Part shown: in pieces, positions 1 through 64,000 of the stretch
How the letters are laid out: every line of letters begins with the position of its first letter
Position numbering within the stretch: the first letter of the stretch is position 1
Origin: a virus
Direction: 5' to 3' (one strand)
DNA length: 64,000 nucleotides
IMG/VR virus record: IMGVR_UViG_3300017963_000242
Span: 1-64,000 of that record
Made by a program: the position numbers and the translations under genes
The notes under the pieces: generated by a model
The model's input: the letters and a program-made list of their open reading frames with translations, nothing else
Database searches by the model: none
Told to the model about the DNA's origin: nothing

Positions 1-1
1 T

Positions 2-181
2 CAGGCAAAAGAGAAGGCGCAACGCGAGAGCGTGAACATCAGCGCCATGTTGCGTTCCTGGCTGTTAGAATGGGTGGAGGGAAGACGTGCCGTATCGAGC
101 GTACAAGACAGAACTCAAACCGACCAACATGTGGAAAATTGGAGACCTGTCGCCGTGGCTGACACAGAAAGAGGACGCTGA
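2..181 (+). CDS. Partial (5'-truncated) small ribbon-helix-helix-like DNA-binding protein
   Basis: Open frame QAKEKAQRESVNISAMLRSWLLEWVEG...; its TGA overlaps the ATG at 181. Confidence 0.45.
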   Translation, partial: QAKEKAQRESVNISAMLRSWLLEWVEGRRAVSSVQDRTQTDQHVENWRPVAVADTERGR

Positions 182-1218
182 TGACCGAACCGACCAATAA
201 TGACCAAGAAGTACGCGGCTTGACCGCCAAGTTGTTTGACAAGCTGCGTCTTGTGATGGGCGCGGTTGGCAGCATCAAAAAGGATGGATTCAACGACCAT
301 CACAAATATGCCTATGTTCGTGACCAAGATGTGAAAGATGCCGTCCGCGAAGCGATGCTAGACAATAACCTGATGTGGTTTCCGTCTTGCACTCGTGTCG
401 AGCAGGAAGGCAATCATACGGCATCAACATTCATCGTGACGATTGTAGATACCGAGACCGGGTTCACCTGGCAATTTCCTTGGTTCGGAGAAGCGAACGA
501 CACGCAGGATAAAGGCTTTGGCAAGTCGTCTACGCTTGGATTCAAGTATCTCTGGCTGACGATGCTGCTCATTGGCGTAGAAGATGACCCTGACGGCAGC
601 GCGCCAGTTGAGCGTGGAGACAGACCGCAGTCCAGCAGACAGACCTCTAACACTCCGGTCGAAGCCGCCGACCCGGCACAATTCAAGCTGCGCTTTGGAA
701 AACACAAAGGAAAAACCGTTGCTGAAATCGGTGGCGATCCAGATGATTCCGGGTGGCTCAAGTGGGCGCTTGAAAACCTGGACAATGACGAACGCAACGC
801 AGAACTGCTTACCACAATTAAAGCATACTTTGGTATGCTCGATGGCAATGCGCCACAGGCCGAGCAAGGCCACTGGACCGAGACGCAGGACTGGCAAGCG
901 TTCTATGCCGCAGCCGGTAGTCTCGGTCTGAGCAATGCCGATGTTCACACGGCGCTGAAAGTCAAAAGCGCCAAGGATTATCTTGGTACGAAAGGTCAAG
1001 CCTGGAATGCTCTGGTCCAGTTTGCTACAGAAACCGTTGTCGGCTGGCCGAACCATAGCAAGCTGCTCGAAGAGTGGTTCAGGTTCTTAAACTCGCTTCC
1101 TGCGGACAAGCGACCATCGCCCGGCCAAGCGGTCAAGTTGCTTGGCGATGGACCTATCACCGAGTTCAATGATACTTTGGCCGTGGCGATGAATATCGTG
1201 CGCGGCAAGATCGAGTAA
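181..1218 (+). CDS. ERF-family single-strand annealing protein (recombinase)
   Basis: N-terminal IKKDGFNDHHKYAY...DKGFGKSST..KY..EDDPD ERF pattern; internal FGKHKGK motif. Confidence 0.75.
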   Translation: MTEPTNNDQEVRGLTAKLFDKLRLVMGAVGSIKKDGFNDHHKYAYVRDQDVKDAVREAMLDNNLMWFPSCTRVEQEGNHTASTFIVTIVDTETGFTWQFPWFGEANDTQDKGFGKSSTLGFKYLWLTMLLIGVEDDPDGSAPVERGDRPQSSRQTSNTPVEAADPAQFKLRFGKHKGKTVAEIGGDPDDSGWLKWALENLDNDERNAELLTTIKAYFGMLDGNAPQAEQGHWTETQDWQAFYAAAGSLGLSNADVHTALKVKSAKDYLGTKGQAWNALVQFATETVVGWPNHSKLLEEWFRFLNSLPADKRPSPGQAVKLLGDGPITEFNDTLAVAMNIVRGKIE

Positions 1219-1302
1219 ACAGTAGGTGCATCTACGTTCGTTCTACCCGGCGTGGACCTAGACCGGCATTGACGGCGGGGATGCACCTAGAAAGGAAAGC
1301 AA

Positions 1303-2268
1303 ATGGACCAGTTACCATTGTTTGAAGAGATGACCGAGCCACCACAAGACGAAGTGTGGACAGACGATGGATTGCCTGATGCGTCGCAGCCGCGCAGCGC
1401 ATTGCACGCAGTACCAGAACACATCCGACGGCAGAAACTCGAAGGTCAGTTTGAACCTGAACCCGGTCTTAAGTTCTGTGCCTTTGACCTGGAAATCGCT
1501 CGACCGTTTGAGCTTGGGCGTCCCTATGGGATTTCGTGTGCGGCGACCTTGACCAGTGATGGTGATTCTGTCTTGTGGCACGGCGCAGAGACATCGCCTG
1601 ATGCACCGCTACCCGAACAGATGAATCCGCGAGAAGTACAAGAACTTGCTGGCTACCTTGCCGACCAACAGGCGCAAGGCTATCACGTCGTCACCTGGAA
1701 CGGGCTTGGTTTTGACTTTGATGTGCTTGCAGAAGAAGCACAAAACGAGTTGTGGACACTTGACATTGAAAAGCTGGCAATGGAACATATCGACCCGGCA
1801 TTTCAAATGCTGTGTGACCGTGGCTATATGGTCGGGCTTGAAACGGCTGGCAAGGGCCTGAACGTTGGTGCGAAAACAGAAGGAATGCACGGCGACCTGG
1901 CTCCTATTCTTTGGAGTGGATGGCCGGATGAGCTAGTCGATGACCAAGGAGAAGGCGCAACCCGAATGCGTTCTCAAATCGAGTTGCTTGACGTTGCTGT
2001 TGGCACGAGAGAAGCGCAAGACCTGTGCCTGATCTATGTCGCTCAAGACGCCAAACTGACAGCCGATGTCTATCGCGCTGTTTGTGAAGGAAAGCGTCTG
2101 CCCTGGATTGCGCGTAGCGGTCGGCCTAACGCCTGGTATCCAACGATGAGCGATAGCCGGTTGCTGACCGTGAATGAGGCGCTTGAAATCCCAGAACCAG
2201 ATACGTCTTGGATGTCCAGGCCGCGTCTGCGGTCTGATGTGATGAGTTGGATTGGCAAGGAGGCGTAA
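1303..2268 (+). CDS. DnaQ/RNase H-fold 3'-5' exonuclease-like protein
   Basis: ExoI FDLEI, ExoII WNGLGFDF, ExoIII YVAQDA motifs; follows the recombinase. Confidence 0.7.
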   Translation: MDQLPLFEEMTEPPQDEVWTDDGLPDASQPRSALHAVPEHIRRQKLEGQFEPEPGLKFCAFDLEIARPFELGRPYGISCAATLTSDGDSVLWHGAETSPDAPLPEQMNPREVQELAGYLADQQAQGYHVVTWNGLGFDFDVLAEEAQNELWTLDIEKLAMEHIDPAFQMLCDRGYMVGLETAGKGLNVGAKTEGMHGDLAPILWSGWPDELVDDQGEGATRMRSQIELLDVAVGTREAQDLCLIYVAQDAKLTADVYRAVCEGKRLPWIARSGRPNAWYPTMSDSRLLTVNEALEIPEPDTSWMSRPRLRSDVMSWIGKEA

Positions 2269-3011
2269 TGACACAACCATTTTTCAAACCACAACCTAAA
2301 GAGCCGTGGTCAGACTGGCGAATGTTTGGCCTTCTGCTCCCTGCACTGATTAGCGCACTTGGGTTTTTCATCACCGGCAGTTTCGCCTTTGCGTTCAGCG
2401 ACATCGGCGTTATCCCTGGTCCTATGCAGTCGTGGATGGTCATCGTCGGCAGCGCCTTGATCATCTTTGGCGCTGAAATGAATACGCCCTTTACTGCGGT
2501 TGAAGTCTTTCGCAAAATCTTGCGCAAAGAGGCCAATGGCTGGGACACCAGCGCCTTGGTCGTCTCGCTGATCGGGACGGTGGTCAACCTGCTCGTTACG
2601 TTCGCCAGCCGCTTGACGCTGGCAACAGCCTGGAAGAGTTTTGTGCTCAACTGGGGACCACTGTTGTCTGGCTTTGCTGTGGCGTGCGACTATTACGGCG
2701 CGTTGGTCGAGTTGGGCTTTTTGTTCGGTTCTTATGAGACGCGAATGGAGAGTTGGCTGGAAGAGAAGGCCGTGTATGATGCAGAGCACGGTATTGAACC
2801 GACCGAACCGATTCCCGAACCCGTTGCTGTCAACCCGCGCTGGCGGGCTGCGAACATCGACGATGTACGCGCGTTGAGGTTGAACGGAGAGCGGGCGACG
2901 TTGACCCGCGCTGGGCTCAAGCGTGCATTGGCAGAGCAGCGTCAGGTGCGGGTTGCTTGTTCGTCGTCCACGGTCGGGCGATGGGTGAAATTGGCAAAGG
3001 AAGGAAAGTAG
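2268..3011 (+). CDS. Four-TM membrane protein with C-terminal HTH-like tail (Spd/DUF2637-like architecture)
   Basis: Four hydrophobic segments, PE-rich linker, C-terminal SSSTVGRWVK; ATG overlaps upstream TAA and has AAGGAGG RBS. Confidence 0.6.
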   Translation: MTQPFFKPQPKEPWSDWRMFGLLLPALISALGFFITGSFAFAFSDIGVIPGPMQSWMVIVGSALIIFGAEMNTPFTAVEVFRKILRKEANGWDTSALVVSLIGTVVNLLVTFASRLTLATAWKSFVLNWGPLLSGFAVACDYYGALVELGFLFGSYETRMESWLEEKAVYDAEHGIEPTEPIPEPVAVNPRWRAANIDDVRALRLNGERATLTRAGLKRALAEQRQVRVACSSSTVGRWVKLAKEGK

Positions 3012-3012
3012 A

Positions 3013-3273
3013 ATGAAGGCGTTTTTCAAGTGGTTTGGTGAATGGTGGTTTTTGATTCTTCTTATCGGAGGCATAACTCTGATAGCAGCATGCTTGATTA
3101 TTTCTGGAATTATAGCAGACGCCGAGCGTCTTGATATTTGCTATCGCGGTGGATACGACACCGTAGAGTACCTGGGTGCACTTAATCGTCCTGGATGTTT
3201 GGACATCCGCGAAGGTGGTGTATACGTCGTTGTGCCACTAGATATCGTGCGTGCTGAATTGGAGGCTCAATAG
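3013..3273 (+). CDS. Small single-TM membrane protein
   Basis: N-terminal hydrophobic helix; tightly coupled to neighbours. Confidence 0.6.
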   Translation: MKAFFKWFGEWWFLILLIGGITLIAACLIISGIIADAERLDICYRGGYDTVEYLGALNRPGCLDIREGGVYVVVPLDIVRAELEAQ

Positions 3274-3690
3274 ATGGCGAATGGACGGTCCTCGTTTACA
3301 GCACCAGGACAGCGCGAAACGATTGTCCGTGGAGAACGAACAGACCCTCGTTCTATTCTCGGTCAGGCGTTCGTGTGGGGCGCGTGTGGCTCATTCGTTG
3401 TTTTGGTAGTGATGGTTTTCATTTTTTGGAACAAGGGCGTACGCTGGTATTGGATATGGGACAACCTGCGTTGGCTTGCTATTTTTCCAGTCGCGCCATT
3501 TGTCATTGCTGCGGTGCTGGCAGTCTATGCACTCACTGTGGAGATTTTTGACCCGAACTGGCCGCCGCCGCGCAAGGCAATGAGCAGCACGCGGCCTGTG
3601 TGGCCGCACAGTCAAGAGCGCGAACAACCCAAAGTGGACCGTCGCGTTAAAGTGGCCGACTTTATGGCCGAACTCAGCGAGGATGATTGA
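3274..3690 (+). CDS. Two-TM membrane protein
   Basis: Two hydrophobic segments; coupled to the FtsK gene. Confidence 0.6.
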   Translation: MANGRSSFTAPGQRETIVRGERTDPRSILGQAFVWGACGSFVVLVVMVFIFWNKGVRWYWIWDNLRWLAIFPVAPFVIAAVLAVYALTVEIFDPNWPPPRKAMSSTRPVWPHSQEREQPKVDRRVKVADFMAELSEDD

Positions 3691-5051
3691 AAATGAATTG
3701 GCTTGATATTGCATTGACTGCCGGCCTATCTGTGCCTGCCTACATCGCCGTGCGCCGCGTATACGATGACGTGATGATGCGGGTGATGGAGGCCCAGGCG
3801 CACAATACCAAACTGAACGCATACCGTCAGCGGCAGGCAGTGCGCAATCTGACGCACATCCCTGCGGACCAAATCGGGCGCGGTGGGTGGATGGTCAAGC
3901 CAGATGGGTCTATTTTGAATCTCGATACGCACGCGCAATTCGGCACTGACTGGAAACCGGCATACGTTGACGAGTTCCGGGAGCGATTGGACCATATGGA
4001 GCGGCTAATGCTTGCCGCTGCAAATATCAAGCAGGACGTTGCACCGCTCTTGGGTGCGACTGAGCCGGAAGTACCTCCGTTCCAATGGCCTCGGTCATAT
4101 CAGTACGAGCAAATGATGAAGTTGTACGTCAAGCGACCGTCACACCACAACATTTTGCTCGGCGTTCGGTATGATGATGATGGCAATGAGTCGCCGGTGG
4201 TCGAGGATATGGAGGATCTGATTCACATAATGATTGGTGGGCGGTCGGGCTTCGGGAAGTCAAACCTGGAATACGTCATTGCACGGCAGCTAGTGGATAG
4301 CATTGACGACTGTCGCCTTGCGTTTGTGGACTATGCCGGGATGACACTGAAACCGCTTGAGCAATCACCGCGTGTTCTGTGGCCCACTGCGACGGATGAT
4401 AAGAGCACGCTGCCCGTGCTGCGGAATGTTGTGCAAGAGCTTGAGCGCAGAAAGTCTCTTTTTGCAGACTGCCCAGGTGTACAGCGATTGAGCCAGTACA
4501 ACTCACTCGACCGTGAACCGCTCGTGCCGTGGTATCTGTTCCTGGACGAGACAAGCCAATGCCTACGAAATAAGGAATTGGCTGAAATGCTGACGGTTAT
4601 CTCTGAGCAGGCGCGCAAATTCGGGCTTGGCATTGTTGGCGCTGGTACAACCTGGCATGCAACTGTTGCGCCTGAGCCATTCCGGGTCAATTTTGCCACA
4701 CGGGCGGCTGTATACTGTTCTGCGGTGACTAGCCGCGTTGTGCTGGATCAAGATTCGTCTGCGTCTGACCTGGAACGCCCCGGCCTTGCCTGTGTGATGC
4801 TGCCCGGAAAAACTGGCGTATCGCGCATTCTGACACCGGAGGTTGAATTTAGAGTAGTCGATGGCGACGGACCGCTGATGGAATTGGATGTCGCACCAGA
4901 GCCATTAAGCGCGGGCGATAAACAAAAACGAATTCTTGAATTGCACCAGCAAGGCCAAAGTAACCGACAGATTGAGCGTGCTGTCTTTGGCTACACTGGC
5001 GGACACGCAACCACTCGCGTGAATGAGGCTATTGGCACTGCTACGATGTAG
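3687..5051 (+). CDS. FtsK/SpoIIIE-family ATPase (TraB-like: N-terminal TM, ATPase, C-terminal HTH)
   Basis: Walker A GGRSGFGKS, ELERR, Walker B LFLDE, QARKFGL; C-terminal helix-turn-helix-like segment. Confidence 0.8.
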   Translation: MKMNWLDIALTAGLSVPAYIAVRRVYDDVMMRVMEAQAHNTKLNAYRQRQAVRNLTHIPADQIGRGGWMVKPDGSILNLDTHAQFGTDWKPAYVDEFRERLDHMERLMLAAANIKQDVAPLLGATEPEVPPFQWPRSYQYEQMMKLYVKRPSHHNILLGVRYDDDGNESPVVEDMEDLIHIMIGGRSGFGKSNLEYVIARQLVDSIDDCRLAFVDYAGMTLKPLEQSPRVLWPTATDDKSTLPVLRNVVQELERRKSLFADCPGVQRLSQYNSLDREPLVPWYLFLDETSQCLRNKELAEMLTVISEQARKFGLGIVGAGTTWHATVAPEPFRVNFATRAAVYCSAVTSRVVLDQDSSASDLERPGLACVMLPGKTGVSRILTPEVEFRVVDGDGPLMELDVAPEPLSAGDKQKRILELHQQGQSNRQIERAVFGYTGGHATTRVNEAIGTATM

Positions 5052-5063
5052 TAAAAGTCGCAG

Positions 5064-5097
5064 TTATCCCAAATAGGCCATTTGGGATATTTGGGAT
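5064..5097. repeat. TATCCCAAAT/ATTTGGGATA inverted plus tandem repeat after the FtsK gene
   Basis: ttatcccaaat-aggcc-atttgggata-tttgggat. Confidence 0.7.
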
Positions 5098-5140
5098 GTC
5101 GTAGTAGTGGCTTTACAGAAAATTTACACAAGGAGATCAC

Positions 5141-5314
5141 ATGATAGTATTATTGGCGCTCGGCTTGTTGTGCACACTGGTTGGAGTCATTGGAATTTAT
5201 AATCTCGGCGCACAGTCCCGAACCATCAATGTGAATTTGTCCGGCGACTTGCACATCGGAAACGGAATCAGAGTTCCAGAAGGCGCAATAGTCATCCCGG
5301 CCAGAGCACATTGA
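5141..5314 (+). CDS. Small membrane-anchored hypothetical protein (57 aa, not in ORF track)
   Basis: AAGGAG RBS, ATG 5141, hydrophobic N-terminus, TGA 5312-5314. Confidence 0.5.
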   Translation: MIVLLALGLLCTLVGVIGIYNLGAQSRTINVNLSGDLHIGNGIRVPEGAIVIPARAH

Positions 5315-5350
5315 CAGTACGGAATATCAAGTTTCCATAAGGAGCACACA

Positions 5351-6142
5351 ATGACCAAAATTGAATGGACGCATAGAGAAGGCACAACAGGCGTTGCCTG
5401 GAATCCCGTTACAGGCTGCACTCCCGTCAGCGAGGGCTGCGCGCACTGTTACGCTGCACGTATGGCAAAGCGCCTCGCTGGGCGCTGTGGCTATCCAGCC
5501 GCGCCGCACGAGTTCGATGTCACGCTGCACCCGGACAAATTGAACGTGCCGCTACACTGGCGCAAACCACGCACGGTGTTTGTATGCAGCATGAGCGATC
5601 TTTTCCACGAGGACGTGTCGGACGATTATATTTACCGGGTGTTCCTGAGAATGGCAGAATGCAACGCGCACACGTTCATTGTGCTTACAAAGCGCGCGGA
5701 ACGGATGGCCGAATGGATGGACACGAACTGGCCCTATCTCCGGCAGGCGTGGTCGATGCAGAATATCTGGGGGCTCGTCACCGTTGAGAACCAGCAGCAC
5801 GCCAACGAGCGCATCCCGCATTTACTGCGCTGTCCGTTTACGGTGCGCGGCGTGAGCTACGAACCCGCGCTGGGTCCGGTGGATTTTGGTCTCGCTCCCC
5901 TGGACTGGCTGATCTGTGGCGGAGAGTCTGGTCCCGGCGCGCGCCCGATGCATCCCGATTGGGCACGTCAGGCCCGCGACTGGTGCAAGGTCGCTCGCGT
6001 GCCATTCTTTTTCAAGCAGTGGGGTGCTTGGCAATTTTTCCATACCGCACCGGATGGCAAGCCGATATATGAGCGTGTCGGCAAAACCCGCGCCGGTCAT
6101 CTGCTCGACGGAAAAGAGCACCACGAATGGCCGTCAGACTGA
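5351..6142 (+). CDS. Phage Gp37/Gp68 (DUF5131) family protein
   Basis: TKIEWT..WNPVTGCTPVSEGCAHCYA, SMSDLFH, GGESG, FFFKQWG. Confidence 0.9.
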   Translation: MTKIEWTHREGTTGVAWNPVTGCTPVSEGCAHCYAARMAKRLAGRCGYPAAPHEFDVTLHPDKLNVPLHWRKPRTVFVCSMSDLFHEDVSDDYIYRVFLRMAECNAHTFIVLTKRAERMAEWMDTNWPYLRQAWSMQNIWGLVTVENQQHANERIPHLLRCPFTVRGVSYEPALGPVDFGLAPLDWLICGGESGPGARPMHPDWARQARDWCKVARVPFFFKQWGAWQFFHTAPDGKPIYERVGKTRAGHLLDGKEHHEWPSD

Positions 6143-6331
6143 ATGGCTGGCCTAGTCCACGCCTACCAGATGGGCAGCTTTATAGGCGCACCGAACTCAG
6201 CACGCACTGGAAGCCCCAGCGACTTTCAGGAATGCCCGGAATGTGGTCGGAGAATGCGCAAGGGCTACCGGATGTGCCAGTCATGCCACAATGCGCAGCG
6301 CATCCTGGCGGGCAAACTCGCTCTAACATAG
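6143..6331 (+). CDS. Small zinc-finger protein
   Basis: CPECG...CQSCH. Confidence 0.5.
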   Translation: MAGLVHAYQMGSFIGAPNSARTGSPSDFQECPECGRRMRKGYRMCQSCHNAQRILAGKLALT

Positions 6332-6384
6332 AAGGACTTGGAGAGCCACCTGCTACCGTTCAGTCATAATACAAGGAGGATACT

Positions 6385-6663
6385 TTGGGACTAGACGTAT
6401 ACCTGAGGCGTGACATCGCCAACGCGCTACGTGCCACAGCTTGCGCGAGTGAAGGCGCTATCGGGCATTCGCTCAAACTGACGAACACGACAGGCGCGAA
6501 CCCGGAAACGTATACCAGGGCCGACATGCTGAATGCCTACAAGCAAGGCCAGCACAACACGCTCGTATCGCTCGGTCTGGCGTTTGGCCTAGTGCCTGTG
6601 CTGCCCAAAACGTCTACCGATGGCGCACTTGGGCTGCTGTGGGCAGAGATGCCGGATGGGTAG
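6385..6663 (+). CDS. Hypothetical protein
   Basis: AAGGAGG RBS, TTG start. Confidence 0.55.
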   Translation: MGLDVYLRRDIANALRATACASEGAIGHSLKLTNTTGANPETYTRADMLNAYKQGQHNTLVSLGLAFGLVPVLPKTSTDGALGLLWAEMPDG

Positions 6664-6696
6664 TCGAAAGAGGTCGGTGTTCTACTGATTAGAACA

Positions 6697-6762
6697 CAAC
6701 CTTAAATTCTCAAAAACACTTGACAAGGCGCGGCGAAATGTGCTATAATACTTGTGAGGTTG
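6697..6762 (+). promoter_or_regulatory. Early sigma70-type promoter (repeated family)
   Basis: CAACCTTAA, A-tract, TTGACA 6720-6725, TGCTATAAT (-10 at 6744-6749), TGAGGTTG. Confidence 0.85.
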
Positions 6763-6790
6763 AGACGAAACACACAAGGAGATAGAGCAG

Positions 6791-7024
6791 ATGGAAATCA
6801 GAGTGAGCAAGATCGAGAAGAGGCAAGGGGCAGTTGCGCAGTTCGAGAGCAGAATGGCGACCTACACCGTTTTTCAGCAAGGCGAGCGTGTTTGGGTGGA
6901 CGCCTACGGGCGCGGCGGGCGCAAAATTCAGACCCCGCACGTTCGGACGGTCCAGCAGGCGCGCGAATGGTGCGAGAGCCAATGCGCACCGGCGCAACGT
7001 CCTGAGGACGCAATCACGATCTAA
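6791..7024 (+). CDS. Small early hypothetical protein
   Basis: First ORF after promoter, AAGGAG upstream. Confidence 0.55.
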   Translation: MEIRVSKIEKRQGAVAQFESRMATYTVFQQGERVWVDAYGRGGRKIQTPHVRTVQQAREWCESQCAPAQRPEDAITI

Positions 7025-7246
7025 TCCCCCCCCCAGGCCGCCCGGAGCCGCTAATCCGGAAGGTGGCTGCGCTGTTCGTGACGGCGGTATTTCTAGATTA
7101 ATCCGTCCGCGTCTCGTTCCAATTGGCGGCAGCGCGGCCATTAACAATAGCATAAATCGGCTGGGCGTCATACTCAAAATGTGAGCAGACGCGGAAATGA
7201 GCACCAGCGCCGGACACCCGTAACCGGCAACTAGTTTCACCGACAT

Positions 7247-7327
7247 TGCTGGGAGCTTTCGAGGTATCAGGATAGTTCCTGCGCCGGGCAGTGTCAGCGG
7301 TTCGACTCCGCTGGATGGCTCCCAGTA
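7247..7327 (+). ncRNA. tRNA-like structured RNA lacking an anticodon arm
   Basis: Closing stem CTGGGAGC/GCTCCCAG; T-arm CAGCGG-TTCGACT-CCGCTG; one internal hairpin. Confidence 0.5.
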
Positions 7328-7465
7328 GCGCCGGTGTAACCGACGCGACGATGAATGATAGACAGAAAGGAGAGTACCGCTAAATGCCTGGACGCGAAAA
7401 CGCGCCGACATCGTTGGACGGGCCAGCAACCCGAACCGGCGATGTTCAAAAACTTGGAGGTCGTG

Positions 7466-7741
7466 ATGATAGACATCGGCAAAATTCCCAGCCATGTGCT
7501 TGGGGCTATCCGTCAGAACTATGGGGCATTCGATGGCTCCGACAAATCCTATGACTCCAACATTCAGAGCTTGACGCCAGAAGAGGCGTTCGAGTGCTAC
7601 TGCGAATGGCACGGGTTGCTTGACTGGGTTGCTATTTTGATTAAAACTCTGGACAGTTTATTCAAGGCGGCTGCAACTGATTCGTTCGTCTCATTTGGCG
7701 ACTGCGCGGCGGTGTGCGCAGAACAGGAGGACCAACCGTGA
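7466..7741 (+). CDS. Small phage hypothetical protein
   Basis: GGAGG RBS 7456-7460 supports a start at 7466 within track ORF 7355..7741. Confidence 0.55.
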   Translation: MIDIGKIPSHVLGAIRQNYGAFDGSDKSYDSNIQSLTPEEAFECYCEWHGLLDWVAILIKTLDSLFKAAATDSFVSFGDCAAVCAEQEDQP

Positions 7742-7817
7742 GCGATAAGACAAGGCTGCCATAGACACAAAGAACTATACGGCATCCCTGCCTGAAAGGA
7801 GGTCTGCGACCGCAACG

Positions 7818-7851
7818 AAAAGAGCCGCCCAGATGGGCGGCTCTTTGCTTT
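7818..7851. terminator. Bidirectional intrinsic terminator between convergent early and late units
   Basis: AAAAGAGCCGCCC-AGAT-GGGCGGCTCTTT with T/A tracts on both sides. Confidence 0.85.
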
Positions 7852-7862
7852 GATATGTTTCG

Positions 7863-8177
7863 CTATCTCAGTTTCGGTACAAACATGCGAATCGCTTCAC
7901 GCGCCAAGTCGCCACCTGTGTAGCCAATCATCACCGCACTGGTAAACGACATCCCTATCAGCGCGGACAATGCTCCATCGCTGGTCAGCAAAACGACGGC
8001 GTAGCCAATCAGAGCTAGTGCAAACGATGCCAGGTATTTCGCCTCGAATGGAGGCCACTTTGACCACCCGCCGTCACTGATGGCCTGCAACCCGGTTGTC
8101 ACGTATGGCAAAAGCAGCCTCAGCGCGCAACCAAGTGCCAATACCCCAAAGGCTGATCCCAGTCCTACCCAGTCCAT
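7863..8177 (-). CDS. Holin-like membrane protein
   Basis: 104 aa, three hydrophobic helices, basic C-terminus, last gene of late strand. Confidence 0.55.
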   Translation of the reverse strand: MDWVGLGSAFGVLALGCALRLLLPYVTTGLQAISDGGWSKWPPFEAKYLASFALALIGYAVVLLTSDGALSALIGMSFTSAVMIGYTGGDLAREAIRMFVPKLR

Positions 8178-8325
8178 AGACTATCCTCCTACTAGTGGCG
8201 AATCGCCGCCAAATGTTTTATACAACATCACCGCCTCTCGTTGAGATAGTGCGATGGCCGCGCACTGGTCACTCAACGCGGCAGCGATTATTCTGCCCAC
8301 ATCATACCACCGCAGCGACTCGTTG

Positions 8326-8604
8326 TCAAGCCTTTTCTTGACCCACCTTCCGGTACACCGTCACCCGACGCGAGGCTTCTACATCATAGACATCCTCGTG
8401 CTTGGTCAGGATGCCACGCGCAACTAGGTCGTCTAGCCACGGACACGCCGCTCCGGTTGTGATGGCGAATCCGTTCATCTGCCTGAACCGCGCTATGTAT
8501 TCATTCGCTGTAAAGTCGCCCGGTAGTCGTACCACAGGCGTCGTCAATTGAACGATCTCATTCAATATTTCCTCAGTCGTCACCGCCGTATCTGGTTGCG
8601 TCAC
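8326..8604 (-). CDS. Small winged-helix-like hypothetical protein
   Basis: LDDLVARGIL...VTVYR pattern; coupled to phosphoesterase gene. Confidence 0.45.
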   Translation of the reverse strand: MTQPDTAVTTEEILNEIVQLTTPVVRLPGDFTANEYIARFRQMNGFAITTGAACPWLDDLVARGILTKHEDVYDVEASRRVTVYRKVGQEKA

Positions 8605-9500
8605 AGAGATTCCTCCACTCGTAGGTCAAGCTCGTGTATCATTGGATGAACGCTGGTCAGTTTGCCGTCAATGATTTCTAGCGCAAGCATGCCGAACTGC
8701 TGTGTCATCGCAGACCTCGTTACCTGGCGCGCATAGTCGCCCATCCCGCACCACGACGGTAGCAGGAATGCGTCAAACTGATATTCCACTCCGGCTATAG
8801 TCGAGCAGTACGGAACGTGCCTGTATGTGTGCTGATGCGCACGAGTGACCACCCGTGCGTGGACTTCGCTTCTTTGTGTCCACGATGACAGCACTAGGTC
8901 GCGCAAATACCACAGCATAGAATTGCCTGCCAGCCACGTCCGACTACCCGGCGATGGGCCGTGATGCGCGTAGTCTATCCGGCAACCATTGACGTTCAAA
9001 ATGCCGTGGTAGAGCACCTTGAATTGAACGCTTGTGTATTGCGCCTTGAGCACCTGTACGACAGAGACAACTTCGCTGGCCCCTATCCCGTCATGCGCTG
9101 CTGTACCCGCAATGAATCGAGCCTGCCGGATATTTGGCAGGCTCAGTATCGGTGCTTGATTTGCGACAGCTATTAGCAGTTGGTTCGATTGTGTTCCATT
9201 TCCGACTCTCAAGGTCGGGTGCTTATGACCCTGGACTATATCGCCTTGGTGGATATAGATAACTTCATCGCCCCCTGCCAGTTCTGTGACGGCCTGTATG
9301 TCCTTCTCATACCACTTCCATAGTCGTTTTTGCAAAGCCCCCAACTGCGGTGTATACGGTCTGAACTCTCCGCTTTCGTCCTGTTCCAGCAGAGACACGT
9401 CTGGATTCATTAGTCCGAGTTTGTTGCCCGCGTGCGTATCGGCTACGAACAGAACAATGACGCGCCGCGACTTTCGTTTTCCCTTTCGTTTGGAGGACAA
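8601..9500 (-). CDS. Calcineurin-like metallophosphoesterase
   Basis: ADTHAG, GDIVQG, GTAAHD, AHHG, RAHQH motifs. Confidence 0.75.
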   Translation of the reverse strand: MSSKRKGKRKSRRVIVLFVADTHAGNKLGLMNPDVSLLEQDESGEFRPYTPQLGALQKRLWKWYEKDIQAVTELAGGDEVIYIHQGDIVQGHKHPTLRVGNGTQSNQLLIAVANQAPILSLPNIRQARFIAGTAAHDGIGASEVVSVVQVLKAQYTSVQFKVLYHGILNVNGCRIDYAHHGPSPGSRTWLAGNSMLWYLRDLVLSSWTQRSEVHARVVTRAHQHTYRHVPYCSTIAGVEYQFDAFLLPSWCGMGDYARQVTRSAMTQQFGMLALEIIDGKLTSVHPMIHELDLRVEESL

Positions 9501-9518
9501 TTTTCGTCTCCTTTGCTT

Positions 9519-9932
9519 TTATTTGGCGAATGTCACATATAGTGTTATGACAACCGATGCGATAGCGATGATCCAGAGCGTCACGTCTTTGAGCACAGGC
9601 CAAATTTTCCATCGCTGGTTGAGCTTATTCGTTTCAGTTTTCATCTCTGCAACTTGCACGTTGAATGCTGCCTTCAGCGCGGTCGTTTGCCGGTGCATCT
9701 CTAGTGTCAGGTCTGCGATCTGTTTGATCATACTGGTCGTCAAGCCTTCTACCTGGGTGTGCAACTCTCGCAACTGTATGGCAATGTCCGTCATATCGCC
9801 GTTCATCGACACTATTTTATCACGGACTCGTTCCAGATTTGCAGCACACACTCGTGCCTGTTTTTCGATCTGTGCCTGTGAAATCATCTGTACTCGTGAC
9901 GTGTCTCTATCCTGATTCGACGTATCTGCCAT
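9519..9932 (-). CDS. Coiled-coil protein with C-terminal TM anchor (lysis-associated type)
   Basis: Heptad-like body, C-terminal LWIIAIASVVITLYVTF. Confidence 0.55.
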   Translation of the reverse strand: MADTSNQDRDTSRVQMISQAQIEKQARVCAANLERVRDKIVSMNGDMTDIAIQLRELHTQVEGLTTSMIKQIADLTLEMHRQTTALKAAFNVQVAEMKTETNKLNQRWKIWPVLKDVTLWIIAIASVVITLYVTFAK

Positions 9933-9960
9933 GTCGTGCTCCTATGTTCATTATGTCCTT

Positions 9961-9981
9961 ATTATAGCACAATTGTGCTAT
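9961..9981 (-). promoter_or_regulatory. Extended -10 promoter overlapped by an 18-bp perfect palindrome
   Basis: TGCTATAAT on minus; ATAGCACAATTGTGCTAT 9964-9981. Confidence 0.55.
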
Positions 9982-10092
9982 TCGATTGTTAAAAAATTAT
10001 TAGAATACCTTTACCTGCCTGATACAAAATTGTTGACCTAGTTCTGTGCGTGGTGGCGCGTGAATCGAGAGCGTTGAGTCTGCCAAGAAACC

Positions 10093-10159
10093 CAACCTTA
10101 AATTTTACAAAAAGACTTGACAAACTACCTACTAATGTGCTATAATGATTTTGAGATTG
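10093..10159 (+). promoter_or_regulatory. Early sigma70-type promoter (repeated family)
   Basis: CAACCTTAA, TTGACA 10117-10122, TATAAT 10141-10146, TGAGATTG. Confidence 0.85.
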
Positions 10160-10208
10160 AGAGACGAACTAGCACAAGGCCGGGTAGGACCGGCAGAGAG
10201 GTAGAAAG

Positions 10209-10880
10209 ATGTTAAACGAAATCATCAATAGCAAATCCGGTATGCCAAATAATGCGCCTCGTATCATTTGCATGGACGGCACAGAGCTGTCAGTGCAAGC
10301 CTCAAGCCATCATTACTGCATTCCGCGTACTGGCGGCCCATATACGCATGTTGAGGTCGGTTATCTATCCGATGACCACCCCCCAACTTGGGCGGATTAT
10401 GCCGACGGCGAATACCCTACCACTGTCTATGGTTGTGTGCCAGTCGAACTCGTGCGCGAGTATGTAGAAGCGCACGGTGGAGAGGCCACTGAGGCTACTA
10501 CTAGCCTGTTGTCGGTAGAAATGGGGAAACTATCCACCAAGTTACTGGCTGCGATGTACGCGCACTGTCAGACCGACTTGGTCGATGTGGCGAAAAGCAT
10601 CCTCGCATATGTGCGCGAGGATGAACACATCAAAAGCCTGTTTTGTGCCGAGCTTGAGAAGCTTGATCACTGGTACTTCTTCAGTCTAAATCGGATCTAT
10701 GAGGATGGATCGATGGATATTCACCTCGATCCATTTGGTATCCCAACTGAGGAAGACGAGTTTAGACAATTGGATAGTCGAATGATCGACTTACCAGGTC
10801 CAAGCAACGCGATCTGGCAAGGGTACGTAAAGGCAGCATCGACCAATTCTGCTCATGACCGGATACGTGCCAGCTATTAG
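10209..10880 (+). CDS. Early hypothetical protein
   Basis: N-terminal CMDGTELSVQASSHHYCIPR..EVG domain common in phages; RBS GAGAGG. Confidence 0.65.
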   Translation: MLNEIINSKSGMPNNAPRIICMDGTELSVQASSHHYCIPRTGGPYTHVEVGYLSDDHPPTWADYADGEYPTTVYGCVPVELVREYVEAHGGEATEATTSLLSVEMGKLSTKLLAAMYAHCQTDLVDVAKSILAYVREDEHIKSLFCAELEKLDHWYFFSLNRIYEDGSMDIHLDPFGIPTEEDEFRQLDSRMIDLPGPSNAIWQGYVKAASTNSAHDRIRASY

Positions 10881-10899
10881 CCTCCAGGCCAACCGCGCC

Positions 10900-10965
10900 T
10901 GTTAAAGATCGCCGACTAGCCCCGTACCACGCTAGTCGGCACAGCCGGAGAACCCGGCAGAGAGG
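10900..10965. repeat. Intergenic cassette repeat, copy 1 (two hairpins plus RBS)
   Basis: Near-identical to 11329-11393. Confidence 0.9.
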
Positions 10966-10973
10966 TAACTGAG

Positions 10974-11309
10974 ATGACGAAAATAGCAAGACTTATACGA
11001 TACTTGACCAACGAGCCCTGGTGGGAGAAGAAGGTCCGTGCACTTGACTGGAATGAAGGTGAGGACCCAGAGGCAGTGGCGCTTGTAGCGGTCCACAACG
11101 GCTGGATCGACGATTACGATGGGTGCATTCTTCCCGAAGCTTACGGCAAATTGCCGCACCGGATCGCGCACGTTATCACGGCGTTCCTATCTGTATTTGG
11201 TGTCTCTGAAGATGGGCGCATTGAGCGCACCGGGGAATTGTACTCCCCAGCAGCCACCTTTCACAAGCTGCACAAGCGCTTGGGTGGTCACGGCACTGGA
11301 GCCTATTGA
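10974..11309 (+). CDS. Early hypothetical protein
   Basis: Bounded by cassette repeats; RBS GAGAGG. Confidence 0.6.
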   Translation: MTKIARLIRYLTNEPWWEKKVRALDWNEGEDPEAVALVAVHNGWIDDYDGCILPEAYGKLPHRIAHVITAFLSVFGVSEDGRIERTGELYSPAATFHKLHKRLGGHGTGAY

Positions 11310-11328
11310 GTTTCCGCCCCTATTCAAT

Positions 11329-11393
11329 TGTTAAAGATCACCGACTAGCCCCGTACCACGCTAGTCGGCACAGCCGGGCAACCGGCAGAGAGG
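11329..11393. repeat. Intergenic cassette repeat, copy 2
   Basis: Near-identical to 10900-10965. Confidence 0.9.
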
Positions 11394-11397
11394 AAGA

Positions 11398-11613
11398 ATG
11401 ATGTATTGTATATATTGTGGTGACGAGATCTCTGAGAAAGAAAAAGAGTCCGGGTCTTACAAAGAGCGGCACGGTCCCGGTTTGTGCTGCTCGCCGTGTC
11501 AATATTGTCGTTGGGGCGTGCCGCACCCCCCATACGTGTGCGGAGACAGAACCCCAGAGAATCTACAGCGGGTCCGGGCGCAGTGGGTAGATGCTTACCC
11601 GGAATATCGCTAA
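11398..11613 (+). CDS. Small Cys-rich zinc-binding protein
   Basis: CIYCG...CCSPCQYC. Confidence 0.55.
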   Translation: MMYCIYCGDEISEKEKESGSYKERHGPGLCCSPCQYCRWGVPHPPYVCGDRTPENLQRVRAQWVDAYPEYR

Positions 11614-11620
11614 TATTCAA

Positions 11621-11675
11621 TTGTTAAAGTGCGCCCCGCCACACCCACGGCGGGGCTCTCTCATTCCAACTCCAC
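11621..11675. repeat. 55-bp exact duplication (gene 3' end, hairpin, boxA-like), copy 1
   Basis: Identical to 13654-13708. Confidence 0.9.
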
Positions 11676-12509
11676 TGGTGCAAGCACCCACCGCAACCCC
11701 GCGAACCATTCCTCCAGTCGCTCGACTACCGTGGTCGCAATTTGTTCCTCGTTGCACGTTCCAGGCTCACACGGTGGGCATTCGGGGCAATTCTGTGGCG
11801 GTAACTCGCCACTTTCGGCAACATACCAGCATCGAGCATCGTCCAAGTACACATCGTTGTGCTTGACGGACCATTTGTTCGTCACCAGCACGAACAGCGT
11901 CACGCGCTCCGACTCCGCCGTCACGACGCGGCTATAGTACGTCTGATAGCTGCCCGGCGTCCACTCGTACCTGGTCCACTCGATTCCGTGCTCCCACGGC
12001 CACGACTGACCCTCAGCGCCAATTCCAAGCGAGACGTACACCTCACCGCTGTGCTGGCCGGGATCGTCGCTGTTGGTGGACCACCCGTGCGCCTGGATTG
12101 AAAACTGCACGTCACGATCCTGCTCAACGTCAACCTGTTGTGAAAATGCCGCGTCCATAATGCCATAGAATGCGAATGCGACTTGAGCCCGTTCGCCCTC
12201 GGCCACGCGGTTGGGGAACTGCGCTGCCTCAATCGGCTTGAACTCAGGCCGGCGCGTTGGATCGCTGCCTCCTCCGCTCTCAGCCAATGGCGGCAGAGTA
12301 TTCTCGCGGTAGTGCGACGTCCAGCCCTGCGCGACATAGCCACCCGGCACGGCGCCGTACGGCGACTCAAATCCGGGATTGACGAGCGTGATCTGCTCAG
12401 CCGTTGCCCTCGGCAACGCGGCGACACTCGGCGGCAAAAACGCGCAGCACAGCAGCAACGTTATCGAGGCTGCCAAAAAACGGACGGCGGGTCTGTAGGT
12501 CTGGTTCAT
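11661..12509 (-). CDS. Secreted carbohydrate-binding-module-like protein
   Basis: Signal peptide; LVNPGFE...VYLDDA jelly-roll pattern; CPECPPC linker; ends RWVLAPVELE. Confidence 0.6.
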   Translation of the reverse strand: MNQTYRPAVRFLAASITLLLCCAFLPPSVAALPRATAEQITLVNPGFESPYGAVPGGYVAQGWTSHYRENTLPPLAESGGGSDPTRRPEFKPIEAAQFPNRVAEGERAQVAFAFYGIMDAAFSQQVDVEQDRDVQFSIQAHGWSTNSDDPGQHSGEVYVSLGIGAEGQSWPWEHGIEWTRYEWTPGSYQTYYSRVVTAESERVTLFVLVTNKWSVKHNDVYLDDARCWYVAESGELPPQNCPECPPCEPGTCNEEQIATTVVERLEEWFAGLRWVLAPVELE

Positions 12510-12737
12510 AGCTCACTCCTGAATAGGTGTAGTTGGCGCAGTGGTACGCATGCGCGGTACCCTGCTCGTTGGATACGGTTAGATCGGCCACCACGGCCCC
12601 ACCGCGGCGCGGACAGCGGTCGCCGGTGGAGTGGTTGTGAAGTTGAATCATTCTGAGCCTCCTGAAATGCTTGCAGGATTATACAAGAAAACGGCCATTT
12701 TTGGCCGTTTTTTGTTTGAAACTTGCAGGATTGGGTA

Positions 12738-12766
12738 TTGACAATCTAGACAGAACGTGGTATAAT
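12738..12766 (+). promoter_or_regulatory. Consensus sigma70 promoter of island 2
   Basis: TTGACA-17-TATAAT with TG extension; TCTAG motifs in the spacer and after -10. Confidence 0.85.
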
Positions 12767-12823
12767 CTAGTCAAGCAAGTGAGGGAAGCGGAACCCCTCA
12801 AGAGCAAGAAAAGGAGAATCAAA

Positions 12824-13078
12824 ATGGAACCGCAGGACATCAAGACGATTCAGCTCAGCAAGGACGAGCCAAGTATCAGCGGCGCGAATTCGGCAAGCGG
12901 AGCGGCCTACACGGAAGGAACCGAAGCAACCATTTTCCAGGACGATGATGGCGACTACGGCTACTGCCTCCATGGCATCGGGCAGGACGGCAACTATTTT
13001 GAGTCTGAGGACGTAGACGGATTCAATACCGCAGACGAGGCCGAGCAGGCCGCCCGCGACAACTGCCGCGCTCAATAG
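12824..13078 (+). CDS. Small highly acidic protein (candidate anti-defence/DNA mimic)
   Basis: AAGGAG RBS; 84 aa, very D/E-rich; first gene after promoter. Confidence 0.6.
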   Translation: MEPQDIKTIQLSKDEPSISGANSASGAAYTEGTEATIFQDDDGDYGYCLHGIGQDGNYFESEDVDGFNTADEAEQAARDNCRAQ

Positions 13079-13084
13079 CTAGGC

Positions 13085-13134
13085 TACATTCGATCCGCTG
13101 AGGATTACATACATTCGATCCGTTGAGGATACTG
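13085..13134 (+). repeat. Tandem CRISPR-repeat-like units (candidate solitary repeat unit)
   Basis: TACATTCGATCCG(C/T)TGAGGAT at 13085-13105 and 13110-13130; second copy continues ACTG. Confidence 0.55.
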
Positions 13135-13186
13135 GCTAAGCTAAGCATGCCCGCACCACGCGGGCCACACACAAGGAGACAGGCAA

Positions 13187-13417
13187 ATGGCACGCTTTCA
13201 GGTAGTAGGTCCAGGGGGTGATCCCGGAGAATCGGGCATCTATGATCGCCAGACCGGACGACAGGTGGTCGGCTCCTATGAGCTGGCCAAACGCGGATAC
13301 GACATCCACAACGTCGTTACCTGGAGCGACGAGGCGATCCGAAAATTGGCCGAACGCATTCAGCGCGAGGAACGCCTCGCTGGAGGATGCGTTAAGTTCG
13401 ATGTGTACGATCTGTAA
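13187..13417 (+). CDS. Small hypothetical protein
   Basis: AAGGAG RBS. Confidence 0.6.
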   Translation: MARFQVVGPGGDPGESGIYDRQTGRQVVGSYELAKRGYDIHNVVTWSDEAIRKLAERIQREERLAGGCVKFDVYDL

Positions 13418-13431
13418 AAAGGAATTCACCT

Positions 13432-13641
13432 ATGCGCCAACCGCAAATCAGCACCACCGTAGGCCCGCACATCCGAGAGCTGTTCGACCAGTTGGTCGAG
13501 CGCTACGGATCGGGCACTGTGGTGCTCTCCATCGCAATCAGCGACTTAGGCCAGAAACACGGCCTAGAACTTGACTGGGAAGCCAAACCTAAAACGGACT
13601 CAGTCGACGCTGCACGCGACTGGATGCGTGCAAGTTACTAG
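13432..13641 (+). CDS. Small RHH-like DNA-binding protein (possible island autoregulator)
   Basis: Beta strand QISTTV followed by two helices; last gene of island. Confidence 0.45.
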   Translation: MRQPQISTTVGPHIRELFDQLVERYGSGTVVLSIAISDLGQKHGLELDWEAKPKTDSVDAARDWMRASY

Positions 13642-13653
13642 AAAACTATTTAC

Positions 13654-13708
13654 TTGTTAAAGTGCGCCCCGCCACACCCACGGCGGGGCTCTCTCATTCC
13701 AACTCCAC
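13654..13708. repeat. 55-bp exact duplication, copy 2
   Basis: Identical to 11621-11675. Confidence 0.9.
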
Positions 13709-15280
13709 CGGAGCCAACACCCACCGGGCCAACTCCGCCCGCACACCCTCGCGCACCAGCCCCGGCCCCACCTCGGCCAGCACATCACGCACCACTTGCG
13801 CAATCGTGTCCATAGTCGGCGGCTCGACCTCATCCACCGGCAGCGGAGGCACGAACCGCAGATACCCCACCCAAACCCCCTCGCGTGGTTGAGCCACAAA
13901 CGACGTTCGACCGTTGACTACATTCAACACTTGCACCTCGACCAGCACCCCCGACAACCAGTCGAACAGATATAGCTCGTAATCCCCATCGCGCATCCCG
14001 CGCACCGCGACACTCTGAGCCTCGCATCGCGCCGTCATCAGCACGTGCTCGCCGTCGCCCCACGAGGCAAGCACGTCCGCGTCGACCTCCACGTGCCCGT
14101 CCCAGCACACACCGTCTCCGTCCCATTCTGCTAGATCGACCATATCTGCCAGCACGCTCGTCACACCGGCAATCTCCATCATAGCCGGATCGGCGTACCC
14201 ACCTGCGACCCAGTTGTTGCGCCTGCTCTCCCGTGTCCCCGGCCACCGCACCGGCCCCATCAGTCCAGGCCCGCCGCACACCGCCAACCACTCGAACAGC
14301 TTCGACGGTCCATACGGCGCGGGCTCGTGATACGGCTCAGTCCGTTGCAGCGAATACGGCGCATATTGGCCGACTACGACTTGCTTGTCGGGATAGTGCG
14401 TCTGGCATTCCCGCAACCACTCGCGCGCGACCGCGTGATCCCCGTCCGTGTACCAGTTTATGGTCAGCACGTCCACGCTTGGCACATCGTGAACGCGACA
14501 CACGTTCTGTGCCCACTTTGCGTCCAGGTCGTGCTTCGATCCCGCAAACAGATGCCCGCTCGCCACCGGCGCGCTGTGGTGCGCGTGAATGTACGCCGCG
14601 ATTCGCTCATTCCACGCTGCCAGCGTGTTGATCTGCGCGGTCAAGTCCGAGTTTTTCGGCAGCTCCCAAAATTCAGCATCTGTCGCTAGCCACGTAAATT
14701 CCTCGCACGTTTTCCACAGCCCGACAATGTCCCGCTCTCCAACTGCGTCGATGATGAACTGAATCCGTGCCTCAGCCGCAGCCAAGCACCGCTCATCCGT
14801 GAACACCTGCCAACCGTCGACCACATAGCCGCCATTGCGCTCGTTCCAGGCGTGCGCGTGCCAGCCGACGCCGCGAAACTCGGTGTTTTCAAACGGCGTG
14901 ATCATCAGCCGCACGTTGTACCGTTCTGCCGCGTCGAACAACTGCCGCAGGTTGGACACCTGCCACACGTCGCCCTCTGGCGCTGCGATCTGCGCGTCGT
15001 CGCCGTCCGTGGTCCACACGTTGAACGTCTCTGCTGGCGGCGGCTCGACAGACCACGCGACCCGCCCCTCGTCCCAGTAGATTTGTTTGCCTGTGAGCCG
15101 CACGCGGATCATGTTCACGCCTGCCTGATTGAGCCGCTTGCACCACTCGTCATAATCTAGTGGATCATCACCCGGTAGTGGACCCAACGTGTCGGGCTGA
15201 CCAAACAGCCCGCGCTTAAGCTGCGCCGTTTGCCACGCTGCGAATATTGTGGCGTAGCCTCTCAGGTTTGTAAGTTTCAT
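13694..15280 (-). CDS. Glycoside hydrolase clan GH-A (GH5-like) protein
   Basis: AGVNMIRV, LFDAAERYNVRLM, WKTCEE, DVLTINWY; ends RWVLAPVELE. Confidence 0.55.
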   Translation of the reverse strand: MKLTNLRGYATIFAAWQTAQLKRGLFGQPDTLGPLPGDDPLDYDEWCKRLNQAGVNMIRVRLTGKQIYWDEGRVAWSVEPPPAETFNVWTTDGDDAQIAAPEGDVWQVSNLRQLFDAAERYNVRLMITPFENTEFRGVGWHAHAWNERNGGYVVDGWQVFTDERCLAAAEARIQFIIDAVGERDIVGLWKTCEEFTWLATDAEFWELPKNSDLTAQINTLAAWNERIAAYIHAHHSAPVASGHLFAGSKHDLDAKWAQNVCRVHDVPSVDVLTINWYTDGDHAVAREWLRECQTHYPDKQVVVGQYAPYSLQRTEPYHEPAPYGPSKLFEWLAVCGGPGLMGPVRWPGTRESRRNNWVAGGYADPAMMEIAGVTSVLADMVDLAEWDGDGVCWDGHVEVDADVLASWGDGEHVLMTARCEAQSVAVRGMRDGDYELYLFDWLSGVLVEVQVLNVVNGRTSFVAQPREGVWVGYLRFVPPLPVDEVEPPTMDTIAQVVRDVLAEVGPGLVREGVRAELARWVLAPVELE

Positions 15281-15281
15281 G

Positions 15282-16370
15282 TTATCCTCCCACTAGCCCC
15301 GCCGCGCCAGCCTCAATCCGCTGCAGCAGCGCCTCACACACGCGCTCTACCCGGTCCACACGTGCCTCCAGCTGTAAAATCCGCTCATCCAGCGCCCGCC
15401 AGTGATCGCACGTTGGCGTCTCCGGTTCTGGCTCCGGTTCCACCGGCACACTCAACGGCGGCACAGTGTACCCACACCCCACCGCCTCCATAAAGTCGCG
15501 GATCACCTCCGGTTTGTCCCGGAACGTCCACCGGTCGTGCTGCCAGCGATACACTGCCAAGCACGAGATCAGCCGGTCCGGGTGTAAGTGATTCCACGTG
15601 TCGATCTCCTGGTACGCCTGCCGCACCACACCGCTGTTGCGATTCTGCCACGGTTCAACCATGTCGAACTCGGTCAAATACACCGGCAACCCGGCAAAGC
15701 GCGCTTCTATTGCATCCATCCATTCGGTGTAGACTTGAAAACCCCAAAATCGATCTGAGAACGCGCCGCTCATCTTGTCCATACTGCGGATTGCGCCTGG
15801 CTCCTGCGCGCGTGCGTAGGCGTGAATCGCAAACCCATCGCAGCTAGTGAGCGCCTTTTGCACATCCTGGAAATACTGAATCCAGTCCCCGTGCTCGTTG
15901 TTACGATAGCTCGTCTGCGGGTTCCACGGCGCAACCGCGCCGACAAGCACCTCGTCCCGCTCGTGGCCCGCCAGCGCGTGGATTGCGTTGCGGCATAACT
16001 CGTAGCACTCGGCATAGTCCCACGGCCAGATAGTGACGCCTTTCGGTCGCTCGTCGGCGTGGTTCATTTCGTTGCCGATAATCCAGCGCGTGCAACCCTG
16101 GCTGCCTGCCACAAAATTCGCCACGCGCTGCGCGAACGCTTCATAGTGCTGAGGCTCTGGAATCGTCCCGTTCGGCTTGTAGCCGTTGTTGAGCCGCGCA
16201 ATCACCGCATGCCGCGCGCCGCGATAATCTGTCCCGTGTGCGTGGTTCGGGTCATGGCCCAGTTCCTCTGTGCGAATCTCCCATCCGGGCAGCACTATAC
16301 CGTGCTCGTCGCGCATGCTATAGTCTAGGTCATTCTCACCGTGAATTGCGTACAAGCTGCTCCGCATCAT
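15282..16370 (-). CDS. Glycoside hydrolase clan GH-A protein (candidate endolysin)
   Basis: WIIGNEMN acid/base, GFAIHAY, VYLTEF nucleophile; C-terminal coiled coil. Confidence 0.65.
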   Translation of the reverse strand: MMRSSLYAIHGENDLDYSMRDEHGIVLPGWEIRTEELGHDPNHAHGTDYRGARHAVIARLNNGYKPNGTIPEPQHYEAFAQRVANFVAGSQGCTRWIIGNEMNHADERPKGVTIWPWDYAECYELCRNAIHALAGHERDEVLVGAVAPWNPQTSYRNNEHGDWIQYFQDVQKALTSCDGFAIHAYARAQEPGAIRSMDKMSGAFSDRFWGFQVYTEWMDAIEARFAGLPVYLTEFDMVEPWQNRNSGVVRQAYQEIDTWNHLHPDRLISCLAVYRWQHDRWTFRDKPEVIRDFMEAVGCGYTVPPLSVPVEPEPEPETPTCDHWRALDERILQLEARVDRVERVCEALLQRIEAGAAGLVGG

Positions 16371-16384
16371 TTAGTCGCCTCCTT

Positions 16385-16768
16385 TTAGTCCGGGTCCACT
16401 GGCGGCACGTACCGCGTCAAATCTTCTGCGACTTCGTACAAGGCGCACTGCTCATTGAACCAATACAGCAATGCTGCGCGAATGCCCAACGTCGCCGTCA
16501 CAGGCCCGTCGGCACGAACCGTGATCGGACCGTCAATCAGCAGAATCCGCACGCCTGCCGGCAGCGTTACCGTTTGATTCTCTTCCAGCACCACCGGCTG
16601 CTCGACCGGCAGCACAACGGATGGATGGTCATCGCCGACTTGTATGCTTCCATCGGCGTTGTAGATTTTGAAATCAGCCGTTGCGACAATCCCGCCATTT
16701 TCCGGTTGCACCGACAGCCTGGCGGGGCTGTACTGCTCTGGCGTAAGTCGGAGTCTAACGTCGCTCAT
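16385..16768 (-). CDS. Hypothetical tail-fibre-associated protein
   Basis: Immediately downstream of tail fibre. Confidence 0.5.
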   Translation of the reverse strand: MSDVRLRLTPEQYSPARLSVQPENGGIVATADFKIYNADGSIQVGDDHPSVVLPVEQPVVLEENQTVTLPAGVRILLIDGPITVRADGPVTATLGIRAALLYWFNEQCALYEVAEDLTRYVPPVDPD

Positions 16769-16777
16769 TGGTTTCTC

Positions 16778-19700
16778 CTAGCTCAGTGTGTAGATCGGGA
16801 TGAAATACGCTTGGTCCGCGATCTGGTTCCCGGTATCTGTAACGTAGACTTTGAGCCACCCCGCGCGCGTCTCGCTGCTTTGATCACCCTCGTCCACAAT
16901 CGAGCGCGTGAGGTTCCCCGCCGCCGCCTCGCCGTAATAGTGGACAAACGCCTCGTCCACGTCGGCCTGGTCCAGCAGCAGCACCTCGATTCCACCCGCC
17001 GCGCTGCTCTGGTCTACGTGTAGCTGTGCCAGCGTGTTGGTGAACGAGTCCGCAATTTTGACGCGGCCCGTCTCGGCAACACGCATCCGCTCCGCCGCTG
17101 TCACGCTAGAGGTTGGCGCCGTGTAAAATCCCAGGCTCGTACCCATCGCCGCGTCGGTGAAATTCTCGGCGGCGTCTACCTGGACAAATCCAGTAGACGC
17201 GGCTGCGAACCCAGTCGCGCCATACCCGCCCGCGCCCAGCCTTCCTAGAATATCGCCGCTTTGCGCTGCCGTGGGCGTGCCCCGCGTGCCCTGCGCACGT
17301 CGGCCTCTGAAGATCGGATAGTCGGCAGCGTCCGCGCCATAGGCGAACGCCTGATACACTGCTGCGCTACCATCGTTCGACACACCGATGTTGTTATCAA
17401 GCACCGTGAGGCTGGCCGTCATCAGCGCGTCGGGCGCTGTTCCGCCTACGATCACGTGCGCGTCCTGGAACTCGATCTGGTCCGTGCCCTGGTCATCGAA
17501 CGTAATCCGCCCTGCGGCTGCGCCCAGCCCGATCCCGGTATCATCGGCCATCGTGACAAATGACCCGGATAGCACGTCGAGCGAGTTGGCCGTGAACGTG
17601 AAATCCTCAGCGCCGTTGATCGAGATACTGAGTTCGCCGCCCGCACCGGCTAGAACGAACGCCGCTGTATCATTCGCCGCCTCGGTCAACGTGAGCAGGT
17701 CCGCGCCCCCGACGTGGAACGTGATCTCGTCATCGGTAAAATTCACATAGGTGTCTGTGTCGCCGCTGTGAATGATGTACTGTGGCACAATCAGCTCGTT
17801 GCCGACCGTCGCGTTGCCGTTTGAGTCCACGCCAAATGCAAAGCCGCCCGCGCTGTCTTGTACGAGGAACGAGCTTACCCCGGCTGCCTCAGAAAGTAGA
17901 AGGCGAAAGTCACCGTTCGTGTCGTCCGCCAGCAGTTTAATCTCGTCGTCGCTGCCCGTGATAAAATACAGCAGTGGCGAGTTGCCGCTGCCATCATCCA
18001 TTATGATGTCGTCGGTGTGGGTGTGGACGCCGGTCCAGGCGTCGAACGTCGCGTCCAGATCGATCCGCAGGTCGCCGCCGCTGAACTCAAGTCCGCTCCA
18101 CGCTGCAACCAGATCGACGACCAGATCATAGTCCCCATTCGCGCCGCTGTCTGTGCCTGCCAGGCCATTGCCTGGAACGAATCTGCGTTCCGCGCTCAAA
18201 TCGCCGTCCAGGGCCAGCGTGAGGTACTGCGCGTCCGCAGGCGCCGCGCCGATGTCTACGAAAGTGCCGGGGATGTAGCGCGTGCCGTCGCCGACCAGCA
18301 CCGCGCCTGCCGCCACGCCGTCCGCGTGGATGATACCCAGGCCAGAGGCGATGTACAAGTCACCGTCAAGCAGACTTAGGTGCTTCGTCAGCGTCCACTT
18401 GTCGTCCGATTCGTCCCATGCCAACGTCGGTGCGCCGGTCACATCCAGTTGCAGAATCGCCGGGAAGTCTTGATCCGCGCCGTCCATCGAGCAGATGATA
18501 TGTTGCTCGGACACGTCGCCCTGATCGAGTAGTAGCACGGGCTGTCCGCCGCTTGCGCTGCTCTGGTCCACGTCCAGCGCCGCACCTGTGCCGGTCGTGC
18601 CAACGGACAGAAAGCCTCTCAGGATATTTTGTGCCGTGCCGTCTTGGTATACGCCATAATTGATCCCGGTACGCTCGTCGATGTACAGGCCATAGGCGTT
18701 GCCCGTTACAGTCCCGTCGCAATCCATGACGATCCGGTTGCCAAACACGTCCCCGCTCACGGTGTTGGCGGCTTCCTGGTCAACGAACACCTCAATCCCC
18801 ACCGCATCATCCGTCACCGTTCCGGCATTCAGGTCGAGATTATAGTATCCGACTTGAGCATCGCGCTTGTTGCCGACCGCGCCCACGCTGCCGTCATCGA
18901 TTTGCACCTCTGCGAAAAATCCACGCGCGTGCCCGATTGTACCGCCGCTCTGATTCAACCGAACGAACAGGGACATGCCCAACAGCGCGTCGTCGTGGTC
19001 CGTCGCTCCCGCCGTTTTCGCCAGGTCGAGATCGATCCCGCTCGCGGCAGTGGTTGTGTCCAGCGCCGTGTTTTGCAAGTTCAGAATGATAGAATCGATG
19101 ACACTGGCATTTGGCCCCGCTGCTATGTGGCCAAGGAAATCCGCGTTCCCGTCCGCGTCCACATAGGCTACGTCGGCGTCACCGCTATCGCGCCAGATAA
19201 ATTGACTGTCCGTATCCGATGCCGGAAACTTGACGACAAAATCAGAGTCGCCCGCTGTGCCATCGTCCTCTAGCCATAGCGAGAATGTGTCATCGTTTGA
19301 GCCGCCAACAAAATTCAGAGACGGACTATCGCCCGCGCCATCATCCATCGACAAGTTACCGACCAACGTCGGAGATGTATCACTGATAATATCTGTTCCA
19401 TCACCAATGAGCACGCCGCCTTCCGTGCTCGCATCGTAGCTGGCCCACACCGGCCCGGCTTCTCCGCGTATGATATGCCCGCGTGCGCCTGGTGGAATTG
19501 GATAGTTGGCATTGGCTGCTATTGGAATGAATCGCGTGCCGTCGCCGCCCAGTACCAAGCCTGCCGCCACGCCGTCCGCGTGGATGATACCCAGCCCGGA
19601 GGCAAAGTGCAGATCACCGTCTACCAGCGAGAAATCGTCCGTGATGTCCCACGAGTTGTCCGATTCGTCCCATGCCAACGTCGGTGCGCCGGTCACATCC

Positions 19701-21025
19701 AGTTGCAGAATCGCCGGGAAGTCTTGATCCGCGCCGTCCATCGAGCAAACGATATGTTGCTCGGACACGTCGCCCTGATCGAGTAGTAGCACGGGCTGTC
19801 CGCCGCTTGCGCTGCTCTGATCAACGTGGAGTTGAGCTAAAATCGTATCATCGCCGCCGATTTTGGTATCGCCGCCGAGTTTGCTGTCTGCGTCTGAGTC
19901 GTGGTAGATTGCCCAATCGACACCGGAACGCTCGTTCAGATACAGCATCCGAACCGCGCCGGTTGTCGTACCATCCATATCCATTCGGATGCGGATCCCG
20001 TTTGCAGTGCCGCTTACGGTGTTCGCTGCCTCCTGGTCCACGAACACCGTGATACCATAGGCGTCTTGCCAAACTTGCCCGCCGTTCAGATCAGTGATAA
20101 TGTTCATCGCACGCATATCTTTAGGCGTGCCTACGCTGCCAACGTTTCCGTCTTTCAATCGGGCAATGCCATAGATGCCCGTTGTGTCTCCGACCGTGCC
20201 TCCAGCCTGGTTCAACGTTGCCGTGAACGCCAGCCCTACCCACTCGTCTGCCTCGTCTGTCGCGCCTGCTGTTTTCGTCGTGGTGAGTTGCAGGCCGTAA
20301 TAGGTACTGGCCGTGTCTACTGTTGCATCCGAGATCGCTACGATGGTATTAGCAGATATGCCCGCGCTGGCCCCCACAGCTAGATGCGCTTCAAAGTCTG
20401 CGTTTCCGGCGGCGTCCACATAGGCTACATTAGAATCGCCCTCGTCGCGCCAAATGAACCGGCTGTCCGTATCCGCCGCCGGGAACTTGACGACAAAATC
20501 AGAGTCGCCCGCTGTGCCATCGTCCTCTAGCCATAGCGAGAACGTGTCATCGTTCGAGCCACCGACGAAATGGATCGCTGGGCTGTCGCCTGCGTCATCG
20601 TCCCAGGTGTGATCGCCGGTCCACGTCGGTGTTTGATCCCAGACCACATCGTCGGCGTCCGTGGTCAGCGCATAGCCAGCCGCGCCTGGATGTGCCAATC
20701 GCTGCCATGTAATCGTCGCCGTGCCCTGGCCCGACATGAGGTCGCCGCGCTGTACTGCTGCTGCTGTGGAGTCTAGGTGTGTAGAGGATAGTATCTGATG
20801 TGATGCCGCGCCGCTTCCACCTGCGATATACTGCCAAGCCGTTGCACCGTCTGAGTTGACGTACAAGTCGTCGCCCACCGTATCCCAAAAAAACACACCC
20901 TCTGCGGCTGTATGGTCTGGTACAGCGGTTCCGGTGTGCATGCTGGAATATTCGTTCCTGGAATTTACACGGCGTTCCAGCGCGCGCATCTGTCTATAAA
21001 CTTGCTCGTTGACGCGCTCAGTCAT
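16778..21025 (-). CDS. Long tail fibre / receptor-binding protein with internal duplication
   Basis: ~1415 aa G/D/A/T-rich with repeated modules; follows Tal-like gene; start MTERVNEQ preferred. Confidence 0.8.
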   Translation of the reverse strand: MTERVNEQVYRQMRALERRVNSRNEYSSMHTGTAVPDHTAAEGVFFWDTVGDDLYVNSDGATAWQYIAGGSGAASHQILSSTHLDSTAAAVQRGDLMSGQGTATITWQRLAHPGAAGYALTTDADDVVWDQTPTWTGDHTWDDDAGDSPAIHFVGGSNDDTFSLWLEDDGTAGDSDFVVKFPAADTDSRFIWRDEGDSNVAYVDAAGNADFEAHLAVGASAGISANTIVAISDATVDTASTYYGLQLTTTKTAGATDEADEWVGLAFTATLNQAGGTVGDTTGIYGIARLKDGNVGSVGTPKDMRAMNIITDLNGGQVWQDAYGITVFVDQEAANTVSGTANGIRIRMDMDGTTTGAVRMLYLNERSGVDWAIYHDSDADSKLGGDTKIGGDDTILAQLHVDQSSASGGQPVLLLDQGDVSEQHIVCSMDGADQDFPAILQLDVTGAPTLAWDESDNSWDITDDFSLVDGDLHFASGLGIIHADGVAAGLVLGGDGTRFIPIAANANYPIPPGARGHIIRGEAGPVWASYDASTEGGVLIGDGTDIISDTSPTLVGNLSMDDGAGDSPSLNFVGGSNDDTFSLWLEDDGTAGDSDFVVKFPASDTDSQFIWRDSGDADVAYVDADGNADFLGHIAAGPNASVIDSIILNLQNTALDTTTAASGIDLDLAKTAGATDHDDALLGMSLFVRLNQSGGTIGHARGFFAEVQIDDGSVGAVGNKRDAQVGYYNLDLNAGTVTDDAVGIEVFVDQEAANTVSGDVFGNRIVMDCDGTVTGNAYGLYIDERTGINYGVYQDGTAQNILRGFLSVGTTGTGAALDVDQSSASGGQPVLLLDQGDVSEQHIICSMDGADQDFPAILQLDVTGAPTLAWDESDDKWTLTKHLSLLDGDLYIASGLGIIHADGVAAGAVLVGDGTRYIPGTFVDIGAAPADAQYLTLALDGDLSAERRFVPGNGLAGTDSGANGDYDLVVDLVAAWSGLEFSGGDLRIDLDATFDAWTGVHTHTDDIIMDDGSGNSPLLYFITGSDDEIKLLADDTNGDFRLLLSEAAGVSSFLVQDSAGGFAFGVDSNGNATVGNELIVPQYIIHSGDTDTYVNFTDDEITFHVGGADLLTLTEAANDTAAFVLAGAGGELSISINGAEDFTFTANSLDVLSGSFVTMADDTGIGLGAAAGRITFDDQGTDQIEFQDAHVIVGGTAPDALMTASLTVLDNNIGVSNDGSAAVYQAFAYGADAADYPIFRGRRAQGTRGTPTAAQSGDILGRLGAGGYGATGFAAASTGFVQVDAAENFTDAAMGTSLGFYTAPTSSVTAAERMRVAETGRVKIADSFTNTLAQLHVDQSSAAGGIEVLLLDQADVDEAFVHYYGEAAAGNLTRSIVDEGDQSSETRAGWLKVYVTDTGNQIADQAYFIPIYTLS

Positions 21026-22121
21026 TGCTCTCCCATTCCACACGAGCGTCTATGGTTTCCTTGCCTGCTTCCACAGTAATTGACACCGACCGGACTATCG
21101 ACTCGAATCGCCGTCCGAGAAATTCTGCATTGACCTTGTCGCCATACTGCCAGTCAACGCCATATCTCGCACCATCGGTGTCGATGATTTTCCCGCCAAA
21201 CCGACGAATTGGACGAGCTTGTGCAAGCGCATCGTTCGCCACCTTGTCCACCTCGTCATCGTCTCTGGCATCATTCGCATCTATGTAGCCCTCGACCCGC
21301 CCGAACCTGCTTTGCTCAGATCGTTCTGTGTCTTCTACCTCTCGCTTGCGCCGACTTGACCCGGTGCTCTGGCCTAGAGCATAGATGTAGTTTTGAGCAT
21401 TCGTTGCGTCAAACTCGTAGAATGCCTGTGACAATGAGCCCTTCTCCCGACTCAATACCATGTAATCGCCTGTACGGTCGCTTCCAGGTTGCCCGGTATA
21501 GGTTAGAAACCGACAAGTAAAGGATGTAGCCGTGATCGAATCCAGAACAACGTCAAAGAAAACTTCTGTTCCCGCCGCCCGGCTTGCTTTGCTGATGCGC
21601 TTGAATTCTGCAAATACGTTTTGCCATTCCGACCGGACAAATACGATAGGCCCCTTTGACACAGCAGACCCGCTTGTAAAGAAGTCCAGGTTGCGGTCTG
21701 TGTCTACTGCGCTGATCAAGTTTTCGTCCACGAACTCTGTCATTAGATCGTCTGCGTATCCGGTTTTCTCAGTAAAAGCCAGCCCACCCGCATAGGCTAC
21801 GATTCGCCGCTTGAGCAAGTCTTTGAATCCCGGTCCTCCTACTCGCAAGCGCAGCAACCCGGAACTGGCCTCTTCATAGCGGTAGTATCGCACGATGAAT
21901 GCTCGTTCTAGGGTCATTCGTGTTCCCGCTGAGGATCTCCAAATCTGAACAACGCTATCAGGCTCTAGCAGCCTATCATCGAACCCTTTGCTTGGCATAT
22001 CTAGTATGAATTGGCCCATATCGTTGACGACGATGGAATATTGCATGCGTACAAAGTTGTCCAGCAGCGCCAGCCTTGCACCCTTGTCGTTTGTCAACCA
22101 GACTTCATATTCACCCGACAT
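21018..22121 (-). CDS. Siphovirus minor tail (ReqiPepy6 Gp37-like / Tal hub) protein
   Basis: Position after Dit; NYIYALGQ, YGVDWQYGDKV motifs. Confidence 0.75.
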   Translation of the reverse strand: MSGEYEVWLTNDKGARLALLDNFVRMQYSIVVNDMGQFILDMPSKGFDDRLLEPDSVVQIWRSSAGTRMTLERAFIVRYYRYEEASSGLLRLRVGGPGFKDLLKRRIVAYAGGLAFTEKTGYADDLMTEFVDENLISAVDTDRNLDFFTSGSAVSKGPIVFVRSEWQNVFAEFKRISKASRAAGTEVFFDVVLDSITATSFTCRFLTYTGQPGSDRTGDYMVLSREKGSLSQAFYEFDATNAQNYIYALGQSTGSSRRKREVEDTERSEQSRFGRVEGYIDANDARDDDEVDKVANDALAQARPIRRFGGKIIDTDGARYGVDWQYGDKVNAEFLGRRFESIVRSVSITVEAGKETIDARVEWESND

Positions 22122-24673
22122 CAGTCATATCCCGCATAGGTGTCTTTCCAAATCAAGTACCCGCTTGCAACCGCCCCCGCACTTTGATAGACAAACGAGT
22201 TAATAATGTTGTCTCCTGGCATCAGTGACCATTGCCCAAGCGTGCTTCCTGGAAGAACAGCATCAAATCGTCGTCCATAGAATGAGCTTATGATGTCCTT
22301 CGACTTTGGCTCTAGGTCTATCGTGATAGTCTCTCCATTTTGTAGTGCGTATGTCATCCAAATTGTCTTTCCAGTCGAGACATTCCGCAGCGTTCTCATA
22401 TATGCAGGTGTCGCGCCGGACCTAGCAACGATGAACCTTGGATAGGCCGGAACCGACCCCTCATTTGTCACAGTATCTTTTCCTGCGTGGTATCTTGTTC
22501 CCGCTCCGCCTGTTACACTCCATCCTAGATAAACATCGTAGTTATCGTCTCTGCGGCTGGCTTCTCCTAATGCAACAGAAAACCCCACAGACGATAGATC
22601 AATTCCAGGAAACACCCACGATGCTCCGTTCCAAATCAAAACGCCAGTTGATAGGGTTATGCCACCATAGATATCATAGTACACATCAAATGCCCCGACT
22701 GCCCACAGAAGGCGGTCTGGGCCGAACTGCATTTTCCACACGATGTCATTCAGCAAATCATTTGTCCCGACTGAAAGCCATCTGCTCCCGTTCCACCGCG
22801 CGATATAGTTCGCGGTTTCCCCACCTGCCGTGGTGAAATTCCCACCCACGTAAACATCATCATTGGTGTCTATCGCCAGCGAATATGCAGTGTCGTTTAA
22901 TCCTGTCCCTAGCGCTGTCCAGGTAGAACCATCATATTTGACGATTCCTGCCGCTGCCGTTCCTCCATTCACGCTTGTGAAACTCCCAGCAAAATAAATG
23001 TTGTTCTGCGAATCTACTGCAACCGCATAGACTGTTCCGTCATCTATCCCGCTGCCTACAGCGTTCCATGCAGCCCCGTCCCACATTGCTACTCGCGCCG
23101 TGTTCGCTACCCCGCCCATTCCGGTAAATGCGCCAACCGCGTATAAGTTACCTGCTAGATCAAATGCTAAACCGCGAACATCGACCGTAGCCGATACGCC
23201 CGTTCCTAGTGCAGACCACGTACTGGTACTGATTGTATAAAGCGCTACCCCGTCCGTGTTTGCCTGCGCGCCTGCTCCCGTGAATGTCCCTCCTGCGTAT
23301 AATGAATCGCCGTCCGCACCCAGAACAATCGCATAGGCTGTACCGTTGTCAATTCCATCTCCCGCGTCCCAGTCCCAAGTATCAGTTAGTGGTGTATACC
23401 GTCCTATGCGGTCGGCGTCAGCATCTCCGTCCAAGTTCGTAAAATTACCTACAACATACAGACGGTGATCTGGCGCAATGAGCATGTCATAGAACATCGT
23501 CGTGCCTGCTTCTGCGTCTGCTGGAGCACCCAGGCCATACCATCGTTCTGGATATGGACATGATTCATTCACGAGCCGACCAATGACCTTATTTGTACTT
23601 TCGCCGGTTTCCAGCGTGAGCACTTTACTGCTCTCTCCAATTTCATACCAGTACGGGTCATTCGCTACGAATCGTAGGCCCACATCTTCCATTACAATGT
23701 TATCTGGCTCGACATTTCCTTGCAGTCCGCTTTCATAGTGTGCTGAGATTTGCTTGACCACTGCGCCGCCAGTGTACCAGATGCGAACCGCCTGATATTC
23801 GTCGTTGAGCTTTGGATAAGCCGATGGCAACAAGATGTCTTCCAAGTTGCGCCGAACTGTATGCAAGCTACAACCCGACCCGGTTGCGCGAAGTGGGCCA
23901 GACAGCATAAACGGTCGAGCTGGATATTGAATGTTGTCCAACTGCCCGCCCGGCAAGTTCGCGTATCCGTTCACTCGCAGAGCATGCGGCGTGACACCTG
24001 CGCCCGCCTCACTCGCTACGCCAAAGTAGTAATCGTCTTTTAGGTCCATCACCCTCCCGCCCGCGCGGGAATATACCGACCGAGTAGACGAACTACCGTG
24101 CTCTGATTGATCCCACGCACAGCCCTCTTGTGTTCCATCCACGTATGTCGTCCAATACGCCGCCGCTTCCACCTGAACGCCGTCGATGTAGAACGACCCT
24201 GCGCCTGCCCCATCCTGATAGATGTACAGCGTCGTCGATGCGTTTGCCTGAGCCGCCACAAACGATGCTCCATACAAAGACCAGTTCTCGTCCATTTCCA
24301 TAATCAGGCTTGGCGTTGTCCAGTTGGCGTTATCCAGCGACCAGTCCCACGCGCTAGGCAGCGTGCCGCGCACGCGCAATGTGACATAATGAACTGCGTT
24401 ACTGAGTGCGCTCAACGCCAGCGTCATACCCTCATTGTCTCCGCTTGTCTGGACCCAATAGCTATATAGACCGTAGTGGCTATACGTCGTGCTTTGCGCC
24501 GCAGACCCACCGACTGCTGCAAAGTTGCCCGCAATTTCTGCCGATGGATTTAGGACCATGTTCTGTGCAAGTTCCGGTACAACTATTTTCCAATTGCTCA
24601 TCAATACCTCTCCGCTCCCGACCGACAGCACCAGAACTATCGGGATAAAAACACGAAATACGACACGATTCAT
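22121..24673 (-). CDS. Distal tail (Dit) protein with CBM-like and beta-propeller insertions
   Basis: After tape measure; FVANDPYWY, TNEGSVPAYP, LMPGDN; WDG/YVGGNFT repeats; start may be 24601. Confidence 0.75.
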   Translation of the reverse strand: MNRVVFRVFIPIVLVLSVGSGEVLMSNWKIVVPELAQNMVLNPSAEIAGNFAAVGGSAAQSTTYSHYGLYSYWVQTSGDNEGMTLALSALSNAVHYVTLRVRGTLPSAWDWSLDNANWTTPSLIMEMDENWSLYGASFVAAQANASTTLYIYQDGAGAGSFYIDGVQVEAAAYWTTYVDGTQEGCAWDQSEHGSSSTRSVYSRAGGRVMDLKDDYYFGVASEAGAGVTPHALRVNGYANLPGGQLDNIQYPARPFMLSGPLRATGSGCSLHTVRRNLEDILLPSAYPKLNDEYQAVRIWYTGGAVVKQISAHYESGLQGNVEPDNIVMEDVGLRFVANDPYWYEIGESSKVLTLETGESTNKVIGRLVNESCPYPERWYGLGAPADAEAGTTMFYDMLIAPDHRLYVVGNFTNLDGDADADRIGRYTPLTDTWDWDAGDGIDNGTAYAIVLGADGDSLYAGGTFTGAGAQANTDGVALYTISTSTWSALGTGVSATVDVRGLAFDLAGNLYAVGAFTGMGGVANTARVAMWDGAAWNAVGSGIDDGTVYAVAVDSQNNIYFAGSFTSVNGGTAAAGIVKYDGSTWTALGTGLNDTAYSLAIDTNDDVYVGGNFTTAGGETANYIARWNGSRWLSVGTNDLLNDIVWKMQFGPDRLLWAVGAFDVYYDIYGGITLSTGVLIWNGASWVFPGIDLSSVGFSVALGEASRRDDNYDVYLGWSVTGGAGTRYHAGKDTVTNEGSVPAYPRFIVARSGATPAYMRTLRNVSTGKTIWMTYALQNGETITIDLEPKSKDIISSFYGRRFDAVLPGSTLGQWSLMPGDNIINSFVYQSAGAVASGYLIWKDTYAGYD

Positions 24674-24676
24674 TGG

Positions 24677-27600
24677 CTATCCTGCTCCTAACGCCGCCAG
24701 CTCTGAGTAGTCTTGCAGATATGTGCTTGTCGTGGCCGATGTCGTGACATTTAATGTGTTGTTTGTTATCCGGTTGTCTGCGCCCGCCTGTCCTATTTGC
24801 GGGAATGACAATTCAGACATCGCTCTGCCGAACCCCGGCAACTCCTGTCGAGACAACTCGGCCATCAGGTCACGCGTGTTCGTCAGCATTTGCTCAATCG
24901 GTGATGGAGAATGGCGCTGTGCCCAATCCGGCAACTTTGTTTTGGCCCACTCCTTTAGCTTGTCTATAAACTTGACGATTTTATCTGTCGTGTCTTTGAT
25001 AAGCCCTTTTAGATTTTCAAATGTTTCTACAAGCCCATCTAGGACTTTATCTTTCGTATCCTTGATAGCACCTGAGATTTTTTCCCAAGCTGTTAGAAAT
25101 GAGCCTTCGAGTGTATCACCAATGGTTTTTAGGAGCGGCTGAATGTCATCTTTCCATATATCGCGCAGCTTTTCGAAAATATCCATCACGCTGTCCTTGA
25201 CAAAGTCATAGACCTTCGTCAGCGCTGGAACAAGCACTTCCTCAAACAACCTGCGCAGTTCCTCGATCTTGGGTTCAATGTGATCACGCCAGAAATCGCG
25301 TAGTTTTTCGAAAATATCAATCACTTTTTCTTTGACAGACGATGCTAATTCATTAAATTTATCAACTAATTTGTCTTTCAATGCTATGGCTAGTTCTTTG
25401 GACAAATCTAGCAAGTCTTTGAACATTTCCCATGCTTGGCCGCCCCAAACAACAATAGCAGCAATACCGGCTATCAGCAAAACAATCGGGTTGGTTAAGA
25501 GCAAAATCGCGCCTACTAGAATACCTGCCACTACAGCCACCACGCCCATCACTCCCGCAAACTTGCCCAAGTTTTGCAAAGCCTCTGGTGGAATAAACTT
25601 TTTGATTTCTTCTATGATAGGAACAACTTTTTCGTCCCAGAACTCCCGCACTGTCGTAGTGAACGTTTCCCACGTAGACTGTAACTCTGCTAATGGCCCT
25701 TCCTTCAGCCGCGTCCACTCATCTATCACTGGCTGGAACATCCCTAGCAGCTTTTCCTTGATACTTTCCTTGGCATTCTCGAATGCAGTCGAAAGGCTAC
25801 TCGCTATACCTCCCTCTCCGCTAAATATTGGTATTGGTATCTCTGGTGGTTCCAATTCACCAGTTAGCCCATCTGCCAGCCCATCAGTCAATCCGCCAAT
25901 GGCAGCCGTCAACGAGTCGGTGACTTCCGACATCGGCTCCGTCATCTTGAACATCTGGTCGATGATTTTTTGCTGTAACGCTACCTGTTCTTGTAGTGGA
26001 CTGAGTGCCTTTTGCGCTTCTTCGGCTTGTGATTCCGTCGCGTCTACCTGGTCATCTGCGAGGTCTAGCGCCTTTTCCGCTTCGGCAAACTCGGCCCGCT
26101 TGGCTGCGAGGACCGATTCATCCGCGCCCGCTGCCAGCAGTTTGTTGTATTCGTCAGCCAGCTTTGAGACGTTATCCTGAGCATCTTTTTGAGCTGACCT
26201 TGCCCTTTCAAGAGATTCCTCTGCTTCTTGGACCGCCTTCGTTGCTGCCGCGAGTTTGAACTGTCGTTTGGCAAGTTCCGCAATGTCCTTTCCGTATGCT
26301 CCCGTTGTTTTTTCCAGTTGCTTGAAAATACCATCTGTCATGTCGCCTGTCGCTGCCGCTTTTGCCAGACCTTCGGACAGACCGCGAAACATCTCAGCGC
26401 TGCCCTTTTCGGACATATCGCCCGAATCGACCAACCGAGATAGTGCCGTGCTAATTGGTCCCTGCATCGTATCCAGGATGCCAAAGTCGGCTTGCGTCAT
26501 GTTGTGAAGGTACAAGTTCATCGACGATTGCGCCCACTTGTCCAGGTTTGGCATAATCTTCGGTGGCGATGATGGAGCCAGCCAGCTTTGCAGGATTCCG
26601 CCGATGAATTGCATTGCCTGAGTCAGTGCCGCTGCCGCACCTTGTACCATTCCAGACGCAAACTCGGTGACGACCTGAATGCCCCACTTGAGTGCCCTTG
26701 ATGCCATCTCGGACCATTTGTTGACCAGCTTGTCAACAGACGACTTACCCACGTCCTCGATAACCGGAACCATATTGCCCAGCCCGTCAGTGGTAAAGTT
26801 GACAAACTGCGCCGTCGCCTGCGCTGCCGTATCGAATTTGCTTACCCAGCCCTCAACCAATCCGAGTACAACTGAGATAGCAGGCGCTATCTTGTTCACA
26901 AGAATGTCTTGCAGTGGAGGTAGTACAAGATTCGCCAATTTGAGCAGGATACCTGTCGCCTGACCCAACACCGGAGAAAGGCCAACGGCAACTTGATCCT
27001 TGAAATTCTGAATGACAGCACCAAGCCCCGCGACCTTTTCCGACGTCGTCATGCCCGCGCCGCCAGTCTGCGCAATGAGTTTGTTTGTTGCCTCAACCGT
27101 GGCGTTTAGGATCGCGACTGACTTTTCTTCACTGGTCAGGTCTTTGACCGCCTTCCCGACTTTGGCGGCCATGGCCTCGTTCGCCTCACCCATTTTCAAC
27201 ACGATGCCCGTGTTGTCAATGAGCATCGGACTTGAGCGTTTCACGCCAGTTACGAGGGACTGAAACATGAACTCGGCAGATCCGCCCGTAGCCGCCGCAG
27301 CGGCACGCGCGCCTGCAAGTAAGGTCGGCAGATTCTTGCCAAACTCTTTTCCGAGCATCTGACCCGCACCGGTTAGGGCGACGTTGGCCTGCGTCATCAT
27401 CTCAAATTCGCTGATGGTCCCGCCTGACGCCCGTTGCATTGCAGACAGGTTGACGCCGAACTGAGCGGCATTGCGATTGAATGCGGCAGCAATACCCGGC
27501 AAGCCCGCACCCGCCTTGACCGTATTGACCAGGCCACCCGCTGCGCTCTTTGCGGCCTGCGCTAGAAAGCCAAGCCCCTTCGTCACCACTGCGGTAGACA

Positions 27601-27727
27601 GCGCCGACTTCATCTTTTCGCCCCAGGACGTCGCAGTTTTGATGCTCTGTCCCATAGCGTTATTAAACTGGTCTGAATCTAGGACTAGTCTTGAAACAAG
27701 TCTAGCAACTTCGATTGAACCGGCCAT
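24677..27727 (-). CDS. Tape measure protein
   Basis: 1016 aa helical A/L-rich with periodic aromatic repeats; after chaperones. Confidence 0.9.
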   Translation of the reverse strand: MAGSIEVARLVSRLVLDSDQFNNAMGQSIKTATSWGEKMKSALSTAVVTKGLGFLAQAAKSAAGGLVNTVKAGAGLPGIAAAFNRNAAQFGVNLSAMQRASGGTISEFEMMTQANVALTGAGQMLGKEFGKNLPTLLAGARAAAAATGGSAEFMFQSLVTGVKRSSPMLIDNTGIVLKMGEANEAMAAKVGKAVKDLTSEEKSVAILNATVEATNKLIAQTGGAGMTTSEKVAGLGAVIQNFKDQVAVGLSPVLGQATGILLKLANLVLPPLQDILVNKIAPAISVVLGLVEGWVSKFDTAAQATAQFVNFTTDGLGNMVPVIEDVGKSSVDKLVNKWSEMASRALKWGIQVVTEFASGMVQGAAAALTQAMQFIGGILQSWLAPSSPPKIMPNLDKWAQSSMNLYLHNMTQADFGILDTMQGPISTALSRLVDSGDMSEKGSAEMFRGLSEGLAKAAATGDMTDGIFKQLEKTTGAYGKDIAELAKRQFKLAAATKAVQEAEESLERARSAQKDAQDNVSKLADEYNKLLAAGADESVLAAKRAEFAEAEKALDLADDQVDATESQAEEAQKALSPLQEQVALQQKIIDQMFKMTEPMSEVTDSLTAAIGGLTDGLADGLTGELEPPEIPIPIFSGEGGIASSLSTAFENAKESIKEKLLGMFQPVIDEWTRLKEGPLAELQSTWETFTTTVREFWDEKVVPIIEEIKKFIPPEALQNLGKFAGVMGVVAVVAGILVGAILLLTNPIVLLIAGIAAIVVWGGQAWEMFKDLLDLSKELAIALKDKLVDKFNELASSVKEKVIDIFEKLRDFWRDHIEPKIEELRRLFEEVLVPALTKVYDFVKDSVMDIFEKLRDIWKDDIQPLLKTIGDTLEGSFLTAWEKISGAIKDTKDKVLDGLVETFENLKGLIKDTTDKIVKFIDKLKEWAKTKLPDWAQRHSPSPIEQMLTNTRDLMAELSRQELPGFGRAMSELSFPQIGQAGADNRITNNTLNVTTSATTSTYLQDYSELAALGAG

Positions 27728-27747
27728 CAGCGTCCCTTGAGATTAGC

Positions 27748-28116
27748 CTATATCGGCCCATCTCGCTTCTTTTTCCATTCCGGTCGATTGTCTTGTATGT
27801 TGCCACCGAACAGACTGGCTAGATTTTTCATAGCGCCTAGTGCCTGTTGTGGCGTCTTCAGTCGTGGAGCCTGCCGCTTCTTGAACTGCGGCATAAAGTC
27901 CTTGAGCTTTGGCTTTCTGCCTTTCTTGCCGCGCCACATATTTGCCATCGTAAACGCGACCATCGCCGCTCGCCAGTCGGCACGTTCTTCGTCCCACGGG
28001 TCTATTTCTGCATATGCAATCCACTCGCGGTAGACCCGTTGTGGCATCACCGACAGCATAGCGTCGGGGTTGGGCCACCCAAGCGCCAGCGCAAGTCGAA
28101 ACTCGAACTGGCGCAT
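27748..28116 (-). CDS. Tail assembly chaperone, gpT-like frame
   Basis: LALALG..EWIAY..P...ERADWRAAMVA; in the -1 frame of the upstream gene. Confidence 0.8.
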   Translation of the reverse strand: MRQFEFRLALALGWPNPDAMLSVMPQRVYREWIAYAEIDPWDEERADWRAAMVAFTMANMWRGKKGRKPKLKDFMPQFKKRQAPRLKTPQQALGAMKNLASLFGGNIQDNRPEWKKKRDGPI

Positions 28117-28121
28117 GGGCG

Positions 28122-28520
28122 TCAGTTTGGGGATTCCTGCTCTTCCCCTTCCTCGTCCTCGTCTCCGGTCAACCCGGACAGGTCATAGACGGCATTAGCG
28201 ATACTCGCTAGGCCAGCATAGAACGATGCCCGTTTGCCACGCTTGCGCAAGGTTGCCTTGTCCTTGTTCTCGAACACGGGCTCGCCTTTGTCATCGACGC
28301 AGCACCATACAACCACGTCGTAGGTGTAATCGAGCGCTTGACTGACTGCCTCTCTACCTTCGGCCTGATTCATATCCAGGCCAACTCTTTGGAACTCTTC
28401 GGCAGACAGTTCGCGCACGCGAACCTCGACGCCTTTGCCCCATTCCGGCACGGCAACGACGGCCATCTTGAACCCCTGCTCTGCGATATCAAAAATCGCT
28501 GCTTTATCCAGCAGTGGCAT
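28122..28520 (-). CDS. Tail assembly chaperone, gpG-like
   Basis: VPEWG..VRVRELS..CVDDKGEPVF; follows tail tube gene. Confidence 0.85.
   Translation of the reverse strand: MPLLDKAAIFDIAEQGFKMAVVAVPEWGKGVEVRVRELSAEEFQRVGLDMNQAEGREAVSQALDYTYDVVVWCCVDDKGEPVFENKDKATLRKRGKRASFYAGLASIANAVYDLSGLTGDEDEEGEEQESPN
28125..28131 (-). other. -1 programmed frameshift slippery site C CCA AAC
   Basis: XXXYYYZ just before the gpG stop; -1 frame reads CCC AAA CTG ACG CCC ATG into gpT. Confidence 0.8.
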
Positions 28521-28570
28521 GTAAAAAACCTTTCAGCCTCTATAACATTTTGTTATGTCGGCACTAGACG

Positions 28571-29020
28571 CTAGGTGATCGCCAGCGTCGGCTTGCCCGA
28601 AATCTTGATTGTGAGTTCAGCAGTCAGCACATCGTCCATCGGGTCGTCTACGTCGAACCCGCTCACAAAGCCGTCGAACGTGAACGTAGCCGTCCCGCCG
28701 CAACCGTCTAGCTGCCACTGCCACGTAGCGAGCGTGCATTGCTCTGTCTCAAAGTCGGACAGCAGGCCCGTACCCGCCGTCTGCGCGTGCGTGGTATCAG
28801 CAATCGGATCCCAGGTCAGGCCGAACGAGATAGCGCCCGGGTCCACGCGCCCGCCGATGTACTCATTGTAGTATGTGGTCATACTGCGATCCGCAATCTC
28901 GATTTCATTGCGGCTAATAGACGGGCCGGACATGTCCCTAATCTTTGCGATGTTGGTATAGGAAGTGCCGCCTGCTGGATCCCAGCCAAGCGTTCCTAAG
29001 TGCCCCGGATGATTTGCCAT
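28571..29020 (-). CDS. Major tail tube protein
   Basis: GPSISRNEIE, DPGAISF, FDGFVSGF, IKISGKP. Confidence 0.85.
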   Translation of the reverse strand: MANHPGHLGTLGWDPAGGTSYTNIAKIRDMSGPSISRNEIEIADRSMTTYYNEYIGGRVDPGAISFGLTWDPIADTTHAQTAGTGLLSDFETEQCTLATWQWQLDGCGGTATFTFDGFVSGFDVDDPMDDVLTAELTIKISGKPTLAIT

Positions 29021-29067
29021 CGTATCTATTCCTTTGAACCGCCAATGTCATCATTGCGATTCTACAA

Positions 29068-29679
29068 TTACCAGCGGCTTCTCCACCGCTGCCAAAAAAC
29101 TCGATTGTCCATTGAAAACCACGGCTCGTGTGGTTCGTGCAGTCCGTGGTCCACGTATACAGAAGGTATCCACAGCGCTCGTTTGTTATGGTCCCTCTGC
29201 GCTCTCCACTGCCAGTCTACGTCACTGCCATAGTGCCTGAACGTTTCATCAAGCGGACCAAGCGCCTGGATTGCCGCCCGCTTGACAACGAGACAAAAAC
29301 CCGCGCAATGGCTGACCACCTGCGGTTGGCGCTCGTCGTTTGGCCGTCCTGTATTCTGCGGCGCTGTTCTGCATGGTCCCGACGGCCCCGCGAACCAGCA
29401 ATCTGAGCGCTTCTCCAATTCGTCCCATAGCGTTGCCAACCATCCTATCCGAACGATACAGTCATCGTTCAGGATACACACGTCATCCGTCGCCGTCCAA
29501 CTCTGGTCCTGATTCTGTCGCGTCAACGGCAGGTGTCGATTCACGTTCCTCGTCCACCCGCTCCTGCTTTCGTCCACTGCAACCACGGCACGGACGTTTT
29601 CTAGTCCAGCCAGTAGCAAAGCCTGATTTCGCGCTTTCATCCCCATCCCCCGGTCCAGCGTCGGAACGATGATCAACAT
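29068..29679 (-). CDS. GT2-family (GT-A) glycosyltransferase
   Basis: IIVPT, ILNDDC (DxD-like), GPLDETF..YGSDVDW. Confidence 0.8.
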   Translation of the reverse strand: MLIIVPTLDRGMGMKARNQALLLAGLENVRAVVAVDESRSGWTRNVNRHLPLTRQNQDQSWTATDDVCILNDDCIVRIGWLATLWDELEKRSDCWFAGPSGPCRTAPQNTGRPNDERQPQVVSHCAGFCLVVKRAAIQALGPLDETFRHYGSDVDWQWRAQRDHNKRALWIPSVYVDHGLHEPHEPWFSMDNRVFWQRWRSRW

Positions 29680-30358
29680 GGTTATAGTGCCTCAGACCTT
29701 TCTCTAGCCAGTTCAATGCTGGCGTGATAACGCGCTTGTGCCCCGGTATATCCAGACCTTCATAGCAGTAGTCGTGTAGGTTGAGAAGCTCTGTGACCGG
29801 CTCTTCGAGCAGCTTGTCATAGTCCACCTGATAGACCATACCTGGAAAATTGCCAAGCTGGTACAGAAGCGCCTTGCGCCATTTTTCCATCAGCGCCCGC
29901 GCCTCGTCCTCTGTCATCGGCCAGCGTCCGTGATAGGCTAGTTCGGTGTGTCGCTTGAACGACTTGACGATGTTCTCAAAGTCTCGATGTGCCCAGACGA
30001 CACGCAGTTCGGTGTCTGTTTCCGCGAACAAAGGCCAGATGTGATTGAAGGTAAAGGCCATGCGAGGCCCCTTGACTCCAAATATCGGCGCGCGGCTGCA
30101 TTTGGCTATCAATCGACGATAGGCGTCAAGCTGTGTTGGCGTAGCATCCATCCAGCGGACGGTATACCTTTCGCCTCCGATTTGCTTGTTTATACGCTGC
30201 CACGCAAGCGATTCATAGTAGCCGTTTTCATTTAGGATGTCAGCCACCTGTAGACGTTCACCCATATTGACCCCAAGCCGGTGAAGGCTCCCAGCCAGTG
30301 CTGATGATCCGCTGCGCGGACAACTCAATATAAAAATTGCGCGTGACTTGTTCTTCAT
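29483..30358 (-). CDS. Sulfotransferase-family protein
   Basis: PSB-loop CPRSGSSALAGSL, GYYES, KGPR, VDYDKLL; 3' end overlaps next gene. Confidence 0.75.
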   Translation of the reverse strand: MKNKSRAIFILSCPRSGSSALAGSLHRLGVNMGERLQVADILNENGYYESLAWQRINKQIGGERYTVRWMDATPTQLDAYRRLIAKCSRAPIFGVKGPRMAFTFNHIWPLFAETDTELRVVWAHRDFENIVKSFKRHTELAYHGRWPMTEDEARALMEKWRKALLYQLGNFPGMVYQVDYDKLLEEPVTELLNLHDYCYEGLDIPGHKRVITPALNWLEKGLRHYNHVDHRSDAGPGDGDESAKSGFATGWTRKRPCRGCSGRKQERVDEERESTPAVDATESGPELDGDG

Positions 30359-30936
30359 ACCAAGTACCCTTCCCACTTCTTCGCCATCATCGGGTTTTGA
30401 ATCCCTTCTCGCTCCAATAGTGAAGCGGCTTGATGAAACGCTTGAAACACTGGCGGCATATTCATATCGTCCAGACAGATGACCCGCGCCGACCGAACTG
30501 CCATCACATCACAAAGCACTTCTGCGTGCTTGTGCAATCCATCCACCAACGCAAAGGCCCACTCGCGCCCTTGTAATGCTCGAATCGCTACCGGGCTTTG
30601 CGACTCTACTCTCAACACATCCAGCACGCCGTTCTCTCTCCACTTCTCTGTTCGCGCCTTGAACCTGCTGTACTCGTGCCCTTGACAGTTCTGCGTTCCT
30701 GGCGTCCACGGATCCACGACGAGCACGCGCCTGCCGTACCGCGCTGCAATCTTGCAGAACTCAACCGTTGAATCGCCTTCCATCGCGCCTATTTCTACGA
30801 TGTCTCCCGGTCCCGCCTCCACTGCGGCTTGCGCTGCTTGAATCCACCTGGCGCGGCGCTGTATCCTGTGGTCATCCGTGCCGGTGTCCATTGCCAGTAT
30901 CTCGCGTATGCGGTTGGTCAACTCGGCCTTGTCCAC
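30355..30936 (-). CDS. Class I SAM methyltransferase (Methyltransf_24-like)
   Basis: VEIGAMEGDS, VDPW, VDGLH, LDD. Confidence 0.8.
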   Translation of the reverse strand: MDKAELTNRIREILAMDTGTDDHRIQRRARWIQAAQAAVEAGPGDIVEIGAMEGDSTVEFCKIAARYGRRVLVVDPWTPGTQNCQGHEYSRFKARTEKWRENGVLDVLRVESQSPVAIRALQGREWAFALVDGLHKHAEVLCDVMAVRSARVICLDDMNMPPVFQAFHQAASLLEREGIQNPMMAKKWEGYLV

Positions 30937-31601
30937 CCGTCCCTCTTCTCACATTTCAAATTGATGCGGAACTTTTCCCAGTCGTAGTCGAGTGCTTCCA
31001 GTTCGTCTAGCAAGTCGTCTGTTGTCCGTCCGTGCTCGGCCAGCGTCGGACCGTGTATCTCGATGAACAGGAATGGCACGGTCTGAAACAGTTCAGCGCC
31101 TCCCTCCAAGATGTCTACCTCTGTTCCCTGCGTGTCCACCTTGACTAGCTGGACATCCGGCCTACCTGCTTCGTTCCACCACGTATCAAGCGTCGTGACT
31201 TTGACTGACTCTGTCTGAGACTCCACTTTCTTGTTCAGCGCCTCGTAAAAGTTTGGCCTATCCGCAATGCTGGCCCATCCCGCGATAGACGGGTCAACCG
31301 GGTATTTGAGCACTGCGTCTCCCTGGCTCGAACTCACGGCCAGCCGATGCAACTCAATGTCTACCTGGTTGACTTCTGCCATCTCTACCAGCGCGTCAGC
31401 GACCCGCGTCTGTGGCTCGAATGCCACGCACCGCGCATCCTCTACGCCCAGCAACGTGGCGATACACAGCGCCCCCACGTTTGCGCCCACGTCTACTAGC
31501 AGACCGCTCGGCGTCATCTTGGATACCATCCACTCGACGTTTGGCGGATTCCCAGCCAGCTTGTTCGGGCAGTATCGCAGTGCCTCTTCTATCCAGATCA
31601 T
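30918..31601 (-). CDS. FkbM-family methyltransferase
   Basis: VDVGANVG, AFEP, VTTLD, VKVDTQGTE. Confidence 0.85.
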   Translation of the reverse strand: MIWIEEALRYCPNKLAGNPPNVEWMVSKMTPSGLLVDVGANVGALCIATLLGVEDARCVAFEPQTRVADALVEMAEVNQVDIELHRLAVSSSQGDAVLKYPVDPSIAGWASIADRPNFYEALNKKVESQTESVKVTTLDTWWNEAGRPDVQLVKVDTQGTEVDILEGGAELFQTVPFLFIEIHGPTLAEHGRTTDDLLDELEALDYDWEKFRINLKCEKRDGWTRPS

Positions 31602-32350
31602 GCGCCCTTCTCCACAAGTTGTCCCTTCTCGGTCAGTTTCCAGGTCGCACTATTCAACGTCCCCGGCTTTTCAAATTCCACAAGCGCCTGTTGCCATATC
31701 GCTTGGTTGCGCATGACCTCGCCTTGCGGTTTGTGCTTCGCGTGCTGCTGATGGTATACAACCGTGAACCCTGTCGCGTCGATGATAGGCAGTTTCTCTT
31801 GCTTATCTGCCCAACTCACAATCCAGTTATCCCACGCTGTCCGGCCTACTCCGAACGGTGGAATGTCTCTCAGCCAGTCGCCGCGATAGCAAAACACGTC
31901 GATGCCTGAACGGGTATAGTCTGTAAATGGCAGGTCTTTTATCATGCCGTGCCAATCTTCAGAGAAGTCCAGTTCGTCGTCTACCTGGATATTCCGCCTA
32001 CGTGTGATGAGCAGAAAGTTGCTGAACCTATCTTCCACTGCCTGTACTGCTGTAGCGAACTGCGGTTCTAGGACGATGTCTGCGTTAATCAAGCAACGTG
32101 TGTCTCTTGACCTTGCCAGCTTGTGCGCACTGTCTATCACGTCTGGCAGCAATGGCGCTCCCTTTTCTGTTCGCCTCATTGGCATAAGCTGGATACCGTT
32201 CGCCTCAGCCTCTTCTGCTGCCCCAGGTTCGTCTTGTCCGAACCATACAATCTGAGCTTGTGGAAAGACCGTCTGCCATGACCGTACAGCGTTACGCTGG
32301 ATGTGCTCGAACTCTCCCGCAAACCCTTTGACGATGCTGTAAATCAGCAT
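31598..32350 (-). CDS. GT-A fold glycosyltransferase-like protein
   Basis: QRNAVRSW, LINADIVL, GRTAWDNW, HQQH. Confidence 0.65.
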   Translation of the reverse strand: MLIYSIVKGFAGEFEHIQRNAVRSWQTVFPQAQIVWFGQDEPGAAEEAEANGIQLMPMRRTEKGAPLLPDVIDSAHKLARSRDTRCLINADIVLEPQFATAVQAVEDRFSNFLLITRRRNIQVDDELDFSEDWHGMIKDLPFTDYTRSGIDVFCYRGDWLRDIPPFGVGRTAWDNWIVSWADKQEKLPIIDATGFTVVYHQQHAKHKPQGEVMRNQAIWQQALVEFEKPGTLNSATWKLTEKGQLVEKGA

Positions 32351-33474
32351 AGCTCTGGCCCCTTGCCAAAGCGATTGAACCTATCTCCGTATATGCCCCA
32401 CCAATCCCAGATAGTTTTCCCGGTTGTGTCCATGTACAATATCGCATCCATCCCCTCGAATGGCATTGCCAGAACGACGCTGTCACACTGCTCTATCAGT
32501 TCCTCGAATGTCTCACACGTGCTATACAGATTCGGGTCGTATGTCTCGGCATTCAGCAGTTCGGCCAATCTGGCCCCTGGCGATTCTGTGCCATCGACGA
32601 CGCCCGGTTTGAACGATAATCCAGCTACGCCAAACCTTTGATACTGGCACAAGTCTGCCTCTCTGACCAATTGCGCCATGTGTATCATCTGTGACCGATT
32701 CCAGCACGCCACGCTCTCGGTCATCACCGGAGCGACATTTGCTTGCTGCAATGCATTGCTGAAAGCCAAGTCGTCTCTCGGAAAACACGGTCCCCCGTAT
32801 GGCGGTCCGGCCTTGAAATATCTTGGACCGATGCGCGAATCTTGACCGATGGCGTTCAGCACATCTTCGGCGTCTGCTCCATCTGTACGCTGGCACAACC
32901 AGGCTATCTCATTTGCCTTTGCCAGCTTTGAGGTAATGGCTGTGTTCAATCCAATTTTGGCAATCTCGGCGCTTGGAATGCTCATAAACGTTGGCTTTGT
33001 CCAGCACGCCCACCTGTAAAAACTTTCTAGGTGGCTGCGCTCCAACTCTGTTGCGCACCCTGCTACAATAAACTCTGGATGTGCAAAGTCCTCTTGCACG
33101 TTGCCCTGGCGCACAAACTCCGGTACGTAGGCAAAGCCGAAATCCGCATGCGCGTACATTCCGCTCTGTTCCAATGCTGCCCGGATAGGCCCTTCCGTGT
33201 CGCCCGGATTGACCGTGCTGGATATGATGACCATCCTCCAACAAGACAGGTCTATCTCTGAGCAAGCCGCGACCACGTTCGCTATATCATAGCTGCCATC
33301 TGGCAGGCTCGGCGTATTCACGATGACGATCACTATGTCCGCGTCTTTGGTTGTCTCTGCCGTCGATTTGCATTCTGGCGCGACATCTGCAATGCGCACA
33401 GGATAAGAACGCCCGATGTGCTGCGCCATCACACTGCCTAACTTGCCCATCCCGCCTACCACTGTCACGTTCAC
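32344..33474 (-). CDS. UDP-glucose/GDP-mannose dehydrogenase family protein
   Basis: GGMGKLG, VNTP, SSTVNPG, PEF, AEIAK, GGPCFPRD, GLSFKP; GTG start at 33474 probable. Confidence 0.85.
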   Translation of the reverse strand: MNVTVVGGMGKLGSVMAQHIGRSYPVRIADVAPECKSTAETTKDADIVIVIVNTPSLPDGSYDIANVVAACSEIDLSCWRMVIISSTVNPGDTEGPIRAALEQSGMYAHADFGFAYVPEFVRQGNVQEDFAHPEFIVAGCATELERSHLESFYRWACWTKPTFMSIPSAEIAKIGLNTAITSKLAKANEIAWLCQRTDGADAEDVLNAIGQDSRIGPRYFKAGPPYGGPCFPRDDLAFSNALQQANVAPVMTESVACWNRSQMIHMAQLVREADLCQYQRFGVAGLSFKPGVVDGTESPGARLAELLNAETYDPNLYSTCETFEELIEQCDSVVLAMPFEGMDAILYMDTTGKTIWDWWGIYGDRFNRFGKGPELC

Positions 33475-34256
33475 AAAGAGTACCTTTCTGGATAGTTCTT
33501 GATATATGGTCGCGTTTCGACTCTTGCCCAACCATCCATCACGCTTCCGATGTCTATGGCAATTCCGCCCTGTTGTTTTATCACATCACAGTAGACCTTA
33601 CCATTTGGACCAGCGCCTACAAAGAATAAATCGCCTAGATTTACATCTCGTTCTAGTTCCTCAATCAATTCATTATGTCGCTGAGGATAATGCTGCGCTA
33701 TAGGCTTTACATACTTTGCCTCACTTGGGACTGGATACCAGCGAACGTCTTTGACGCCTATAGCGCATAAGGTTTGCCTTACGTCAAAACATCCGATAAC
33801 TGATATTGCATCCTGTTCAGAGATTAGATTTCTCCACCAACCTTGACGCTGTATTTCTCTTGTTACTGTGCAATGCGCAATTTCATGTTTGATAAGGTCT
33901 AGCTTGCCTATGAGTTGCGAGACAAGCACCCGATGCATCTTGTTCTTTGCCTTTTTCTTTGGCAATCCCAAGATATTCGCGTTTTGGGCTGCGGTGACAA
34001 CCTGTGCTTTTAATGGCAACATGACCTTGCCGTCAAGGGGTCTATATTTTCCGTACCATATCAATAATGAATGCTGCAATTCGTTGACATCATGAAAATC
34101 TGGATAGCCCAGTAGCCGCGCCTCTCCATCACCTAGACGAATGAGTGAGAATGGTCTGCGCTCTGTGACGTGTTCACAAATTATATCCATCACGTCTTTC
34201 GCGGTTAGCATCCATTTGTCTTTTATTTTTCTGGTCGCGTCGTTAGTCTGCGCCAA
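33471..34256 (-). CDS. GT-D fold glycosyltransferase-like protein
   Basis: PFSLIRLGDGE, VGAGPNGK, AIDIGS. Confidence 0.7.
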   Translation of the reverse strand: MAQTNDATRKIKDKWMLTAKDVMDIICEHVTERRPFSLIRLGDGEARLLGYPDFHDVNELQHSLLIWYGKYRPLDGKVMLPLKAQVVTAAQNANILGLPKKKAKNKMHRVLVSQLIGKLDLIKHEIAHCTVTREIQRQGWWRNLISEQDAISVIGCFDVRQTLCAIGVKDVRWYPVPSEAKYVKPIAQHYPQRHNELIEELERDVNLGDLFFVGAGPNGKVYCDVIKQQGGIAIDIGSVMDGWARVETRPYIKNYPERYSL

Positions 34257-34932
34257 CCCTTCCCTCTCGCTCGTACACTGTCAGTTCGTGATTATCTATC
34301 GTATACCCGTATCGCTTCATCTCTCCTGTCAAATCACCTAGCAATCGCTCTGGAAGCTGTGTTAGCTCGAATCCTTTTGGTGATGCGAAACATCTCGTAT
34401 TGCACGTCCTGTCATTGTAGATCGCCCGCTCCTTGTAAGCGATGTCCAGTTTTTCCAACAGTGATTTAGCATCGTCCTCAATCCTGTGCGTTGCGTCAGC
34501 GTGAGGCACAATGCGCCTATTCCATTCAATCCAGAAATAGGCCGCACGCGCTGGACCTGTCTTGAGATCAAATAGCTCTGGTATAGTCTGTCGTACCACC
34601 TTCTGCCATTTGCGGTATCGCCCGGTATTTGTCAAAAGCTGCGTTCGTAACAATGACCTAATGACATTGCGCGGATGCCGAACGACATGCACCACAATTA
34701 TTTGTCTTAGCCATTCACTGCCTAGATATGGTACTGCTAACCACGAACACTCGGCCTGATAACCCTTTCTGGTCCATTCATCGTGCCTTGTGATTTGCTC
34801 GTCTGGATTTTCTATGCTTTCTGGTCTAAATATCTTCTCGTGTGTACATAGAATATCCACCGAATTCATGACACGCGCCATATAACCTGTTCCACAACGT
34901 CCTGTGCCCGTGAATAACCATTTCATCACCAC
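34243..34932 (-). CDS. Sulfotransferase-like P-loop protein
   Basis: TGTGRCGTGY, THEKIF, HVVRHP...S. Confidence 0.65.
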   Translation of the reverse strand: MVMKWLFTGTGRCGTGYMARVMNSVDILCTHEKIFRPESIENPDEQITRHDEWTRKGYQAECSWLAVPYLGSEWLRQIIVVHVVRHPRNVIRSLLRTQLLTNTGRYRKWQKVVRQTIPELFDLKTGPARAAYFWIEWNRRIVPHADATHRIEDDAKSLLEKLDIAYKERAIYNDRTCNTRCFASPKGFELTQLPERLLGDLTGEMKRYGYTIDNHELTVYEREGRVGAD

Positions 34933-35588
34933 GAGTAGCCGTATCGTTCTGCTATTCGCTCTATGCTTGCTCTGATGTCCAGGTCCATGACCTTTTTCGG
35001 ATTGAACTGGTACTGCGGTTTCTTTTCTCTGTCCGGCCTATGCCGGTTGATTCCGCGTTTCTGGTATACCGGCTCGCTCGCTTTGATGCTCAGTCTCAGT
35101 CCGCGCTCTTGCAACAGCGCAAGCAGGTCCAGAGGGTCAGCATCGTCTACCTTCCACGTGATGTGATTGCTTGCCGCTAGTTTTAGCTCTATCATCTGAT
35201 TCCAGAATACATAGCGGTATGCGAGCCCATCCCATCGCTTGCCGTATTCCAGCAGCCTCGGACACCACGCCGCCGCGAATAGCCAGTACCGCCCTGCCCC
35301 TGTCGGAACCCTGCTCATAGTCGAGATGACCTTTGCCGGATGGCGAATCAGGTGAACGATAACCGCATCTCGCAACTCTGGTCTGTCCAGATAGGGCGCT
35401 GCAAGCCAGCTTGACTCAGCCGGGCGGCACTTGTCATCGTTTAGGTTCTCTAGCGCCTTGGTGTAGCCAAATGGACCGAACACCTTTTCGTGCCCGCACT
35501 GCAAGCCAGCCTGTGAGACATATTGCGCATAGGCTCCCGTTGCACACGCACCTGTACCTGTGAATAGTAGTTTAAGCTTTTGTGTCAT
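34926..35588 (-). CDS. Sulfotransferase-like P-loop protein (paralog)
   Basis: TGTGACATGAY, GHEKVF, SSWLA, HLIRHP...S. Confidence 0.6.
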   Translation of the reverse strand: MTQKLKLLFTGTGACATGAYAQYVSQAGLQCGHEKVFGPFGYTKALENLNDDKCRPAESSWLAAPYLDRPELRDAVIVHLIRHPAKVISTMSRVPTGAGRYWLFAAAWCPRLLEYGKRWDGLAYRYVFWNQMIELKLAASNHITWKVDDADPLDLLALLQERGLRLSIKASEPVYQKRGINRHRPDREKKPQYQFNPKKVMDLDIRASIERIAERYGYSW

Positions 35589-36334
35589 CTGCCTGCCAAC
35601 TCCACGCGAATGTAAGACCTCGACGGTACACCTGCCAGCAAGTCGAAAATCGAACCGATGTCCAGAGCCACCGCGCCGTCTCGCTTGGCTGCATTGCAGT
35701 AGCACTTTCCATTTGGCCCAGCACCGACTAACACCACGTCACCCGGTCCTACGTCCAGTTCTCGCAATATTCGGCTATGCGCGTTTGGATAGTGCTGCTC
35801 GCTTGGCTGGCCCATCTGCGCCTCTTGAGGTACTCTGATCCAGCGCACCTCTTCTATGAGCAAGTCGTTCTTGAATATGTCTCGCACGTCCCGGCACGTG
35901 ATGAGCGTTACCGATGACAATGCGCGTAGCAGGCTATACAGCAAGCCTTCCGAGTAGAGCCACCTGTGAACGCCACAATGGCAAGTATCGCCCCGCGCCA
36001 GCCCTTCCACCATCGCTAGATGATGCATCAGCTTGTAGAATTTGTTCCGGCTTTGCTGCTCGGTGCTTGGCAGTCCCAGCACATCAGCCCCCTGGCAAGC
36101 CGTGATTAGCTCGGCGCGTAACCGGCTGATACCATCCCTGTCCGGCTTCATTGTTCCGTACCAGTATTTGAGCGACTGGTTCAGGTCTGGAAACGAGATA
36201 TACGATGGATAGCCTATCAGCCGCGCCTCTCCATCGCCCAATCGAATGAGCGAAAATGGTTGACGTTCCTCTATTGCCTGTGCAATCTTGGCGTATACGC
36301 CTTGTGTATCGAGATGCGTCATCGCTGTATCCAT
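35585..36334 (-). CDS. GT-D fold glycosyltransferase-like protein (paralog)
   Basis: PFSLIRLGDGE, VGAGPNGK, ALDIGS. Confidence 0.7.
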   Translation of the reverse strand: MDTAMTHLDTQGVYAKIAQAIEERQPFSLIRLGDGEARLIGYPSYISFPDLNQSLKYWYGTMKPDRDGISRLRAELITACQGADVLGLPSTEQQSRNKFYKLMHHLAMVEGLARGDTCHCGVHRWLYSEGLLYSLLRALSSVTLITCRDVRDIFKNDLLIEEVRWIRVPQEAQMGQPSEQHYPNAHSRILRELDVGPGDVVLVGAGPNGKCYCNAAKRDGAVALDIGSIFDLLAGVPSRSYIRVELAGR

Positions 36335-36367
36335 TTGGGATAATTTGGGATAATGTACGGCTGTACG
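36333..36367. repeat. 35-bp dispersed inverted repeat, copy A
   Basis: Reverse complement matches 48200-48234 with 2 mismatches. Confidence 0.85.
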
Positions 36368-36371
36368 CGCA

Positions 36372-36620
36372 TCACTCGCGCACCTCTACCGAGCACGTCC
36401 CGGTTGCGATTGCCAGTAGCTCGACAACCTCAAACGCACTGACCAACGACCGATCTCCACCGAACGCGGCCCACGCCTTGCCGTCATCTGTCCACAGCGA
36501 CAACTCGCCGTTTTTAGTGCTCTCTGGCTTGCCTGTGTAGACACGAATTGGCACGCAGTCCGGCAACTGTGCGATGTGTCCGCAAAGTCGCTTGACCAAC
36601 TGACCGTATTGCTTTGTCAC
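36372..36620 (-). CDS. Hypothetical protein
   Basis: Coupled ORF in operon. Confidence 0.45.
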   Translation of the reverse strand: MTKQYGQLVKRLCGHIAQLPDCVPIRVYTGKPESTKNGELSLWTDDGKAWAAFGGDRSLVSAFEVVELLAIATGTCSVEVRE

Positions 36621-37420
36621 GGTTTCAGCGTCCTTTCCACTTCGCTCCAGAACATCTCTACCCCGCGCCCAATGTCATCGGGTCTTTTCTCTATCCATTC
36701 CAGCGCGCCTATCCATCCGTCTACCATCAGTTCGCAGCCTGCCGCCCACGCCTCCACAACCGTTCTGCCAAACGGCTCCTTGTGTGTCGGATAGAAGATA
36801 AACTGCTTGGCTGCCCCATAGATGCTTGGCAAAACGTTGTATGGCACTGGTCCGTGGTATCTGGCAAGCCCGCCTAACTCTGCAAAATTGATGTAGCGAA
36901 TGCTTATGTCGCCATAGATGTCAACCGGCTCTTGCTCGCGCCACGCCCAGTCCAGTACCGTGTGCAGCCCCTTGCCCGGATCGGCACGTCCAACCCAGAT
37001 CGTGCCCTGGCGCTCCTCGTCCGGCAGTGCTGCGTCTCGGAACATATCCAAATTGACCGGCGGCGGCACGACTGCGTATTCGTTGTCGTACCAGTGCTCA
37101 TAGTTGTCTGCCTGTAGCTGAGACGAGAACAAGAGCAGTTTTGCATGGTCCAGCAGCCAGCGCCGCAAGACGATGCTACCCGACCACCACGAGTCACGGT
37201 TTTGCTTGATGACCGGAACCTTTTCCAGAACCTCTATCCACTGCGATGGATAGGCCGTGCAGTGCTGGATGATGAAAGCCTCGATGTCCTCCGGCGGGCG
37301 CTTGTTGGGTGGACACAATACGATGTCTGCCCACTCTGGCGCGCCCGCGCGTAGCGTTCGCTCTGATAGTTCTGCTCCGCCTACTATGCCCAAATCGTCG
37401 TGAAGCCAGCCGATTTTCAT
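36617..37420 (-). CDS. GT4-like (GT-B) glycosyltransferase
   Basis: GGAE, VGR...KG, EPFGRTVVEAWAAGC. Confidence 0.8.
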   Translation of the reverse strand: MKIGWLHDDLGIVGGAELSERTLRAGAPEWADIVLCPPNKRPPEDIEAFIIQHCTAYPSQWIEVLEKVPVIKQNRDSWWSGSIVLRRWLLDHAKLLLFSSQLQADNYEHWYDNEYAVVPPPVNLDMFRDAALPDEERQGTIWVGRADPGKGLHTVLDWAWREQEPVDIYGDISIRYINFAELGGLARYHGPVPYNVLPSIYGAAKQFIFYPTHKEPFGRTVVEAWAAGCELMVDGWIGALEWIEKRPDDIGRGVEMFWSEVERTLKP

Positions 37421-37433
37421 TCTGTGAGCCTTT

Positions 37434-37964
37434 CTAGTATTGCCCCGGCTTGGTCCAGCCTAACTGAATTTCTATCCAGTCTCTCGTAATACCATCTAGT
37501 TGTATCTGGTCGCGGTTTTTCACATACCATCCTACTGTATCTTGGTTTCCGTATGCACGTCCAGCGCCGCGCCAGTCTGCCAGCATTTCCTTGCGATACC
37601 GATCTGGCATCGGAAGCGGAACAATTTTATCACTACCCCTCGCGCTGTCCATCGTCAGTAACTATCGCTGCCAATGATGTTTGTTTCTGTGCTGGTGATT
37701 TAGCCAAGCACGGTTAAATGCCTCTACAACGTATTTCGGTTTGTACTCGTCATCTCTCGGATATGGACCGTAAAAATAATATGCGTATGGTCCGAACTCA
37801 CTCGGCAGAAACTTGCTCAAATCGTGAACGATCCCCCGCCACGGAATTCCTAGCTTGCAGCATTCCAAGAATACAAACCACTTGTGCCGCAAAACTGCCC
37901 AAAGGTATTTAGCATACATATTGACATACATATTGACATTCCCTTCTTTCCATCGAATCACCAC
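37434..37964 (-). pseudogene. DUF5662-like HD-type protein interrupted by an in-frame TAG
   Basis: HKWFV, HDLSKF, HQHRNKHHWQR*LLTM...EMLADW in one frame; TAG at 37662-37664. Confidence 0.65.
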
Positions 37965-39121
37965 ATTTCACTAGAAACGCGGTCAAGTAGCGGCAGCCAT
38001 TTCCTCTCAAACAAGTCCGGCCAGTGATATTTTCTCCGTACCTTGTGGACTGCTTGCACCGTCGCTCTTTCGTCCGGTAGAGCATTATAGGCTGTAGCCA
38101 GTGCTTCCGAGATGAGCGGTACGGATGCCAGCGACCAGTAGTAGTCGAGTTGTGGAACATAGAACGATTGCAGCGGCTTGATACACTGGCCTAGCAAGGT
38201 GTTCTCTGTCATCGCTGTACAGTCCTGCGTGATGACCGGCGTCCCGCACGCTTGCGCTTCTATCAGTGGCAGTCCAAAGCCCTCTCCCATCGACGGAGCC
38301 AAGAGCACGTCAAACGCTCGATACAGGTTAGCCATCTGGTCCTCTTGGACACCGATAGCAATGTCTGCCTCAGCCGTGATTTGTACCACGCCTCTTGACA
38401 GTCCTAACCGCTCTTGCAACCGATAGATATTCACGCCTTCGTGCGTCCCGTATGGCACTGTAGTCGTGTGGAGATGTAGAATCGTATTGCGCGGAAACCG
38501 CCTATGAAAGTTCGCAAACCCGGCTAGTAGTTCAGGCCAGCTTTTGCGACACGGCCAGCCTTTGTTTGCTGCCACGACGCCGACAATGAACGCATCCGGT
38601 GGAAAGCCTAGCTGCTTACGCGCCTCTTCTCTGTCGCCCGGATGATACACGTCACAGTCAATGCCTAGCTGAATGCACTCGGACGGTATGCCGACCTTGC
38701 CTAGCTCGGCTTGTCCGAACTGCGACATCGCAACTACCCAGTCGGCCTTTTTAGTCGATGCCTGTACCCGCTCTGGGACCGGCACGCCGTCAATTGGAAC
38801 CCATGCCAGCCACGGCACGCCTATGTCGTCGCGTGTCGATTCAGGCAGTGGGAACATGTCGTAAAGCGATAGGATCAAGTCTGCCTTAAAGTGCTTTGCG
38901 TACTCTCCTATTAGCTTCATATTGAATGGGTTGCCGCGCATTGGATAGATGTCGATGCCTTGCCAGTTTATCGCTTGGCCTGATAGACCGGAGTTGGCGA
39001 ACACGGCGACTTCATAGCCCGCCTCTTTGAGCAGCGGTATAAGCGCACGTATTTGAGTGCCGTACCCCGTCTGTTCGTGTACAGAGTTGGAGAATATACC
39101 TATTCGTTTCAGCTTACCCAT
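37958..39121 (-). CDS. GT4-family glycosyltransferase
   Basis: TGYG, RKSWP, EGFGLPLIEAQACGTP. Confidence 0.9.
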   Translation of the reverse strand: MGKLKRIGIFSNSVHEQTGYGTQIRALIPLLKEAGYEVAVFANSGLSGQAINWQGIDIYPMRGNPFNMKLIGEYAKHFKADLILSLYDMFPLPESTRDDIGVPWLAWVPIDGVPVPERVQASTKKADWVVAMSQFGQAELGKVGIPSECIQLGIDCDVYHPGDREEARKQLGFPPDAFIVGVVAANKGWPCRKSWPELLAGFANFHRRFPRNTILHLHTTTVPYGTHEGVNIYRLQERLGLSRGVVQITAEADIAIGVQEDQMANLYRAFDVLLAPSMGEGFGLPLIEAQACGTPVITQDCTAMTENTLLGQCIKPLQSFYVPQLDYYWSLASVPLISEALATAYNALPDERATVQAVHKVRRKYHWPDLFERKWLPLLDRVSSEMW

Positions 39122-39139
39122 CGGTAGCCCTTTCTATAC

Positions 39140-39153
39140 AATTGTTAAAGAAC
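39140..39153 (-). promoter_or_regulatory. boxA-like site upstream of glycosylation cluster
   Basis: Minus strand GTTCTTTAACAATT. Confidence 0.5.
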
Positions 39154-39196
39154 CCGGTTCTCTGTCGGCTCACTGGCCGCCCTTTCTGGTCTTTTA

Positions 39197-39604
39197 TTAG
39201 ACCTTCGTCAGACTCCCTGATGTCGTATATGTCCACTGAGTTGGAAGCGGATCGCCTGTAGAATTAGGCCATAACTCCCAAGGCTCTGGGCCTCTGTTTT
39301 TCTGACAGTCACAGTAATGAATATCTGGCGACCATATTCGCTTGCACAATGGACACTGCCAGCCTTGTCGTTGCGTTGGTTCTCCGAAGGTGCTCACAAG
39401 AGCTACTTTATCCGTGCTATCTTCTACCACAGTTTCCATTCGCATTCTCTTTCTATGCCCGCAAGTCCGGCTGTATGCCGATACGCACGCTCGCCCTCCC
39501 AACAAACCATTTTCCCGAAGCGACGCCTGCACTTTGATAGACGGCGCTTCCACCACCGCCCGACGCCCTCCCGTTCCCATTTCTGGCTGAACGAAACATA
39601 CCAC
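39197..39604 (-). CDS. Small zinc-ribbon protein (true start probably near 39450)
   Basis: GWQCPLCKRIWSP....CDC. Confidence 0.5.
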   Translation of the reverse strand: MVCFVQPEMGTGGRRAVVEAPSIKVQASLRENGLLGGRACVSAYSRTCGHRKRMRMETVVEDSTDKVALVSTFGEPTQRQGWQCPLCKRIWSPDIHYCDCQKNRGPEPWELWPNSTGDPLPTQWTYTTSGSLTKV

Positions 39605-39629
39605 GCAGTTGAATGGTCTGTCCTGCTCA

Positions 39630-40031
39630 TTATGTATCCGTAGCCCTCTCGATTTGCACGTCTACTATCACCCGATGCTGGTTCAGTGGCACAGAGTAGC
39701 TATCTGTTCTATTCTGCACAAAGCATATTCCAAGTGGACACCCAGTTCCTTTATATCCGTCCCAAGCATCCACTAGTTGGTCTGCCAGCGCATTGGCCGC
39801 GTCCGACGTGGCTGCATAGCAGTCAAACTGAATGCGGTACTTTGCTCTACCCGGCGCACTGGTCCTGTCCCTAGCATAGTCGTTCGATGCTGAGATGACC
39901 CGATAGCGTAGACACGGGACTGTGTAGTTCTCAGGCAAACGCACCGGATAACAGCGCTTGGCTATCAGCGCCGACAGGCCCGCGTGACCACCTGTTACGC
40001 AGCGGTCAAAGATGTCGCTCCGTAGCGTCAT
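39630..40031 (-). CDS. Tail terminator/completion protein (DUF3168-like)
   Basis: RCYP..LP, RIQFDCYA. Confidence 0.75.
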   Translation of the reverse strand: MTLRSDIFDRCVTGGHAGLSALIAKRCYPVRLPENYTVPCLRYRVISASNDYARDRTSAPGRAKYRIQFDCYAATSDAANALADQLVDAWDGYKGTGCPLGICFVQNRTDSYSVPLNQHRVIVDVQIERATDT

Positions 40032-40366
40032 TCTGCCTGGTCATCCTCTGGCGGTTCGTATCCAAACTTGTCACACAGCGATAGATATTCCATACGCAGC
40101 GCCTTTCTTTTGTCCAGTTCTCCAAGCCCTGCCAGAACGATGGACGACGCTTTGGGTCCGAACTCCACATCCTTCTCTTGTACGGCGTCTTGCTTCCACC
40201 GCACCGCGTTTTCTTCCGTGTAGAACTCTAGCGCCGCGTGCTCTTCTTCTGTGAAAGACAACTCGCGTTCTAGGTCGCGCACGATTCGCAGGGTAGTGAC
40301 ATCGCCCTGCTGCGGCATAACCCGCAGCAGGACCATTCTTTCAAGGACCGATAGTTTCAGATTCAT
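40028..40366 (-). CDS. Hypothetical protein (fibre-chaperone-like)
   Basis: Follows fibre-like gene. Confidence 0.5.
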   Translation of the reverse strand: MNLKLSVLERMVLLRVMPQQGDVTTLRIVRDLERELSFTEEEHAALEFYTEENAVRWKQDAVQEKDVEFGPKASSIVLAGLGELDKRKALRMEYLSLCDKFGYEPPEDDQAE

Positions 40367-40395
40367 TCGCTGTCGTCTTTCTGGCCTTGTCAGAC

Positions 40396-41523
40396 CTACC
40401 GATTATGCCCCACATGGATGTAGTCCACGTCCACCGTCTTGGACGCCGTGCCATCGCCGCACGCGATGATCGTCGGATACAGGTTCGTGTTCGGCGTAAC
40501 TCCGCCACCCGATAGCGTGGCTTTCAGTACATCATCCACATAGAACGTACACGTCCCACCGCCGACACTGACCTCGATACGAAGTTTCTGATACGTGTCT
40601 GCCGTTGGCCCCGATGCCATCGGATCATTGGTCGTGTCCTCGACCGTGCTATCCACGGCACACGCGTGCCAACTACCCGCTGCGGTAGCTGCTGCATCGT
40701 ACAGAAACACCACCGCGTCATTCGCAGCAGCAGCATATGCCGTACCGGTGCAAGTGTATGGTTCCTCCAGGGTAGTCACGTCCGTCAGGCCAAAGTTAAC
40801 CCTCGCGTTTGCGATAGCGGTATTGATGTGAAGTCTTGCCTCTACAAACAGCCCGCCGCTATCCGCCTGAACTGGGACTGCGCCAGCAAATTGACTCCCA
40901 TCCCGTGCTGTCGTTCCATCATCGTCGCCTGTGACCAACTGGAGAACCCCATTTTCTTGCGCGCTGATAGCTGGATCTGCTGCCGTACCAGATGCGCCAG
41001 AGTTCAGCACCCACGGCGTGTAGGTCGCTGCGATGGTCTGGTAGTTAAAGTCGTCAAAGATTTCCCAAAAGTAGGACCGGTCGATTCCTGCTTGAGGTTC
41101 TAGCGGCTTGCCGACCTCGACACGCTCTACTCCATCCGATGTATTGAATGCGATATACTGATTTGATCCTTGCATGACGCGGAATGCGCCGCTATCGTTG
41201 TCCGCTACTGACAAGTCGACGCCGGTCGTTCCGTCGTGCAGGATATTCGCGTCCTGGTCCGCGCCAAAATAAACGCCTTTGCTATCCGACAGATAGACAC
41301 TACCCCATTCTGCGCTCGTGCTGCCCAAGTCGGACCCGCCGCCCGTTGCGGGCAGAATGTCCTTCGTATTCGCAATCGTCAAGTCGTCGGACAACGTTAC
41401 CGTGCCGTCGAATGTGACTGCGCTTTGCGGATTGTGTAGCGTATCAACCAGATCGTCGTTCTGGTCGGTTGGGTTCCGCTCCCAAAAGTTGTTTTTCAGT
41501 GCCGCACTTGTTCGTGCAGTCAT
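40396..41523 (-). CDS. Virion fibre/decoration protein (head or neck appendage)
   Basis: G/T/D/A-rich; C-terminal FDDF...VDVDYI lectin-like domain; in head-tail module. Confidence 0.55.
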   Translation of the reverse strand: MTARTSAALKNNFWERNPTDQNDDLVDTLHNPQSAVTFDGTVTLSDDLTIANTKDILPATGGGSDLGSTSAEWGSVYLSDSKGVYFGADQDANILHDGTTGVDLSVADNDSGAFRVMQGSNQYIAFNTSDGVERVEVGKPLEPQAGIDRSYFWEIFDDFNYQTIAATYTPWVLNSGASGTAADPAISAQENGVLQLVTGDDDGTTARDGSQFAGAVPVQADSGGLFVEARLHINTAIANARVNFGLTDVTTLEEPYTCTGTAYAAAANDAVVFLYDAAATAAGSWHACAVDSTVEDTTNDPMASGPTADTYQKLRIEVSVGGGTCTFYVDDVLKATLSGGGVTPNTNLYPTIIACGDGTASKTVDVDYIHVGHNR

Positions 41524-41533
41524 GTCCCTACTC

Positions 41534-42058
41534 CTATAATTTCAACCTCGAACCGCCGCCTCTTATGCTCACGGCCTTTGGTTGTCTCTTTACCATCTCG
41601 TGACGCAGTTTTTTGCCCATCGCGTGAGCTGCTTCGCTTTTATGTGAATCTATCGCAGGTCGCAAGTACGGACGTGCTGGGATTGTGTACGTCGTGGATA
41701 GTGCCAGCGCCCGCCACATGCCCTCATTCGTTTCGTACCACTTTGCCCAGAAGAATTTTCGCTGCAGCTCCGTGATAACCTGATTCTCTAGCCCGTACTC
41801 GTGAGCGGCAGAGTATACGATGTCAAACTCGACATTCGCTGCATACTGGTTGACCATCACGATCTTGCCGCTGTCCTCCAACGCGCCCGTCTGATTCTCA
41901 AAGTTCGCGCGTACATTGGCCTGGGCGGCTTCTAGAATGACCTCAGCACCAGCTTTGACCGCTGTCACTGTGAGCTTTCCAGGCGCTTGGCTAGCCATGT
42001 ACCTGAAATAGCCGGTCAATTCTTTGACGCCGGTTACTCGCTCTTTAGCGTGCGCCAT
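41534..42058 (-). CDS. HK97 gp10-like neck protein
   Basis: TGALEDS, HEYG, PARPYLRPA. Confidence 0.8.
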   Translation of the reverse strand: MAHAKERVTGVKELTGYFRYMASQAPGKLTVTAVKAGAEVILEAAQANVRANFENQTGALEDSGKIVMVNQYAANVEFDIVYSAAHEYGLENQVITELQRKFFWAKWYETNEGMWRALALSTTYTIPARPYLRPAIDSHKSEAAHAMGKKLRHEMVKRQPKAVSIRGGGSRLKL

Positions 42059-42420
42059 TATTCGACTCGCTCCAGTTTGATGCTCATATGGTGCGCCTTG
42101 GTCGAATTGCGTCCTAGCAAACTCTCGATGATGAACGGTCCAGAGTCTACTAGTATCCCAGTTGCCGCGAATCGAACGTTTGTAATCCGGTCCTCCTCAA
42201 CCACATCTTCGCCTGTATCACACAGCAGCAGGTGGTCCTCGACCATCGGATAGCCCTGGCCCTCATCCGCGATACGCTCTGACTGCTGAATGTACCGGCA
42301 GTCTATCGTGCCCGCTGTGGACCACGAGTCTATCAGTTCGCCACTTGCGCTCTGGGTCTGCGTCGTCCTGCGTATGGTCGCCGTGTGTATCAGGTGCTTC
42401 TTGAAGTGCGGGCCTGCCAT
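42058..42420 (-). CDS. Head closure / head-tail adaptor
   Basis: Size, position, beta-rich pattern. Confidence 0.65.
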   Translation of the reverse strand: MAGPHFKKHLIHTATIRRTTQTQSASGELIDSWSTAGTIDCRYIQQSERIADEGQGYPMVEDHLLLCDTGEDVVEEDRITNVRFAATGILVDSGPFIIESLLGRNSTKAHHMSIKLERVE

Positions 42421-42423
42421 AGT

Positions 42424-42876
42424 CTAGCTCTGATCACTTCTATCTGGCGGCACAAAAGTCGTGCCAGCGAAATCGTAGAATCCGATTTCTCGCAACCCAG
42501 CTTTCTTGAGTCCCAACTTGGCGAGCTTGCCTGAGCAGTCAATCATTTTTGCGTTCTGTCCGTATAGGCTTGCGTCTAGCCCTAGCCCATCCGAGCCGCG
42601 ATAAGTGATTGACCACTCGCCGCCTACGCTCTCGCTTTTAGCGGACCCTTCCCGTAGCGTGATAAAGTGCGCGGCAAGGAGTTTCATGATATCGCATTCC
42701 ATGTTGCTCCCGCCACACGAACCAAGATCACCCGAGATGAGCCGAGTCACGTTGTACGCCATATTGATGAACGCATTGATCTGTGCGTCCGTCAAGTCTG
42801 TGCTGATGATCTCACGCACCTCGTCCGCATCCATCGTCGGACATACAACTGTGACCCCGGCCAGTAGAGTTGCCAC
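42424..42876 (-). CDS. Head-tail connector protein
   Basis: LLAAHF, SESVG..SITY, SLYGQ. Confidence 0.7.
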   Translation of the reverse strand: MATLLAGVTVVCPTMDADEVREIISTDLTDAQINAFINMAYNVTRLISGDLGSCGGSNMECDIMKLLAAHFITLREGSAKSESVGGEWSITYRGSDGLGLDASLYGQNAKMIDCSGKLAKLGLKKAGLREIGFYDFAGTTFVPPDRSDQS

Positions 42877-42879
42877 AGG

Positions 42880-43104
42880 CTAGCCTCCGGTTGCCAGGCG
42901 CAGCCGCCCGATGTCCACAAGCGGCTGCGCAGCTTCCGGCATCAGCATGATTTCTGTGCCCGCTGGCACATAGACTTGCTCGCCCTTCGGCTCGTCTCTG
43001 TCGGTCGCCGCCTTGGTTTGATTCCAGAGCCACATTCCCTTTTCAGGATTGTTTGCTCCCGGCGCTGCCGTCACGACGTATTTTTTCATTCCCGCTGCTG
43101 GCAT
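42880..43104 (-). CDS. Small protein after capsid gene
   Basis: Position, RBS. Confidence 0.5.
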   Translation of the reverse strand: MPAAGMKKYVVTAAPGANNPEKGMWLWNQTKAATDRDEPKGEQVYVPAGTEIMLMPEAAQPLVDIGRLRLATGG

Positions 43105-43162
43105 ACTATGCCCTTTCTACCGTGCTAGAATTCCAGCACAGTGATATATGCTATGTATCGTA

Positions 43163-44200
43163 CTACGCACCCGTAAAATATACCACGCCTGAATTCCCGT
43201 TATAGTCACTTTTAATGCGTGGCGCGCCGATGGACATCACCTTGAAGTTCTGTGCCATTCCGTCCGGGCTGGTCCACTCGACTACCTGGTTGAGCTGGTA
43301 GACGCAGAAGTCCAGTACGTTCGGCGTCATCTGAACACCCACCAGCGTACCGGCGGTCATCCAGTCTGACGGATAAACGGCAGCGATTCCAGCCATCTTG
43401 AGAACGCGGGTTAGGCCGCTGTCGCCAGTGCCGTCCGCGAAGAAGTTGAGCGCCATTTCGTTGTACTGCGTCCGCGCTACCCAGAACTCGTAAGGGCCAA
43501 AGTAATTATCGCCCGCCAGCGCGATAATCATATTTCGGAAAGTCGGCGTGATATTCGCCAGCGTCCCAAAGTCGCCCGTGGCCGCGCCAGTATTGATATT
43601 CGGTTCGTTTGTGATACCGTACAATACATTCTGGTTCAGCGCGATATTCGTATTCCCGGCAAAGCCGATGCGCTCCATTTCCTCGGTCACGACGCGGCTC
43701 GCCTCGAATGCGTTAGTGGTGTCGATGCCGGAGCCATAGGCCCGGCTGGCCTCCAATTCGCGCATCCCGATTTGAAACTCTTTGTGGATGACCGGGATAG
43801 GCACGCCGGTCAGGTTATAGTCCTGCCGGTCGAAGTCCGGCGCAGCGCGCCCCGAAAGGCTGACCGTTGCCCGCGTCATCTCGGACCCCTGGTTGTACTG
43901 GCTGACCAGCACGCCCATCGAGTTGAGATTCTTGCGCAACTGCGGGTCGCCATTCAGGCGCGAGATAAGGTTCATTTGCCCGGTTGCCGCAACCTGTACT
44001 GCGTCGTCCAGCGATTCCCACTCGTCTTTGCGGAGTAGGGAGTTGGTGACTAGCCCGCGCCCGTTGGTGATCTGCACGAAACCTTGCTCGTTCGTTACCA
44101 ACTCTTGCGTGCCGTCAGGGTTCTGCCGCGCCATTGGCACGTATCCACCGATCTGCTGCAATTGGCTGATCGGGTTGATTGTTGCTTTTTCAATAGTCAT
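43163..44200 (-). CDS. Major capsid protein (encapsulin/linocin-like HK97 fold)
   Basis: LRKDEW..LD, PIPVIHKEF, YGITNEP, PRIKSD; start MTIEK with AGGAG RBS. Confidence 0.85.
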   Translation of the reverse strand: MTIEKATINPISQLQQIGGYVPMARQNPDGTQELVTNEQGFVQITNGRGLVTNSLLRKDEWESLDDAVQVAATGQMNLISRLNGDPQLRKNLNSMGVLVSQYNQGSEMTRATVSLSGRAAPDFDRQDYNLTGVPIPVIHKEFQIGMRELEASRAYGSGIDTTNAFEASRVVTEEMERIGFAGNTNIALNQNVLYGITNEPNINTGAATGDFGTLANITPTFRNMIIALAGDNYFGPYEFWVARTQYNEMALNFFADGTGDSGLTRVLKMAGIAAVYPSDWMTAGTLVGVQMTPNVLDFCVYQLNQVVEWTSPDGMAQNFKVMSIGAPRIKSDYNGNSGVVYFTGA

Positions 44201-44208
44201 TGTATCTC

Positions 44209-44670
44209 CTACACAATCCGCACGCGGAGTCTGGTGTCCGTTGCACACACCAAATCCTCGTGAGGCACACCGACGATGATCAGGTCCGCAGACCCGCTCG
44301 TGCTAACGCGCAGCGTTCCATCGCCGTTAGAAACCAAGCGCGAACGACCACGAACCGCCGTGCCAGTCGCCAGGTACATGTACAGCAAGTCGCCCGGTAG
44401 CGCATAGATGTAGCGCACGGTGTCCGCCGTCAGATACGGCGAGTCGATGGCCGCTGCGGCATTGTCGTCGTCGAACGGGTTTTCGATAGCAACCATTCGC
44501 TGATGAAAGCCAGTCCCGGTTGCATGCGCGACCAGATGCTCGTTTGCATCGTACTCAATGAGATAGCCGGGGATAATCGTCCCCGACCCGTAATCCTCTT
44601 GCACGCGGCCCTCAATATTGAACGGCACGGCGGTGCTGAGAACAATGGTATGATCCGTTGTGCTCGACAT
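44209..44670 (-). CDS. Capsid decoration (cement) protein
   Basis: Between protease and MCP; IIPGYL, LVSNGDGTL. Confidence 0.7.
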   Translation of the reverse strand: MSSTTDHTIVLSTAVPFNIEGRVQEDYGSGTIIPGYLIEYDANEHLVAHATGTGFHQRMVAIENPFDDDNAAAAIDSPYLTADTVRYIYALPGDLLYMYLATGTAVRGRSRLVSNGDGTLRVSTSGSADLIIVGVPHEDLVCATDTRLRVRIV

Positions 44671-44673
44671 ATC

Positions 44674-46128
44674 CTACTTCTCCTTGCCCGCCCGGTTGCC
44701 GCTCCACGCGACGATTGGCCGGGTATCCTGTTTTTGATTGGCGGTTGGCCCGCCTTCTTGTCCCGCATACGAGCGCGGCATCAGAGAACGCGCCAGTTTT
44801 TGCAGCGTAGGAACATCCTGCCGCTCTAGCTCGTCCTTGCTGAACGCGCATCGCTCGTTGGCCGCAAGTTCCGAGACCAACCTGGCCTTTTCGCTTGCCT
44901 GCGCCTCCTGGTGCGCTTTCACCACGTCCTTGGACGCTTCCAACTGACTCGACAAATCCGCAACCAGTTTTTCCAGCGTAGCCATGCGCTCTTCTTGCGC
45001 TGCGACTGCATCTGCACACGGTTGTTCGTTGCCTGTCGGCTCCTCTTCTTCCGGCTCATCGGCGGCCTTGGCGGCTTCCGTCTCCGGCGTTTGTTCCTCT
45101 TGTGGCATCGGCTCATCCTCTTTTTCTGGCTTGTCCTCTTCCGGTTCGTCTTCCTTGTCCGGTTTGCCAAACGCATTGAGAATTTTGCGCAGCACATCTG
45201 CGGATAGGGCTTCAAACCCCTCCGCGTTATCGTCTGCGTTCAGCTCAAGGCGAGTGCAGAGGTCTTTTACCAAATCGGCTTTACTTTTAGCCATTGTCTC
45301 TACATCCTCCGAGATGTCTGTTCCGTCGTCTATACCTAACGCACTCGCCAAGATGTGCAGTGCGCCTTTCACAATGTTTTTCTTTGGCGCGTCGTTTCCG
45401 ACTGCCTGTTTTCCCATATCCGTTTCCTCCGCCTGGTACACCAACTCGGTCGGCTGTGACCAGATCATTGTATCTGTGCAAGGCTCCCCCGCCTCATTCA
45501 CTCGCGGACACCCGCAACCGTCCTCCCACGAACACGCACCAACTGAGTCGAGAAGCGCGGCGAGATGGTCTGGTCGCAGGTTTCTAGCTACTCCATTGTA
45601 GGACTGGCCTTGCCATTCACCGCCGCGCTTCTCCAAGTCCCGAAAGTAGCCGGTCGAAACTTCTATCTTGTCTCCGTCCAGCACGCGCCGCATCAGTTCA
45701 GGCCCGCCTTTTAGCTTGCCCGCTCTGTCTACGTCGATCCACAATTCTGCTGGAACGGACTGGTCGCTCTCTCGATATTCAGTGCCAAACACGTACCCGG
45801 CGCGATGTTTTTCCATCATTGCCGGATCGTTGGCACTGACAGCCGTATCGCCCTCGTGTGGGTGATCAATGACGAACGGGCGACCATTCCACGCTGCTGG
45901 GAACTTTGCCAACTCTTCAGCTGGCACGAGTTCGCCGTTGAGTACACCTTCTCTAATCATCACGGTCGGGACAACTAGCCAGTCGCGGCCTTCCCAACTT
46001 GTGCGGTATGTTTTGTCTACTGTGTTTGCTTGCACCCTATTGGTCGATTGATTTGGTTTTTGTATTTTGACGTTGCCCTTGCGCCAAGAAAATCTAGCCG
46101 TTCTGTCTTTCATATCGACCCTTGTCAT
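44674..46128 (-). CDS. DUF2213-family prohead protease/scaffold
   Basis: EGVLNG, WNGRP..HP, EVSTG, PDHLAAL..GACS..DGCG; acidic coiled-coil C-terminus. Confidence 0.85.
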   Translation of the reverse strand: MTRVDMKDRTARFSWRKGNVKIQKPNQSTNRVQANTVDKTYRTSWEGRDWLVVPTVMIREGVLNGELVPAEELAKFPAAWNGRPFVIDHPHEGDTAVSANDPAMMEKHRAGYVFGTEYRESDQSVPAELWIDVDRAGKLKGGPELMRRVLDGDKIEVSTGYFRDLEKRGGEWQGQSYNGVARNLRPDHLAALLDSVGACSWEDGCGCPRVNEAGEPCTDTMIWSQPTELVYQAEETDMGKQAVGNDAPKKNIVKGALHILASALGIDDGTDISEDVETMAKSKADLVKDLCTRLELNADDNAEGFEALSADVLRKILNAFGKPDKEDEPEEDKPEKEDEPMPQEEQTPETEAAKAADEPEEEEPTGNEQPCADAVAAQEERMATLEKLVADLSSQLEASKDVVKAHQEAQASEKARLVSELAANERCAFSKDELERQDVPTLQKLARSLMPRSYAGQEGGPTANQKQDTRPIVAWSGNRAGKEK

Positions 46129-47102
46129 TCTTCTAACCCCATCACTATTTCTCTTGGGTCACTGTCGTACCCGGTATCACTCAATACCGTGAATGGTTTA
46201 CCTCTTGCAAGTAACAATTCAGTTTCAGACGGCCTGCTCTGTAATTTCCATCGGTCCATATACAACGCCTGAGCGCCCTTTGGTAATCGTATCTCAATCG
46301 TGGCCCCTGTTGAGCGCTGTTCCGCTACACCTTTATATAAAGCTGTTGACACAAAAGCATCATCTGTCCAAGTGCTACCAGTCAAGTCTTCATCATAGTC
46401 ATCCAACATCTCTACATCTATGCCCCGATAAACCGTAACCGGTTCAGGAAGACTCGACCTTTCTAGAGCCGCGTCAATTCGCTCCACGTCATCACTATAG
46501 GCTTCGCTATATCCAGCTTCTCGCAAATCATCATTGATGTCGTAGTATCCGTCACCTTTATACATTTCTAGAGATGCGGATTCTTCGTCTGATAGTTCTG
46601 GATTCAATCCGCTTTGAGCAGAAGCCCAATCATCTGCTTCTCTGCGAGAGCCAAAAGACCTTCCGCCCAAACTGCCTTTCCCGTGCGTGCCCGCTGGCGG
46701 GCCATGCCACCCCTTTCCCGGCCCTTTCTTTCCCGCGTTATCCTCTACGACCTCGACTTCCGCTTCCATCATCGCCCCACACTCTGAGCATTTAATCGAG
46801 CGACACGGAACACCGCGTTCCTTCTCTACCACGTGCCCGCAGTCTGGACACACACACCGCTCTGGCCCCCCTGGCGCTGGCTCAACGCCTGGACCGTAGG
46901 CGAACTCTGATGTATCGTCATTTTCTTTCAGCATAGCCCCATTTGCCTGCTTGAACGCCTGACCCTCACAGTCCTCTCCGCCGCTGTCATTGCAATCCTG
47001 GTATGTGTCCATCCACACAGCAACCCAAGTTGCTCGCTTGTCCTCCGGCAGTTCCTTGACGTGCTGCGGTAACGATTTGTCTCCCGGTCCACTGTATGGC
47101 AT
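46125..47102 (-). CDS. ChaB - Zn ribbon - ADP-ribosyltransferase fusion
   Basis: N-terminal MPY..SLPQHVKELP ChaB pattern; CVCPDCG/CSECG; VYRG, FVST, ETE (R-S-ExE ART). Confidence 0.8.
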   Translation of the reverse strand: MPYSGPGDKSLPQHVKELPEDKRATWVAVWMDTYQDCNDSGGEDCEGQAFKQANGAMLKENDDTSEFAYGPGVEPAPGGPERCVCPDCGHVVEKERGVPCRSIKCSECGAMMEAEVEVVEDNAGKKGPGKGWHGPPAGTHGKGSLGGRSFGSRREADDWASAQSGLNPELSDEESASLEMYKGDGYYDINDDLREAGYSEAYSDDVERIDAALERSSLPEPVTVYRGIDVEMLDDYDEDLTGSTWTDDAFVSTALYKGVAEQRSTGATIEIRLPKGAQALYMDRWKLQSRPSETELLLARGKPFTVLSDTGYDSDPREIVMGLEE

Positions 47103-47164
47103 CTTACCTCGCCAGTGTCCACGCTGCCAGCCACATCAAAGCAGTCAGCAGTCGCGCTTTCCAT

Positions 47165-47749
47165 TTAGTCATGCTGTGCGATCACCAGATGCCACTTTAT
47201 ATCCGATGTGCTCGTGTATGTCGGCGTGCCCTCGGTTTTTGCCTGGGTGTACAGGTCTGTAACACCCGCACCTAGCACAAACGGAAACGGTGGATTGCAG
47301 ACATAGGTTGCTACGGAGTTGTCTTTGAACGACACATATGTACCGGATCCAACAGAAATCACCCCCAGGCTGTTCAGCAAATCAGCATCAGATATATCAA
47401 GCTCTGCATCGTTAGCCGTCGGTGTAAACGTGCCTGAAAAAATCACCAGATCAAATGCGGCATTCTGTGCGCCTTTGTCCGTGATGACCACTTTGCGAAT
47501 CTCTCCGTGTCCGCCTTCGCCGTCTACCACGTCCTCGAATTTCATCAGGCCGCCAACAGCATCCCCAGCAGCATAAGCCGTTCCAGACGTAATAGTCGGT
47601 GTCACGTCTACTCGCGTCAGTTCAAGCTGCGACCGTGCTTCAATTCGGCCAGTCGTGTCTACGCGCAGCGGATACCGCGTTCCGCCTGCATTCTCTCCGA
47701 ATACAAGCTGAACTCCGCCGCCCTTGTCCTCAAAGTCGGTCGTTGCCAT
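47165..47749 (-). CDS. Hypothetical virion-associated protein
   Basis: GAGG RBS; beta-rich; first gene after internal late promoter. Confidence 0.55.
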   Translation of the reverse strand: MATTDFEDKGGGVQLVFGENAGGTRYPLRVDTTGRIEARSQLELTRVDVTPTITSGTAYAAGDAVGGLMKFEDVVDGEGGHGEIRKVVITDKGAQNAAFDLVIFSGTFTPTANDAELDISDADLLNSLGVISVGSGTYVSFKDNSVATYVCNPPFPFVLGAGVTDLYTQAKTEGTPTYTSTSDIKWHLVIAQHD

Positions 47750-47763
47750 AGTTCCACCTCGGA

Positions 47764-47818
47764 AACAAAAAAGGCCACTCCCATCCAGAACGTTCCCGTT
47801 CCGGGTAGAAGTGGCCTC
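47764..47818 (-). terminator. Intrinsic terminator in leader of internal late promoter
   Basis: AGGCCACTTCTACCCGGAAC..GTTCTGGATGGGAGTGGCCT followed by TTTTTGTTT. Confidence 0.75.
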
Positions 47819-47927
47819 CGAAAAATCGTATGCCTATATGAGGTTATGATTGCTCTTAGCTGGACTCCCTGGCGTTGACGCTTGGGTGGGAATCCCTGAT
47901 TGTTACGCGCCCATCCGCGCTAAGAAT

Positions 47928-47961
47928 ATTATAGCAGGTTTGCGGCACGATGTCAAGCTAT
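47928..47961 (-). promoter_or_regulatory. Leftward promoter L2
   Basis: TTGACA 47956-47951, 17 bp, TATAAT 47933-47928; shares a 19-bp element with 59635-59653. Confidence 0.85.
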
Positions 47962-47962
47962 T

Positions 47963-48151
47963 CTATAATTTGCCCTCGCACCGCTTGATATGCGCGACCT
48001 GCTTGGCAATCGTTTTGTCACTCGGTCCACGTCGCTTAATCCAGAGCAGCTTTTCCGATGTCGTTGGTGATAATCCAAGCTGTTGTTCATAGACGGCAAG
48101 CTGGGCTAACGTGACGCTGCGCAAGTTCATCAGGTATGTGCGGTCTTGCAT
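47963..48151 (-). CDS. Small hypothetical protein
   Basis: Start MQDRTY within track ORF. Confidence 0.45.
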   Translation of the reverse strand: MQDRTYLMNLRSVTLAQLAVYEQQLGLSPTTSEKLLWIKRRGPSDKTIAKQVAHIKRCEGKL

Positions 48152-48199
48152 AATAGACCCGCCTTCTGCTTTTATGTCGCTATCGCCCACGTCATCCTC

Positions 48200-48234
48200 C
48201 GTACAGCCGTACATTATCCCAAGTTATCCCAAGT
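48200..48234. repeat. 35-bp dispersed inverted repeat, copy B
   Basis: CGTACAGCCGTACATTATCCCAAGTTATCCCAAGT. Confidence 0.85.
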
Positions 48235-48563
48235 CAGCGAACTAGCCCTGCCAACAGCGGGTCGTCGACTGGCCGAGCATCGTCTTGCGCCGATGCCATT
48301 TCTCGCCTCAAGATGTCATCGCCATTCGGCGGTATCCGTTCCACATCCACGGCAAATGGAATGAACTCATTGATAGCGGTCTGCTCTCGCTCGAATACTA
48401 GAGTAGTCACATACTCTGACAATCTCATCGCAGCGGCATCGAGAACCGACCATCCAGTCACGAACCGCCAGCCCTCAGCGGCTGTCTGATTCAGACTCTC
48501 TTCCACTTGCCCCGATGTCAAATCGTGACGCAATACAACCGTTTTATACTGCTGCTCCATCAC
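48234..48563 (-). CDS. DUF4177-like small protein
   Basis: QYKTV...LNQTAAEGWRFV...LVFER. Confidence 0.5.
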   Translation of the reverse strand: MMEQQYKTVVLRHDLTSGQVEESLNQTAAEGWRFVTGWSVLDAAAMRLSEYVTTLVFEREQTAINEFIPFAVDVERIPPNGDDILRREMASAQDDARPVDDPLLAGLVR

Positions 48564-48784
48564 TCGCCTTTCTGCGATGCATATGCGTTTCTCATAAACT
48601 CTGCTTGCATCGCAATCGTCATCTGCATAGACTGTGAGTCAGTGAATCCTGCCTCACGACATACAGCATAATATTGAAAGTAGGTTTGTGCCATAGCCCG
48701 CAGTTCTTGAACGCCTTCGTCCTTGAGCAATTCATCCAAGTATTGCTGCCACGGGTTTTCCGGTTCAGGTTTGTGTCTAGCCAT
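48560..48784 (-). CDS. Hypothetical protein
   Basis: Coupled ORF. Confidence 0.5.
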   Translation of the reverse strand: MARHKPEPENPWQQYLDELLKDEGVQELRAMAQTYFQYYAVCREAGFTDSQSMQMTIAMQAEFMRNAYASQKGE

Positions 48785-48787
48785 TGA

Positions 48788-49117
48788 TTAGTCTTCCGTT
48801 CCGATTCTCAACCCAGTTCCCTCGTGAATCAGGTAGAGCTTGCCATCATTGCCGAACTCATAAAAGCATTCGATGTCCATAGTCTTGATGATCTCGTTCG
48901 CTTCAAGAACAAAATCGTGCCGTTCTGCTTGGTTACTCAAGTTTTTGATTGCGGGTCTCAACCCGGAAAGTAGTTCAATGGCTCGCCAGTTCAGCGCCTT
49001 CTTGCGTGCCCATTCTTTTCTGCAAATCGGGCACTTTGGAAACCCTTGCGGCCAATCTACATAATGTTCTGCTGCCACATACTGATGTCCATGTTCACAC
49101 CATATCAAGCCGGTCAT
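48788..49117 (-). CDS. Hypothetical protein with Zn-binding N-terminus
   Basis: CEHGH...CPIC. Confidence 0.5.
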   Translation of the reverse strand: MTGLIWCEHGHQYVAAEHYVDWPQGFPKCPICRKEWARKKALNWRAIELLSGLRPAIKNLSNQAERHDFVLEANEIIKTMDIECFYEFGNDGKLYLIHEGTGLRIGTED

Positions 49118-49120
49118 TGC

Positions 49121-49318
49121 CTACCTTTCTGTTTGGAATCTTTCAACGCGCCCCAATCCAACCTCGAACGATGTAAACTTTTCGTCGTGACGAAATGACT
49201 CAGCTATACCCAAATCTTCTTTGAGTATGTTTCCGTCTTTGACAAATCGAATATCCATATCTGAGACTGGAACGGTCAGATGCTTGTCTATCACGATGTA
49301 CGTATCTGGCGCAGTCAT
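49121..49318 (-). CDS. Hypothetical protein
   Basis: GAAAGG RBS. Confidence 0.45.
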   Translation of the reverse strand: MTAPDTYIVIDKHLTVPVSDMDIRFVKDGNILKEDLGIAESFRHDEKFTSFEVGLGRVERFQTER

Positions 49319-49339
49319 TGGTTCGCCTTTCCGTTTGAA

Positions 49340-49789
49340 TCATCTGCACTTGCGGAAAAGTGCTGTGATTTTTATACAATGTCTCCATAGCCAGTGAACT
49401 GGACGCGCCCAGCGATTCGGCCACTGTACGTCGTAGCCCGGTGCGTGTACATCAAAGCTAACTTGTACAGCGTCCTCTATTTCTTGCTGTGTCGTCTGAT
49501 TGATAGTTGCACGCTGCATAGTAATGGTCGGTTGAAACCATTGCCGCCCTGGCTTATAGGTTATCGTACTCGTCGGTCGATGCTCTCGCACAAGCATGTC
49601 CCATATAGTATCCCAACCTCCCGATACGTTTTCAACATCGAAGCTGTACTCGGTCTGCAATCCGGTTATATCTAGCTTGTTACTTGGAGGCTGTTCGCAC
49701 TCGTCTGCAATAAGACCGTAGCCCACTCGCTCATCATTTATGAATATCTGTGCTGTCCCCGCCTTGCTCATTCCTGCTACCATCGTCAA
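49340..49789 (-). CDS. Hypothetical protein
   Basis: GAAAGG RBS. Confidence 0.5.
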   Translation of the reverse strand: MTMVAGMSKAGTAQIFINDERVGYGLIADECEQPPSNKLDITGLQTEYSFDVENVSGGWDTIWDMLVREHRPTSTITYKPGRQWFQPTITMQRATINQTTQQEIEDAVQVSFDVHAPGYDVQWPNRWARPVHWLWRHCIKITALFRKCR

Positions 49790-49798
49790 GCCTTTCTG

Positions 49799-50149
49799 CT
49801 ATTCAATCGAAATCGACATTGAAAGCAATGGTTCCATGCTGCCCAGTCCCTTGAATGCTCGTATACGGTCAAGGCCCGGAATCGTCCACGCTTGCCTAAT
49901 GAGGACCATAAGTGCATCCTCTTGTGTGAACCCCTCACCTGATGGCATGACCACCGCTGCGTATGGGCTGTCCGTTACCCACGAGTCATGGCAGATCGCA
50001 CACCGCCACAGTGTCCTATTCACGCCTGATTCGCATTTGTACTCGATTGAGTACCCACACTCTCGCAGTAGTGCCTCAAGTTGTTCTTTTGGAGTCGGAT
50101 AAAGACTGGTTGGCATTCCCGATGCCGAAACGCTTATATCCATTGTCAA
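49799..50149 (-). CDS. Hypothetical protein
   Basis: GAAAGG RBS. Confidence 0.5.
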   Translation of the reverse strand: MTMDISVSASGMPTSLYPTPKEQLEALLRECGYSIEYKCESGVNRTLWRCAICHDSWVTDSPYAAVVMPSGEGFTQEDALMVLIRQAWTIPGLDRIRAFKGLGSMEPLLSMSISIE

Positions 50150-50155
50150 GCCTTT

Positions 50156-50809
50156 CTACTCTCCTAGCCACAAGTCGGCGCAGTTTAGCTTTCCACGTTG
50201 CTTATAATTCATAGACCAAAAATGTGGGCAGTTTGGATGGAATTTTCCAGGATTCGCCATTGCCACACGAATGGGGACGTTGCCTCGCGCAATCCAGCCT
50301 TGGCAGATAGGACACACGGCAGTTCTTGGTTCTAGCCTCGCTGTCCCCTCTTGTAGCCCGTTCATCTGAACAAAGTCCTGCTGTGCCTGAGTGCGCCCGT
50401 CGCCCTCTACCATCTGTGCGATCTGCACATCCTTCCACGCTGCCCGTTTCTCGTACCATCCCTCTAGCCGCTTTGCATACGTGTACCTGTTCGCCGTTGG
50501 TGTCTCTTGTCGGATGTGCGCGATTGCGATAGCCAGGTCATAGTTGTATGTGTTGACGATGGATTCCGCGTGCCACCGCGATTTTTCATTTAGCTTGGAT
50601 AGGATAGGCCCCTCTCGCACCCCGCCCACGCGATTGCACCCAGCCCGACGCGCCTGAATATTCAACTCATCATTGTACGCCGCACGCATATCCCGCAACA
50701 ACGACCCGCGTATGCTCTCGACATCGAATGCATCATATCGCGCCGCCAGGTGAACCAGCTTGCCCACGTCGCTCAAGTCGCCAACCGCTGCGCGCCAGTC
50801 TCTAGCCAT
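50156..50809 (-). CDS. MuF-like minor head morphogenesis protein
   Basis: CPIC...HPNC motif; near portal. Confidence 0.7.
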   Translation of the reverse strand: MARDWRAAVGDLSDVGKLVHLAARYDAFDVESIRGSLLRDMRAAYNDELNIQARRAGCNRVGGVREGPILSKLNEKSRWHAESIVNTYNYDLAIAIAHIRQETPTANRYTYAKRLEGWYEKRAAWKDVQIAQMVEGDGRTQAQQDFVQMNGLQEGTARLEPRTAVCPICQGWIARGNVPIRVAMANPGKFHPNCPHFWSMNYKQRGKLNCADLWLGE

Positions 50810-51008
50810 CGTCGTCCTCTACCATTGCTTCTATCAGTGTCGCCAATACATCCTCGGCAGGCGCTCCATCGTCAAGCGCATCCTCAATCGCTTTGCCAAA
50901 TCCAGGCCCAGCGTCCACCTCGTTCAACACGAACCAACGCGCCTTGTGCGCTTCTGTCATTGCGCCTAGTAGATAGGATATGCTGCGTCTTGCGTCCAGA
51001 GTTTTCAC
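50802..51008 (-). CDS. Small acidic protein (possible immunity/accessory)
   Basis: Coupled downstream of tagged effector gene. Confidence 0.45.
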   Translation of the reverse strand: MKTLDARRSISYLLGAMTEAHKARWFVLNEVDAGPGFGKAIEDALDDGAPAEDVLATLIEAMVEDDDG

Positions 51009-51493
51009 GCTGTCACCTCCAAGCTGCCCGACTTTGGCGTCATCCTTGCACCGAGCACGGTCTGAGCAAACGAGTCAGACCCGACCAGATAACCGCGCAA
51101 CTGCCCGCCGACCTTGAGCGGCATGTGCCATTGCTGGCTGCGCTCGACCGGCAAGACTGGATTTTGTCTCAGCGTCTTGATTGCGCTCCGCACAGCCTTG
51201 TACCCTGTGCGCTGGCCTGCTCGCTCCCAAACGTGACCTGGAATCTTACCAAGCGTCTTGCCGTGTGTTCCTTTCGGAGGGCCATGCCAGCCCTTACCTG
51301 GGCCTTTCGCTTGAACCGTCAGTTCATCTTGAGCAACCGTCTCTTGCCACTCGCTATCAGGAATGGCTTTCAGTCGCACCATTGCGTCACCGAACGAACG
51401 CAGCCCCATCTCCGCTACGTTTTTCTTGATGACCCTTCCCAATCGCTCGCGCTGCTTTTTATCCTGCTCAGTCCGCTGCTTACGTGTCGGCAT
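51005..51493 (-). CDS. Tagged head-module protein with RNase-toxin-like C-terminus
   Basis: KGPGKGWHGPPKGTHG then HVWERAGQR...QTVL. Confidence 0.55.
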   Translation of the reverse strand: MPTRKQRTEQDKKQRERLGRVIKKNVAEMGLRSFGDAMVRLKAIPDSEWQETVAQDELTVQAKGPGKGWHGPPKGTHGKTLGKIPGHVWERAGQRTGYKAVRSAIKTLRQNPVLPVERSQQWHMPLKVGGQLRGYLVGSDSFAQTVLGARMTPKSGSLEVTA

Positions 51494-51701
51494 TCTGGCT
51501 GCCTTCAGCTAGCTCAAATTGAATATCGCGATCTCCTTGAAACGAATCGCGATGATCGTTGTCGCCTTTCCATATTTCTATCGGAATACCCTCTGGAAAA
51601 GCTGCGCATTTTCTTTCCGAACCATCGGTCAAATGCTTACACGTTGAGCACGTCGGACTGTAGATAGGCGTTTCAAATTCCTTGTCAATAGTAAAGGTCA
51701 T
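51480..51701 (-). CDS. Small Cys/His protein of the type found after phage head toxins
   Basis: CSTCKH..CAAFPEGIP..H..GD.IQFE. Confidence 0.6.
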   Translation of the reverse strand: MTFTIDKEFETPIYSPTCSTCKHLTDGSERKCAAFPEGIPIEIWKGDNDHRDSFQGDRDIQFELAEGSQNADT

Positions 51702-53995
51702 TCAATCACCTCATACGTTAATCCTAGCCCCGGATGATTTTTTGTAAGACGCTCCCATACTTCATGATTATGCAGCATATTAGCCGCCGACGTTGTCGTC
51801 TTTTTATCAAAGATTCTCGCCATAAAGTGCCCTCGAACCTGATCGTCAACAATATCTACCTTGGGCTTTATGTCTTTCCAGGTAGGTGTTTTCTCAGACC
51901 TAGACATAATATATGTTTTTCCTGTGCTTCCAGCCGCACGAATCGACATTAGTTTTCCATCGGTCAATAGCCTAATATCCGACTCTGAAAAAGAACGCCC
52001 GGTTGGATGGTTATGAGTTAGCACCTTTCCAGACATCTGCGCCACTTCTTTGTCTGTAAACGAAACGGACGAAGCTCCGCCACTTTTTGCAAGCAACTCT
52101 TTTCCTGTTTCTGGATCAAACAGTCCAGCGTGCTCAGTTGGTGAACTTCGGATATATCCCTCTGCGCGCTGAATAGCTTCTTCTGCTATTGGCGACAGCC
52201 CGCCGCTGCCCCCTTTCCCTGCCCCATGTGTCCCTCCCTTGCTTGGCCCCCACCATCCCCGACCCGGCCCCTTGCCGGACTGCGCGACGATGTAACCCAC
52301 GCCCTCGACGGTTGGGTCATAGGTTTTTCGACAGTCCGGGTTAGCGCATCGCAGCAGTGGGCCGTGACCTTCATATCTCTCAGCTTTGACAAACCCGCAC
52401 AACGGACACGTGCTGTCCACGATAACCGGCTTGTGCGAACCGATGAACAGAGACGCGATATAATCCTCGTTGGCCCTTGCCCGCTCTGTTTCTTCGTCCG
52501 GCTCTTCCGACGGTGGCTCTACAATCTCCGGCTCTGTCGGCTGCTCCGGCTCATCCGCCCCCGGCTGTTCAACCGGCGCTTCTGGCATGGCAGGTGCTTC
52601 CGGTTCATCGTCCTCCATATCCTCTGGAATGTCCGGCGGGAAACCGACAACCGCGCGCTGCTCTTTTTTAGTGAACGGCGTTGCGCCTTCTGCATCGGCA
52701 AACTGTTTCATTGCCGTCGCCTTGCGCATCGAAATCGTCGCAGCCTGCTCTTCGTCCGGTGGTATCAGCGGCGGCCAGTGTCGGTTGCCTTCATCGTCGG
52801 CCTTGCCAATCTTATAGCCGTCTGCTGGCTCTGGCAGAACGCCGTACCAGATAAGCCGGTCGCTGAACGGTCTTAGAATGCGCGGCTCTACATAGGTGTT
52901 TTGTCGCCGAGCAATCACGCCCGACCATCGCCGTGTATCCTCTTGGCTGGACGCTAGTTCGCCCGCCGCAGAACCAAACAGTACGTGCATCGGAATTCTC
53001 GTGATAGCAGCGATGTGTTTCATAAACGCATTGAACAACCCAGTCGGGTCCCACACGTCCGATCCGCCCAACTCAGCTACGTCCATCCCCGGCGCAAACA
53101 GGAATCGCGCCAGGTCGTGAACGTATGCCTCTAACTGGTCTTTGAACCCGTCTACCACCTTCGCATCACCCAGGTCAAAGTCCCATCCCTCACGAGGCGA
53201 TAGCACCGCGCCCTTGCGCTGATTCAACCAAGCTGATTCTGCCGACCCGCCAAGCGTCTTGTAGAGCATATCTATCAACGTGTCGTATGGCCGCTTGAGC
53301 CAGGGCCGACCGTAGACTTCGCTATCCGTGCGAAACTCGGCTATGTGTAACATCCGGGTATAGTGGACGCGCTCGCGGCTATCTTCGCCTACCTGGACAT
53401 CGTAGTTCAGCGGATAACCACATCGCTTGGAGGATGGGTCATCGTCTACATCGCCTATCTTTGCCTGTCCTTCGTTCAGCGGTCGCAACCACAAAAGCCC
53501 TTCCGGTCCCTTGACGCTGCCCTTCTCAACCGGCTTAGACAAGTCGGCGTTACCCGCTAGGCCAAACATCAGCGCGCCATAGTTGCCTATCCCTGATGCT
53601 GCATCGGCTCGCCGCAGTACGTCCCAAATGTAATGACGCTCGACTAGCTCGTTCCACGCACTGACGAACTCGGTATCCTCTTCGTCGTTCTCTGTGACTG
53701 CTGGTGGCTGGCCCCATGAGTCATCAGCGCGAACATCGATGATCTGACCGGCCAAGCCGCCCCTCTCGTATAGCCATAGATAGGAGCCGAAATCCAGTTC
53801 CTCGCTGTAGCCCAAGACGGTTGAGAACCTGCGCGCTCCCTCGTGCGTGCTTGCCCCGCCCATCACCCTGGACCGCCTGGACGGGTCAAATGCCGATGCT
53901 TGCGGCATCAGTCGTTGGCGGTTGGCGGATAGCTGTACCATCCGCAAGAACCGCATCGCACCCGCCGCTTGTTCGTCTGTGAATCTCTCGCTCAT
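51698..53995 (-). CDS. Portal protein (DUF1073-type) with C-terminal Zn ribbon, tag and JAB/MPN-like domain
   Basis: VHYTR, YGRPWL, IPMHVLFG..GEL; extension CPLCG/CANPDC, GPGRGWWGP..GTHG, EH..THNHP..SFSESD. Confidence 0.85.
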   Translation of the reverse strand: MSERFTDEQAAGAMRFLRMVQLSANRQRLMPQASAFDPSRRSRVMGGASTHEGARRFSTVLGYSEELDFGSYLWLYERGGLAGQIIDVRADDSWGQPPAVTENDEEDTEFVSAWNELVERHYIWDVLRRADAASGIGNYGALMFGLAGNADLSKPVEKGSVKGPEGLLWLRPLNEGQAKIGDVDDDPSSKRCGYPLNYDVQVGEDSRERVHYTRMLHIAEFRTDSEVYGRPWLKRPYDTLIDMLYKTLGGSAESAWLNQRKGAVLSPREGWDFDLGDAKVVDGFKDQLEAYVHDLARFLFAPGMDVAELGGSDVWDPTGLFNAFMKHIAAITRIPMHVLFGSAAGELASSQEDTRRWSGVIARRQNTYVEPRILRPFSDRLIWYGVLPEPADGYKIGKADDEGNRHWPPLIPPDEEQAATISMRKATAMKQFADAEGATPFTKKEQRAVVGFPPDIPEDMEDDEPEAPAMPEAPVEQPGADEPEQPTEPEIVEPPSEEPDEETERARANEDYIASLFIGSHKPVIVDSTCPLCGFVKAERYEGHGPLLRCANPDCRKTYDPTVEGVGYIVAQSGKGPGRGWWGPSKGGTHGAGKGGSGGLSPIAEEAIQRAEGYIRSSPTEHAGLFDPETGKELLAKSGGASSVSFTDKEVAQMSGKVLTHNHPTGRSFSESDIRLLTDGKLMSIRAAGSTGKTYIMSRSEKTPTWKDIKPKVDIVDDQVRGHFMARIFDKKTTTSAANMLHNHEVWERLTKNHPGLGLTYEVIE

Positions 53996-54013
53996 ATTAT
54001 ATCCCTAGTGCGC

Positions 54014-54250
54014 TCATTCGACGCGCTCATTTATCGTCTTTATTCTAATGTCTATAGGTGCTGCGACCAATGCGATCAATCGGCATAATGCATTGGCAAT
54101 CCATGCTTTCCAGACAGCCATTTCTTGTTGCTGGAAAATAATTTCTATGGGCCATATTTTTGTAAAAGCCTCTACCTGCTTGGCTTGCATATCGGCCAAT
54201 TCCTGCAACACTTGAACAGTCTCTAGTATGGATAATATCTGTCCGCTCAT
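54014..54250 (-). CDS. Hypothetical protein
   Basis: AGGAG RBS, start MSGQILS. Confidence 0.45.
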   Translation of the reverse strand: MSGQILSILETVQVLQELADMQAKQVEAFTKIWPIEIIFQQQEMAVWKAWIANALCRLIALVAAPIDIRIKTINERVE

Positions 54251-54276
54251 ATTATCTCCTGTCTCTCTGAAGTGAC

Positions 54277-54516
54277 TCAATCCCCAACCCGCTCCCACTT
54301 CCACCCCAGCAGCGCCCAGTGCCACAACCTATGCCACCAGTTTGGTCTATCTGCCAGCGACAAAATCTTAATCGCGCAATGTTCCGGTCTATCCCGGTCT
54401 ACGCCAATTATTAGCCGCGAACGTGGCCCTTGTGCATATGTCTCATCCAAGTATAAGCCCGTCGATGAAAATACACCCACCTCTGTATCGGTGCTGTCTA
54501 TCTGAAAGTCATTCAT
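54277..54516 (-). CDS. Hypothetical protein
   Basis: C-terminal PNWWHR...LLGWKW motif. Confidence 0.5.
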   Translation of the reverse strand: MNDFQIDSTDTEVGVFSSTGLYLDETYAQGPRSRLIIGVDRDRPEHCAIKILSLADRPNWWHRLWHWALLGWKWERVGD

Positions 54517-54646
54517 ACCGCACCCTTCTCCACACTAGTCGGTCTACGCAATAGCCCCCGCCCATGCCAGTTCCGGTTCAATCGGACTAGGCAATTTCCA
54601 CGGACACGGATAGTTCAGTATTCCAAGTGGACCTCTTCCGACTAGC

Positions 54647-54904
54647 TCAATCCGCGTCCCATTCTACTCTCTCGAATATCTGACTCGGAACAACTCCGCG
54701 AACGAGGTCGATGCCGCCTTCGACTTTGCCGTCCAGGTGTTCTACCCTCGGCTGTCGCTTGTGTGCGGAGCAACGATAATGTACTGCGTCGCTTACCCAC
54801 GCCGTCCCGCCGCTCTCTGTCTCGACTTCTCTCAAGTCTCTTGTGAATTGCAAGGCGGGCTTTTCGCATATTTCACAGACGTGCTCGGTTTTCAAGATTT
54901 GCAT
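54647..54904 (-). CDS. Small Zn-binding hypothetical protein
   Basis: CEIC...CSAH. Confidence 0.45.
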   Translation of the reverse strand: MQILKTEHVCEICEKPALQFTRDLREVETESGGTAWVSDAVHYRCSAHKRQPRVEHLDGKVEGGIDLVRGVVPSQIFERVEWDAD

Positions 54905-55011
54905 TCGTTTGTCCTGTCTGGTACGGCATCTAATATTGTTTCGCTTTCGCGTCAGTCACACCAACCCCTTTCTTCATAATAAAGCTCCACCAGATTGCTG
55001 TTCCCGCCGCG

Positions 55012-55218
55012 TCACTTTTTACGGCGTCGCCGCCTATCCCGATCTGTCAGTCGCCCAACACAACCGCGCCCGCCCCGCGTTCTGTGACCAACAATGCGCT
55101 CCTCTTCCCGCCAGCCACGGCTACCGTCTGCGCGCTTGATCCAGGCATGCTTGTATGGATTGTAAACGATATCCATCCAGTCAGTCACACCAACCTCTTT
55201 CCCGGCACTCTCGCTCAA
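55012..55218 (-). CDS. Small basic hypothetical protein
   Basis: Same-strand ORF filling gap. Confidence 0.3.
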   Translation of the reverse strand: MSESAGKEVGVTDWMDIVYNPYKHAWIKRADGSRGWREEERIVGHRTRGGRGCVGRLTDRDRRRRRKK

Positions 55219-55606
55219 GCGCCGACCAGTTTGTCACACTCACATACGGAATCGGTTGTGTCCACGTGGCCCAATATTCCGGCACGTCTACAGCAATCGG
55301 CTGCCCACCTCGAAACGTCCGGCTTGTCAAATCGCCAGCATCTAACGCCCTGGCCTGAAACGAAGGCCAGCCTACCGGAGAGACTGTCACCCAGTCGCCA
55401 CACACAACCAGCCCGCTCTCAAACGCCTCTTTCGGAAACGCTACCCAAGGGCCAATTGAGCGGTCATAGACAAGCCCGCTGCCCTGGTCGCAGTACAGCG
55501 GATTGCCAATGTGTTCCGCCTCTGTATACTGCGTCGCTACACCTGTGTATGTGTATGCGTGTGCTGCTATGAGCGATAGCATTAGGATGTGCATTAGACG
55601 ACCCAT
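55181..55606 (-). CDS. Secreted RlpA-like double-psi beta-barrel protein
   Basis: Signal peptide; GVATQY, WVA, CGDWV, ALDAG, AVDV. Confidence 0.55.
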   Translation of the reverse strand: MGRLMHILMLSLIAAHAYTYTGVATQYTEAEHIGNPLYCDQGSGLVYDRSIGPWVAFPKEAFESGLVVCGDWVTVSPVGWPSFQARALDAGDLTSRTFRGGQPIAVDVPEYWATWTQPIPYVSVTNWSALERECRERGWCD

Positions 55607-56934
55607 CCTGGTTGCGCCTTGCGCCTCGCCTTACGTGAGAGACGGTCAACGTAGGCGCAGATATAGCGAGTGTAGTCTACAGAATGATCATTTTCTTTCA
55701 CTGGAACGTCCTTCGCTTTCTTGTCTGCCCACACATAGCCCGGAATCTCTTCTTCCAGACACGTCGGCGCGTGCGATTCCGACAAAGTGTCGTCCTTGTA
55801 TCTCAGGCAGTCTCGAACAATGAATAGCCGGTCCTCTGCAAATCGCTGCTGAACATTCGTAATGCCCGGTAGTACATCCGTAAAAGCCGCTACCGCAGGC
55901 AACCCAGCGCGCCTAAACTTGGCTATGTACGCCGGTTGTTCTGCGCCACATTGCAACGTCTCGAACTTGAATTCTTTGTACAATTCCTTAGCTCGCTCAA
56001 GCCACCAGTCATCCGTCTCACCTGTACGATAGAGTTGAGCGACTAGGTACATTCGCCCTTCCCAATCGACGGCAAAGACACCCATCGCGCCCGGATTTCG
56101 ATAGCCCCAGTCAATCCCAGCCACATAGCGGTGAATGGCCTGCGGAACATCCACCTGATAAATGAGATGGCGCGACTCGGTATACTGCTCATAGACAACG
56201 CCTTCGGACTGTACCCACCGACCGAAACGTAGACGCTCTTTACGCGCACCCGTCAAACTGTCCAGCTTGGCAATATAGTCTAGCCCGAACTCTGTCCAGC
56301 CGTTCTCATTGTCATATAATAGTGGATTCTCTTCGTGCCGACTATTGAGCAAGGTCATCGCCGGGCCGCTCGACCGTCGCTTGATCCAGTGCTGTGGTGG
56401 CCCTGGGTTACAGTCGCCCAACAGTTGACGATAAGGCATTGCCGTGCCACGCAGTCGAGTAATCAATATCTCGACATCGCCCTCGCTAAACTCTTCAGTT
56501 TGTAGGCACAGCACTAAATCAAATTCGCTCGATAGAATTCGACCGGGCTTATCAATCCCGCCTGTATTGATCTGGCTTCCGTTATCGTAAAGGTAGACTT
56601 GGCGATTTGGCCTCTTGGGACCATTGAGCACCATCGGGTGGTCTAGGCCGAGCACGAACTTTTCAAATGTTTGTAGGCCCGTCTCGCTCAGGCTTGTGCG
56701 CGTCTTGCGTACAATGAGCGCACGAGTACCAGGATATGTTAAGCAGCAGTAGTTTAGCTTCTCAAGGCCAGCGCGTGTTTTGCCTGTCCCGGCAGGTCCA
56801 GAGATGAGAATGGCCGCCGCCGCGCTTGCCAGTAGTTCAACTTGCGTCCCGCGAGGCGCGTACTTGTTCCTCGGATTGATCCCCTTCGGGATGTCTTTCT
56901 CTAATCTCTGCCAATACTCGGTGATAGAATGCAT
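55594..56934 (-). CDS. terL: Terminase large subunit (PBSX-like)
   Basis: GPAGTGKT, DCNP, GIDWG, NDHSVDYTRY. Confidence 0.92.
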   Translation of the reverse strand: MHSITEYWQRLEKDIPKGINPRNKYAPRGTQVELLASAAAAILISGPAGTGKTRAGLEKLNYCCLTYPGTRALIVRKTRTSLSETGLQTFEKFVLGLDHPMVLNGPKRPNRQVYLYDNGSQINTGGIDKPGRILSSEFDLVLCLQTEEFSEGDVEILITRLRGTAMPYRQLLGDCNPGPPQHWIKRRSSGPAMTLLNSRHEENPLLYDNENGWTEFGLDYIAKLDSLTGARKERLRFGRWVQSEGVVYEQYTESRHLIYQVDVPQAIHRYVAGIDWGYRNPGAMGVFAVDWEGRMYLVAQLYRTGETDDWWLERAKELYKEFKFETLQCGAEQPAYIAKFRRAGLPAVAAFTDVLPGITNVQQRFAEDRLFIVRDCLRYKDDTLSESHAPTCLEEEIPGYVWADKKAKDVPVKENDHSVDYTRYICAYVDRLSRKARRKAQPGWVV

Positions 56935-57481
56935 CCATCGCCGCCTTTGCTTCTTCTGGATTCAAGCCGACCTGCTTGACCTCGATTTCGCCATCCTTGC
57001 CCGTGCCGCTATGCTGAACCTTCGTCGTAGCATACACGCCGAAAATCTTGCACCGCTGCTCAATACACCATTGAATGCCAGTCAAGAATCGCGGGTCGCC
57101 TGCTTGCCCTTTGCGCGTGCGCTCCACTGTGCTTGTATGAACCTGGCCCGGAGTATCGCCCGGCTGCCCTCGCTGTCTGACTGTCTCTGTGTCCTCACAA
57201 CTTCGCAACCACGCATTCCAGTATGTGACCTCTAAGTGATTGATTCGAGCAAGCTCTTGCGCCTTTGCGTCGTCAATGTCGGCTAGTCCAGATTCGCGCC
57301 AACTCTTGACCAACACGCCGATGTCATAGCTAACCATCTGCTGTGTGAGCGTATAGTCGCGGCTATCGTCCTCGTTAATCTTCTCGGCAATCTCGGCCTG
57401 CTTCCAGCCTTGCAGATACCAGTCTGCAATCTGGCGTCTATCTCGCTCTATTTGAATCTGTGTTCGTTTATTCGCTGCCAT
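56837..57481 (-). CDS. terS: Terminase small subunit
   Basis: N-terminal HTH (QAEIA..QQMVSYDI), GDPRFL, HSGTGKDGEI; directly upstream of terL. Confidence 0.75.
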   Translation of the reverse strand: MAANKRTQIQIERDRRQIADWYLQGWKQAEIAEKINEDDSRDYTLTQQMVSYDIGVLVKSWRESGLADIDDAKAQELARINHLEVTYWNAWLRSCEDTETVRQRGQPGDTPGQVHTSTVERTRKGQAGDPRFLTGIQWCIEQRCKIFGVYATTKVQHSGTGKDGEIEVKQVGLNPEEAKAAMDAFYHRVLAEIRERHPEGDQSEEQVRASRDAS

Positions 57482-57573
57482 ACTACAATACAAACCTCAT
57501 ATACAAACCTAGCAGTCAGTGCTTGCTATCGCGGCCCTACCCCTCCGTCAGTTTTGGCATGGCGCTCATTGCG

Positions 57574-58053
57574 TTATTGGCTCTCAATATACTTTTTAGC
57601 TGGGAGCAATAGCGGGCCACCCCCGATCAAAATGATAGCTTCGCTCACCGTCACGGTCAGCAATGACAACCAGAACAGATCGATCTCAAGCGCCCATAGC
57701 ATCACCGCAACCGCCGCCCCTGTCGTCGCCGCATATACGAACAGTGGAACGGCGATCCACTTTCTTTGCAAGGCTCGGTAGATGGTCCAGGCGAGCAGTC
57801 CACCAGCCATATCAGTCAGCGGCATCCATACCAGTTCCCACGGTCCGACAAAGGGGCTGGTCAAGTTTGCGATCAACGTCCCGATGCCAATACCCAAGCA
57901 CAAGAACGGATCAAACAACACGAATACCTTGAGCGCCTCGCTCGCTCTGAACTGGATCGGCCCAAACGAGAGCGGCGAGATGCCCACGGTGAGCACCACA
58001 TACAACGCCGCCACGATTGCAATCAAAACCACTCTTTTCGTCGTCAGTTTCAT
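57574..58053 (-). CDS. queT: QueT-family queuosine-precursor transporter (ECF S-component)
   Basis: AIVAALYVVLT..PLSFGPIQFRASEAL...GTLIANL; multiple TMs; riboswitch upstream. Confidence 0.88.
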   Translation of the reverse strand: MKLTTKRVVLIAIVAALYVVLTVGISPLSFGPIQFRASEALKVFVLFDPFLCLGIGIGTLIANLTSPFVGPWELVWMPLTDMAGGLLAWTIYRALQRKWIAVPLFVYAATTGAAVAVMLWALEIDLFWLSLLTVTVSEAIILIGGGPLLLPAKKYIESQ

Positions 58054-58058
58054 CATAA

Positions 58059-58094
58059 CTCCTGTCTTTGTTGCGCGGGTGACTGCGACCGCGC
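58059..58094 (-). ncRNA. preQ1 class I riboswitch
   Basis: GCGCGG-TCGCAGTCAC-CCGCGC-AACAAAGACAGGAG; A-rich tail runs into the queT Shine-Dalgarno. Confidence 0.85.
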
Positions 58095-58102
58095 CGATTT
58101 TG

Positions 58103-59287
58103 TTAAGCCGGGTTGTCGGAACCGGCATAAAGCTCGTTCACCTTCCACCCTACATTGCCCAGCGAAATAGACAGAGCGATGTAGGCGGGATTGACACGAG
58201 TGTCAATCCCGTATGCTGGCAAGTCCTTCCGCGTCCCATCGGGTAACACCGCGCCCCCCACTTGCGCGATTTTGCTTAGATAGTTATTGTCAAAACTTAC
58301 CACATCGTCACCTAGCGCCGCCATGTGTGCAAGCTGTGCCTTCCAGCTTCCGCCCAGCAGATGAACACGCCGCCCTTTGAACGCCTCTGTAGGCAAAGGT
58401 GTACCGCCGTGGGAGGTAGGCACAGAGTAGCCCAGCACATAGCGATCTGGTATTTGATCAAGCACGTCCACTTTCGGGATCACAATCACGTTCTCAGCGT
58501 ACTGCTCAAGCTCCATCGCCCAATCAAGCACCTGGGGCAATTCGCAGAACTCGATACCGACTTCGTCACACTGTGACTTGCTCATATAATCGCGCACGGT
58601 AGCGTACTTGGGCCGTCCCTCTCGGCAAGCTGCCAAATGCTTACCGTGGTCGTATTTCTCGTAATCGCAATCAACAAACATAAGGCCGTGACTGCCCATT
58701 ATGTTCATATTTGGACAAAATGCCTTTCCTGATTGTAGCCCATAGCCGAACCCGGCCATAGCCGCCAAGCAACACGACGCCGGAAAAGTGGCAGTATAAA
58801 TCGCATCAATCGGTAGCTGGCGCGGATTCGGTTTGGCGCTCTTCGGTACGCCTAACAAATCTCCCGGCTCATCCCACCCCACCAACTCCCCCTCTTCGAA
58901 CCCCCAGTCGAGCAGGTCGGACATCTCGAACGACGACGCCAACTCATCCCAGTCCCACTGGCCCGTCGTGCCCTTGTGCAAGTACACCACCAACTTTTGC
59001 CGCTCTTGCTCCGTCAGCGCCCGCGACGACACGCGCACGTCTACCTCGTAATCCGGGCCAAACTGCGGCAGCACGCTCCACACGAGTTTTCTCTGATGCC
59101 CATCATACACTTCGTTAGTCGGGCCTATGGCGATGGTTTGAATCTGGCCGAACTCAGCCAGCGACTCGCCCAGCCGCTCGGCCTCACGTTTGTTGATCTC
59201 ACGCGGGTTGTGCTCCCACGGAACAAGATCACGTAGCTTGCGGCGCTCATTCGTCCAAGTTATCGGTTCACTGTGCAAGTCGCCCAT
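58103..59287 (-). CDS. ParB-N domain fused to TGT/DpdA-like (DUF6610-like) domain
   Basis: LVPWEHNPR..FG..DGHQR ParB-N; C-terminal FVD, YATVRD, VHLLGGS, SFD. Confidence 0.7.
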   Translation of the reverse strand: MGDLHSEPITWTNERRKLRDLVPWEHNPREINKREAERLGESLAEFGQIQTIAIGPTNEVYDGHQRKLVWSVLPQFGPDYEVDVRVSSRALTEQERQKLVVYLHKGTTGQWDWDELASSFEMSDLLDWGFEEGELVGWDEPGDLLGVPKSAKPNPRQLPIDAIYTATFPASCCLAAMAGFGYGLQSGKAFCPNMNIMGSHGLMFVDCDYEKYDHGKHLAACREGRPKYATVRDYMSKSQCDEVGIEFCELPQVLDWAMELEQYAENVIVIPKVDVLDQIPDRYVLGYSVPTSHGGTPLPTEAFKGRRVHLLGGSWKAQLAHMAALGDDVVSFDNNYLSKIAQVGGAVLPDGTRKDLPAYGIDTRVNPAYIALSISLGNVGWKVNELYAGSDNPA

Positions 59288-59613
59288 ACTCTACCTTTCC
59301 AACACAAAACGCGGCGAACCAAACATCTCGCCGCGTTACTTACTAATGTAGAAAAACCAGGCTGGTCGCCTGGCTGAATGTCGTCCCGATGCTGTTGTTA
59401 TAGCATCGTCCATTTGTAGTCCTAAATCGGGGCGTGGACAAGACGGGGGGGAGCCTTATCCACAACCCCATGAACAAGCGCATTTGCGCTTTTCACCAAA
59501 GACCGCGCCGCCGTTGTCTACTCACTCATCCCGATTACGACGACGCGGCCCTAAGGAGAACACAGAACCGAAAGACTGTTGCCCAAGCAGTAGAAAGGAA
59601 GGTTCTGTATCAC
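59288..59613 (-). ncRNA. Highly structured ~325-nt late-operon leader
   Basis: About seven consecutive hairpins, last two followed by U-rich runs. Confidence 0.55.
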
Positions 59614-59619
59614 ATTCTC

Positions 59620-59653
59620 ATTATACTCGATTCCCGGCAGGATGTCAAGCTAT
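59620..59653 (-). promoter_or_regulatory. Leftward promoter L1 (late operon)
   Basis: TTGACA 59648-59643, 17 bp, TATAAT 59625-59620. Confidence 0.85.
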
Positions 59654-59689
59654 ATCCCAAACAAATCCCAATCCAGACTGGTCATATCC

Positions 59690-59754
59690 CAACCTTAAAT
59701 TTCCAAAAAGACTTGACAACTTCCAGAAAAGGTGCTATAATACTTATGAGGTTA
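59690..59754 (+). promoter_or_regulatory. Early sigma70-type promoter (repeated family), divergent from L1
   Basis: CAACCTTAA, TTGACA 59713-59718, TATAAT 59736-59741, TGAGGTTA. Confidence 0.85.
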
Positions 59755-59781
59755 AGGAACCCGACACACAAGGAGGCCCAA

Positions 59782-60171
59782 ATGAAGACCTACAGCAAGC
59801 GGTATCTTGAGAGCCTAGATGTTCGATTTGACCGAGTTCCTAATCTGAACGAAGTCGAAGTCTCTTGGAAAGAGCGCGGATATAGACAGGCTTTGCGGGT
59901 CTGCGCAATGAACAGCGACAAATTCTGCATTGCAAGACCTGGCCTTGGTGGAACGTTTCGGCTCTCTTATGACTGGGTATTCCAGACCCTTCCACTCGTT
60001 GGAACTGGACCGAAGACAATCAAGGCGCACCTGCTCGACAGCAGGCACACCTGCTACCGCTATACTCACCATGGCGATGAACTGATGACGAACCTGTTAA
60101 CCTCGATGCTAGACGTGGCACGCAAGATGCTGCTGAAAGAGGTTGCCCAACACGAAAGGAAATCCAGATGA
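59782..60171 (+). CDS. Early hypothetical protein
   Basis: AAGGAGG RBS; start MKTYS within track ORF. Confidence 0.6.
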   Translation: MKTYSKRYLESLDVRFDRVPNLNEVEVSWKERGYRQALRVCAMNSDKFCIARPGLGGTFRLSYDWVFQTLPLVGTGPKTIKAHLLDSRHTCYRYTHHGDELMTNLLTSMLDVARKMLLKEVAQHERKSR

Positions 60172-60776
60172 ACAAGTGCCCAAACTGCAAGAAAACTTTT
60201 GTAGACATTGGCGAGGGATGCCGAGAGATTCTTGGATGCCCCAAGTGTGGACTCTATAAAGAGGACGCCGAACGAGTAGTTCAGAACCAGCGCAATCGCG
60301 CGCCCATCCCCGCCCCCGAACCCACCCCCGAACCAGAACCCGAAGATACCTGGACCGCCGACTGCAAGTGGATGAAAAGGTTGACACTCAAAATGGCCGA
60401 AGAACACGGTCTTGAAATGAGAGTCACCTGGGGGAAAGCGTATAGCTGGCATCGCAAGCGCGGCGGCCAACCCCACCGCATCCACTACGGAGCCGAGGAC
60501 ATCTTTGACACCAAGACTAATGGGATGCGCGAGTATCCCACTTGGGCGCACATCTGGCGCGCCCAGAGCAAAATCACCCGCGACCACAACGTGGCCCTCC
60601 TTGTCGATATGACTGGACGCAAGGGATTGTGGGGCGTCGTCCTCCACGAATTTGGGCACGCGGTGGCGAAAGAAAACGGATACCGGGTGCGCGGCAGCGC
60701 ACATAATGAAGGTTGGGCGAGCGCGGTCAAAGACCTTCAGGAGCTTTATCCATTTGAAGAAGTCAATAGCCTGTAG
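60168..60776 (+). CDS. Zn finger plus SprT-like zinc metalloprotease
   Basis: CPNC/CPKC; LHEFGH...H..GW. Confidence 0.6.
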   Translation: MNKCPNCKKTFVDIGEGCREILGCPKCGLYKEDAERVVQNQRNRAPIPAPEPTPEPEPEDTWTADCKWMKRLTLKMAEEHGLEMRVTWGKAYSWHRKRGGQPHRIHYGAEDIFDTKTNGMREYPTWAHIWRAQSKITRDHNVALLVDMTGRKGLWGVVLHEFGHAVAKENGYRVRGSAHNEGWASAVKDLQELYPFEEVNSL

Positions 60777-60847
60777 AAAGGACTCAACTCCTGCAAAACC
60801 TGCTATAATGTGTATGAAGTTAAAAACACCCACCCAGGAGGCACAAT

Positions 60848-61186
60848 ATGAGCAGCTACGACGAACTGATGGGAAAAGTTAACCGAAGAGCAGAAGCCCG
60901 ACGCGCAAGCGACCGAGCGGTCGCCAAGGCCACCCGGCAGACCATCGAAGAGTTTGACGCAGACGCCACCGCACCCGACCCGCGCACCGAAGACGAGCCT
61001 CTGCCCAAGCCGACCAGGTGGCACAGCGCCCATAGAGCCAGTCAGATTGCCGACCAGCTTTCTTCTGGTGAATTTAGCAAAGCCACAGCCTGGACCTATG
61101 AAGTGGTTCTCGATGACAAAGACGATGATTATGCCGCCGTCGCCGTGTTCGATGAGACCGGCGAATTTGTGACCTACTGGAACTAG
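60848..61186 (+). CDS. Acidic early hypothetical protein
   Basis: AGGAGG RBS; TGCTATAAT at 60801-60809 upstream. Confidence 0.6.
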   Translation: MSSYDELMGKVNRRAEARRASDRAVAKATRQTIEEFDADATAPDPRTEDEPLPKPTRWHSAHRASQIADQLSSGEFSKATAWTYEVVLDDKDDDYAAVAVFDETGEFVTYWN

Positions 61187-61206
61187 CACCAGAAAGGAAT
61201 CACCCA

Positions 61207-61683
61207 ATGACCAGTCAAATGCCGACCATCGGCCTTGACCATCTGACCCCCGAAGAACGCAAAATCGCGCAAGGAATTGTCGCCAGCCGTGGCAAGAACA
61301 AAGGCCGCTTGCGGGCCAGCAAGCCCAAGGTCGAGCGACACATCGCCCGCTACGAGCACTATGACTTGCCCAGTGGCCCTTACGAAAGCCCAGTCTATGA
61401 ACCCGACCGCGACCAAGGCGAAACCGCCTATGTCTGGCGGATGGTGGCCTTTGCAGTCAGTCCCAAGAGCCAGCACCATTGCCTGCCTTGTACCGCCGGC
61501 TTTGACATTCCCGGCAAGTGGAGCGAGAAACGCGCCAGGCTGGACGAATTGAACGCCCTGGCCGACAAGATCATCAGTGTTATCCCTGCCCGCCAACATC
61601 GCGGCACAATCCGGTGGGGACAAGCCTTCGGGCAAATCGGAACGCCCCAAGTTGCGCCTGATGGTTCGATAGTTTATCGCTAG
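61207..61683 (+). CDS. Early hypothetical protein
   Basis: GAAAGGA RBS. Confidence 0.6.
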   Translation: MTSQMPTIGLDHLTPEERKIAQGIVASRGKNKGRLRASKPKVERHIARYEHYDLPSGPYESPVYEPDRDQGETAYVWRMVAFAVSPKSQHHCLPCTAGFDIPGKWSEKRARLDELNALADKIISVIPARQHRGTIRWGQAFGQIGTPQVAPDGSIVYR

Positions 61684-61738
61684 TCTCCCGCCCAGCCCGG
61701 AGCCGCTAGGTTCCGGGCACTATAGAAAGGAAATCCCG

Positions 61739-61939
61739 ATGACAGATCAAGTTAACCGCCCCGACTTCGTGACAGATGACCACTTGGAATATCTTGATGC
61801 CTTGCGCGAAAGCGGCGCAACCAATATGTTCGGCGCGACACCATATGTAGAATCTACCTTCGGAATGAGCCGAAAAGAAGCCATGGCTGTGCTTATGTAC
61901 TGGATGAACACGTTCTCAGAGCGCCATTCCGATGACTAA
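61739..61939 (+). CDS. Small conserved phage protein
   Basis: YLDALRESGATNMFGA motif. Confidence 0.65.
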   Translation: MTDQVNRPDFVTDDHLEYLDALRESGATNMFGATPYVESTFGMSRKEAMAVLMYWMNTFSERHSDD

Positions 61940-62240
61940 CATCGCCATCCCACCCACCGAGCCATATCCATTCGGCACGGTATTGTCCATCAAGCCCGGT
62001 CGCCACGAACTGCTAACCGCTGTGGTATTCAGCAGCGACCCGCCCAAGTGTGGCAACGGTTATAGGTATCGGTGTCTCTTTCCCTGGATCGGCCACCGGC
62101 CACAAGTCGCCAAAGTCTACTCCGACGAAATCCTTGCTGTGGCCGACCAAGACGCCGGTGACATCCTATGCAGTGGATGTTCACCTGCTACCCGTGAGCG
62201 TTGTCGCTTGCAAGGCATCACGCCTCAAACGTGCTGCTAG
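61932..62240 (+). CDS. Hypothetical protein
   Basis: Coupled ORF, Cys-rich end. Confidence 0.5.
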   Translation: MTNIAIPPTEPYPFGTVLSIKPGRHELLTAVVFSSDPPKCGNGYRYRCLFPWIGHRPQVAKVYSDEILAVADQDAGDILCSGCSPATRERCRLQGITPQTCC

Positions 62241-62252
62241 AAAGGAAACCTA

Positions 62253-63299
62253 ATGACTGAGAATTTTGACTGGACAGCGTTTCAAGACGAAGTTGACTAT
62301 GCATCATACTCCCTCGACGATGACAAGCTGCGCGTTTTCTCTGGCCGTGTGACATCCGAACTGTACGACGAATTCAAGTCGAACGGCTGGAATCGAGCCT
62401 ACAAGCAAGGCTGCTTTTTCGCCAAATGGACGCCACGGCGAGAAGACATTGCCCTTGCTCTTTGTGAAGAAATCGTAGACGAAGACTCGACCGCCGAAGA
62501 CCGAGCAAAAGAACGATCCGAACGGTTTGCCGGATACTCTGAGCACGCCACCGAACGCGCCCAAGACGCACGCGACCGATCTGACGCCATCAGTCGAAAC
62601 ATTCCATTCGGTCAGCCTATCCTCGTAGGACACCACAGCGAGAAACGCCATCGGCGCGATATTGACCGGATGTGGAAGTTGACCGGAAAGTCTGTCGAAG
62701 AGGGCCGCAAGGCTGAATACTGGCAGCGTCGAGCAGATGCCGCCATACGTCATGCCGAGGCCCGATACGAACCTGGCAAGATTGCGCGGCGCGTTAAAAA
62801 GTTAGGTGCTGAAAAGCGCAAGAAACAGCGCGAGAGAAACACCAACAAGTCGCACATGCGCGAGTATGTCATCAAAGACCATTATCCCGACTTGGCCTAC
62901 TATGACCGTCCTCGCTATGGCGAACTGGACAATACCGAGCGTTCAAAAGTGGACGCCGACATCGCCGCCCGTGTTGCCCGACACGAACAATGGTCTGACC
63001 GCTGGATCGAGCACCTGGACAGTCAGATCGCCTACTGGCAAGCTATCTATAACGAGGTCAAGCCGGACGACCTGCCTGAAGCTGGCGAGCAGTTTCCGCT
63101 CAAGAAGGGCTGCTGGGTGAAATCGTCCTATTATCGAGGCGCGTGGGGCAAGGTCCAGCGCGTGAACAAAAGCCGTGACAAACGAATCAGCAGCGTAACG
63201 ATTGACGAAAACAACGTTATCGGTGTAAAGTTCTTTGTACGCCGATGGGACTATACCGAACTGACTGCCTGGTCAGAGACAAGGCCGGAGGTAGAGTGA
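62253..63299 (+). CDS. DUF3560-family protein
   Basis: IPFGQPILVGHHSEKRHRRD signature. Confidence 0.85.
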   Translation: MTENFDWTAFQDEVDYASYSLDDDKLRVFSGRVTSELYDEFKSNGWNRAYKQGCFFAKWTPRREDIALALCEEIVDEDSTAEDRAKERSERFAGYSEHATERAQDARDRSDAISRNIPFGQPILVGHHSEKRHRRDIDRMWKLTGKSVEEGRKAEYWQRRADAAIRHAEARYEPGKIARRVKKLGAEKRKKQRERNTNKSHMREYVIKDHYPDLAYYDRPRYGELDNTERSKVDADIAARVARHEQWSDRWIEHLDSQIAYWQAIYNEVKPDDLPEAGEQFPLKKGCWVKSSYYRGAWGKVQRVNKSRDKRISSVTIDENNVIGVKFFVRRWDYTELTAWSETRPEVE

Positions 63300-63601
63300 A
63301 TATCACAGAAGCCCAAGTGTCCCAAGTTGAGAAGCGCGGTGATGCATATGCTATCCCACCTATTATAGTTTGCAAGAGGCATCTGCATCTTGCCCTAACC
63401 GTGCTCTATGATCTGATGCAGTACGGCGAGTCGTTGACGCAAGTCGCCCCACTGAAACAGCGGCTCGACGTTCCACCCAAGTGGACTCGGCGCGATATAG
63501 AGCAGTACATTGAACTGAACAGTGGTCGCATCGTCATCGACGAATGGCTCAGTCCGGTCGGATGGACTGGACACATCGAGCCTGTTGAAACCCAACCTTA
63601 A
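63296..63601 (+). CDS. Hypothetical protein
   Basis: GTG overlapping upstream stop, GGAGG RBS. Confidence 0.5.
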   Translation: MNITEAQVSQVEKRGDAYAIPPIIVCKRHLHLALTVLYDLMQYGESLTQVAPLKQRLDVPPKWTRRDIEQYIELNSGRIVIDEWLSPVGWTGHIEPVETQP

Positions 63602-63658
63602 ATTTTAGCAAAAGGCTTGACAAAACCTTGCAAATCTGCTATAATATTTGTGAGGTTG
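63593..63658 (+). promoter_or_regulatory. Early sigma70-type promoter (repeated family)
   Basis: CAACCTTAA, TTGACA 63617-63622, TATAAT 63640-63645, TGAGGTTG. Confidence 0.85.
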
Positions 63659-63683
63659 AAAACGCCCACACAAGGAGATGCAG

Positions 63684-64000
63684 ATGCTAAAGTTGGTTCA
63701 GAGACAGAAGATGGATTTTCTCAGAGTTTGGAACCTTGGATATAGACTGTTCGATCAGTTCCGTGGGGATAGCCTAAGTGGCATTGACGACTTGTCAATG
63801 CTCAGTGTCTATGATACCGAAACCGGACAGTACCACCCGTTTAACCGCGAAGACTTGTCCGCTGCGGTCAACGCCGCCAACAAAAAGACCCCGATGCGCC
63901 ATCAGCACACATACCGGCTCTATGCAAGATTCCACAGAACGTTCACCGGTAAGCTCCGGTTCGACGGTGTTGAGATCATCGACGCCTTGGCTTTGACCAG
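63684..64000 (+). CDS. Early hypothetical protein, 3'-truncated by window end
   Basis: AAGGAG RBS; open frame MLKLVQRQK... to end. Confidence 0.55.
   Translation, partial: MLKLVQRQKMDFLRVWNLGYRLFDQFRGDSLSGIDDLSMLSVYDTETGQYHPFNREDLSAAVNAANKKTPMRHQHTYRLYARFHRTFTGKLRFDGVEIIDALALT

What the first reader, a model, noticed from the sequence alone, without database searches (positions are those of the whole stretch)
2268..5314. TraB/Spd-like DNA-spreading module in a phage
Seen: three coupled membrane genes, then an FtsK ATPase with N-terminal TM and C-terminal HTH, then TTTGGGAT repeats and another small membrane ORF. Known: Streptomyces plasmids move dsDNA using TraB (TM-FtsK-wHTH) bound to adjacent short clt repeats, with Spd membrane proteins for intramycelial spread. 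Inference: the phage may pump its genome across septa of a filamentous host or between cells without virions.
Basis: partly seen in the sequence, partly recalled or inferred. Interest (0 to 1): 0.7.

Follow-up and report, generated by a model that had tools for sequence, protein, structure and literature searches.

The report
Membrane FtsK-like DNA pump module
A tailed phage, probably of filamentous Chloroflexota, carries a conserved set of small membrane genes plus a membrane-anchored FtsK-type DNA motor from a previously undescribed branch found only in mobile elements of that lineage, which may move its DNA between neighbouring cells, though no function has been tested.

Summary
At 2268-5314 there are three tightly coupled membrane genes, an FtsK/SpoIIIE-family ATPase with a hydrophobic N-terminal helix and a C-terminal helix-turn-helix (HTH), three TTTGGGAT copies and a 57-aa membrane ORF.

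For it:
- The ATPase belongs to a distinct FtsK clade. In 185,579 species genomes a pattern scan found it only in Chloroflexota MAGs (Anaerolineae, Caldilineaceae), which are filamentous.
- There it sits in a prophage related to this phage and in small integrase/replicase/ParM-like elements that resemble actinomycete AICEs.
- The order orfA, orfB, (orfC), FtsK-like recurs in at least five phage contigs.

Against it:
- The motor is not a TraB relative by sequence. pIJ101-type Tra scores 21-36 bits against at least 259 for family members.
- The HTH has three helices and no wing.
- The membrane proteins show no similarity to the pIJ101 Spd or KilB proteins.
- The TTTGGGAT repeats are not a private clt. 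The motif forms five clusters across the genome, three copies lying between divergent consensus early promoters.

The cis feature that travels with the gene is a CTACTAC/GTAGTAG hairpin around its stop codon.

Function is inferred, not shown. I put DNA transfer between cells at about 0.4 and segregation across septa at about 0.25.

The parts
1303..2268 (+). RNase H-fold exonuclease-like gene directly upstream. It is the conserved left neighbour of the module.
   Evidence: Pfam RNase_H_2, E 6.5e-4, below the cutoff. Homologues at 39-43% identity sit upstream of orfA in L034 and L038, directly in L034 and one ORF away in L038.
2268..3011 (+). orfA: membrane protein with four long helices and a C-terminal HTH-like domain.
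   Evidence: Hydropathy. 69 homologous clusters at 46% identity or more. Conserved motifs GAELNTPFT, NLLVTFASR and DYYG..E.GFLFGSYE.R, and a C-terminal LPS.STV.RWL. AF2 pLDDT 82. No PDB fold match.
3013..3273 (+). orfB: bitopic membrane protein with a conserved C-x3-GY-x4-Y-x8-C segment after the TM.
   Evidence: The alignment with L003, L034 and L038 has invariant C43, G47, Y48, Y53 and C62.
3274..3690 (+). orfC: two-TM membrane protein abutting the FtsK-like gene.
   Evidence: 45% identical to L004:9420-9833, which also abuts the FtsK-like gene. Nothing informative in the ESM Atlas.
3693..5051 (+). FtsK/SpoIIIE-family motor. It has an N-terminal hydrophobic helix, a small beta domain, a RecA-type motor (residues about 137-380) and a C-terminal three-helix HTH (407-451).
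   Evidence: AF2 pLDDT 93.3. Foldseek best hit is the FtsK motor 2iut, E 5.7e-18. It forms its own clade in the tree.
5036..5108 (+). Long hairpin spanning the stop codon. The outer stem (5036-5047 with 5097-5108) is built from the CTAC/GTAG-type arms that recur in relatives. The inner stem (5065-5074 with 5080-5089) is built from TTTGGGAT copies.
   Evidence: RNA fold -38.1 kcal/mol, z -4.7. L002 has the equivalent, z -4.2. GTAGTAG/CTACTAC is 90-fold enriched at the ends of family genes, P 5e-7. The feature was seen again in L034 and L038.
5066..5097 (.). Three TTTGGGAT copies: 5066-5073 (-), 5081-5088 (+) and 5090-5097 (+).
   Evidence: The same arrangement is present in L002.
5141..5314 (+). 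orfE: 57-aa single-TM ORF with a good ribosome-binding site. It is not conserved in relatives and is probably not part of the module.
   Evidence: No homologue in L002-L005 or L034-L038. L002 has an HNH-type gene at this position.
59654..59692 (-). Three TTGGGAT copies between divergent consensus sigma-70 promoters. Leftward promoter: -35 at 59643-59648 and -10 at 59620-59625. Rightward promoter: -35 at 59713-59718 and -10 at 59736-59741.
36334..36367 (+). 34-bp element: TTGGGATAA twice followed by TGTACG twice. It is the same motif class as the ftsK-downstream site.
48199..48232 (-). A second copy of the 34-bp element. A third copy lies at 70075-70108 of the genome, outside the window and just upstream of a promoter-like site.

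Best explanation
The locus is a conserved phage module for a membrane-embedded double-stranded DNA translocase.

Its components are:
- orfA, with four TM helices and an HTH;
- orfB, bitopic, with a Cys-GY-Cys segment;
- orfC, with two TM helices;
- a single-anchor FtsK-type motor whose C-terminal three-helix HTH would give it sequence-directed loading.

The motor belongs to a separate FtsK clade. That clade is shared by siphophages and small integrase/replicase/ParM-like elements of filamentous Chloroflexota (Anaerolineae lineage).

Most likely the complex pumps the element's own dsDNA through a cell-cell septum or membrane into the adjoining cell of the filament. That is the job TraB and the Spd proteins do for Streptomyces plasmids. 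It would be an analogue, not a member, of that family.

The TTTGGGAT repeats are copies of a phage-wide operator motif and are not a dedicated clt. The cis element that travels with the gene is the CTACTAC/GTAGTAG hairpin bracketing its stop codon. That hairpin is the better candidate for a loading site, or it may simply be a terminator.

Shown: the gene content, the fold, the clade, the host lineage, the synteny and the motif distribution. Inferred: DNA binding by the HTH, hexamer formation in the membrane, the direction of pumping and the target of transfer.
For: - FtsK motor with intact Walker motifs.
- Conserved N-terminal anchor in the family.
- The C-terminal HTH is conserved across 92 family members, consensus G.S...I.R.VFGY.GG.
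- The family forms its own clade (SH-aLRT 99) with 167 cluster representatives at E 1e-30 or better.
- All 11 genomic relatives are in Chloroflexota MAGs. In samples, 7 of 401 Anaerolineae-class genomes carry the family, against 2 of 401 phylum-wide.
- G001:C45 is a prophage sharing tail genes with this phage.
- The G002 and G003 elements carry an integrase, a primase-DUF927 or AAA_25 protein, TM proteins and the FtsK-like gene (with a ParM-like gene as well in G003). No capsid, portal or terminase family was among the Pfam families listed for roughly 20-30 kb around the gene, and the flanks are housekeeping genes. That is the operational make-up of an AICE, in which the FtsK-like protein is the transfer protein.
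- In L011 a TM+wHTH protein sits directly upstream.
- The orfA-orfB-(orfC)-FtsK order recurs in the window, L002/L003, L034 and L038; L004 has an orfA-like gene, orfC and the FtsK-like gene.
- No integrase or partition ATPase was found in this phage's early arm, which weakens a plasmid-maintenance role here.
- The phage has its own terminase and portal, so the motor is not the packaging ATPase.
- The stop-codon hairpin is conserved and was found again in two loci examined afterwards.
- L010 and L012 share an HTH variant and the same repeats. L009 has a near-identical motor but a different HTH and different repeats.
Against: - There is no experimental evidence for any member of the clade.
- There is no specific similarity to TraB or Spd.
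- The HTH lacks the wing of FtsK-gamma and TraB.
- orfA with small TM genes also occurs without an adjacent FtsK-like gene, in L035 and L036, so the membrane genes may have a function of their own.
- A ParM-like actin sits next to the gene in three elements, which fits segregation equally well.
- The HTH recognition helices of the window and L002 differ although both carry TTGGGAT.
- L034 and L038 have a different HTH sequence but the same GTAGTAG arms, so no consistent protein-DNA code emerges.
- By raw folding energy the gene ends are only marginally more structured than control gene ends, p 0.03.
- Host assignment rests on MAG binning and one related prophage.
- The all-genome scan was limited to a P-loop peptide pattern.
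Confidence: 0.4

Rival explanations
1. Segregation or septum-clearing motor. Like FtsK or SpoIIIE, it loads on the element's own DNA and pulls copies out of closing septa. This would ensure that both daughter cells of a filament keep the phage or plasmid genome during replication or a carrier state.
For: By sequence and fold the motor is closest to cellular FtsK and to a Bacillus phage FtsK-like protein. A ParM/Alp-like actin gene lies one or two genes upstream in L007, L008 and L014. Multiple dispersed TTGGGAT clusters would suit KOPS-like guidance.
Against: This phage shows no integrase, ParA or ParM, so a maintained state is not evident. The TTGGGAT clusters have no consistent polarity. The host's FtsK is present in the MAGs, as open frames of about 800 aa, and already clears septa. 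The small int-rep elements have no other candidate transfer gene.
Confidence: 0.25
2. Membrane organiser of early phage DNA metabolism. orfA tethers phage DNA to the membrane, in the way phi29 p16.7 does. The FtsK-like ATPase helps to resolve or move replication and recombination intermediates.
For: The module sits inside the early recombination arm, in the order Erf, exonuclease, module, DUF5131. The exonuclease is a conserved neighbour. orfA occurs without the motor in L035 and L036. Streptomyces phage papers guess at a replication role for their FtsK-like genes.
Against: It does not explain why the same motor clade sits in small integrative elements with their own replicases. It does not explain why the motor keeps a membrane anchor. 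The phi29 p16.7 comparison is from my own knowledge and was not tested here.
Confidence: 0.15
3. Exclusion or conflict function. A membrane DNA pump would expel or block incoming competitor DNA, or would act on host DNA.
For: PHROGs files phage FtsK-like proteins under moron/host takeover. There are weak PADLOC hits to FtsK/HerA-type defence ATPases, mad8 at E 4e-8. The neighbouring DUF5131 gene matches candidate defence-associated families.
Against: The PADLOC hits cover only the generic ATPase core. No partner of a known defence system is present. A conserved own-gene cis hairpin and a sequence-specific HTH fit self-recognition better.
Confidence: 0.1
4. Protein secretion ATPase of the EssC/EccC type, working with small membrane partners.
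For: EccC and EssC are the second-best structural and NCBIfam matches.
Against: It has a single ATPase domain, a C-terminal DNA-binding HTH, and no WXG100-type substrates or Ess/Ecc partners. FtsK itself scores better.
Confidence: 0.03

Closest known systems
Streptomyces conjugative translocase TraB/Tra with Spd proteins and clt (pSVH1, pIJ101)
   Same: Both have a membrane-anchored FtsK-type motor with a C-terminal DNA-recognition domain, translationally coupled small membrane genes including a 4-TM protein, and short repeats at the 3' end of the gene. Both occur in mobile elements of a filamentous host (PMC4447253; pIJ101 map).
   Different: There is no specific sequence kinship: 21-36 bits on the family motor model, hhalign probability 54%, and a separate clade. 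The HTH is three-helical and not winged. The membrane genes lie upstream rather than downstream and are unrelated to SpdA, SpdB or KilB. The repeats are not unique to the locus. The carrier is a tailed phage and the host phylum is Chloroflexota.
Cellular FtsK/SpoIIIE
   Same: It gives the best sequence and structure match for the motor, and it also loads on DNA through a C-terminal DNA-binding domain.
   Different: The phage protein lacks the 4TM domain (PF13491), the alpha domain (PF17854) and the gamma domain (PF09397) that the cellular hits carry. It is about half their length. It forms a separate clade on a long branch.
FtsK/SpoIIIE-like proteins of cultured phages (PHROG 1358; Bacillus phage Moonbeam gp188; Streptomyces phages Geonosis, Jaresh, AndoPrime)
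   Same: These are phage-encoded FtsK-family ATPases of unknown function. Moonbeam is the nearest outgroup, at 136 bits. They are annotated in phages of filamentous Streptomyces.
   Different: Identity is at most about 30% (24-30%) and covers the ATPase only. Moonbeam's protein is 771 aa and groups with cellular FtsK. Most such phages infect unicellular hosts. I did not examine their neighbouring genes, so a conserved orfA-orfB-orfC context has not been tested for them.
[quoted passage not shown]
   Same: The Chloroflexota relatives lie in small elements that carry an integrase, a replicase and a single FtsK-domain protein and have no T4SS. This is the make-up used to define AICEs (PMC2440964 and PMC3218068, listed).
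   Different: The phylum, the FtsK clade and the replicase types (primase-DUF927, AAA_25) differ, and a ParM-like actin is often present. No transfer has been shown. The window itself is a phage and not such an element.
phi29 p16.7 membrane-anchored DNA-binding protein (my own knowledge, not tested here)
   Same: Like orfA, it is a phage early protein that combines a membrane anchor with a DNA-binding domain.
   Different: orfA has four TM helices with conserved polar residues. No similarity between the two was sought or found.

Membership tests
FtsK/SpoIIIE family (Pfam PF01580, FtsK-HerA superfamily) | Profile match above the curated threshold | tested here: met
   PF01580 at 43.4 bits against a cutoff of 24, E 3.4e-11. 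PDB FtsK by profile, E 2.4e-11.
FtsK/SpoIIIE family (Pfam PF01580, FtsK-HerA superfamily) | Walker A and Walker B motifs and a RecA-type motor fold | tested here: met
   GGRSGFGKS and LFLDE are invariant. In the wider family K189, S190, D285 and E286 are invariant. Foldseek hit 2iut, E 5.7e-18.
Cellular FtsK | N-terminal 4TM domain, alpha domain and gamma winged-helix domain | tested here: not met
   PF13491, PF17854 and PF09397 are absent from the phage protein but present in the cellular hits. The model shows one N-terminal helix and a three-helix C-terminus.
Streptomyces TraB/Tra conjugative translocase | Membrane-associated N-terminus followed by an FtsK-like motor | tested here: met
   The anchor is weak in this copy and clear in relatives.
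Streptomyces TraB/Tra conjugative translocase | C-terminal winged-helix domain that recognises 8-bp repeats | tested here: not met
   An HTH is present but it consists of three helices ending at the C-terminus, with no wing. pIJ101 Tra shows a MarR-type wHTH. DNA binding cannot be tested with these tools.
Streptomyces TraB/Tra conjugative translocase | A cis-acting clt of direct 8-bp repeats at or next to the gene, specific to that site | tested here: inconclusive
   8-bp repeats are present at 5066-5097, but the motif forms five clusters genome-wide, one of them at the early promoters. The gene-linked element is the CTACTAC/GTAGTAG hairpin.
Streptomyces TraB/Tra conjugative translocase | Sequence or phylogenetic grouping with TraB/Tra | tested here: not met
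   Three pIJ101-type Tra proteins score 21-36 bits on the family motor model, against at least 259 for members. They fall in a separate clade. Only pIJ101-type Tra proteins were available; the pSVH1 type was not tested.
Streptomyces TraB/Tra conjugative translocase | Mediates dsDNA transfer or spreading | not testable with these tools
   This needs mating or spread assays.
Spd (spread) proteins | Small membrane proteins, translationally coupled, encoded beside the translocase | tested here: met
   The coupling criterion is from PMC4447253.
Spd (spread) proteins | Sequence similarity to known Spd or KilB proteins | tested here: not met
   No hit better than E 0.05 and 19 bits against pIJ101 SpdA, SpdB, Orf66, KilB and Orf56. 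Spd proteins are themselves poorly conserved.
AICE-like integrative element (applies to relatives L011 and L014, not the window) | Integrase, replication protein and a single FtsK-domain protein, with no T4SS or virion genes | tested here: met
   The window itself is a siphovirus with a portal, a terminase and tail genes.

The most novel reading that the evidence does not exclude
Phages and small integrative elements of filamentous Chloroflexota share a dedicated membrane DNA pump, made of the FtsK-like motor with orfA, orfB and orfC. The pump drives their double-stranded genomes through septa from cell to cell along a filament. A tailed phage could then spread infection, or a carrier state, without virions. 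This would be an independent, non-actinomycete invention of TraB/Spd-type transfer, with the stop-codon hairpin as its loading site.
Probability: 0.3. Interest if true: 0.9.

Novelty: new variant of a known kind. Interest (0 to 1): 0.58.

Why it matters
FtsK-type conjugation and intramycelial spreading are so far known only from actinomycetes. Here there is a separate FtsK clade, confined as far as searched to mobile elements of another filamentous phylum, with a conserved set of membrane partners. That would suggest that multicellular growth repeatedly selects for direct transfer of dsDNA between cells, and that phages may exploit it.

It also provides:
- a candidate host link (Anaerolineae) for an uncultured phage group;
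- AICE-like elements outside Actinomycetota;
- a well-folded, testable protein with defined candidate DNA sites.

If the motor only serves segregation or replication, the finding is a modest addition to the list of phage FtsK-like genes.

Tried and rejected
- Packaging motor: rejected, because the phage has its own large terminase and portal.
- TTTGGGAT as a private clt: rejected, because there are five clusters, one of them at the early promoters, and in L038 the motif lies 850 nt from the gene.
- Co-variation of the L004 HTH with its own downstream repeats: weak. Those repeats are palindromes flanking the promoter of a downstream RHH gene and are more likely its operators.
- Known defence system: no convincing PADLOC match.
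- Known RNA family at the hairpin: none.
- Close relatives: none among cultured phages, plasmids or IMG/VR when searching with the single protein. The first genome scan found nothing.
- orfA fold search and the orfC Atlas search: uninformative.
- Raw-MFE comparison of gene ends: only marginal, p 0.03.
No taxon labels are given for genomes reached through loci, so I could not break the hits down by class other than by sampling.
- The careful ML tree did not finish. The quick IQ-TREE result is reported instead.

Full report
**What is there.** The window is the first 64 kb of a 79.8-kb IMG/VR virus record (CheckV 94% complete, linear). It is a siphovirus-type genome with a portal, a large terminase, Dit and Gp37-type tail proteins.

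Genes at 181-6142 run on the + strand in this order:
- Erf-type annealing protein and an RNase H-fold exonuclease-like protein;
- orfA, 2268-3011;
- orfB, 3013-3273;
- orfC, 3274-3690;
- an FtsK/SpoIIIE-family gene, 3693-5051;
- a 90-nt gap;
- orfE, 5141-5314;
- a DUF5131 gene.

The starts and stops of orfA, orfB, orfC and the FtsK-like gene overlap or abut. Hydropathy gives about 4, 1, 2 and 1 TM segments for orfA, orfB, orfC and orfE. TTTGGGAT occurs at 5066-5073 (-), 5081-5088 (+) and 5090-5097 (+). There are seven copies in the window against 1.55 expected.

**The ATPase.** It matches PF01580 above threshold, PHROG 1358 and the solved FtsK motors. An AlphaFold2 model built on 92 relatives is confident, with mean pLDDT 93.3. 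It shows:
- a long N-terminal helix (residues 3-51) whose first ~18 residues are hydrophobic;
- a small beta domain;
- a RecA-type motor (about 137-380);
- a C-terminal bundle of three helices (407-419, 424-432, 437-451) that ends the protein, so there is no wing.

Foldseek ranks the FtsK motor domains first (E 5.7e-18), then EccC/EssC and TcpA. Walker A and B residues are invariant.

**A distinct clade.** Word-indexed search finds only seven close relatives (51-77% identical in the best local alignment), all metagenomic. A profile search of 1.84 billion representatives finds 167 clusters at E 1e-30 or better. Most of them align through the C-terminus, and the consensus keeps an HTH signature, G.S...I.R.VFGY.GG.

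On a motor-core HMM, scores were as follows:

| Protein | Bits |
|---|---|
| Family members | 259-372 |
| Bacillus phage Moonbeam FtsK-like | 136 |
| Rothia plasmid multidomain protein | 105 |
| Cellular FtsK, per half | about 62 |
| Three pIJ101-type Tra proteins | 21-36 |

A quick ML tree puts the family on its own long branch (support 99), apart from cellular FtsK plus Moonbeam and from Tra (the careful search did not finish). hhalign against pIJ101 Tra gives 54% probability over the ATPase only. The nearest plasmid-borne proteins are ordinary FtsK, not Streptomyces Tra. So this is an FtsK-family motor, but not a TraB family member by descent.

**Host lineage and carriers.** A scan of one genome for each of 185,579 species, using a family P-loop pattern, gave 11 confirmed relatives (30-39% identity). 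All lie in Chloroflexota MAGs labelled Anaerolineae, Anaerolineales, Anaerolineaceae or Caldilineaceae. These lineages are filamentous by established description. One MAG holds at least five copies. In samples, 7 of 401 genomes of the Anaerolineae class carry the family, against 2 of 401 drawn across the phylum; both of the latter were already known.

The carriers are of two kinds:
- Contig G001:C45 carries the gene beside an integrase, a ParM-like actin and a DnaA_N protein. It also has tail tube, chaperone and tape-measure genes homologous to this phage. It is a related prophage, which supports a Chloroflexota host for the window.
- Two other loci, on 126-kb and 47-kb contigs, hold integrases, a primase-DUF927 or AAA_25 protein, TM proteins and the FtsK-like gene (the 47-kb one also a ParM-like actin), flanked by housekeeping genes. 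No virion family was among the Pfam families listed for roughly 20-30 kb around the gene. That is the gene content used to recognise AICEs in actinomycetes, where the single FtsK-domain protein is the transfer function.

**The membrane partners.** orfA belongs to a well-conserved family of 69 clusters at 46% identity or more. The family has invariant polar residues in four long helices and a C-terminal HTH-like domain. It has no fold match in the PDB.

In related phage contigs the order recurs:
- L002/L003: orfA-like C-terminus, orfB, an extra TM ORF, an orfC analogue, then the FtsK-like gene.
- L004: an orfA-like 4TM+HTH protein, a phosphoesterase, orfC (45% identity), then the FtsK-like gene.
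- L034 and L038: exonuclease, orfA, an orfB-like protein, then an FtsK-family gene.
- L011: a 3TM+wHTH protein directly precedes the motor.

Two orfA-bearing phages have a ParB-like gene or a methylase in place of the motor, so the linkage is frequent but not obligatory. orfE is not conserved. None of the four proteins resembles pIJ101 SpdA, SpdB, Orf66 or KilB. The Spd proteins are in any case defined by function.

**The repeats.** TTGGGAT(A) forms five clusters in the genome:
- Downstream of the FtsK-like gene.
- Three 34-bp elements (TTGGGATAA twice, then TGTACG twice) at 36334, 48232 and 70075. The one at 70075 lies just upstream of a promoter-like site.
- Three copies at 59654-59692, exactly between two divergent consensus promoters (TTGACA-17-TATAAT on each strand).

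That layout is typical of an operator set for an early switch. The copies also have no common polarity. L002 keeps the motif downstream of its FtsK-like gene although its HTH recognition helix differs. L038 has three ATCCCAA copies at 10-bp spacing 850 nt away from its gene. I therefore read TTTGGGAT as a regulatory motif of this phage group, not as a private clt. Which protein binds it is unknown.

**A gene-linked cis element.** The segment 5025-5125 folds into a long hairpin spanning the stop codon (-38.1 kcal/mol, z -4.7). L002 has the same design with different outer-stem letters (z -4.2). Across 13 family loci, GTAGTAG/CTACTAC is 90-fold enriched within -60 to +90 nt of the stop codon (5 loci, binomial P 5e-7). 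This pattern was found post hoc. However, both loci examined afterwards, L034 and L038, show it. In each, a left arm lies inside codons for a Thr/Ser-rich tail and a GGTAGTAGTAG right arm lies 20-30 nt past the stop. Other members have inverted repeats of different sequence at the same place, such as (CAA)n/(TTG)n in L010 and L012.

L010 and L012 share an HTH variant and those repeats. L009 has a near-identical motor but the canonical HTH and different repeats. That is a hint of cognate pairs. L034 and L038 break any simple code, however. Raw folding energies of these gene ends are only marginally lower than those of control gene ends (p 0.03). The hairpin could be a loading site, a terminator or an mRNA end-protecting structure.

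**Interpretation.** The parts add up to a membrane-embedded, sequence-directed dsDNA motor with dedicated membrane partners, encoded by mobile elements of a filamentous lineage. The small int-rep elements have no other conceivable transfer gene, and this phage shows no integrase or partition ATPase. I therefore favour DNA movement between adjoining cells, a TraB/Spd-like function, at about 0.4. Segregation across closing septa comes next at 0.25, supported by the ParM neighbours and the closer kinship to FtsK. A role in organising early replication and recombination follows at 0.15, exclusion or conflict at 0.1, and protein secretion at 0.03.

The idea that phages of filamentous hosts spread DNA with Spd-like proteins was already floated for actinophages (PMC4447253). 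FtsK-like genes are routinely annotated in Streptomyces phages without a known function. What is new here is the clade, the phylum, the conserved four-gene module and the stop-codon hairpin.

**Limits.**
- Everything functional is inference.
- Host assignment depends on MAG binning and one related prophage.
- The all-genome scan used a peptide pattern.
- Only pIJ101-type Tra proteins were available for comparison.

Noticed in passing
L011:6276-15408 (G002:C77) and L014:4557-13877 (G003:C103): Small integrative elements in Anaerolineae MAG chromosomes. They carry a tyrosine integrase, a primase-DUF927 or AAA_25 helicase, TM proteins and one FtsK-family gene (L014 also a ParM-like actin), with no virion genes nearby. 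They have an AICE-like make-up outside Actinomycetota.
   Followed up: partly
L007:2525-3499, L008:6037-7065, L014:4557-5531: ParM/Alp-like actin genes (ALP_N plus MreB-like_C) lie one or two genes upstream of the FtsK-family gene in three Chloroflexota elements, one of which is a prophage.
   Followed up: partly
window 59619-59742: Two divergent, perfect-consensus sigma-70 promoters (TTGACA-17-TATAAT) are separated by three ATCCCAA/TTGGGAT sites. This looks like the early genetic switch of the phage. No repressor was identified.
   Followed up: partly
window 36334-36367 and 48199-48232; genome 70075-70108: Three near-identical 34-bp elements (TTGGGATAA twice, then TGTACG twice) sit at gene junctions, in both orientations relative to transcription.
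   Followed up: partly
window 5351-6142: The DUF5131 protein (E 1e-86) matches the PADLOC candidate families PDC-M41B and PDC-M30B at E of about 1e-75.
   Followed up: no
window 2268-3011: orfA belongs to a strongly conserved family (69 clusters at 46-81% identity) of four-helix membrane proteins with conserved E, N, D and Y residues and a C-terminal HTH. It has no Pfam family and no PDB fold match. Two database entries call relatives 'YidH (DUF202 family)'.
   Followed up: partly
L004:11190-11546: In the 84.9-kb relative, two palindromic repeats (GGTTTCTAATACTTAGAA-like) flank a TTGACT-17-TATACT promoter of a ribbon-helix-helix gene just downstream of the FtsK-like gene. Its FtsK-like C-terminal domain is also divergent.
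   Followed up: partly
L002:2024-2605: An HNH-type endonuclease gene occupies the position that orfE has in the window.
   Followed up: no
G005 (MAG 'Modern_marine_rock_biofilm.mb.101'): One Chloroflexota MAG holds at least five full-length copies of the FtsK-like family on different contigs. This suggests several resident elements or mis-binned phage contigs.
   Followed up: no
window 58103-59287 and L035:8464-9621: A ParB-N plus DUF6610 protein lies beside the terminase region. A similar-looking protein (judged by eye from its sequence, not tested by any search) follows the orfA block in L035, where other phages have the FtsK-like gene.
   Followed up: no

What the first reader, a model, noticed from the sequence alone, without database searches (positions are those of the whole stretch)
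12738..13641. Candidate anti-CRISPR island with a CRISPR-repeat mimic (Racr-like)
Seen: consensus promoter, very acidic 84-aa protein, intergenic tandem TACATTCGATCCG(C/T)TGAGGAT (25-bp period), small ORF, RHH-like ORF. The stretch ATTACATACATTCGATCCGTTGAGGATACTG resembles a repeat family I recall from Chloroflexota (GTTACA..TTCGATCCG..GAGGATACTGAAAG); this recall is unverified. Known: solitary repeat units can act as RNA anti-CRISPRs, often in acr-aca operons. Inference: a combined protein and RNA anti-CRISPR cassette.
Basis: partly seen in the sequence, partly recalled or inferred. Interest (0 to 1): 0.75.

Follow-up and report, generated by a model that had tools for sequence, protein, structure and literature searches.

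The report
Phage mimic of host CRISPR repeat
An uncultured 80-kb phage carries, inside a small strongly promoted operon of variable acidic proteins and a conserved regulator, two tandem truncated copies of a real type I-B CRISPR repeat of Chloroflexota, most likely an RNA decoy for the host's crRNA-processing enzyme Cas6.

Summary
The two 21-nt units (13085-13105, 13110-13130) match a genuine 37-nt CRISPR repeat family. That family forms arrays of up to about 100 repeats beside type I-B-like cas operons in Chloroflexota MAGs. Copy 2 shares 23 consecutive bases (13112-13134) with the repeat of one MAG. A covariance model of the family scores it 28.5 bits, E=3e-5 in the window.

Both copies keep the small hairpin and its 5' flank, up to the predicted Cas6 cut. 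Both lack the repeat's last bases (the 5' handle) and its first 10 bases. No spacer lies between them. They read in crRNA sense, about 310 nt behind a perfect sigma-70 promoter.

Relatives share the promoter, a 5'-UTR hairpin and the last gene (RHH-like ORF3). The small, mostly acidic genes in between differ in every relative, as in acr-aca operons. Only this phage has the mimic.

No integrase was found. The phage also carries an array-less type IV-B-like cas operon.

Best reading (about 0.5): a handle-less, tandem Racr-type Cas6 decoy. Function, expression and host are inferred, not shown. The scan had not reported this element on other DNA.

The parts
12738..12766 (+). Consensus sigma-70 promoter with extended -10. 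The core TTGACA...CGTGGTA(T/C)AATCTAGTCA is conserved in five related loci.
12743..12773 (+). Two AATCTAG(A/T)CA boxes 21 nt apart, overlapping the -35 and -10/start region. Candidate operators for the RHH-like ORF3 product; TCTAG boxes recur in the relatives' promoters.
   Evidence: (D10); operator role is inference
12780..12800 (+). 5'-UTR stem-loop (TGAGGG / CCCTCA). It is kept in L061, and in L068 through a two-sided change (TGAGGA / TCCTCA).
   Evidence: read from the sequences
12824..13078 (+). ORF1, 84 aa, pI 4.05, with an AGGAG ribosome-binding site. Three environmental homologues at 56-66% identity. AF2 model is beta-rich with a C-terminal helix (pLDDT 84). Candidate Acr protein, function untested.
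13085..13105 (+). Repeat mimic copy 1. It corresponds to repeat positions 9-29, with loop GCTGA (the C22 variant), and ends exactly at the predicted Cas6 cut (13105|13106). What follows is TACATACA instead of ACTGAAAG.
13110..13134 (+). Repeat mimic copy 2. 13112-13134 is identical to positions 11-33 of the G001 repeat. The predicted Cas6 cut is 13130|13131, and only the first 4 of the 8 handle bases are kept.
13149..13165 (+). GC-rich hairpin GCCCGC-ACCAC-GCGGGC with no U-tract, in front of the ORF2 ribosome-binding site. It may be a 5' stabiliser of a processed ORF2-ORF3 RNA (inference).
13187..13417 (+). ORF2, 76 aa. An orphan: no homologue in the 5.8-billion-protein set, no family.
13432..13641 (+). 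ORF3, 69 aa. The N-terminal 45 residues (RQPQISTTV...) are conserved in relatives that carry different C-terminal extensions. Candidate RHH-like regulator (Aca-like).
13661..13694 (.). GC-rich hairpin between the convergent ORF3 and the 528-aa gene. It is part of the 80-nt repeat.
   Evidence: (I8)
11614..11693 (.). Left copy of an 80-nt direct repeat (93% identical to 13647-13726). The two copies bracket the 282-aa gene plus the operon.
13647..13726 (.). Right copy of the 80-nt direct repeat.

Best explanation
The intergenic tandem is a truncated RNA mimic of the host's type I-B CRISPR repeat, that is, a Racr-type RNA anti-CRISPR. It is carried as cargo of an acr-aca-like operon. Proposed mechanism: the consensus promoter drives an mRNA for ORF1, the two mimic units, ORF2 and ORF3. 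Each unit presents the conserved 4-bp hairpin (AUCC/GGAU, 5-nt loop) and its 5' flank, the part of the repeat that lies upstream of the Cas6 cut. Host Cas6 binds these units, and probably cuts after GGAU at 13105|13106 and 13130|13131. Because the units have no 8-nt 5' handle and no spacer, the products cannot seed a working Cascade. Cas6 would thus be titrated away from pre-crRNA. The acidic ORF1 and the orphan ORF2 are candidate protein inhibitors, and RHH-like ORF3 is the candidate autorepressor acting on the TCTAG boxes. Shown here: the sequence match, its orientation, the type of the host cas operons, and the variable-cargo architecture. Inferred: transcription, Cas6 binding or cutting, inhibition, and the identity of the host.
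For: (1) Real repeat family. Arrays of 5 to about 100 copies with a 72-76 bp period occur in Ktedonobacteria, Thermoflexales, Ardenticatenaceae, Anaerolineae and 'Chloroflexi' MAGs.
(2) Strength of the match. 23 consecutive identical bases, and covariance model R1 gives 28.5 bits, E=3e-5; the next hit in the window scores 10 bits.
(3) Cas context. The arrays lie downstream of, and co-directional with, type I-B-like operons: Cas8b1/Cst1, Cas7/Cst2, Cas5t, Cas3, Cas6 (PF10040), Cas1, Cas4. The GTTTCA...GAAAG strand is therefore the crRNA strand, and the phage copies lie in that sense behind the promoter.
(4) What is retained. It is the hairpin plus the region upstream of the predicted cut. The one difference between the copies is in the loop, where natural repeats also vary.
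(5) Published precedent. For RacrIF1 the stem-loop and the product upstream of the Cas6f site carry the inhibition; changes to the 8-nt handle are tolerated; and Racr candidates often sit among acr genes (PMC10651486).
(6) Constraint on the core. Cas6 proteins of two hosts are only 33% identical, yet both arrays share repeat core 13-36 apart from the variable loop position. This points to the core as the constrained part.
(7) Operon architecture. Relatives L061/62, L063, L064/65, L066 and L068 keep the ORF3-like gene, and all but L063 (contig too short upstream) show the promoter, but carry different small, mostly acidic cargo genes.
(8) No recombinase. No tyrosine or serine recombinase was found in the 94%-complete record.
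Against: No expression data exist: no RNA run holds the locus.
The mimic occurs only in this phage, so there is no conservation evidence for function. The two copies differ by one base and may be a recent duplication.
The first 10 repeat positions are not retained. If this Cas6 reads the 5' end of the repeat, as some Cas6 enzymes of weakly structured repeats do (my knowledge), the units would not bind it.
The hairpin is weak, -4 to -5 kcal/mol.
The host is not established independently. None of 165 spacers from these arrays matches the phage, and the phage portal and Csf2 proteins found nothing in five repeat-bearing MAGs.
The conservation of positions 13-33 in my repeat set is partly by construction of the search pattern.
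ORF1-3 match no known Acr or Aca family.
Confidence: 0.5

Rival explanations
1. Inert remnant. A piece of a host CRISPR array, or of a host solitary copy, was captured by recombination into a fast-changing cargo slot, duplicated by slippage at the TACA microhomology, and is decaying without function.
For: The element is unique to this phage; the closest relative L068 lacks it. It is truncated at both repeat ends. The copies are nearly identical, as after a recent duplication. The slot is recombinogenic, flanked by an 80-nt direct repeat.
Against: Both copies keep the stem intact, and similarity stops at the predicted Cas6 cut rather than at a random point. They lie in crRNA sense behind a perfect promoter, in an operon built like anti-defence loci. 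The portion retained is the one shown to carry inhibition in RacrIF1.
Confidence: 0.2
2. Cas6-dependent riboregulation of the phage operon. The units copy a host cis element and serve as processing sites. They separate ORF1 from the ORF2-ORF3 (regulator) message, so that operon output depends on whether the infected cell has active Cas6.
For: Two host lineages carry a solitary, handle-less copy with the same core and the same C22 loop variant (TTCGATCCGCTGAGGAT) directly upstream of cas1. One is in L046, between cas6 and cas1; the other is in L042, 20 nt before the cas1 ATG. The phage units are likewise intercistronic. They are followed by a GC hairpin that could cap a processed 5' end.
Against: There are only two host examples, and their function is unknown. 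The gene upstream in L042 is not recognisably cas6. No data on processing exist. This reading is compatible with, and not exclusive of, the decoy reading.
Confidence: 0.12
3. RNA partner of the phage's own array-less type IV-B (Csf) complex. Host Cas6 would cut the units and hand the RNA to phage Csf proteins.
For: The same record encodes Csf2/Cas7 (E=1.5e-18), Csf3/Cas5 (E=6.6e-16) and a CysH-like protein at L067:3353-5791, with no Cas6 and no array. A virus with a IV-B locus plus a mini-array has been described (bioRxiv 10.1101/2023.08.24.554615).
Against: The operon lies about 53 kb from the units. The Csf hits are below NCBIfam's curated cut-offs. The solved IV-B complex assembles on non-CRISPR RNA without sequence preference (PMC7937560). 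The units have no handle for a Cas5-type subunit and no spacer.
Confidence: 0.06
4. A DNA-level site. Either an attP-like core for integration into host CRISPR repeats, a decoy for Cas1-Cas2, or an operator/iteron whose likeness to the repeat is coincidence.
For: Direct repeats spaced 25 bp apart are typical of protein-binding DNA sites. A relative (L064) has a tyrosine integrase next to the conserved promoter.
Against: No integrase or recombinase was found in this record. Both repeat borders, where Cas1-Cas2 acts (established knowledge), are missing. The units contain no TCTAG box like those in the promoter. Coincidence is very unlikely: E=3e-5, 23 identical bases, and outside CRISPR arrays the pattern is as rare as chance predicts.
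Confidence: 0.05

Closest known systems
Racr / viral solitary repeat units (RacrIF1 and candidates for other types; Camara-Wilpert et al. 2023, PMC10651486)
   Same: A virus-encoded copy of the host CRISPR repeat, without spacers or adjacent cas genes. It sits behind a strong promoter among candidate anti-CRISPR genes. It retains the Cas6 stem-loop and the part upstream of the cut.
   Different: There are two tandem units 25 nt apart, each truncated: no 8-nt handle, and a divergent first third. They are placed between two protein-coding genes of one operon rather than forming a stand-alone small RNA gene. The target is a type I-B-like system of Chloroflexota. The effect is untested.
acr-aca operons
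   Same: A strong promoter, small acidic proteins that differ between related elements, and a conserved small DNA-binding-type gene at the 3' end. Repeated boxes overlap the promoter.
   Different: There is no homology to any described Acr or Aca. The regulator looks RHH-like rather than the usual HTH. Repression and inhibition are untested.
Viral crRNA-like regulatory RNAs (Cracr/crlRNA mini-arrays; bioRxiv 10.1101/2024.10.29.618823) and host CreA-type RNAs
   Same: Degenerate repeats on a phage that engage host Cas proteins and cooperate with co-encoded Acr proteins.
   Different: Those need a pseudo-spacer between two repeats to guide Cas proteins to a promoter. Here the two 37-nt repeat frames overlap by 12 nt, so there is no spacer.
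Host solitary handle-less copies upstream of cas1 (found here in L046 and L042)
   Same: The same 17-nt core with the C22 loop variant, no ACTGAAAG handle, and an intercistronic position.
   Different: They are single copies, chromosomal and inside cas operons. Their function is unknown, and to my knowledge they have not been described.

Membership tests
Racr (RNA anti-CRISPR, solitary repeat unit) | Sequence likeness to a bona fide CRISPR repeat | tested here: met
   23 identical bases to the G001 repeat; R1 gives 28.5 bits, E=3e-5; arrays verified
Racr (RNA anti-CRISPR, solitary repeat unit) | On a virus or plasmid, without spacers and not beside cas genes | tested here: met
   IMG/VR virus record. 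The repeat frames overlap, so there is no spacer. The nearest cas-like genes (type IV-B) are about 53 kb away.
Racr (RNA anti-CRISPR, solitary repeat unit) | Keeps the structure that Cas6 reads (stem-loop at the cut site) | tested here: met
   The AUCC/GGAU stem and 5-nt loop are intact in both copies, and the only difference lies in the loop. What this Cas6 actually reads is unknown.
Racr (RNA anti-CRISPR, solitary repeat unit) | Whole repeat unit including the 5' handle | tested here: not met
   Positions 1-10 diverge. Positions 34-37 (copy 2) or 30-37 (copy 1) are absent. In RacrIF1 the handle is dispensable for inhibition.
Racr (RNA anti-CRISPR, solitary repeat unit) | Transcribed, bound or cut by Cas6, and inhibits interference | not testable with these tools
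   There is a promoter-like site upstream and no terminator-like site in the scanned region; no RNA data.
acr-aca operon | Conserved regulator gene with varying small upstream genes in related elements | tested here: met
   Six cargo versions sit in front of a conserved ORF3-like gene; the shared promoter is seen in all but L063, whose contig is too short upstream
acr-aca operon | Homology to a described Acr or Aca family | tested here: not met
   No Pfam, PHROG or PDB sequence match
Ribbon-helix-helix regulators (ORF3) | N-terminal strand followed by two helices, forming a dimer | tested here: inconclusive
   AF2 gives helices 12-25 and 28-42 after an extended N-terminus (pLDDT 70). Many RHH proteins are among the top structural rows, but only at Z 2.7-3.4 and Foldseek E>4.
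CRISPR mini-array / crRNA-like RNA | Repeats that flank a spacer | tested here: not met
   Only 4 nt lie between the 21-nt cores, and the 37-nt frames overlap by 12 nt
attP mimic of a CRISPR repeat | A cognate integrase on the element | tested here: not met
   PF00589, PF07508 and PF00239 were not found in the 94%-complete record

The most novel reading that the evidence does not exclude
The phage has copied a host cis-regulatory Cas6 site, not just an array repeat. The model would be the handle-less C22 element that sits upstream of cas1 in two Chloroflexota lineages. The phage would use it in tandem as a Cas6 sensor and sponge. In CRISPR-active cells Cas6 would cut between ORF1 and the regulator genes, change the output of the operon and be trapped on the products, possibly in concert with the phage's array-less type IV-B complex.
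Probability: 0.12. Interest if true: 0.85.

Novelty: new variant of a known kind. Interest (0 to 1): 0.62.

Why it matters
RNA anti-CRISPRs were shown experimentally only in 2023, mostly as full solitary repeats. This locus offers a natural minimal version: only the Cas6-binding part, doubled, and embedded between protein genes. It comes from a phage of a phylum (Chloroflexota, inferred) with almost no phage-host biology. It gives a directly testable RNA-Cas6 pair. It also supplies a new promoter-plus-regulator anchor (the ORF3 family) for finding anti-defence genes in sediment phages. Finally, it points to unexplored solitary repeat copies inside host cas operons.

Tried and rejected
Rfam: no family reached its gathering score in the window.

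Pfam and PHROGs: nothing for ORF1-3 or for most neighbouring genes.

First viral scan with the 17-mer: 20 single hits, all but L014 without flank similarity, so chance.

Metagenome scan for the 21-nt phage unit: 0 hits.

Single-sequence and profile searches for ORF1 relatives in viral contigs: none. The single-sequence ORF3 search also found none.

Spacers: 165 spacers from the arrays were run against the phage and against 27 viral or metagenomic loci. No match of 24 nt or more.

Phage portal and Csf2 proteins against five repeat-bearing MAGs: nothing.

Terminase: the nearest cultured phages infect Actinomycetota at 40% identity or less, which is uninformative for the host. No tRNA genes.

Sequencing runs: two DNA holders (sediment and seawater metagenomes, probably the source data) with identical sequence, and no RNA holder listed.

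The weak R1 hit at 49219-49267 lies inside a coding region and is taken as chance.

L024's 'solitary' C22 repeat is most likely the degenerate terminal repeat of its array.

Fold of the whole intergenic RNA: z = -1.5, not distinctive.

ORF1 fold search: only non-significant Pur-alpha/PC4-like rows.

Complex prediction was not used, because it takes no RNA.

Full report
**Setting.** The window is the first 64 kb of a 79.8-kb IMG/VR virus record that is rated 94% complete. The region of the finding lies among minus-strand genes: a CBM-like 282-aa gene, two glycoside-hydrolase-like genes and a 1421-aa fibre-like gene. The small operon is on the plus strand. It is bracketed, together with the 282-aa gene, by an 80-nt direct repeat at 11614-11693 and 13647-13726.

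**Observation.**
- The promoter at 12738-12766 is a 12-of-12 match with an extended -10.
- ORF1 (12824-13078) is 84 aa with pI 4.05.
- The two 21-nt units are at 13085-13105 and 13110-13130. They differ by one base and have no third copy within 3 mismatches in the window. None of 100 shuffles gave two matches.
- ORF2 (13187-13417) and ORF3 (13432-13641) follow, with ribosome-binding sites.

**Is it a CRISPR repeat?**
- A 17-mer scan of viral contigs gave mostly chance hits. One of them, L014, continued as ...GGATACTGAAAG.
- A 21-nt pattern taken from copy 2 was then run over one genome per species (596 Gb). It hit 14 loci. Nine are arrays with a 72-76 bp period, up to 92 matches in one locus. 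Two are array edges, one is a solitary copy and two are unrelated singletons. About four chance hits are expected for 19 fixed bases (my arithmetic). The sequence is therefore not otherwise enriched in genomes.
- All array-bearing genomes are Chloroflexota MAGs. The repeats are 37 nt long. The 5' third varies. The core (positions 13-33, fixed by my pattern apart from two free loop positions) is followed by an invariant AAA that the pattern did not impose.
- Copy 2 is identical to positions 11-33 of the repeat of MAG G001.
- A covariance model of eight repeat variants scores 13102-13135 at 28.5 bits, E=3e-5. The next hit in 64 kb scores 10 bits.
- In a sample of 401 Chloroflexota genomes, only G001 and G002 (plus a single match at a contig edge in G210) carry the closest variant.

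**Which system, which strand?**
- In two genomes the array starts 190-340 nt downstream of a cas operon and runs in the same direction. The operon encodes Cas8b1/Cst1, Cas7/Cst2-DevR, Cas5t, Cas3, a 315-333-aa Cas6 (PF10040), Cas1 and Cas4.
- This is a type I-B-like system, and GTTTCA...ACTGAAAG is the crRNA strand.
- By the general rule for Cas6 systems (established knowledge), the cut lies 8 nt from the repeat's 3' end. Here that is directly 3' of a 4-bp hairpin, AUCC-GUUGA-GGAU.
- The phage units are in this sense, about 310 nt behind the promoter, and the scan found no terminator-like site in the scanned region.

**Anatomy of the mimic.**
- Both units keep the hairpin and 8-9 bases 5' of it.
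- Copy 1 loses similarity exactly at the predicted cut. Copy 2 keeps 4 of the 8 handle bases.
- The first 10 repeat positions are not kept beyond chance.
- The two full 37-nt frames would overlap by 12 nt, so there is no spacer. This excludes a mini-array or crRNA-like guide.
- The single difference between the copies (C or T at repeat position 22) lies in the loop, where natural repeats also vary.
- In the experimental work on RacrIF1, the stem-loop and the product upstream of the Cas6f cut carry the inhibition, and the 8-nt handle can be altered (PMC10651486). The phage element is thus a natural 'minimal' version, doubled.

**The operon.**
- ORF3 relatives were found in seven further loci: L061-L066 and L068, with L069 duplicating L065.
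- Four distinct relatives share the promoter core TTGACA-N17-CGTGGTA(T/C)AAT-CTAGTCA with TCTAG boxes. L063's contig is too short upstream to tell.
- Three loci, counting the window itself, share a 5'-UTR hairpin, and L068 keeps it through a two-sided change.
- The genes between the promoter and ORF3 differ each time. The window has ORF1, the mimic and ORF2. L068 has one unrelated acidic 88-aa gene. L061 has a zinc-ribbon gene and an acidic gene. L064 has an acidic 54-aa gene. L063 has an 87-aa gene. L066 has none.
- The operon also sits in different neighbourhoods, next to an integrase in L064 and next to a tape-measure-like gene in L068.
- This is the signature of acr-aca loci.
- ORF3's conserved N-terminal 45 residues model as an extended segment plus two helices. 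Ribbon-helix-helix proteins fill much of the weak structural hit list, which is suggestive but not significant.
- ORF1 has three environmental homologues and a confident beta-rich model without a known fold match. ORF2 is an orphan.
- None of the relatives carries the mimic.

**Other context.**
I confirmed Csf2, Csf3 and CysH-like hits at L067:3353-5791, below the curated cut-offs.
- Full-length solitary repeats of the same family occur on other viral contigs: L014 at 52 bits and L047/L048 at 34 bits. There they lie antisense to the local genes.
- Two host lineages hold a solitary, handle-less copy with the same C22 loop as phage copy 1, directly upstream of cas1.

**Mechanism and rivals.**
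- I rate a Racr-type Cas6 decoy as most likely (0.5).
- The rivals are an inert captured remnant (0.2), a Cas6-dependent processing switch modelled on the host's cas1-upstream element (0.12), an RNA partner for the phage's type IV-B proteins (0.06) and a DNA-level site (0.05).
- The DNA-level reading is weakened by three things: no recombinase was found, both repeat borders are missing, and the statistics of the match argue against coincidence.
- The main weaknesses of the best reading are these: there are no expression data, no independent host link, no conservation of the mimic, and the missing 5' third of the repeat.

**Novelty.** The class (Racr) is known. This is a new variant in architecture (tandem, handle-less, intercistronic) and in host range. 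Only the sequence evidence has been verified.

Noticed in passing
L046:2693-2709 (-) and L042:2209-2225 (-): Two host MAGs (Anaerolineae G005, Ktedonobacteria G003) carry a solitary TTCGATCCGCTGAGGAT element without the ACTGAAAG handle, directly upstream of cas1. In G005 it lies in the 67-nt gap after cas6. It has the same C22 loop variant as phage copy 1 and the L014 copy; no array repeat seen here has C22, apart from the C22/G32 copy in L024, which I take to be a degenerate terminal repeat. It may be a cis-regulatory Cas6 site.
   Followed up: partly
L067:2402-5791 (record 66402-69791, beyond the window): Array-less type IV-B-like operon on the phage: Csf2/Cas7 (E=1.5e-18), Csf3/Cas5 (E=6.6e-16) and a CysH-like gene, preceded by 268-aa and 150-aa ORFs that have no family hit. 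No Cas6, and no repeat-model hit in L067.
   Followed up: partly
L014:3379-3415 (-); L047:4674-4711 (+); L048:5453-5490 (+); L023:962-998 (+): Full-length solitary repeats of the same family on other viral contigs and on one Anaerolineae contig. In L014 the copy is antisense to the flanking genes. In L047 it lies antisense inside an 803-aa helicase-methyltransferase gene, so the mRNA there would carry an anti-repeat.
   Followed up: partly
window 11614-11693 and 13647-13726: An 80-nt direct repeat (93%) covers the last codons (…WVLAPVELE) and the terminator hairpin of two unrelated minus-strand genes. It brackets the 282-aa gene plus the operon, a likely recombination joint.
   Followed up: partly
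window 12780-12800; L061 and L068 equivalents: A conserved 5'-UTR stem-loop of the operon, with a two-sided compensatory change in L068 (GAGGG/CCCTC to GAGGA/TCCTC).
   Followed up: no
L064:2930-3916: In a relative, a tyrosine integrase sits immediately upstream of the conserved promoter. The ORF3-like gene there is fused to a C-terminal domain that, by eye, resembles the free 88-aa cargo protein of L068.
   Followed up: no
L045:8838-10907: The G001 type I-B operon is preceded by genes with a weak Csx14-like domain hit (far below the curated cut-off) plus an HTH-regulator-like region, and a Csx3/Crn3-like domain (ring-nuclease family). This hints at cyclic-oligoadenylate signalling components beside a type I system.
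   Followed up: no

What the first reader, a model, noticed from the sequence alone, without database searches (positions are those of the whole stretch)
29068..39121. Ten-kb glycan synthesis, sulfation and methylation cluster embedded between tail terminator and tail tube genes
Seen: six GT-like genes covering GT-A (2), GT-B (2) and GT-D (2) folds, three sulfotransferase-like genes, two methyltransferases and an NDP-sugar dehydrogenase. They mostly overlap at start/stop codons and are co-oriented with virion genes. Known: some actinobacteriophages glycosylate virions using a few GTs encoded among structural genes. Inference: late expression points to a complex sulfated, O-methylated, uronic-acid-containing virion glycan rather than lysogenic surface conversion; host-surface or DNA modification remain alternatives.
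Basis: partly seen in the sequence, partly recalled or inferred. Interest (0 to 1): 0.8.

Follow-up and report, generated by a model that had tools for sequence, protein, structure and literature searches.

The report
Phage tail-operon glycan-building gene cassette
An uncultured 80-kb tailed phage carries, between its tail-terminator and tail-tube genes, a 10-kb block of sugar-transferring, sulfating and methylating enzymes. It is the largest known version of a cassette inherited by a whole phage clade, and it most likely sugar-coats the phage particle, though no chemistry has been done.

Summary
Window 29068-39121 (minus strand) holds 15 ORFs. All are soluble, and most junctions are 1-7 nt start/stop overlaps. 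The block lies between the tail terminator (39630-40031) and a lambda-type tail tube gene (28571-29020).

New here: about 40 related metagenomic contigs carry a cassette at the same site.
- In the 13 loci complete from terminator to tube, GT4 is always present, the short GT-B is in 12 and GT2 in 8.
- The middle is variable and filled only with glycan-tailoring enzymes (methyltransferases, sulfotransferases, GT-D, GT-A).
- Relatives' cassettes span 2.5-5.5 kb, against 10.6 kb here.
- Forty-eight more distant tail-tube relatives have no cassette.
- Cassette-bearing tail tubes form one strongly supported branch.

The best explanation is cytoplasmic glycosylation of virion proteins with a variable glycan, here possibly sulfated, methylated and containing uronic acid. 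It is analogous to, but not homologous with, the mycobacteriophage Corndog/Che8 systems. The target, expression timing and chemistry are untested.

The scan has noted comparable phage cassettes with sulfotransferases on other DNA.

The parts
39630..40031 (-). Tail terminator gene (upstream flank of the cassette)
   Evidence: phrog_347 tail terminator, E 1.6e-9. Orthologues lie directly upstream of GT4 in relatives.
39197..39604 (-). 135-aa ORF with a CxxC...CxC motif and a Ser/Thr-rich C-terminus. Absent from relatives; coding status uncertain.
   Evidence: No family hit; sequence. Relatives go straight from terminator to GT4.
37958..39121 (-). GT4-family GT-B glycosyltransferase, the universal core gene of the cassette
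   Evidence: PF13692 and PF00534 above cut-off. EX7E motif in the sequence. Present in 13 of 13 complete related loci. 38% identical to a GT beside the capsid gene of Microcystis phage Mae-JY09.
37434..37964 (-). DUF5662 gene interrupted by a single in-frame TAG at 37662-37664. It is an insertion specific to this phage.
   Evidence: The two ORFs match PF18907 positions 2-87 and 97-151. In-frame stop seen. TAG ends 38 other genes. Absent from relatives.
36617..37420 (-). Short (267 aa) GT4-like GT-B glycosyltransferase, second core gene
   Evidence: The profile of 19 orthologues hits tetrahydrobiopterin glucosyltransferase and other GT4 structures, E 9e-11. EX7E motif conserved. Present in 12 of 13 complete related loci.
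36372..36620 (-). 82-aa ORF of unknown function, overlapping the upstream stop by 4 nt
   Evidence: No family hit; junction.
36334..36367 (+). 34-bp repeated element directly before the ATG of the first GT-D gene, at the border between core and accessory genes. Two further copies exist in the genome.
   Evidence: Copies at 36334-36367 (+), 48200-48233 (-) and 70075-70108 (+), with 0-2 mismatches; sequence.
35585..36334 (-). GT-D fold glycosyltransferase 1
   Evidence: PF22882 E 1e-22; NF040628 E 1.3e-14; GDGE (DXE) motif in the sequence.
34926..35588 (-). Sulfotransferase-fold protein, paralogue 1 (start taken at the ATG that overlaps the upstream stop)
   Evidence: 35% identical to paralogue 2. 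Shares the GTG.C.TG loop and the RHP...I.S motif. Start chosen.
34243..34932 (-). Sulfotransferase-fold protein, paralogue 2
   Evidence: AF2 pLDDT 90.6. Foldseek top hits are Cpz8, SgdX2, schistosome SULT, 3-OST and the CurM sulfotransferase domain. Profile hits to PDB sulfotransferases. Some homologues carry PF13469 or PF17784.
33471..34256 (-). GT-D fold glycosyltransferase 2
   Evidence: PF22882 E 2e-19; 41% identical to GT-D 1.
32344..33531 (-). NDP-sugar 6-dehydrogenase, most like UDP-glucose dehydrogenase. The probable true start is the GTG at 33474.
   Evidence: TIGR03026 at 194 bits against a cut-off of 189.8. PDB 3vtf E 9e-39. GGPCFPRD catalytic-Cys motif.
31598..32350 (-). GT-A fold glycosyltransferase (250 aa) with no Pfam family. 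In other viral contigs it is linked to the dehydrogenase and to FkbM.
   Evidence: AF2 pLDDT 94. Foldseek hits AvpGT, WrtF, chondroitin and heparosan synthases. Co-occurs with UGDH and/or FkbM homologues in L045, L049-L053.
30918..31601 (-). FkbM-family methyltransferase
   Evidence: PF05050 E 7.5e-16; TIGR01444 E 8.8e-26. Fused to GT4 in relative L137.
30355..30936 (-). Methyltransf_24 class-I methyltransferase
   Evidence: PF13578 E 2.2e-7, above cut-off. Orthologues in L001, L008, L011, L012 and L028.
29483..30376 (-). Sulfotransferase (Sulfotransfer_3). Its 3' tail overlaps the next gene by 197 nt.
   Evidence: PF13469 E 2e-8, above cut-off. PRSGSS and RD....S motifs. Orthologues in at least 15 related loci.
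29068..29679 (-). Small GT2-family GT-A glycosyltransferase, the last cassette gene before the tail tube
   Evidence: 70 homologues, some carrying PF00535 or PF13641. Invariant DD motif. Lies directly upstream of the tube gene in at least 25 loci.
28571..29020 (-). Tail tube protein (downstream flank and candidate acceptor)
   Evidence: PF16461/PF16460. Cassette-bearing tubes form one branch with 100/99 support. G109-T110 is invariant in this clade only.

Best explanation
The block is a phage-encoded cytoplasmic glycosylation cassette expressed with the tail genes. It most likely builds an O-linked oligosaccharide on virion proteins, with the tail tube as first candidate and capsid or other exposed proteins also possible.

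Shown:
- enzyme identities;
- all proteins are soluble;
- genes are tightly coupled inside the late operon;
- a clade of phages inherits a cassette at this exact site;
- the middle of the cassette varies but always encodes glycan-tailoring enzymes.

Inferred:
- GT4, the short GT-B and GT2 lay down a core glycan.
- In this phage the two GT-D enzymes and the 250-aa GT-A extend it.
- The dehydrogenase makes a UDP-uronic acid for the 250-aa GT-A.
- FkbM and the Methyltransf_24 enzyme O-methylate sugars.
- The three sulfotransferase-fold enzymes add sulfate from host PAPS.
- The variable middle acts as a glycan-type locus, so related phages display different coats. A plausible purpose is to mask particles from host recognition or to tune adhesion.
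For: Enzyme families.

No hydrophobic segment is long enough for a membrane helix; the highest-scoring one is the SAM-binding motif of FkbM.

Nine to ten of 14 junctions are start/stop overlaps. Promoter- and terminator-like sites are no more frequent than in shuffled sequence.

Synteny:
- About 40 related contigs hold a cassette between terminator and tube.
- In the 13 loci complete from terminator to tube, GT4 is in 13, the short GT-B in 12 and GT2 in 8.

The variable genes are sulfotransferases, methyltransferases, GT-D and GT2. One relative fuses GT4 to FkbM.

Forty-eight cassette-less tube relatives have only tail-completion and HK97-gp10-type genes upstream, with no GT among 96 ORFs.

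In the tube tree the 16 cassette-bearing tubes are one side of a branch (support 100/99, stem length 0.74).

Precedents and analogues:
- Corndog's O-methyltransferase plus three GTs lie between its portal and protease genes. They are reported to glycosylate capsid and tail tube (PMC11600133, PMC12363180, both citing Freeman et al. 2023).
- GT4 homologues sit beside capsid or portal genes in cultured phages Mae-JY09, phiPsal1 and S-CBS4.

The 94%-complete genome has no tyrosine integrase and no ThyA-like gene.
Against: - There are no expression data: no RNA run holds the sequence.
- The acceptor is unknown. Tube and capsid have no Ser/Thr-rich tail or extension, and the clade-specific tube residues are only what a long branch would give.
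- There is no BLAST-level homology to the Corndog enzymes.
- Peripheral GT4 and GT2 enzymes that act on lipid-linked sugars also lack membrane segments, so solubility does not exclude envelope targets.
- The phage has no APS kinase and does have two PAPS-reductase-family ORFs, so sulfation depends on an unknown host.
- The nearest structural matches of some enzymes act on small molecules (Cpz8, SgdX2, tetrahydrobiopterin glucosyltransferase).
Confidence: 0.55

Rival explanations
1. The enzymes remodel host envelope glycans late in infection, acting on lipid-linked precursors at the cytoplasmic face of the membrane. Possible purposes are blocking superinfection or stopping progeny from sticking to debris.
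For: The GT4 and GT2 families include many peripheral enzymes of LPS, teichuronic-acid and exopolysaccharide synthesis (weak NCBIfam hits). The dehydrogenase-plus-GT-A pairing is typical of uronic-acid polysaccharides. Bacterial homologues of the sulfotransferase-like family occur in Planctomycetota and filamentous cyanobacteria.
Against: No initiating phosphoglycosyltransferase, flippase, polymerase or ABC exporter, and no membrane protein at all, appears in this cassette; none was detected in relatives either. Long-term fixation inside the tail module of a whole clade, with GT2 coupled to the tube gene, is not expected for a host-surface moron. No tyrosine integrase was found.
Confidence: 0.2
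2. The cassette makes a free or non-covalently bound product, either a soluble sulfated oligosaccharide or a glycosylated small molecule, rather than a protein-linked glycan.
For: The best structural matches of the sulfotransferase-like paralogues are natural-product enzymes Cpz8 and SgdX2. The short GT-B is closest to tetrahydrobiopterin glucosyltransferase. GT2 has a weak hit to the mycofactocin glycosyltransferase MftF.
Against: These matches are at fold or family level only, with TM about 0.5 and low identity. No scaffold-building genes (PKS, NRPS, pterin synthesis) lie in or beside the cassette in any relative. The tail-operon position is unexplained.
Confidence: 0.1
3. The glycosyltransferases hypermodify phage DNA, as in T4-like glucosylation of modified bases.
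For: Phage GT-B and GT-A enzymes do glycosylate DNA (Pyle et al. 2024, seen only as a citation in PMC12619734).
Against: The genome has no ThyA-like hydroxymethylase. I know of no precedent for sulfation or methylation of DNA-linked sugars. The cassette sits in the tail module and follows the tail-tube lineage.
Confidence: 0.05

Closest known systems
Mycobacteriophage virion glycosylation (Corndog gp35-38, Che8 gp110, Myrna; Freeman et al. 2023, read here only through PMC11600133 and PMC12363180)
   Same: Phage-encoded soluble glycosyltransferases with an O-methyltransferase, embedded in the virion structural operon. In Corndog they lie between portal and protease. They are reported to glycosylate capsid and tail tube.
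   Different: No BLAST-level homology. The insertion site differs (terminator/tube). The window has 15 ORFs against 4 genes in Corndog. It adds three sulfotransferase-fold genes, a sugar dehydrogenase and GT-D enzymes. The probable host phylum is different. No Ser/Thr-rich tail or extension was found on tube or capsid. Nothing has been tested experimentally.
GT4/GT2/methyltransferase cassettes beside head genes of cultured siphoviruses (Pontimonas phage phiPsal1, Synechococcus phage S-CBS4, Microcystis phage Mae-JY09)
   Same: Their GT4 is a true homologue of the window's GT4: 38%, 31% and 27% identity. In phiPsal1 and S-CBS4 it is followed by a second glycosyltransferase and a SAM methyltransferase inside the structural module; in Mae-JY09 the downstream genes are annotated hypothetical.
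   Different: They are placed after the capsid or portal gene rather than before the tube. They have 1-3 genes and no sulfotransferase or dehydrogenase. I found no paper that tests their function.
Bacterial surface-polysaccharide gene clusters (O-antigen or capsule type)
   Same: Conserved flanking genes with a variable centre of transferases and tailoring enzymes. A UDP-sugar dehydrogenase is paired with a GT-A, and FkbM/RfbT-type sugar methylation is present.
   Different: No lipid-carrier initiation, flippase, polymerase or export genes and no membrane proteins. The cluster lies in a phage tail operon.
Serine-rich-repeat adhesin O-glycosylation (GtfA/GtfB plus the GT-D enzyme dGT1 of streptococci; from general knowledge)
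   Same: A GT4-type enzyme, a second GT-B and GT-D fold enzymes act in the cytoplasm on a protein. The GT-D DXE motif is present.
   Different: Only weak, generic similarity to GtfA (TIGR02918 E 1.7e-4, far below cut-off). No serine-rich acceptor was found.

Membership tests
Mycobacteriophage-type virion glycosylation system | Phage-encoded glycosyltransferases with a methyltransferase inside the virion structural operon | tested here: met
   The cassette lies between terminator and tube, co-oriented, with overlapping genes.
Mycobacteriophage-type virion glycosylation system | Sequence homology to the Corndog/Che8 glycosyltransferases | tested here: not met
   tblastn of all cassette proteins against Corndog 14-44 kb found nothing below E 0.008. 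Che8 was not tested.
Mycobacteriophage-type virion glycosylation system | Glycans demonstrated on capsid and tail-tube subunits | not testable with these tools
   Needs virion mass spectrometry.
Mycobacteriophage-type virion glycosylation system | Acceptor segment (C-terminal) on capsid or tube | tested here: inconclusive
   No Ser/Thr-rich tail. Clade-specific G109-T110 and S/T at positions 6 and 84 of the tube are only leads.
PAPS-dependent sulfotransferase superfamily | Family or fold match plus 5'-phosphosulfate and 3'-phosphate binding motifs | tested here: met
   29483-30376: PF13469 above cut-off, with PRSGSS and RD....S motifs. Paralogues: fold hits to sulfotransferases and the motifs GTGRCGTG and RHP..VI.S. 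Activity and donor were not tested.
UDP-glucose/GDP-mannose dehydrogenase family | Three-domain architecture, curated family score and catalytic cysteine | tested here: met
   PF03721, PF00984 and PF03720. TIGR03026 at 194.1 against a cut-off of 189.8. GGPCFPRD motif. The substrate sugar is not determined.
GT-D fold glycosyltransferases (DUF1792-like) | Family match and DXE metal-binding motif | tested here: met
   PF22882 at 81 and 70 bits against a cut-off of 27. GDGE motif in both copies.
GT4 retaining GT-B glycosyltransferases | Family match and EX7E motif | tested here: met
   37958-39121: PF13692 and PF00534 above cut-off. 36617-37420: profile hit to GT4 structures. EX7E motif in both.
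Lysogenic-conversion glycan modification (GtrABC-type) | Membrane-bound GtrA/GtrB/GtrC-like proteins near an integrase in a temperate phage | tested here: not met
   No membrane segment in any cassette protein. No PF00589 integrase in the genome. Serine recombinases were not searched.
Phage DNA glycosylation (T4-type) | A pathway making hydroxymethyl-pyrimidine acceptor bases | tested here: not met
   No PF00303 family member in the 94%-complete genome.

The most novel reading that the evidence does not exclude
A clade of uncultured phages, probably of Chloroflexota, carries a heritable 'glycan-type locus' in its tail operon. This member uses it to coat its tail tube with a sulfated, O-methylated, uronic-acid-containing glycan that resembles a glycosaminoglycan. 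That would be the first sulfated glycan on any phage particle. The variable centre would work like a serotype locus for virions.
Probability: 0.3. Interest if true: 0.85.

Novelty: new variant of a known kind. Interest (0 to 1): 0.62.

Why it matters
Phage-made virion glycans have so far been shown only in a few mycobacteriophages. They affect how particles are recognised there.

This locus suggests the trait is older and wider than that. A whole environmental phage clade has kept a cassette in its tail operon and diversified its tailoring enzymes, as bacteria diversify surface polysaccharides. If the sulfotransferases act on the virion glycan, phage particles could carry strongly anionic, glycosaminoglycan-like coats. 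That would bear on adsorption, aggregation on marine particles and evasion of host receptors or defences.

The comparison also gives concrete things to test: a three-gene minimal cassette (L010, L009), a GT4-FkbM fusion, and a clade-specific Gly-Thr in the tail tube.

The sulfotransferase-like family found here occurs in at least 84 viral contigs, including giant ones, next to other glycan genes. Viral glycan sulfation may therefore be common and unstudied.

Tried and rejected
- **Phage collection:** no near-identical DNA in the phage collection. Neither the 375-aa protein (40396-41523) nor GT2 matched any protein there.
- **RNA:** no RNA holder is listed for the cluster, so expression timing could not be examined.
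- **Independent assembly:** the two DNA runs gave contigs of identical lengths and are probably one data set, so they are not independent confirmation.
- **Genome collection:** a scan with the GT2 profile found no prophage copy, so it gave no host assignment.
- **N-terminal extension:** the idea that cassette-bearing tubes have an extra N-terminal segment was rejected. Cassette-less tubes are the same length, only divergent.
- **Ser/Thr-rich acceptor tails:** none were found in any structural protein.
- **Profile against PDB:** profiles of the 250-aa GT-A and of GT2 gave nothing by sequence. The fold search was needed for the 250-aa protein.
- **Freeman et al. 2023** is not held in the library. 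It is cited only through papers that describe it.
- **TAG recoding** as the reason for the split DUF5662 gene was rejected, because TAG ends 38 other genes.

Full report
**Setting.** The window is the first 64 kb of a single 79.8-kb virus record rated 94% complete. The late operon runs on the minus strand. In order it holds:
- large terminase, 55594-56934;
- portal, 51698-53995;
- protease/scaffold, 44674-46128;
- major capsid protein, 43163-44248;
- Neck1/tail completion, 41534-42058;
- a 375-aa variable protein, 40396-41523;
- tail terminator, 39630-40031;
- the block under study;
- a lambda-type tail tube protein, 28571-29020;
- assembly chaperones G/T;
- tape measure, 24677-27727.

**Observation.**
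- Pfam gives GT4 (37958-39121), two GT-D proteins (35585-36334 and 33471-34256), Sulfotransfer_3 (29483-30376), FkbM (30918-31601) and Methyltransf_24 (30355-30936). It also gives the three domains of a UDP-glucose/GDP-mannose-type dehydrogenase (32344-33531).
- The dehydrogenase passes the curated TIGR03026 cut-off. It is closest to UDP-glucose 6-dehydrogenases in the PDB and keeps the catalytic-cysteine motif.
- The 203-aa protein next to the tube gene has 70 homologues, several carrying GT2 Pfam domains.
- The 267-aa protein is a compact GT4-like GT-B. A profile of 19 orthologues hits GT4 structures at E 9e-11, and the EX7E motif is conserved.
- The 250-aa protein had no family. Its AlphaFold model (pLDDT 94) matches GT-A glycosyltransferases, among them chondroitin and heparosan synthases.
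- The two unannotated paralogues at 34926-35588 and 34243-34932 are 35% identical. They fold as sulfotransferases: pLDDT 90.6, with top hits Cpz8, SgdX2, schistosome SULT, 3-OST and CurM ST. They carry motifs that look like the two PAPS-binding loops.

- a DUF5662 gene cut by one in-frame TAG;
- an 82-aa ORF;
- a 135-aa ORF.

None of the 15 products has a membrane-type hydrophobic segment. Nine to ten of the 14 internal junctions are 1-7 nt start/stop overlaps. From 36334 to 29068 there is no intergenic DNA at all. Promoter- and terminator-like sites are not enriched over shuffled sequence.

**Comparative evidence, the main new result.** Searches with the GT2 family and with a tail-tube profile returned about 40 related contigs from IMG/VR and JGI metagenomes. 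Their structural proteins are 30-75% identical to the window's, and a cassette sits at the same place.

Thirteen loci, including the window, are complete from terminator to tube. Among them:
- GT4 is present in 13;
- the short GT-B is present in 12;
- GT2 is present in 8, always directly before the tube gene and sometimes overlapping its start.

The minimal form is just these three genes (L010, L009). Between the short GT-B and GT2 the content varies. Every variable gene that could be named is a glycan-tailoring enzyme:
- Methyltransf_24;
- other class-I methyltransferases;
- one or two sulfotransferases;
- a GT-D-like protein (weak match, below the Pfam cut-off);
- a GT2;
- a homologue of the 250-aa GT-A.

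In L137 and L138, GT4 is fused to an FkbM methyltransferase in one ORF, which ties the methyltransferase to the same pathway. The distance from terminator to tube is 2.5-5.5 kb in relatives and 10.6 kb here, so this phage has the largest version seen.

The 48 more distant tube relatives have the canonical order. Of the 96 ORFs immediately upstream of their tube genes, 35 are Tail_completion_gp17, 28 are HK97-gp10-like and none is a glycosyltransferase. In a maximum-likelihood tube tree, the 16 cassette-bearing sequences are one side of a branch with 100/99 support and a long stem of 0.74. That fits a single acquisition followed by vertical inheritance. One caveat: only the best 80 of 200 tube matches were retained.

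**Sub-modules.** Homologues of the 250-aa GT-A in unrelated viral contigs are repeatedly next to homologues of the dehydrogenase and/or FkbM (L045, L049-L053). The window has the same three genes in a row. I infer that the dehydrogenase feeds a uronic acid to this GT-A and that FkbM methylates the product. This is an inference from linkage and from the glucuronosyl-transferase-containing structures among the fold hits.

The sulfotransferase-like paralogue family has at least 84 members in IMG/VR, including contigs of 200-570 kb. Among the 130 ORFs immediately flanking them, the named ones include:
- methyltransferases, about 11;
- GT2, 8;
- UDP-galactopyranose mutase, 6;
- GT1, 5;
- Fringe-like proteins, 4;
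- other sulfotransferases, 3;
- capsid proteins, 2.

Bacterial members are mainly from Planctomycetota, filamentous cyanobacteria and Nocardioides. Viral proteins annotated as sulfotransferases already exist in databases, for example in Synechococcus phage S-SCSM1 and several giant viruses. The three exact phrases searched ('virus-encoded', 'viral' and 'phage-encoded sulfotransferase') occur in no held paper.

**What it most likely does.** The closest experimentally grounded analogue is mycobacteriophage virion glycosylation. Corndog's O-methyltransferase and three tandem glycosyltransferases lie between its portal and protease genes. They are reported to modify capsid and tail tube (PMC11600133, PMC12363180, both citing Freeman et al. 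2023, which I could not read).

The window's enzymes show no BLAST similarity to Corndog's, so this is analogy and not membership. True homologues of the window's GT4 sit beside the capsid gene in cultured phages Mae-JY09 and phiPsal1 and just after the portal gene in S-CBS4. In phiPsal1 and S-CBS4 they are followed by a second GT and a methyltransferase.

Four things make glycosylation of virion proteins the best-supported reading (confidence 0.55):
- all enzymes are soluble;
- the genes are translationally coupled within the tail operon;
- the cassette is fixed at one site across a clade;
- the genome lacks a tyrosine integrase and a hydroxymethyl-pyrimidine pathway.

The tube is my first candidate acceptor because the cassette abuts it and follows its lineage. 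G109-T110 is invariant in 30 of 30 cassette-clade tubes and present in 7% of 45 others. Positions 6 and 84 are Ser/Thr mainly in the cassette clade. These are leads only, since any long branch produces such differences.

**Weaknesses.**
- No RNA data exist.
- No Ser/Thr-rich tails were found on structural proteins.
- The donor PAPS must come from an unidentified host. The phage has no APS kinase but has two PAPS-reductase-family ORFs outside the window.
- Peripheral GT4 and GT2 enzymes of envelope pathways are also soluble, so a host-envelope target keeps about 0.2.
- A free or small-molecule product (0.1) and DNA glycosylation (0.05) are less likely, for the reasons given under rival explanations.

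**Novelty and score.** The kind of system, a phage-encoded virion glycosylation cassette in a structural operon, is known. Four things are new:
- the site and the clade-wide inheritance;
- the architecture of conserved flanks with a variable centre;
- the size of this member;
- its content, namely three sulfotransferase-fold genes, a sugar dehydrogenase and GT-D enzymes.

The scan has already noted comparable cassettes with sulfotransferases on other DNA (e1-6002036, e1-3415700, e1-3274165). I did not test those. I rate this a new variant of a known kind, interest 0.62.

Noticed in passing
window 37434-37964 (-): A DUF5662 gene, inserted between the two core GT-B genes only in this phage, is interrupted by one in-frame TAG (37662-37664). 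TAG is an ordinary stop in 38 other genes. It is therefore a fresh pseudogene, a split gene or a read-through site.
   Followed up: partly
L141:4155-6602 and L142 (IMG/VR relatives): The GT4 orthologue carries an in-frame insertion of about 430 aa with intein hallmarks: first residue Cys, last residues His-Asn, next residue Cys. It sits exactly inside the EX7E catalytic motif.
   Followed up: partly
L137:2907-4904 and L138: GT4 is fused to an FkbM methyltransferase in a single 665-aa ORF. In these relatives the short GT-B and GT2 are missing.
   Followed up: partly
window 29483-29679 (-): The 3' end of the sulfotransferase gene overlaps the 5' end of GT2 by 197 nt in another frame. The overlapped tail is low-complexity. 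Overlaps of 35-190 nt recur in relatives (L001, L006, L008).
   Followed up: partly
window 36334-36367 (+), 48200-48233 (-); genome 70075-70108 (+): A 34-bp element (two TTGGGATAA repeats, then two TGTACG repeats) lies directly before the ATG of the first accessory gene, antisense to it. That is the border between the conserved core and the expanded centre. Assembly-graph branches in the source reads start at its edges.
   Followed up: partly
L054-L132 (IMG/VR) and L210-L273 (genomes): The sulfotransferase-like GTGRCGTG family is widespread in viral contigs, including ones of 200-570 kb, and in Planctomycetota, filamentous cyanobacteria and Nocardioides. In viruses it usually sits among glycan genes.
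   Followed up: partly
genome 69165-69632 and 72345-72821 (+), beyond the window: Two PAPS-reductase-family ORFs (PF01507 above cut-off) occur in a phage that also encodes three sulfotransferase-fold proteins but no APS kinase. Whether they bear on sulfate-donor supply or on DNA modification is unknown.
   Followed up: no
window 40396-41523 (-): A 375-aa protein lies between Neck1 and the tail terminator. Its roughly 45-aa N-terminus is conserved and its C-terminal part is variable, with a ConA/LamG-like fold by Atlas structure (TM 0.5-0.6). It is replaced by 286-768-aa proteins in relatives and is probably a neck or side fibre.
   Followed up: partly
L145:3040-3477 and 8001-8459: One relative has two tail-tube-like genes, one upstream of the terminator and one after the cassette.
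   Followed up: no
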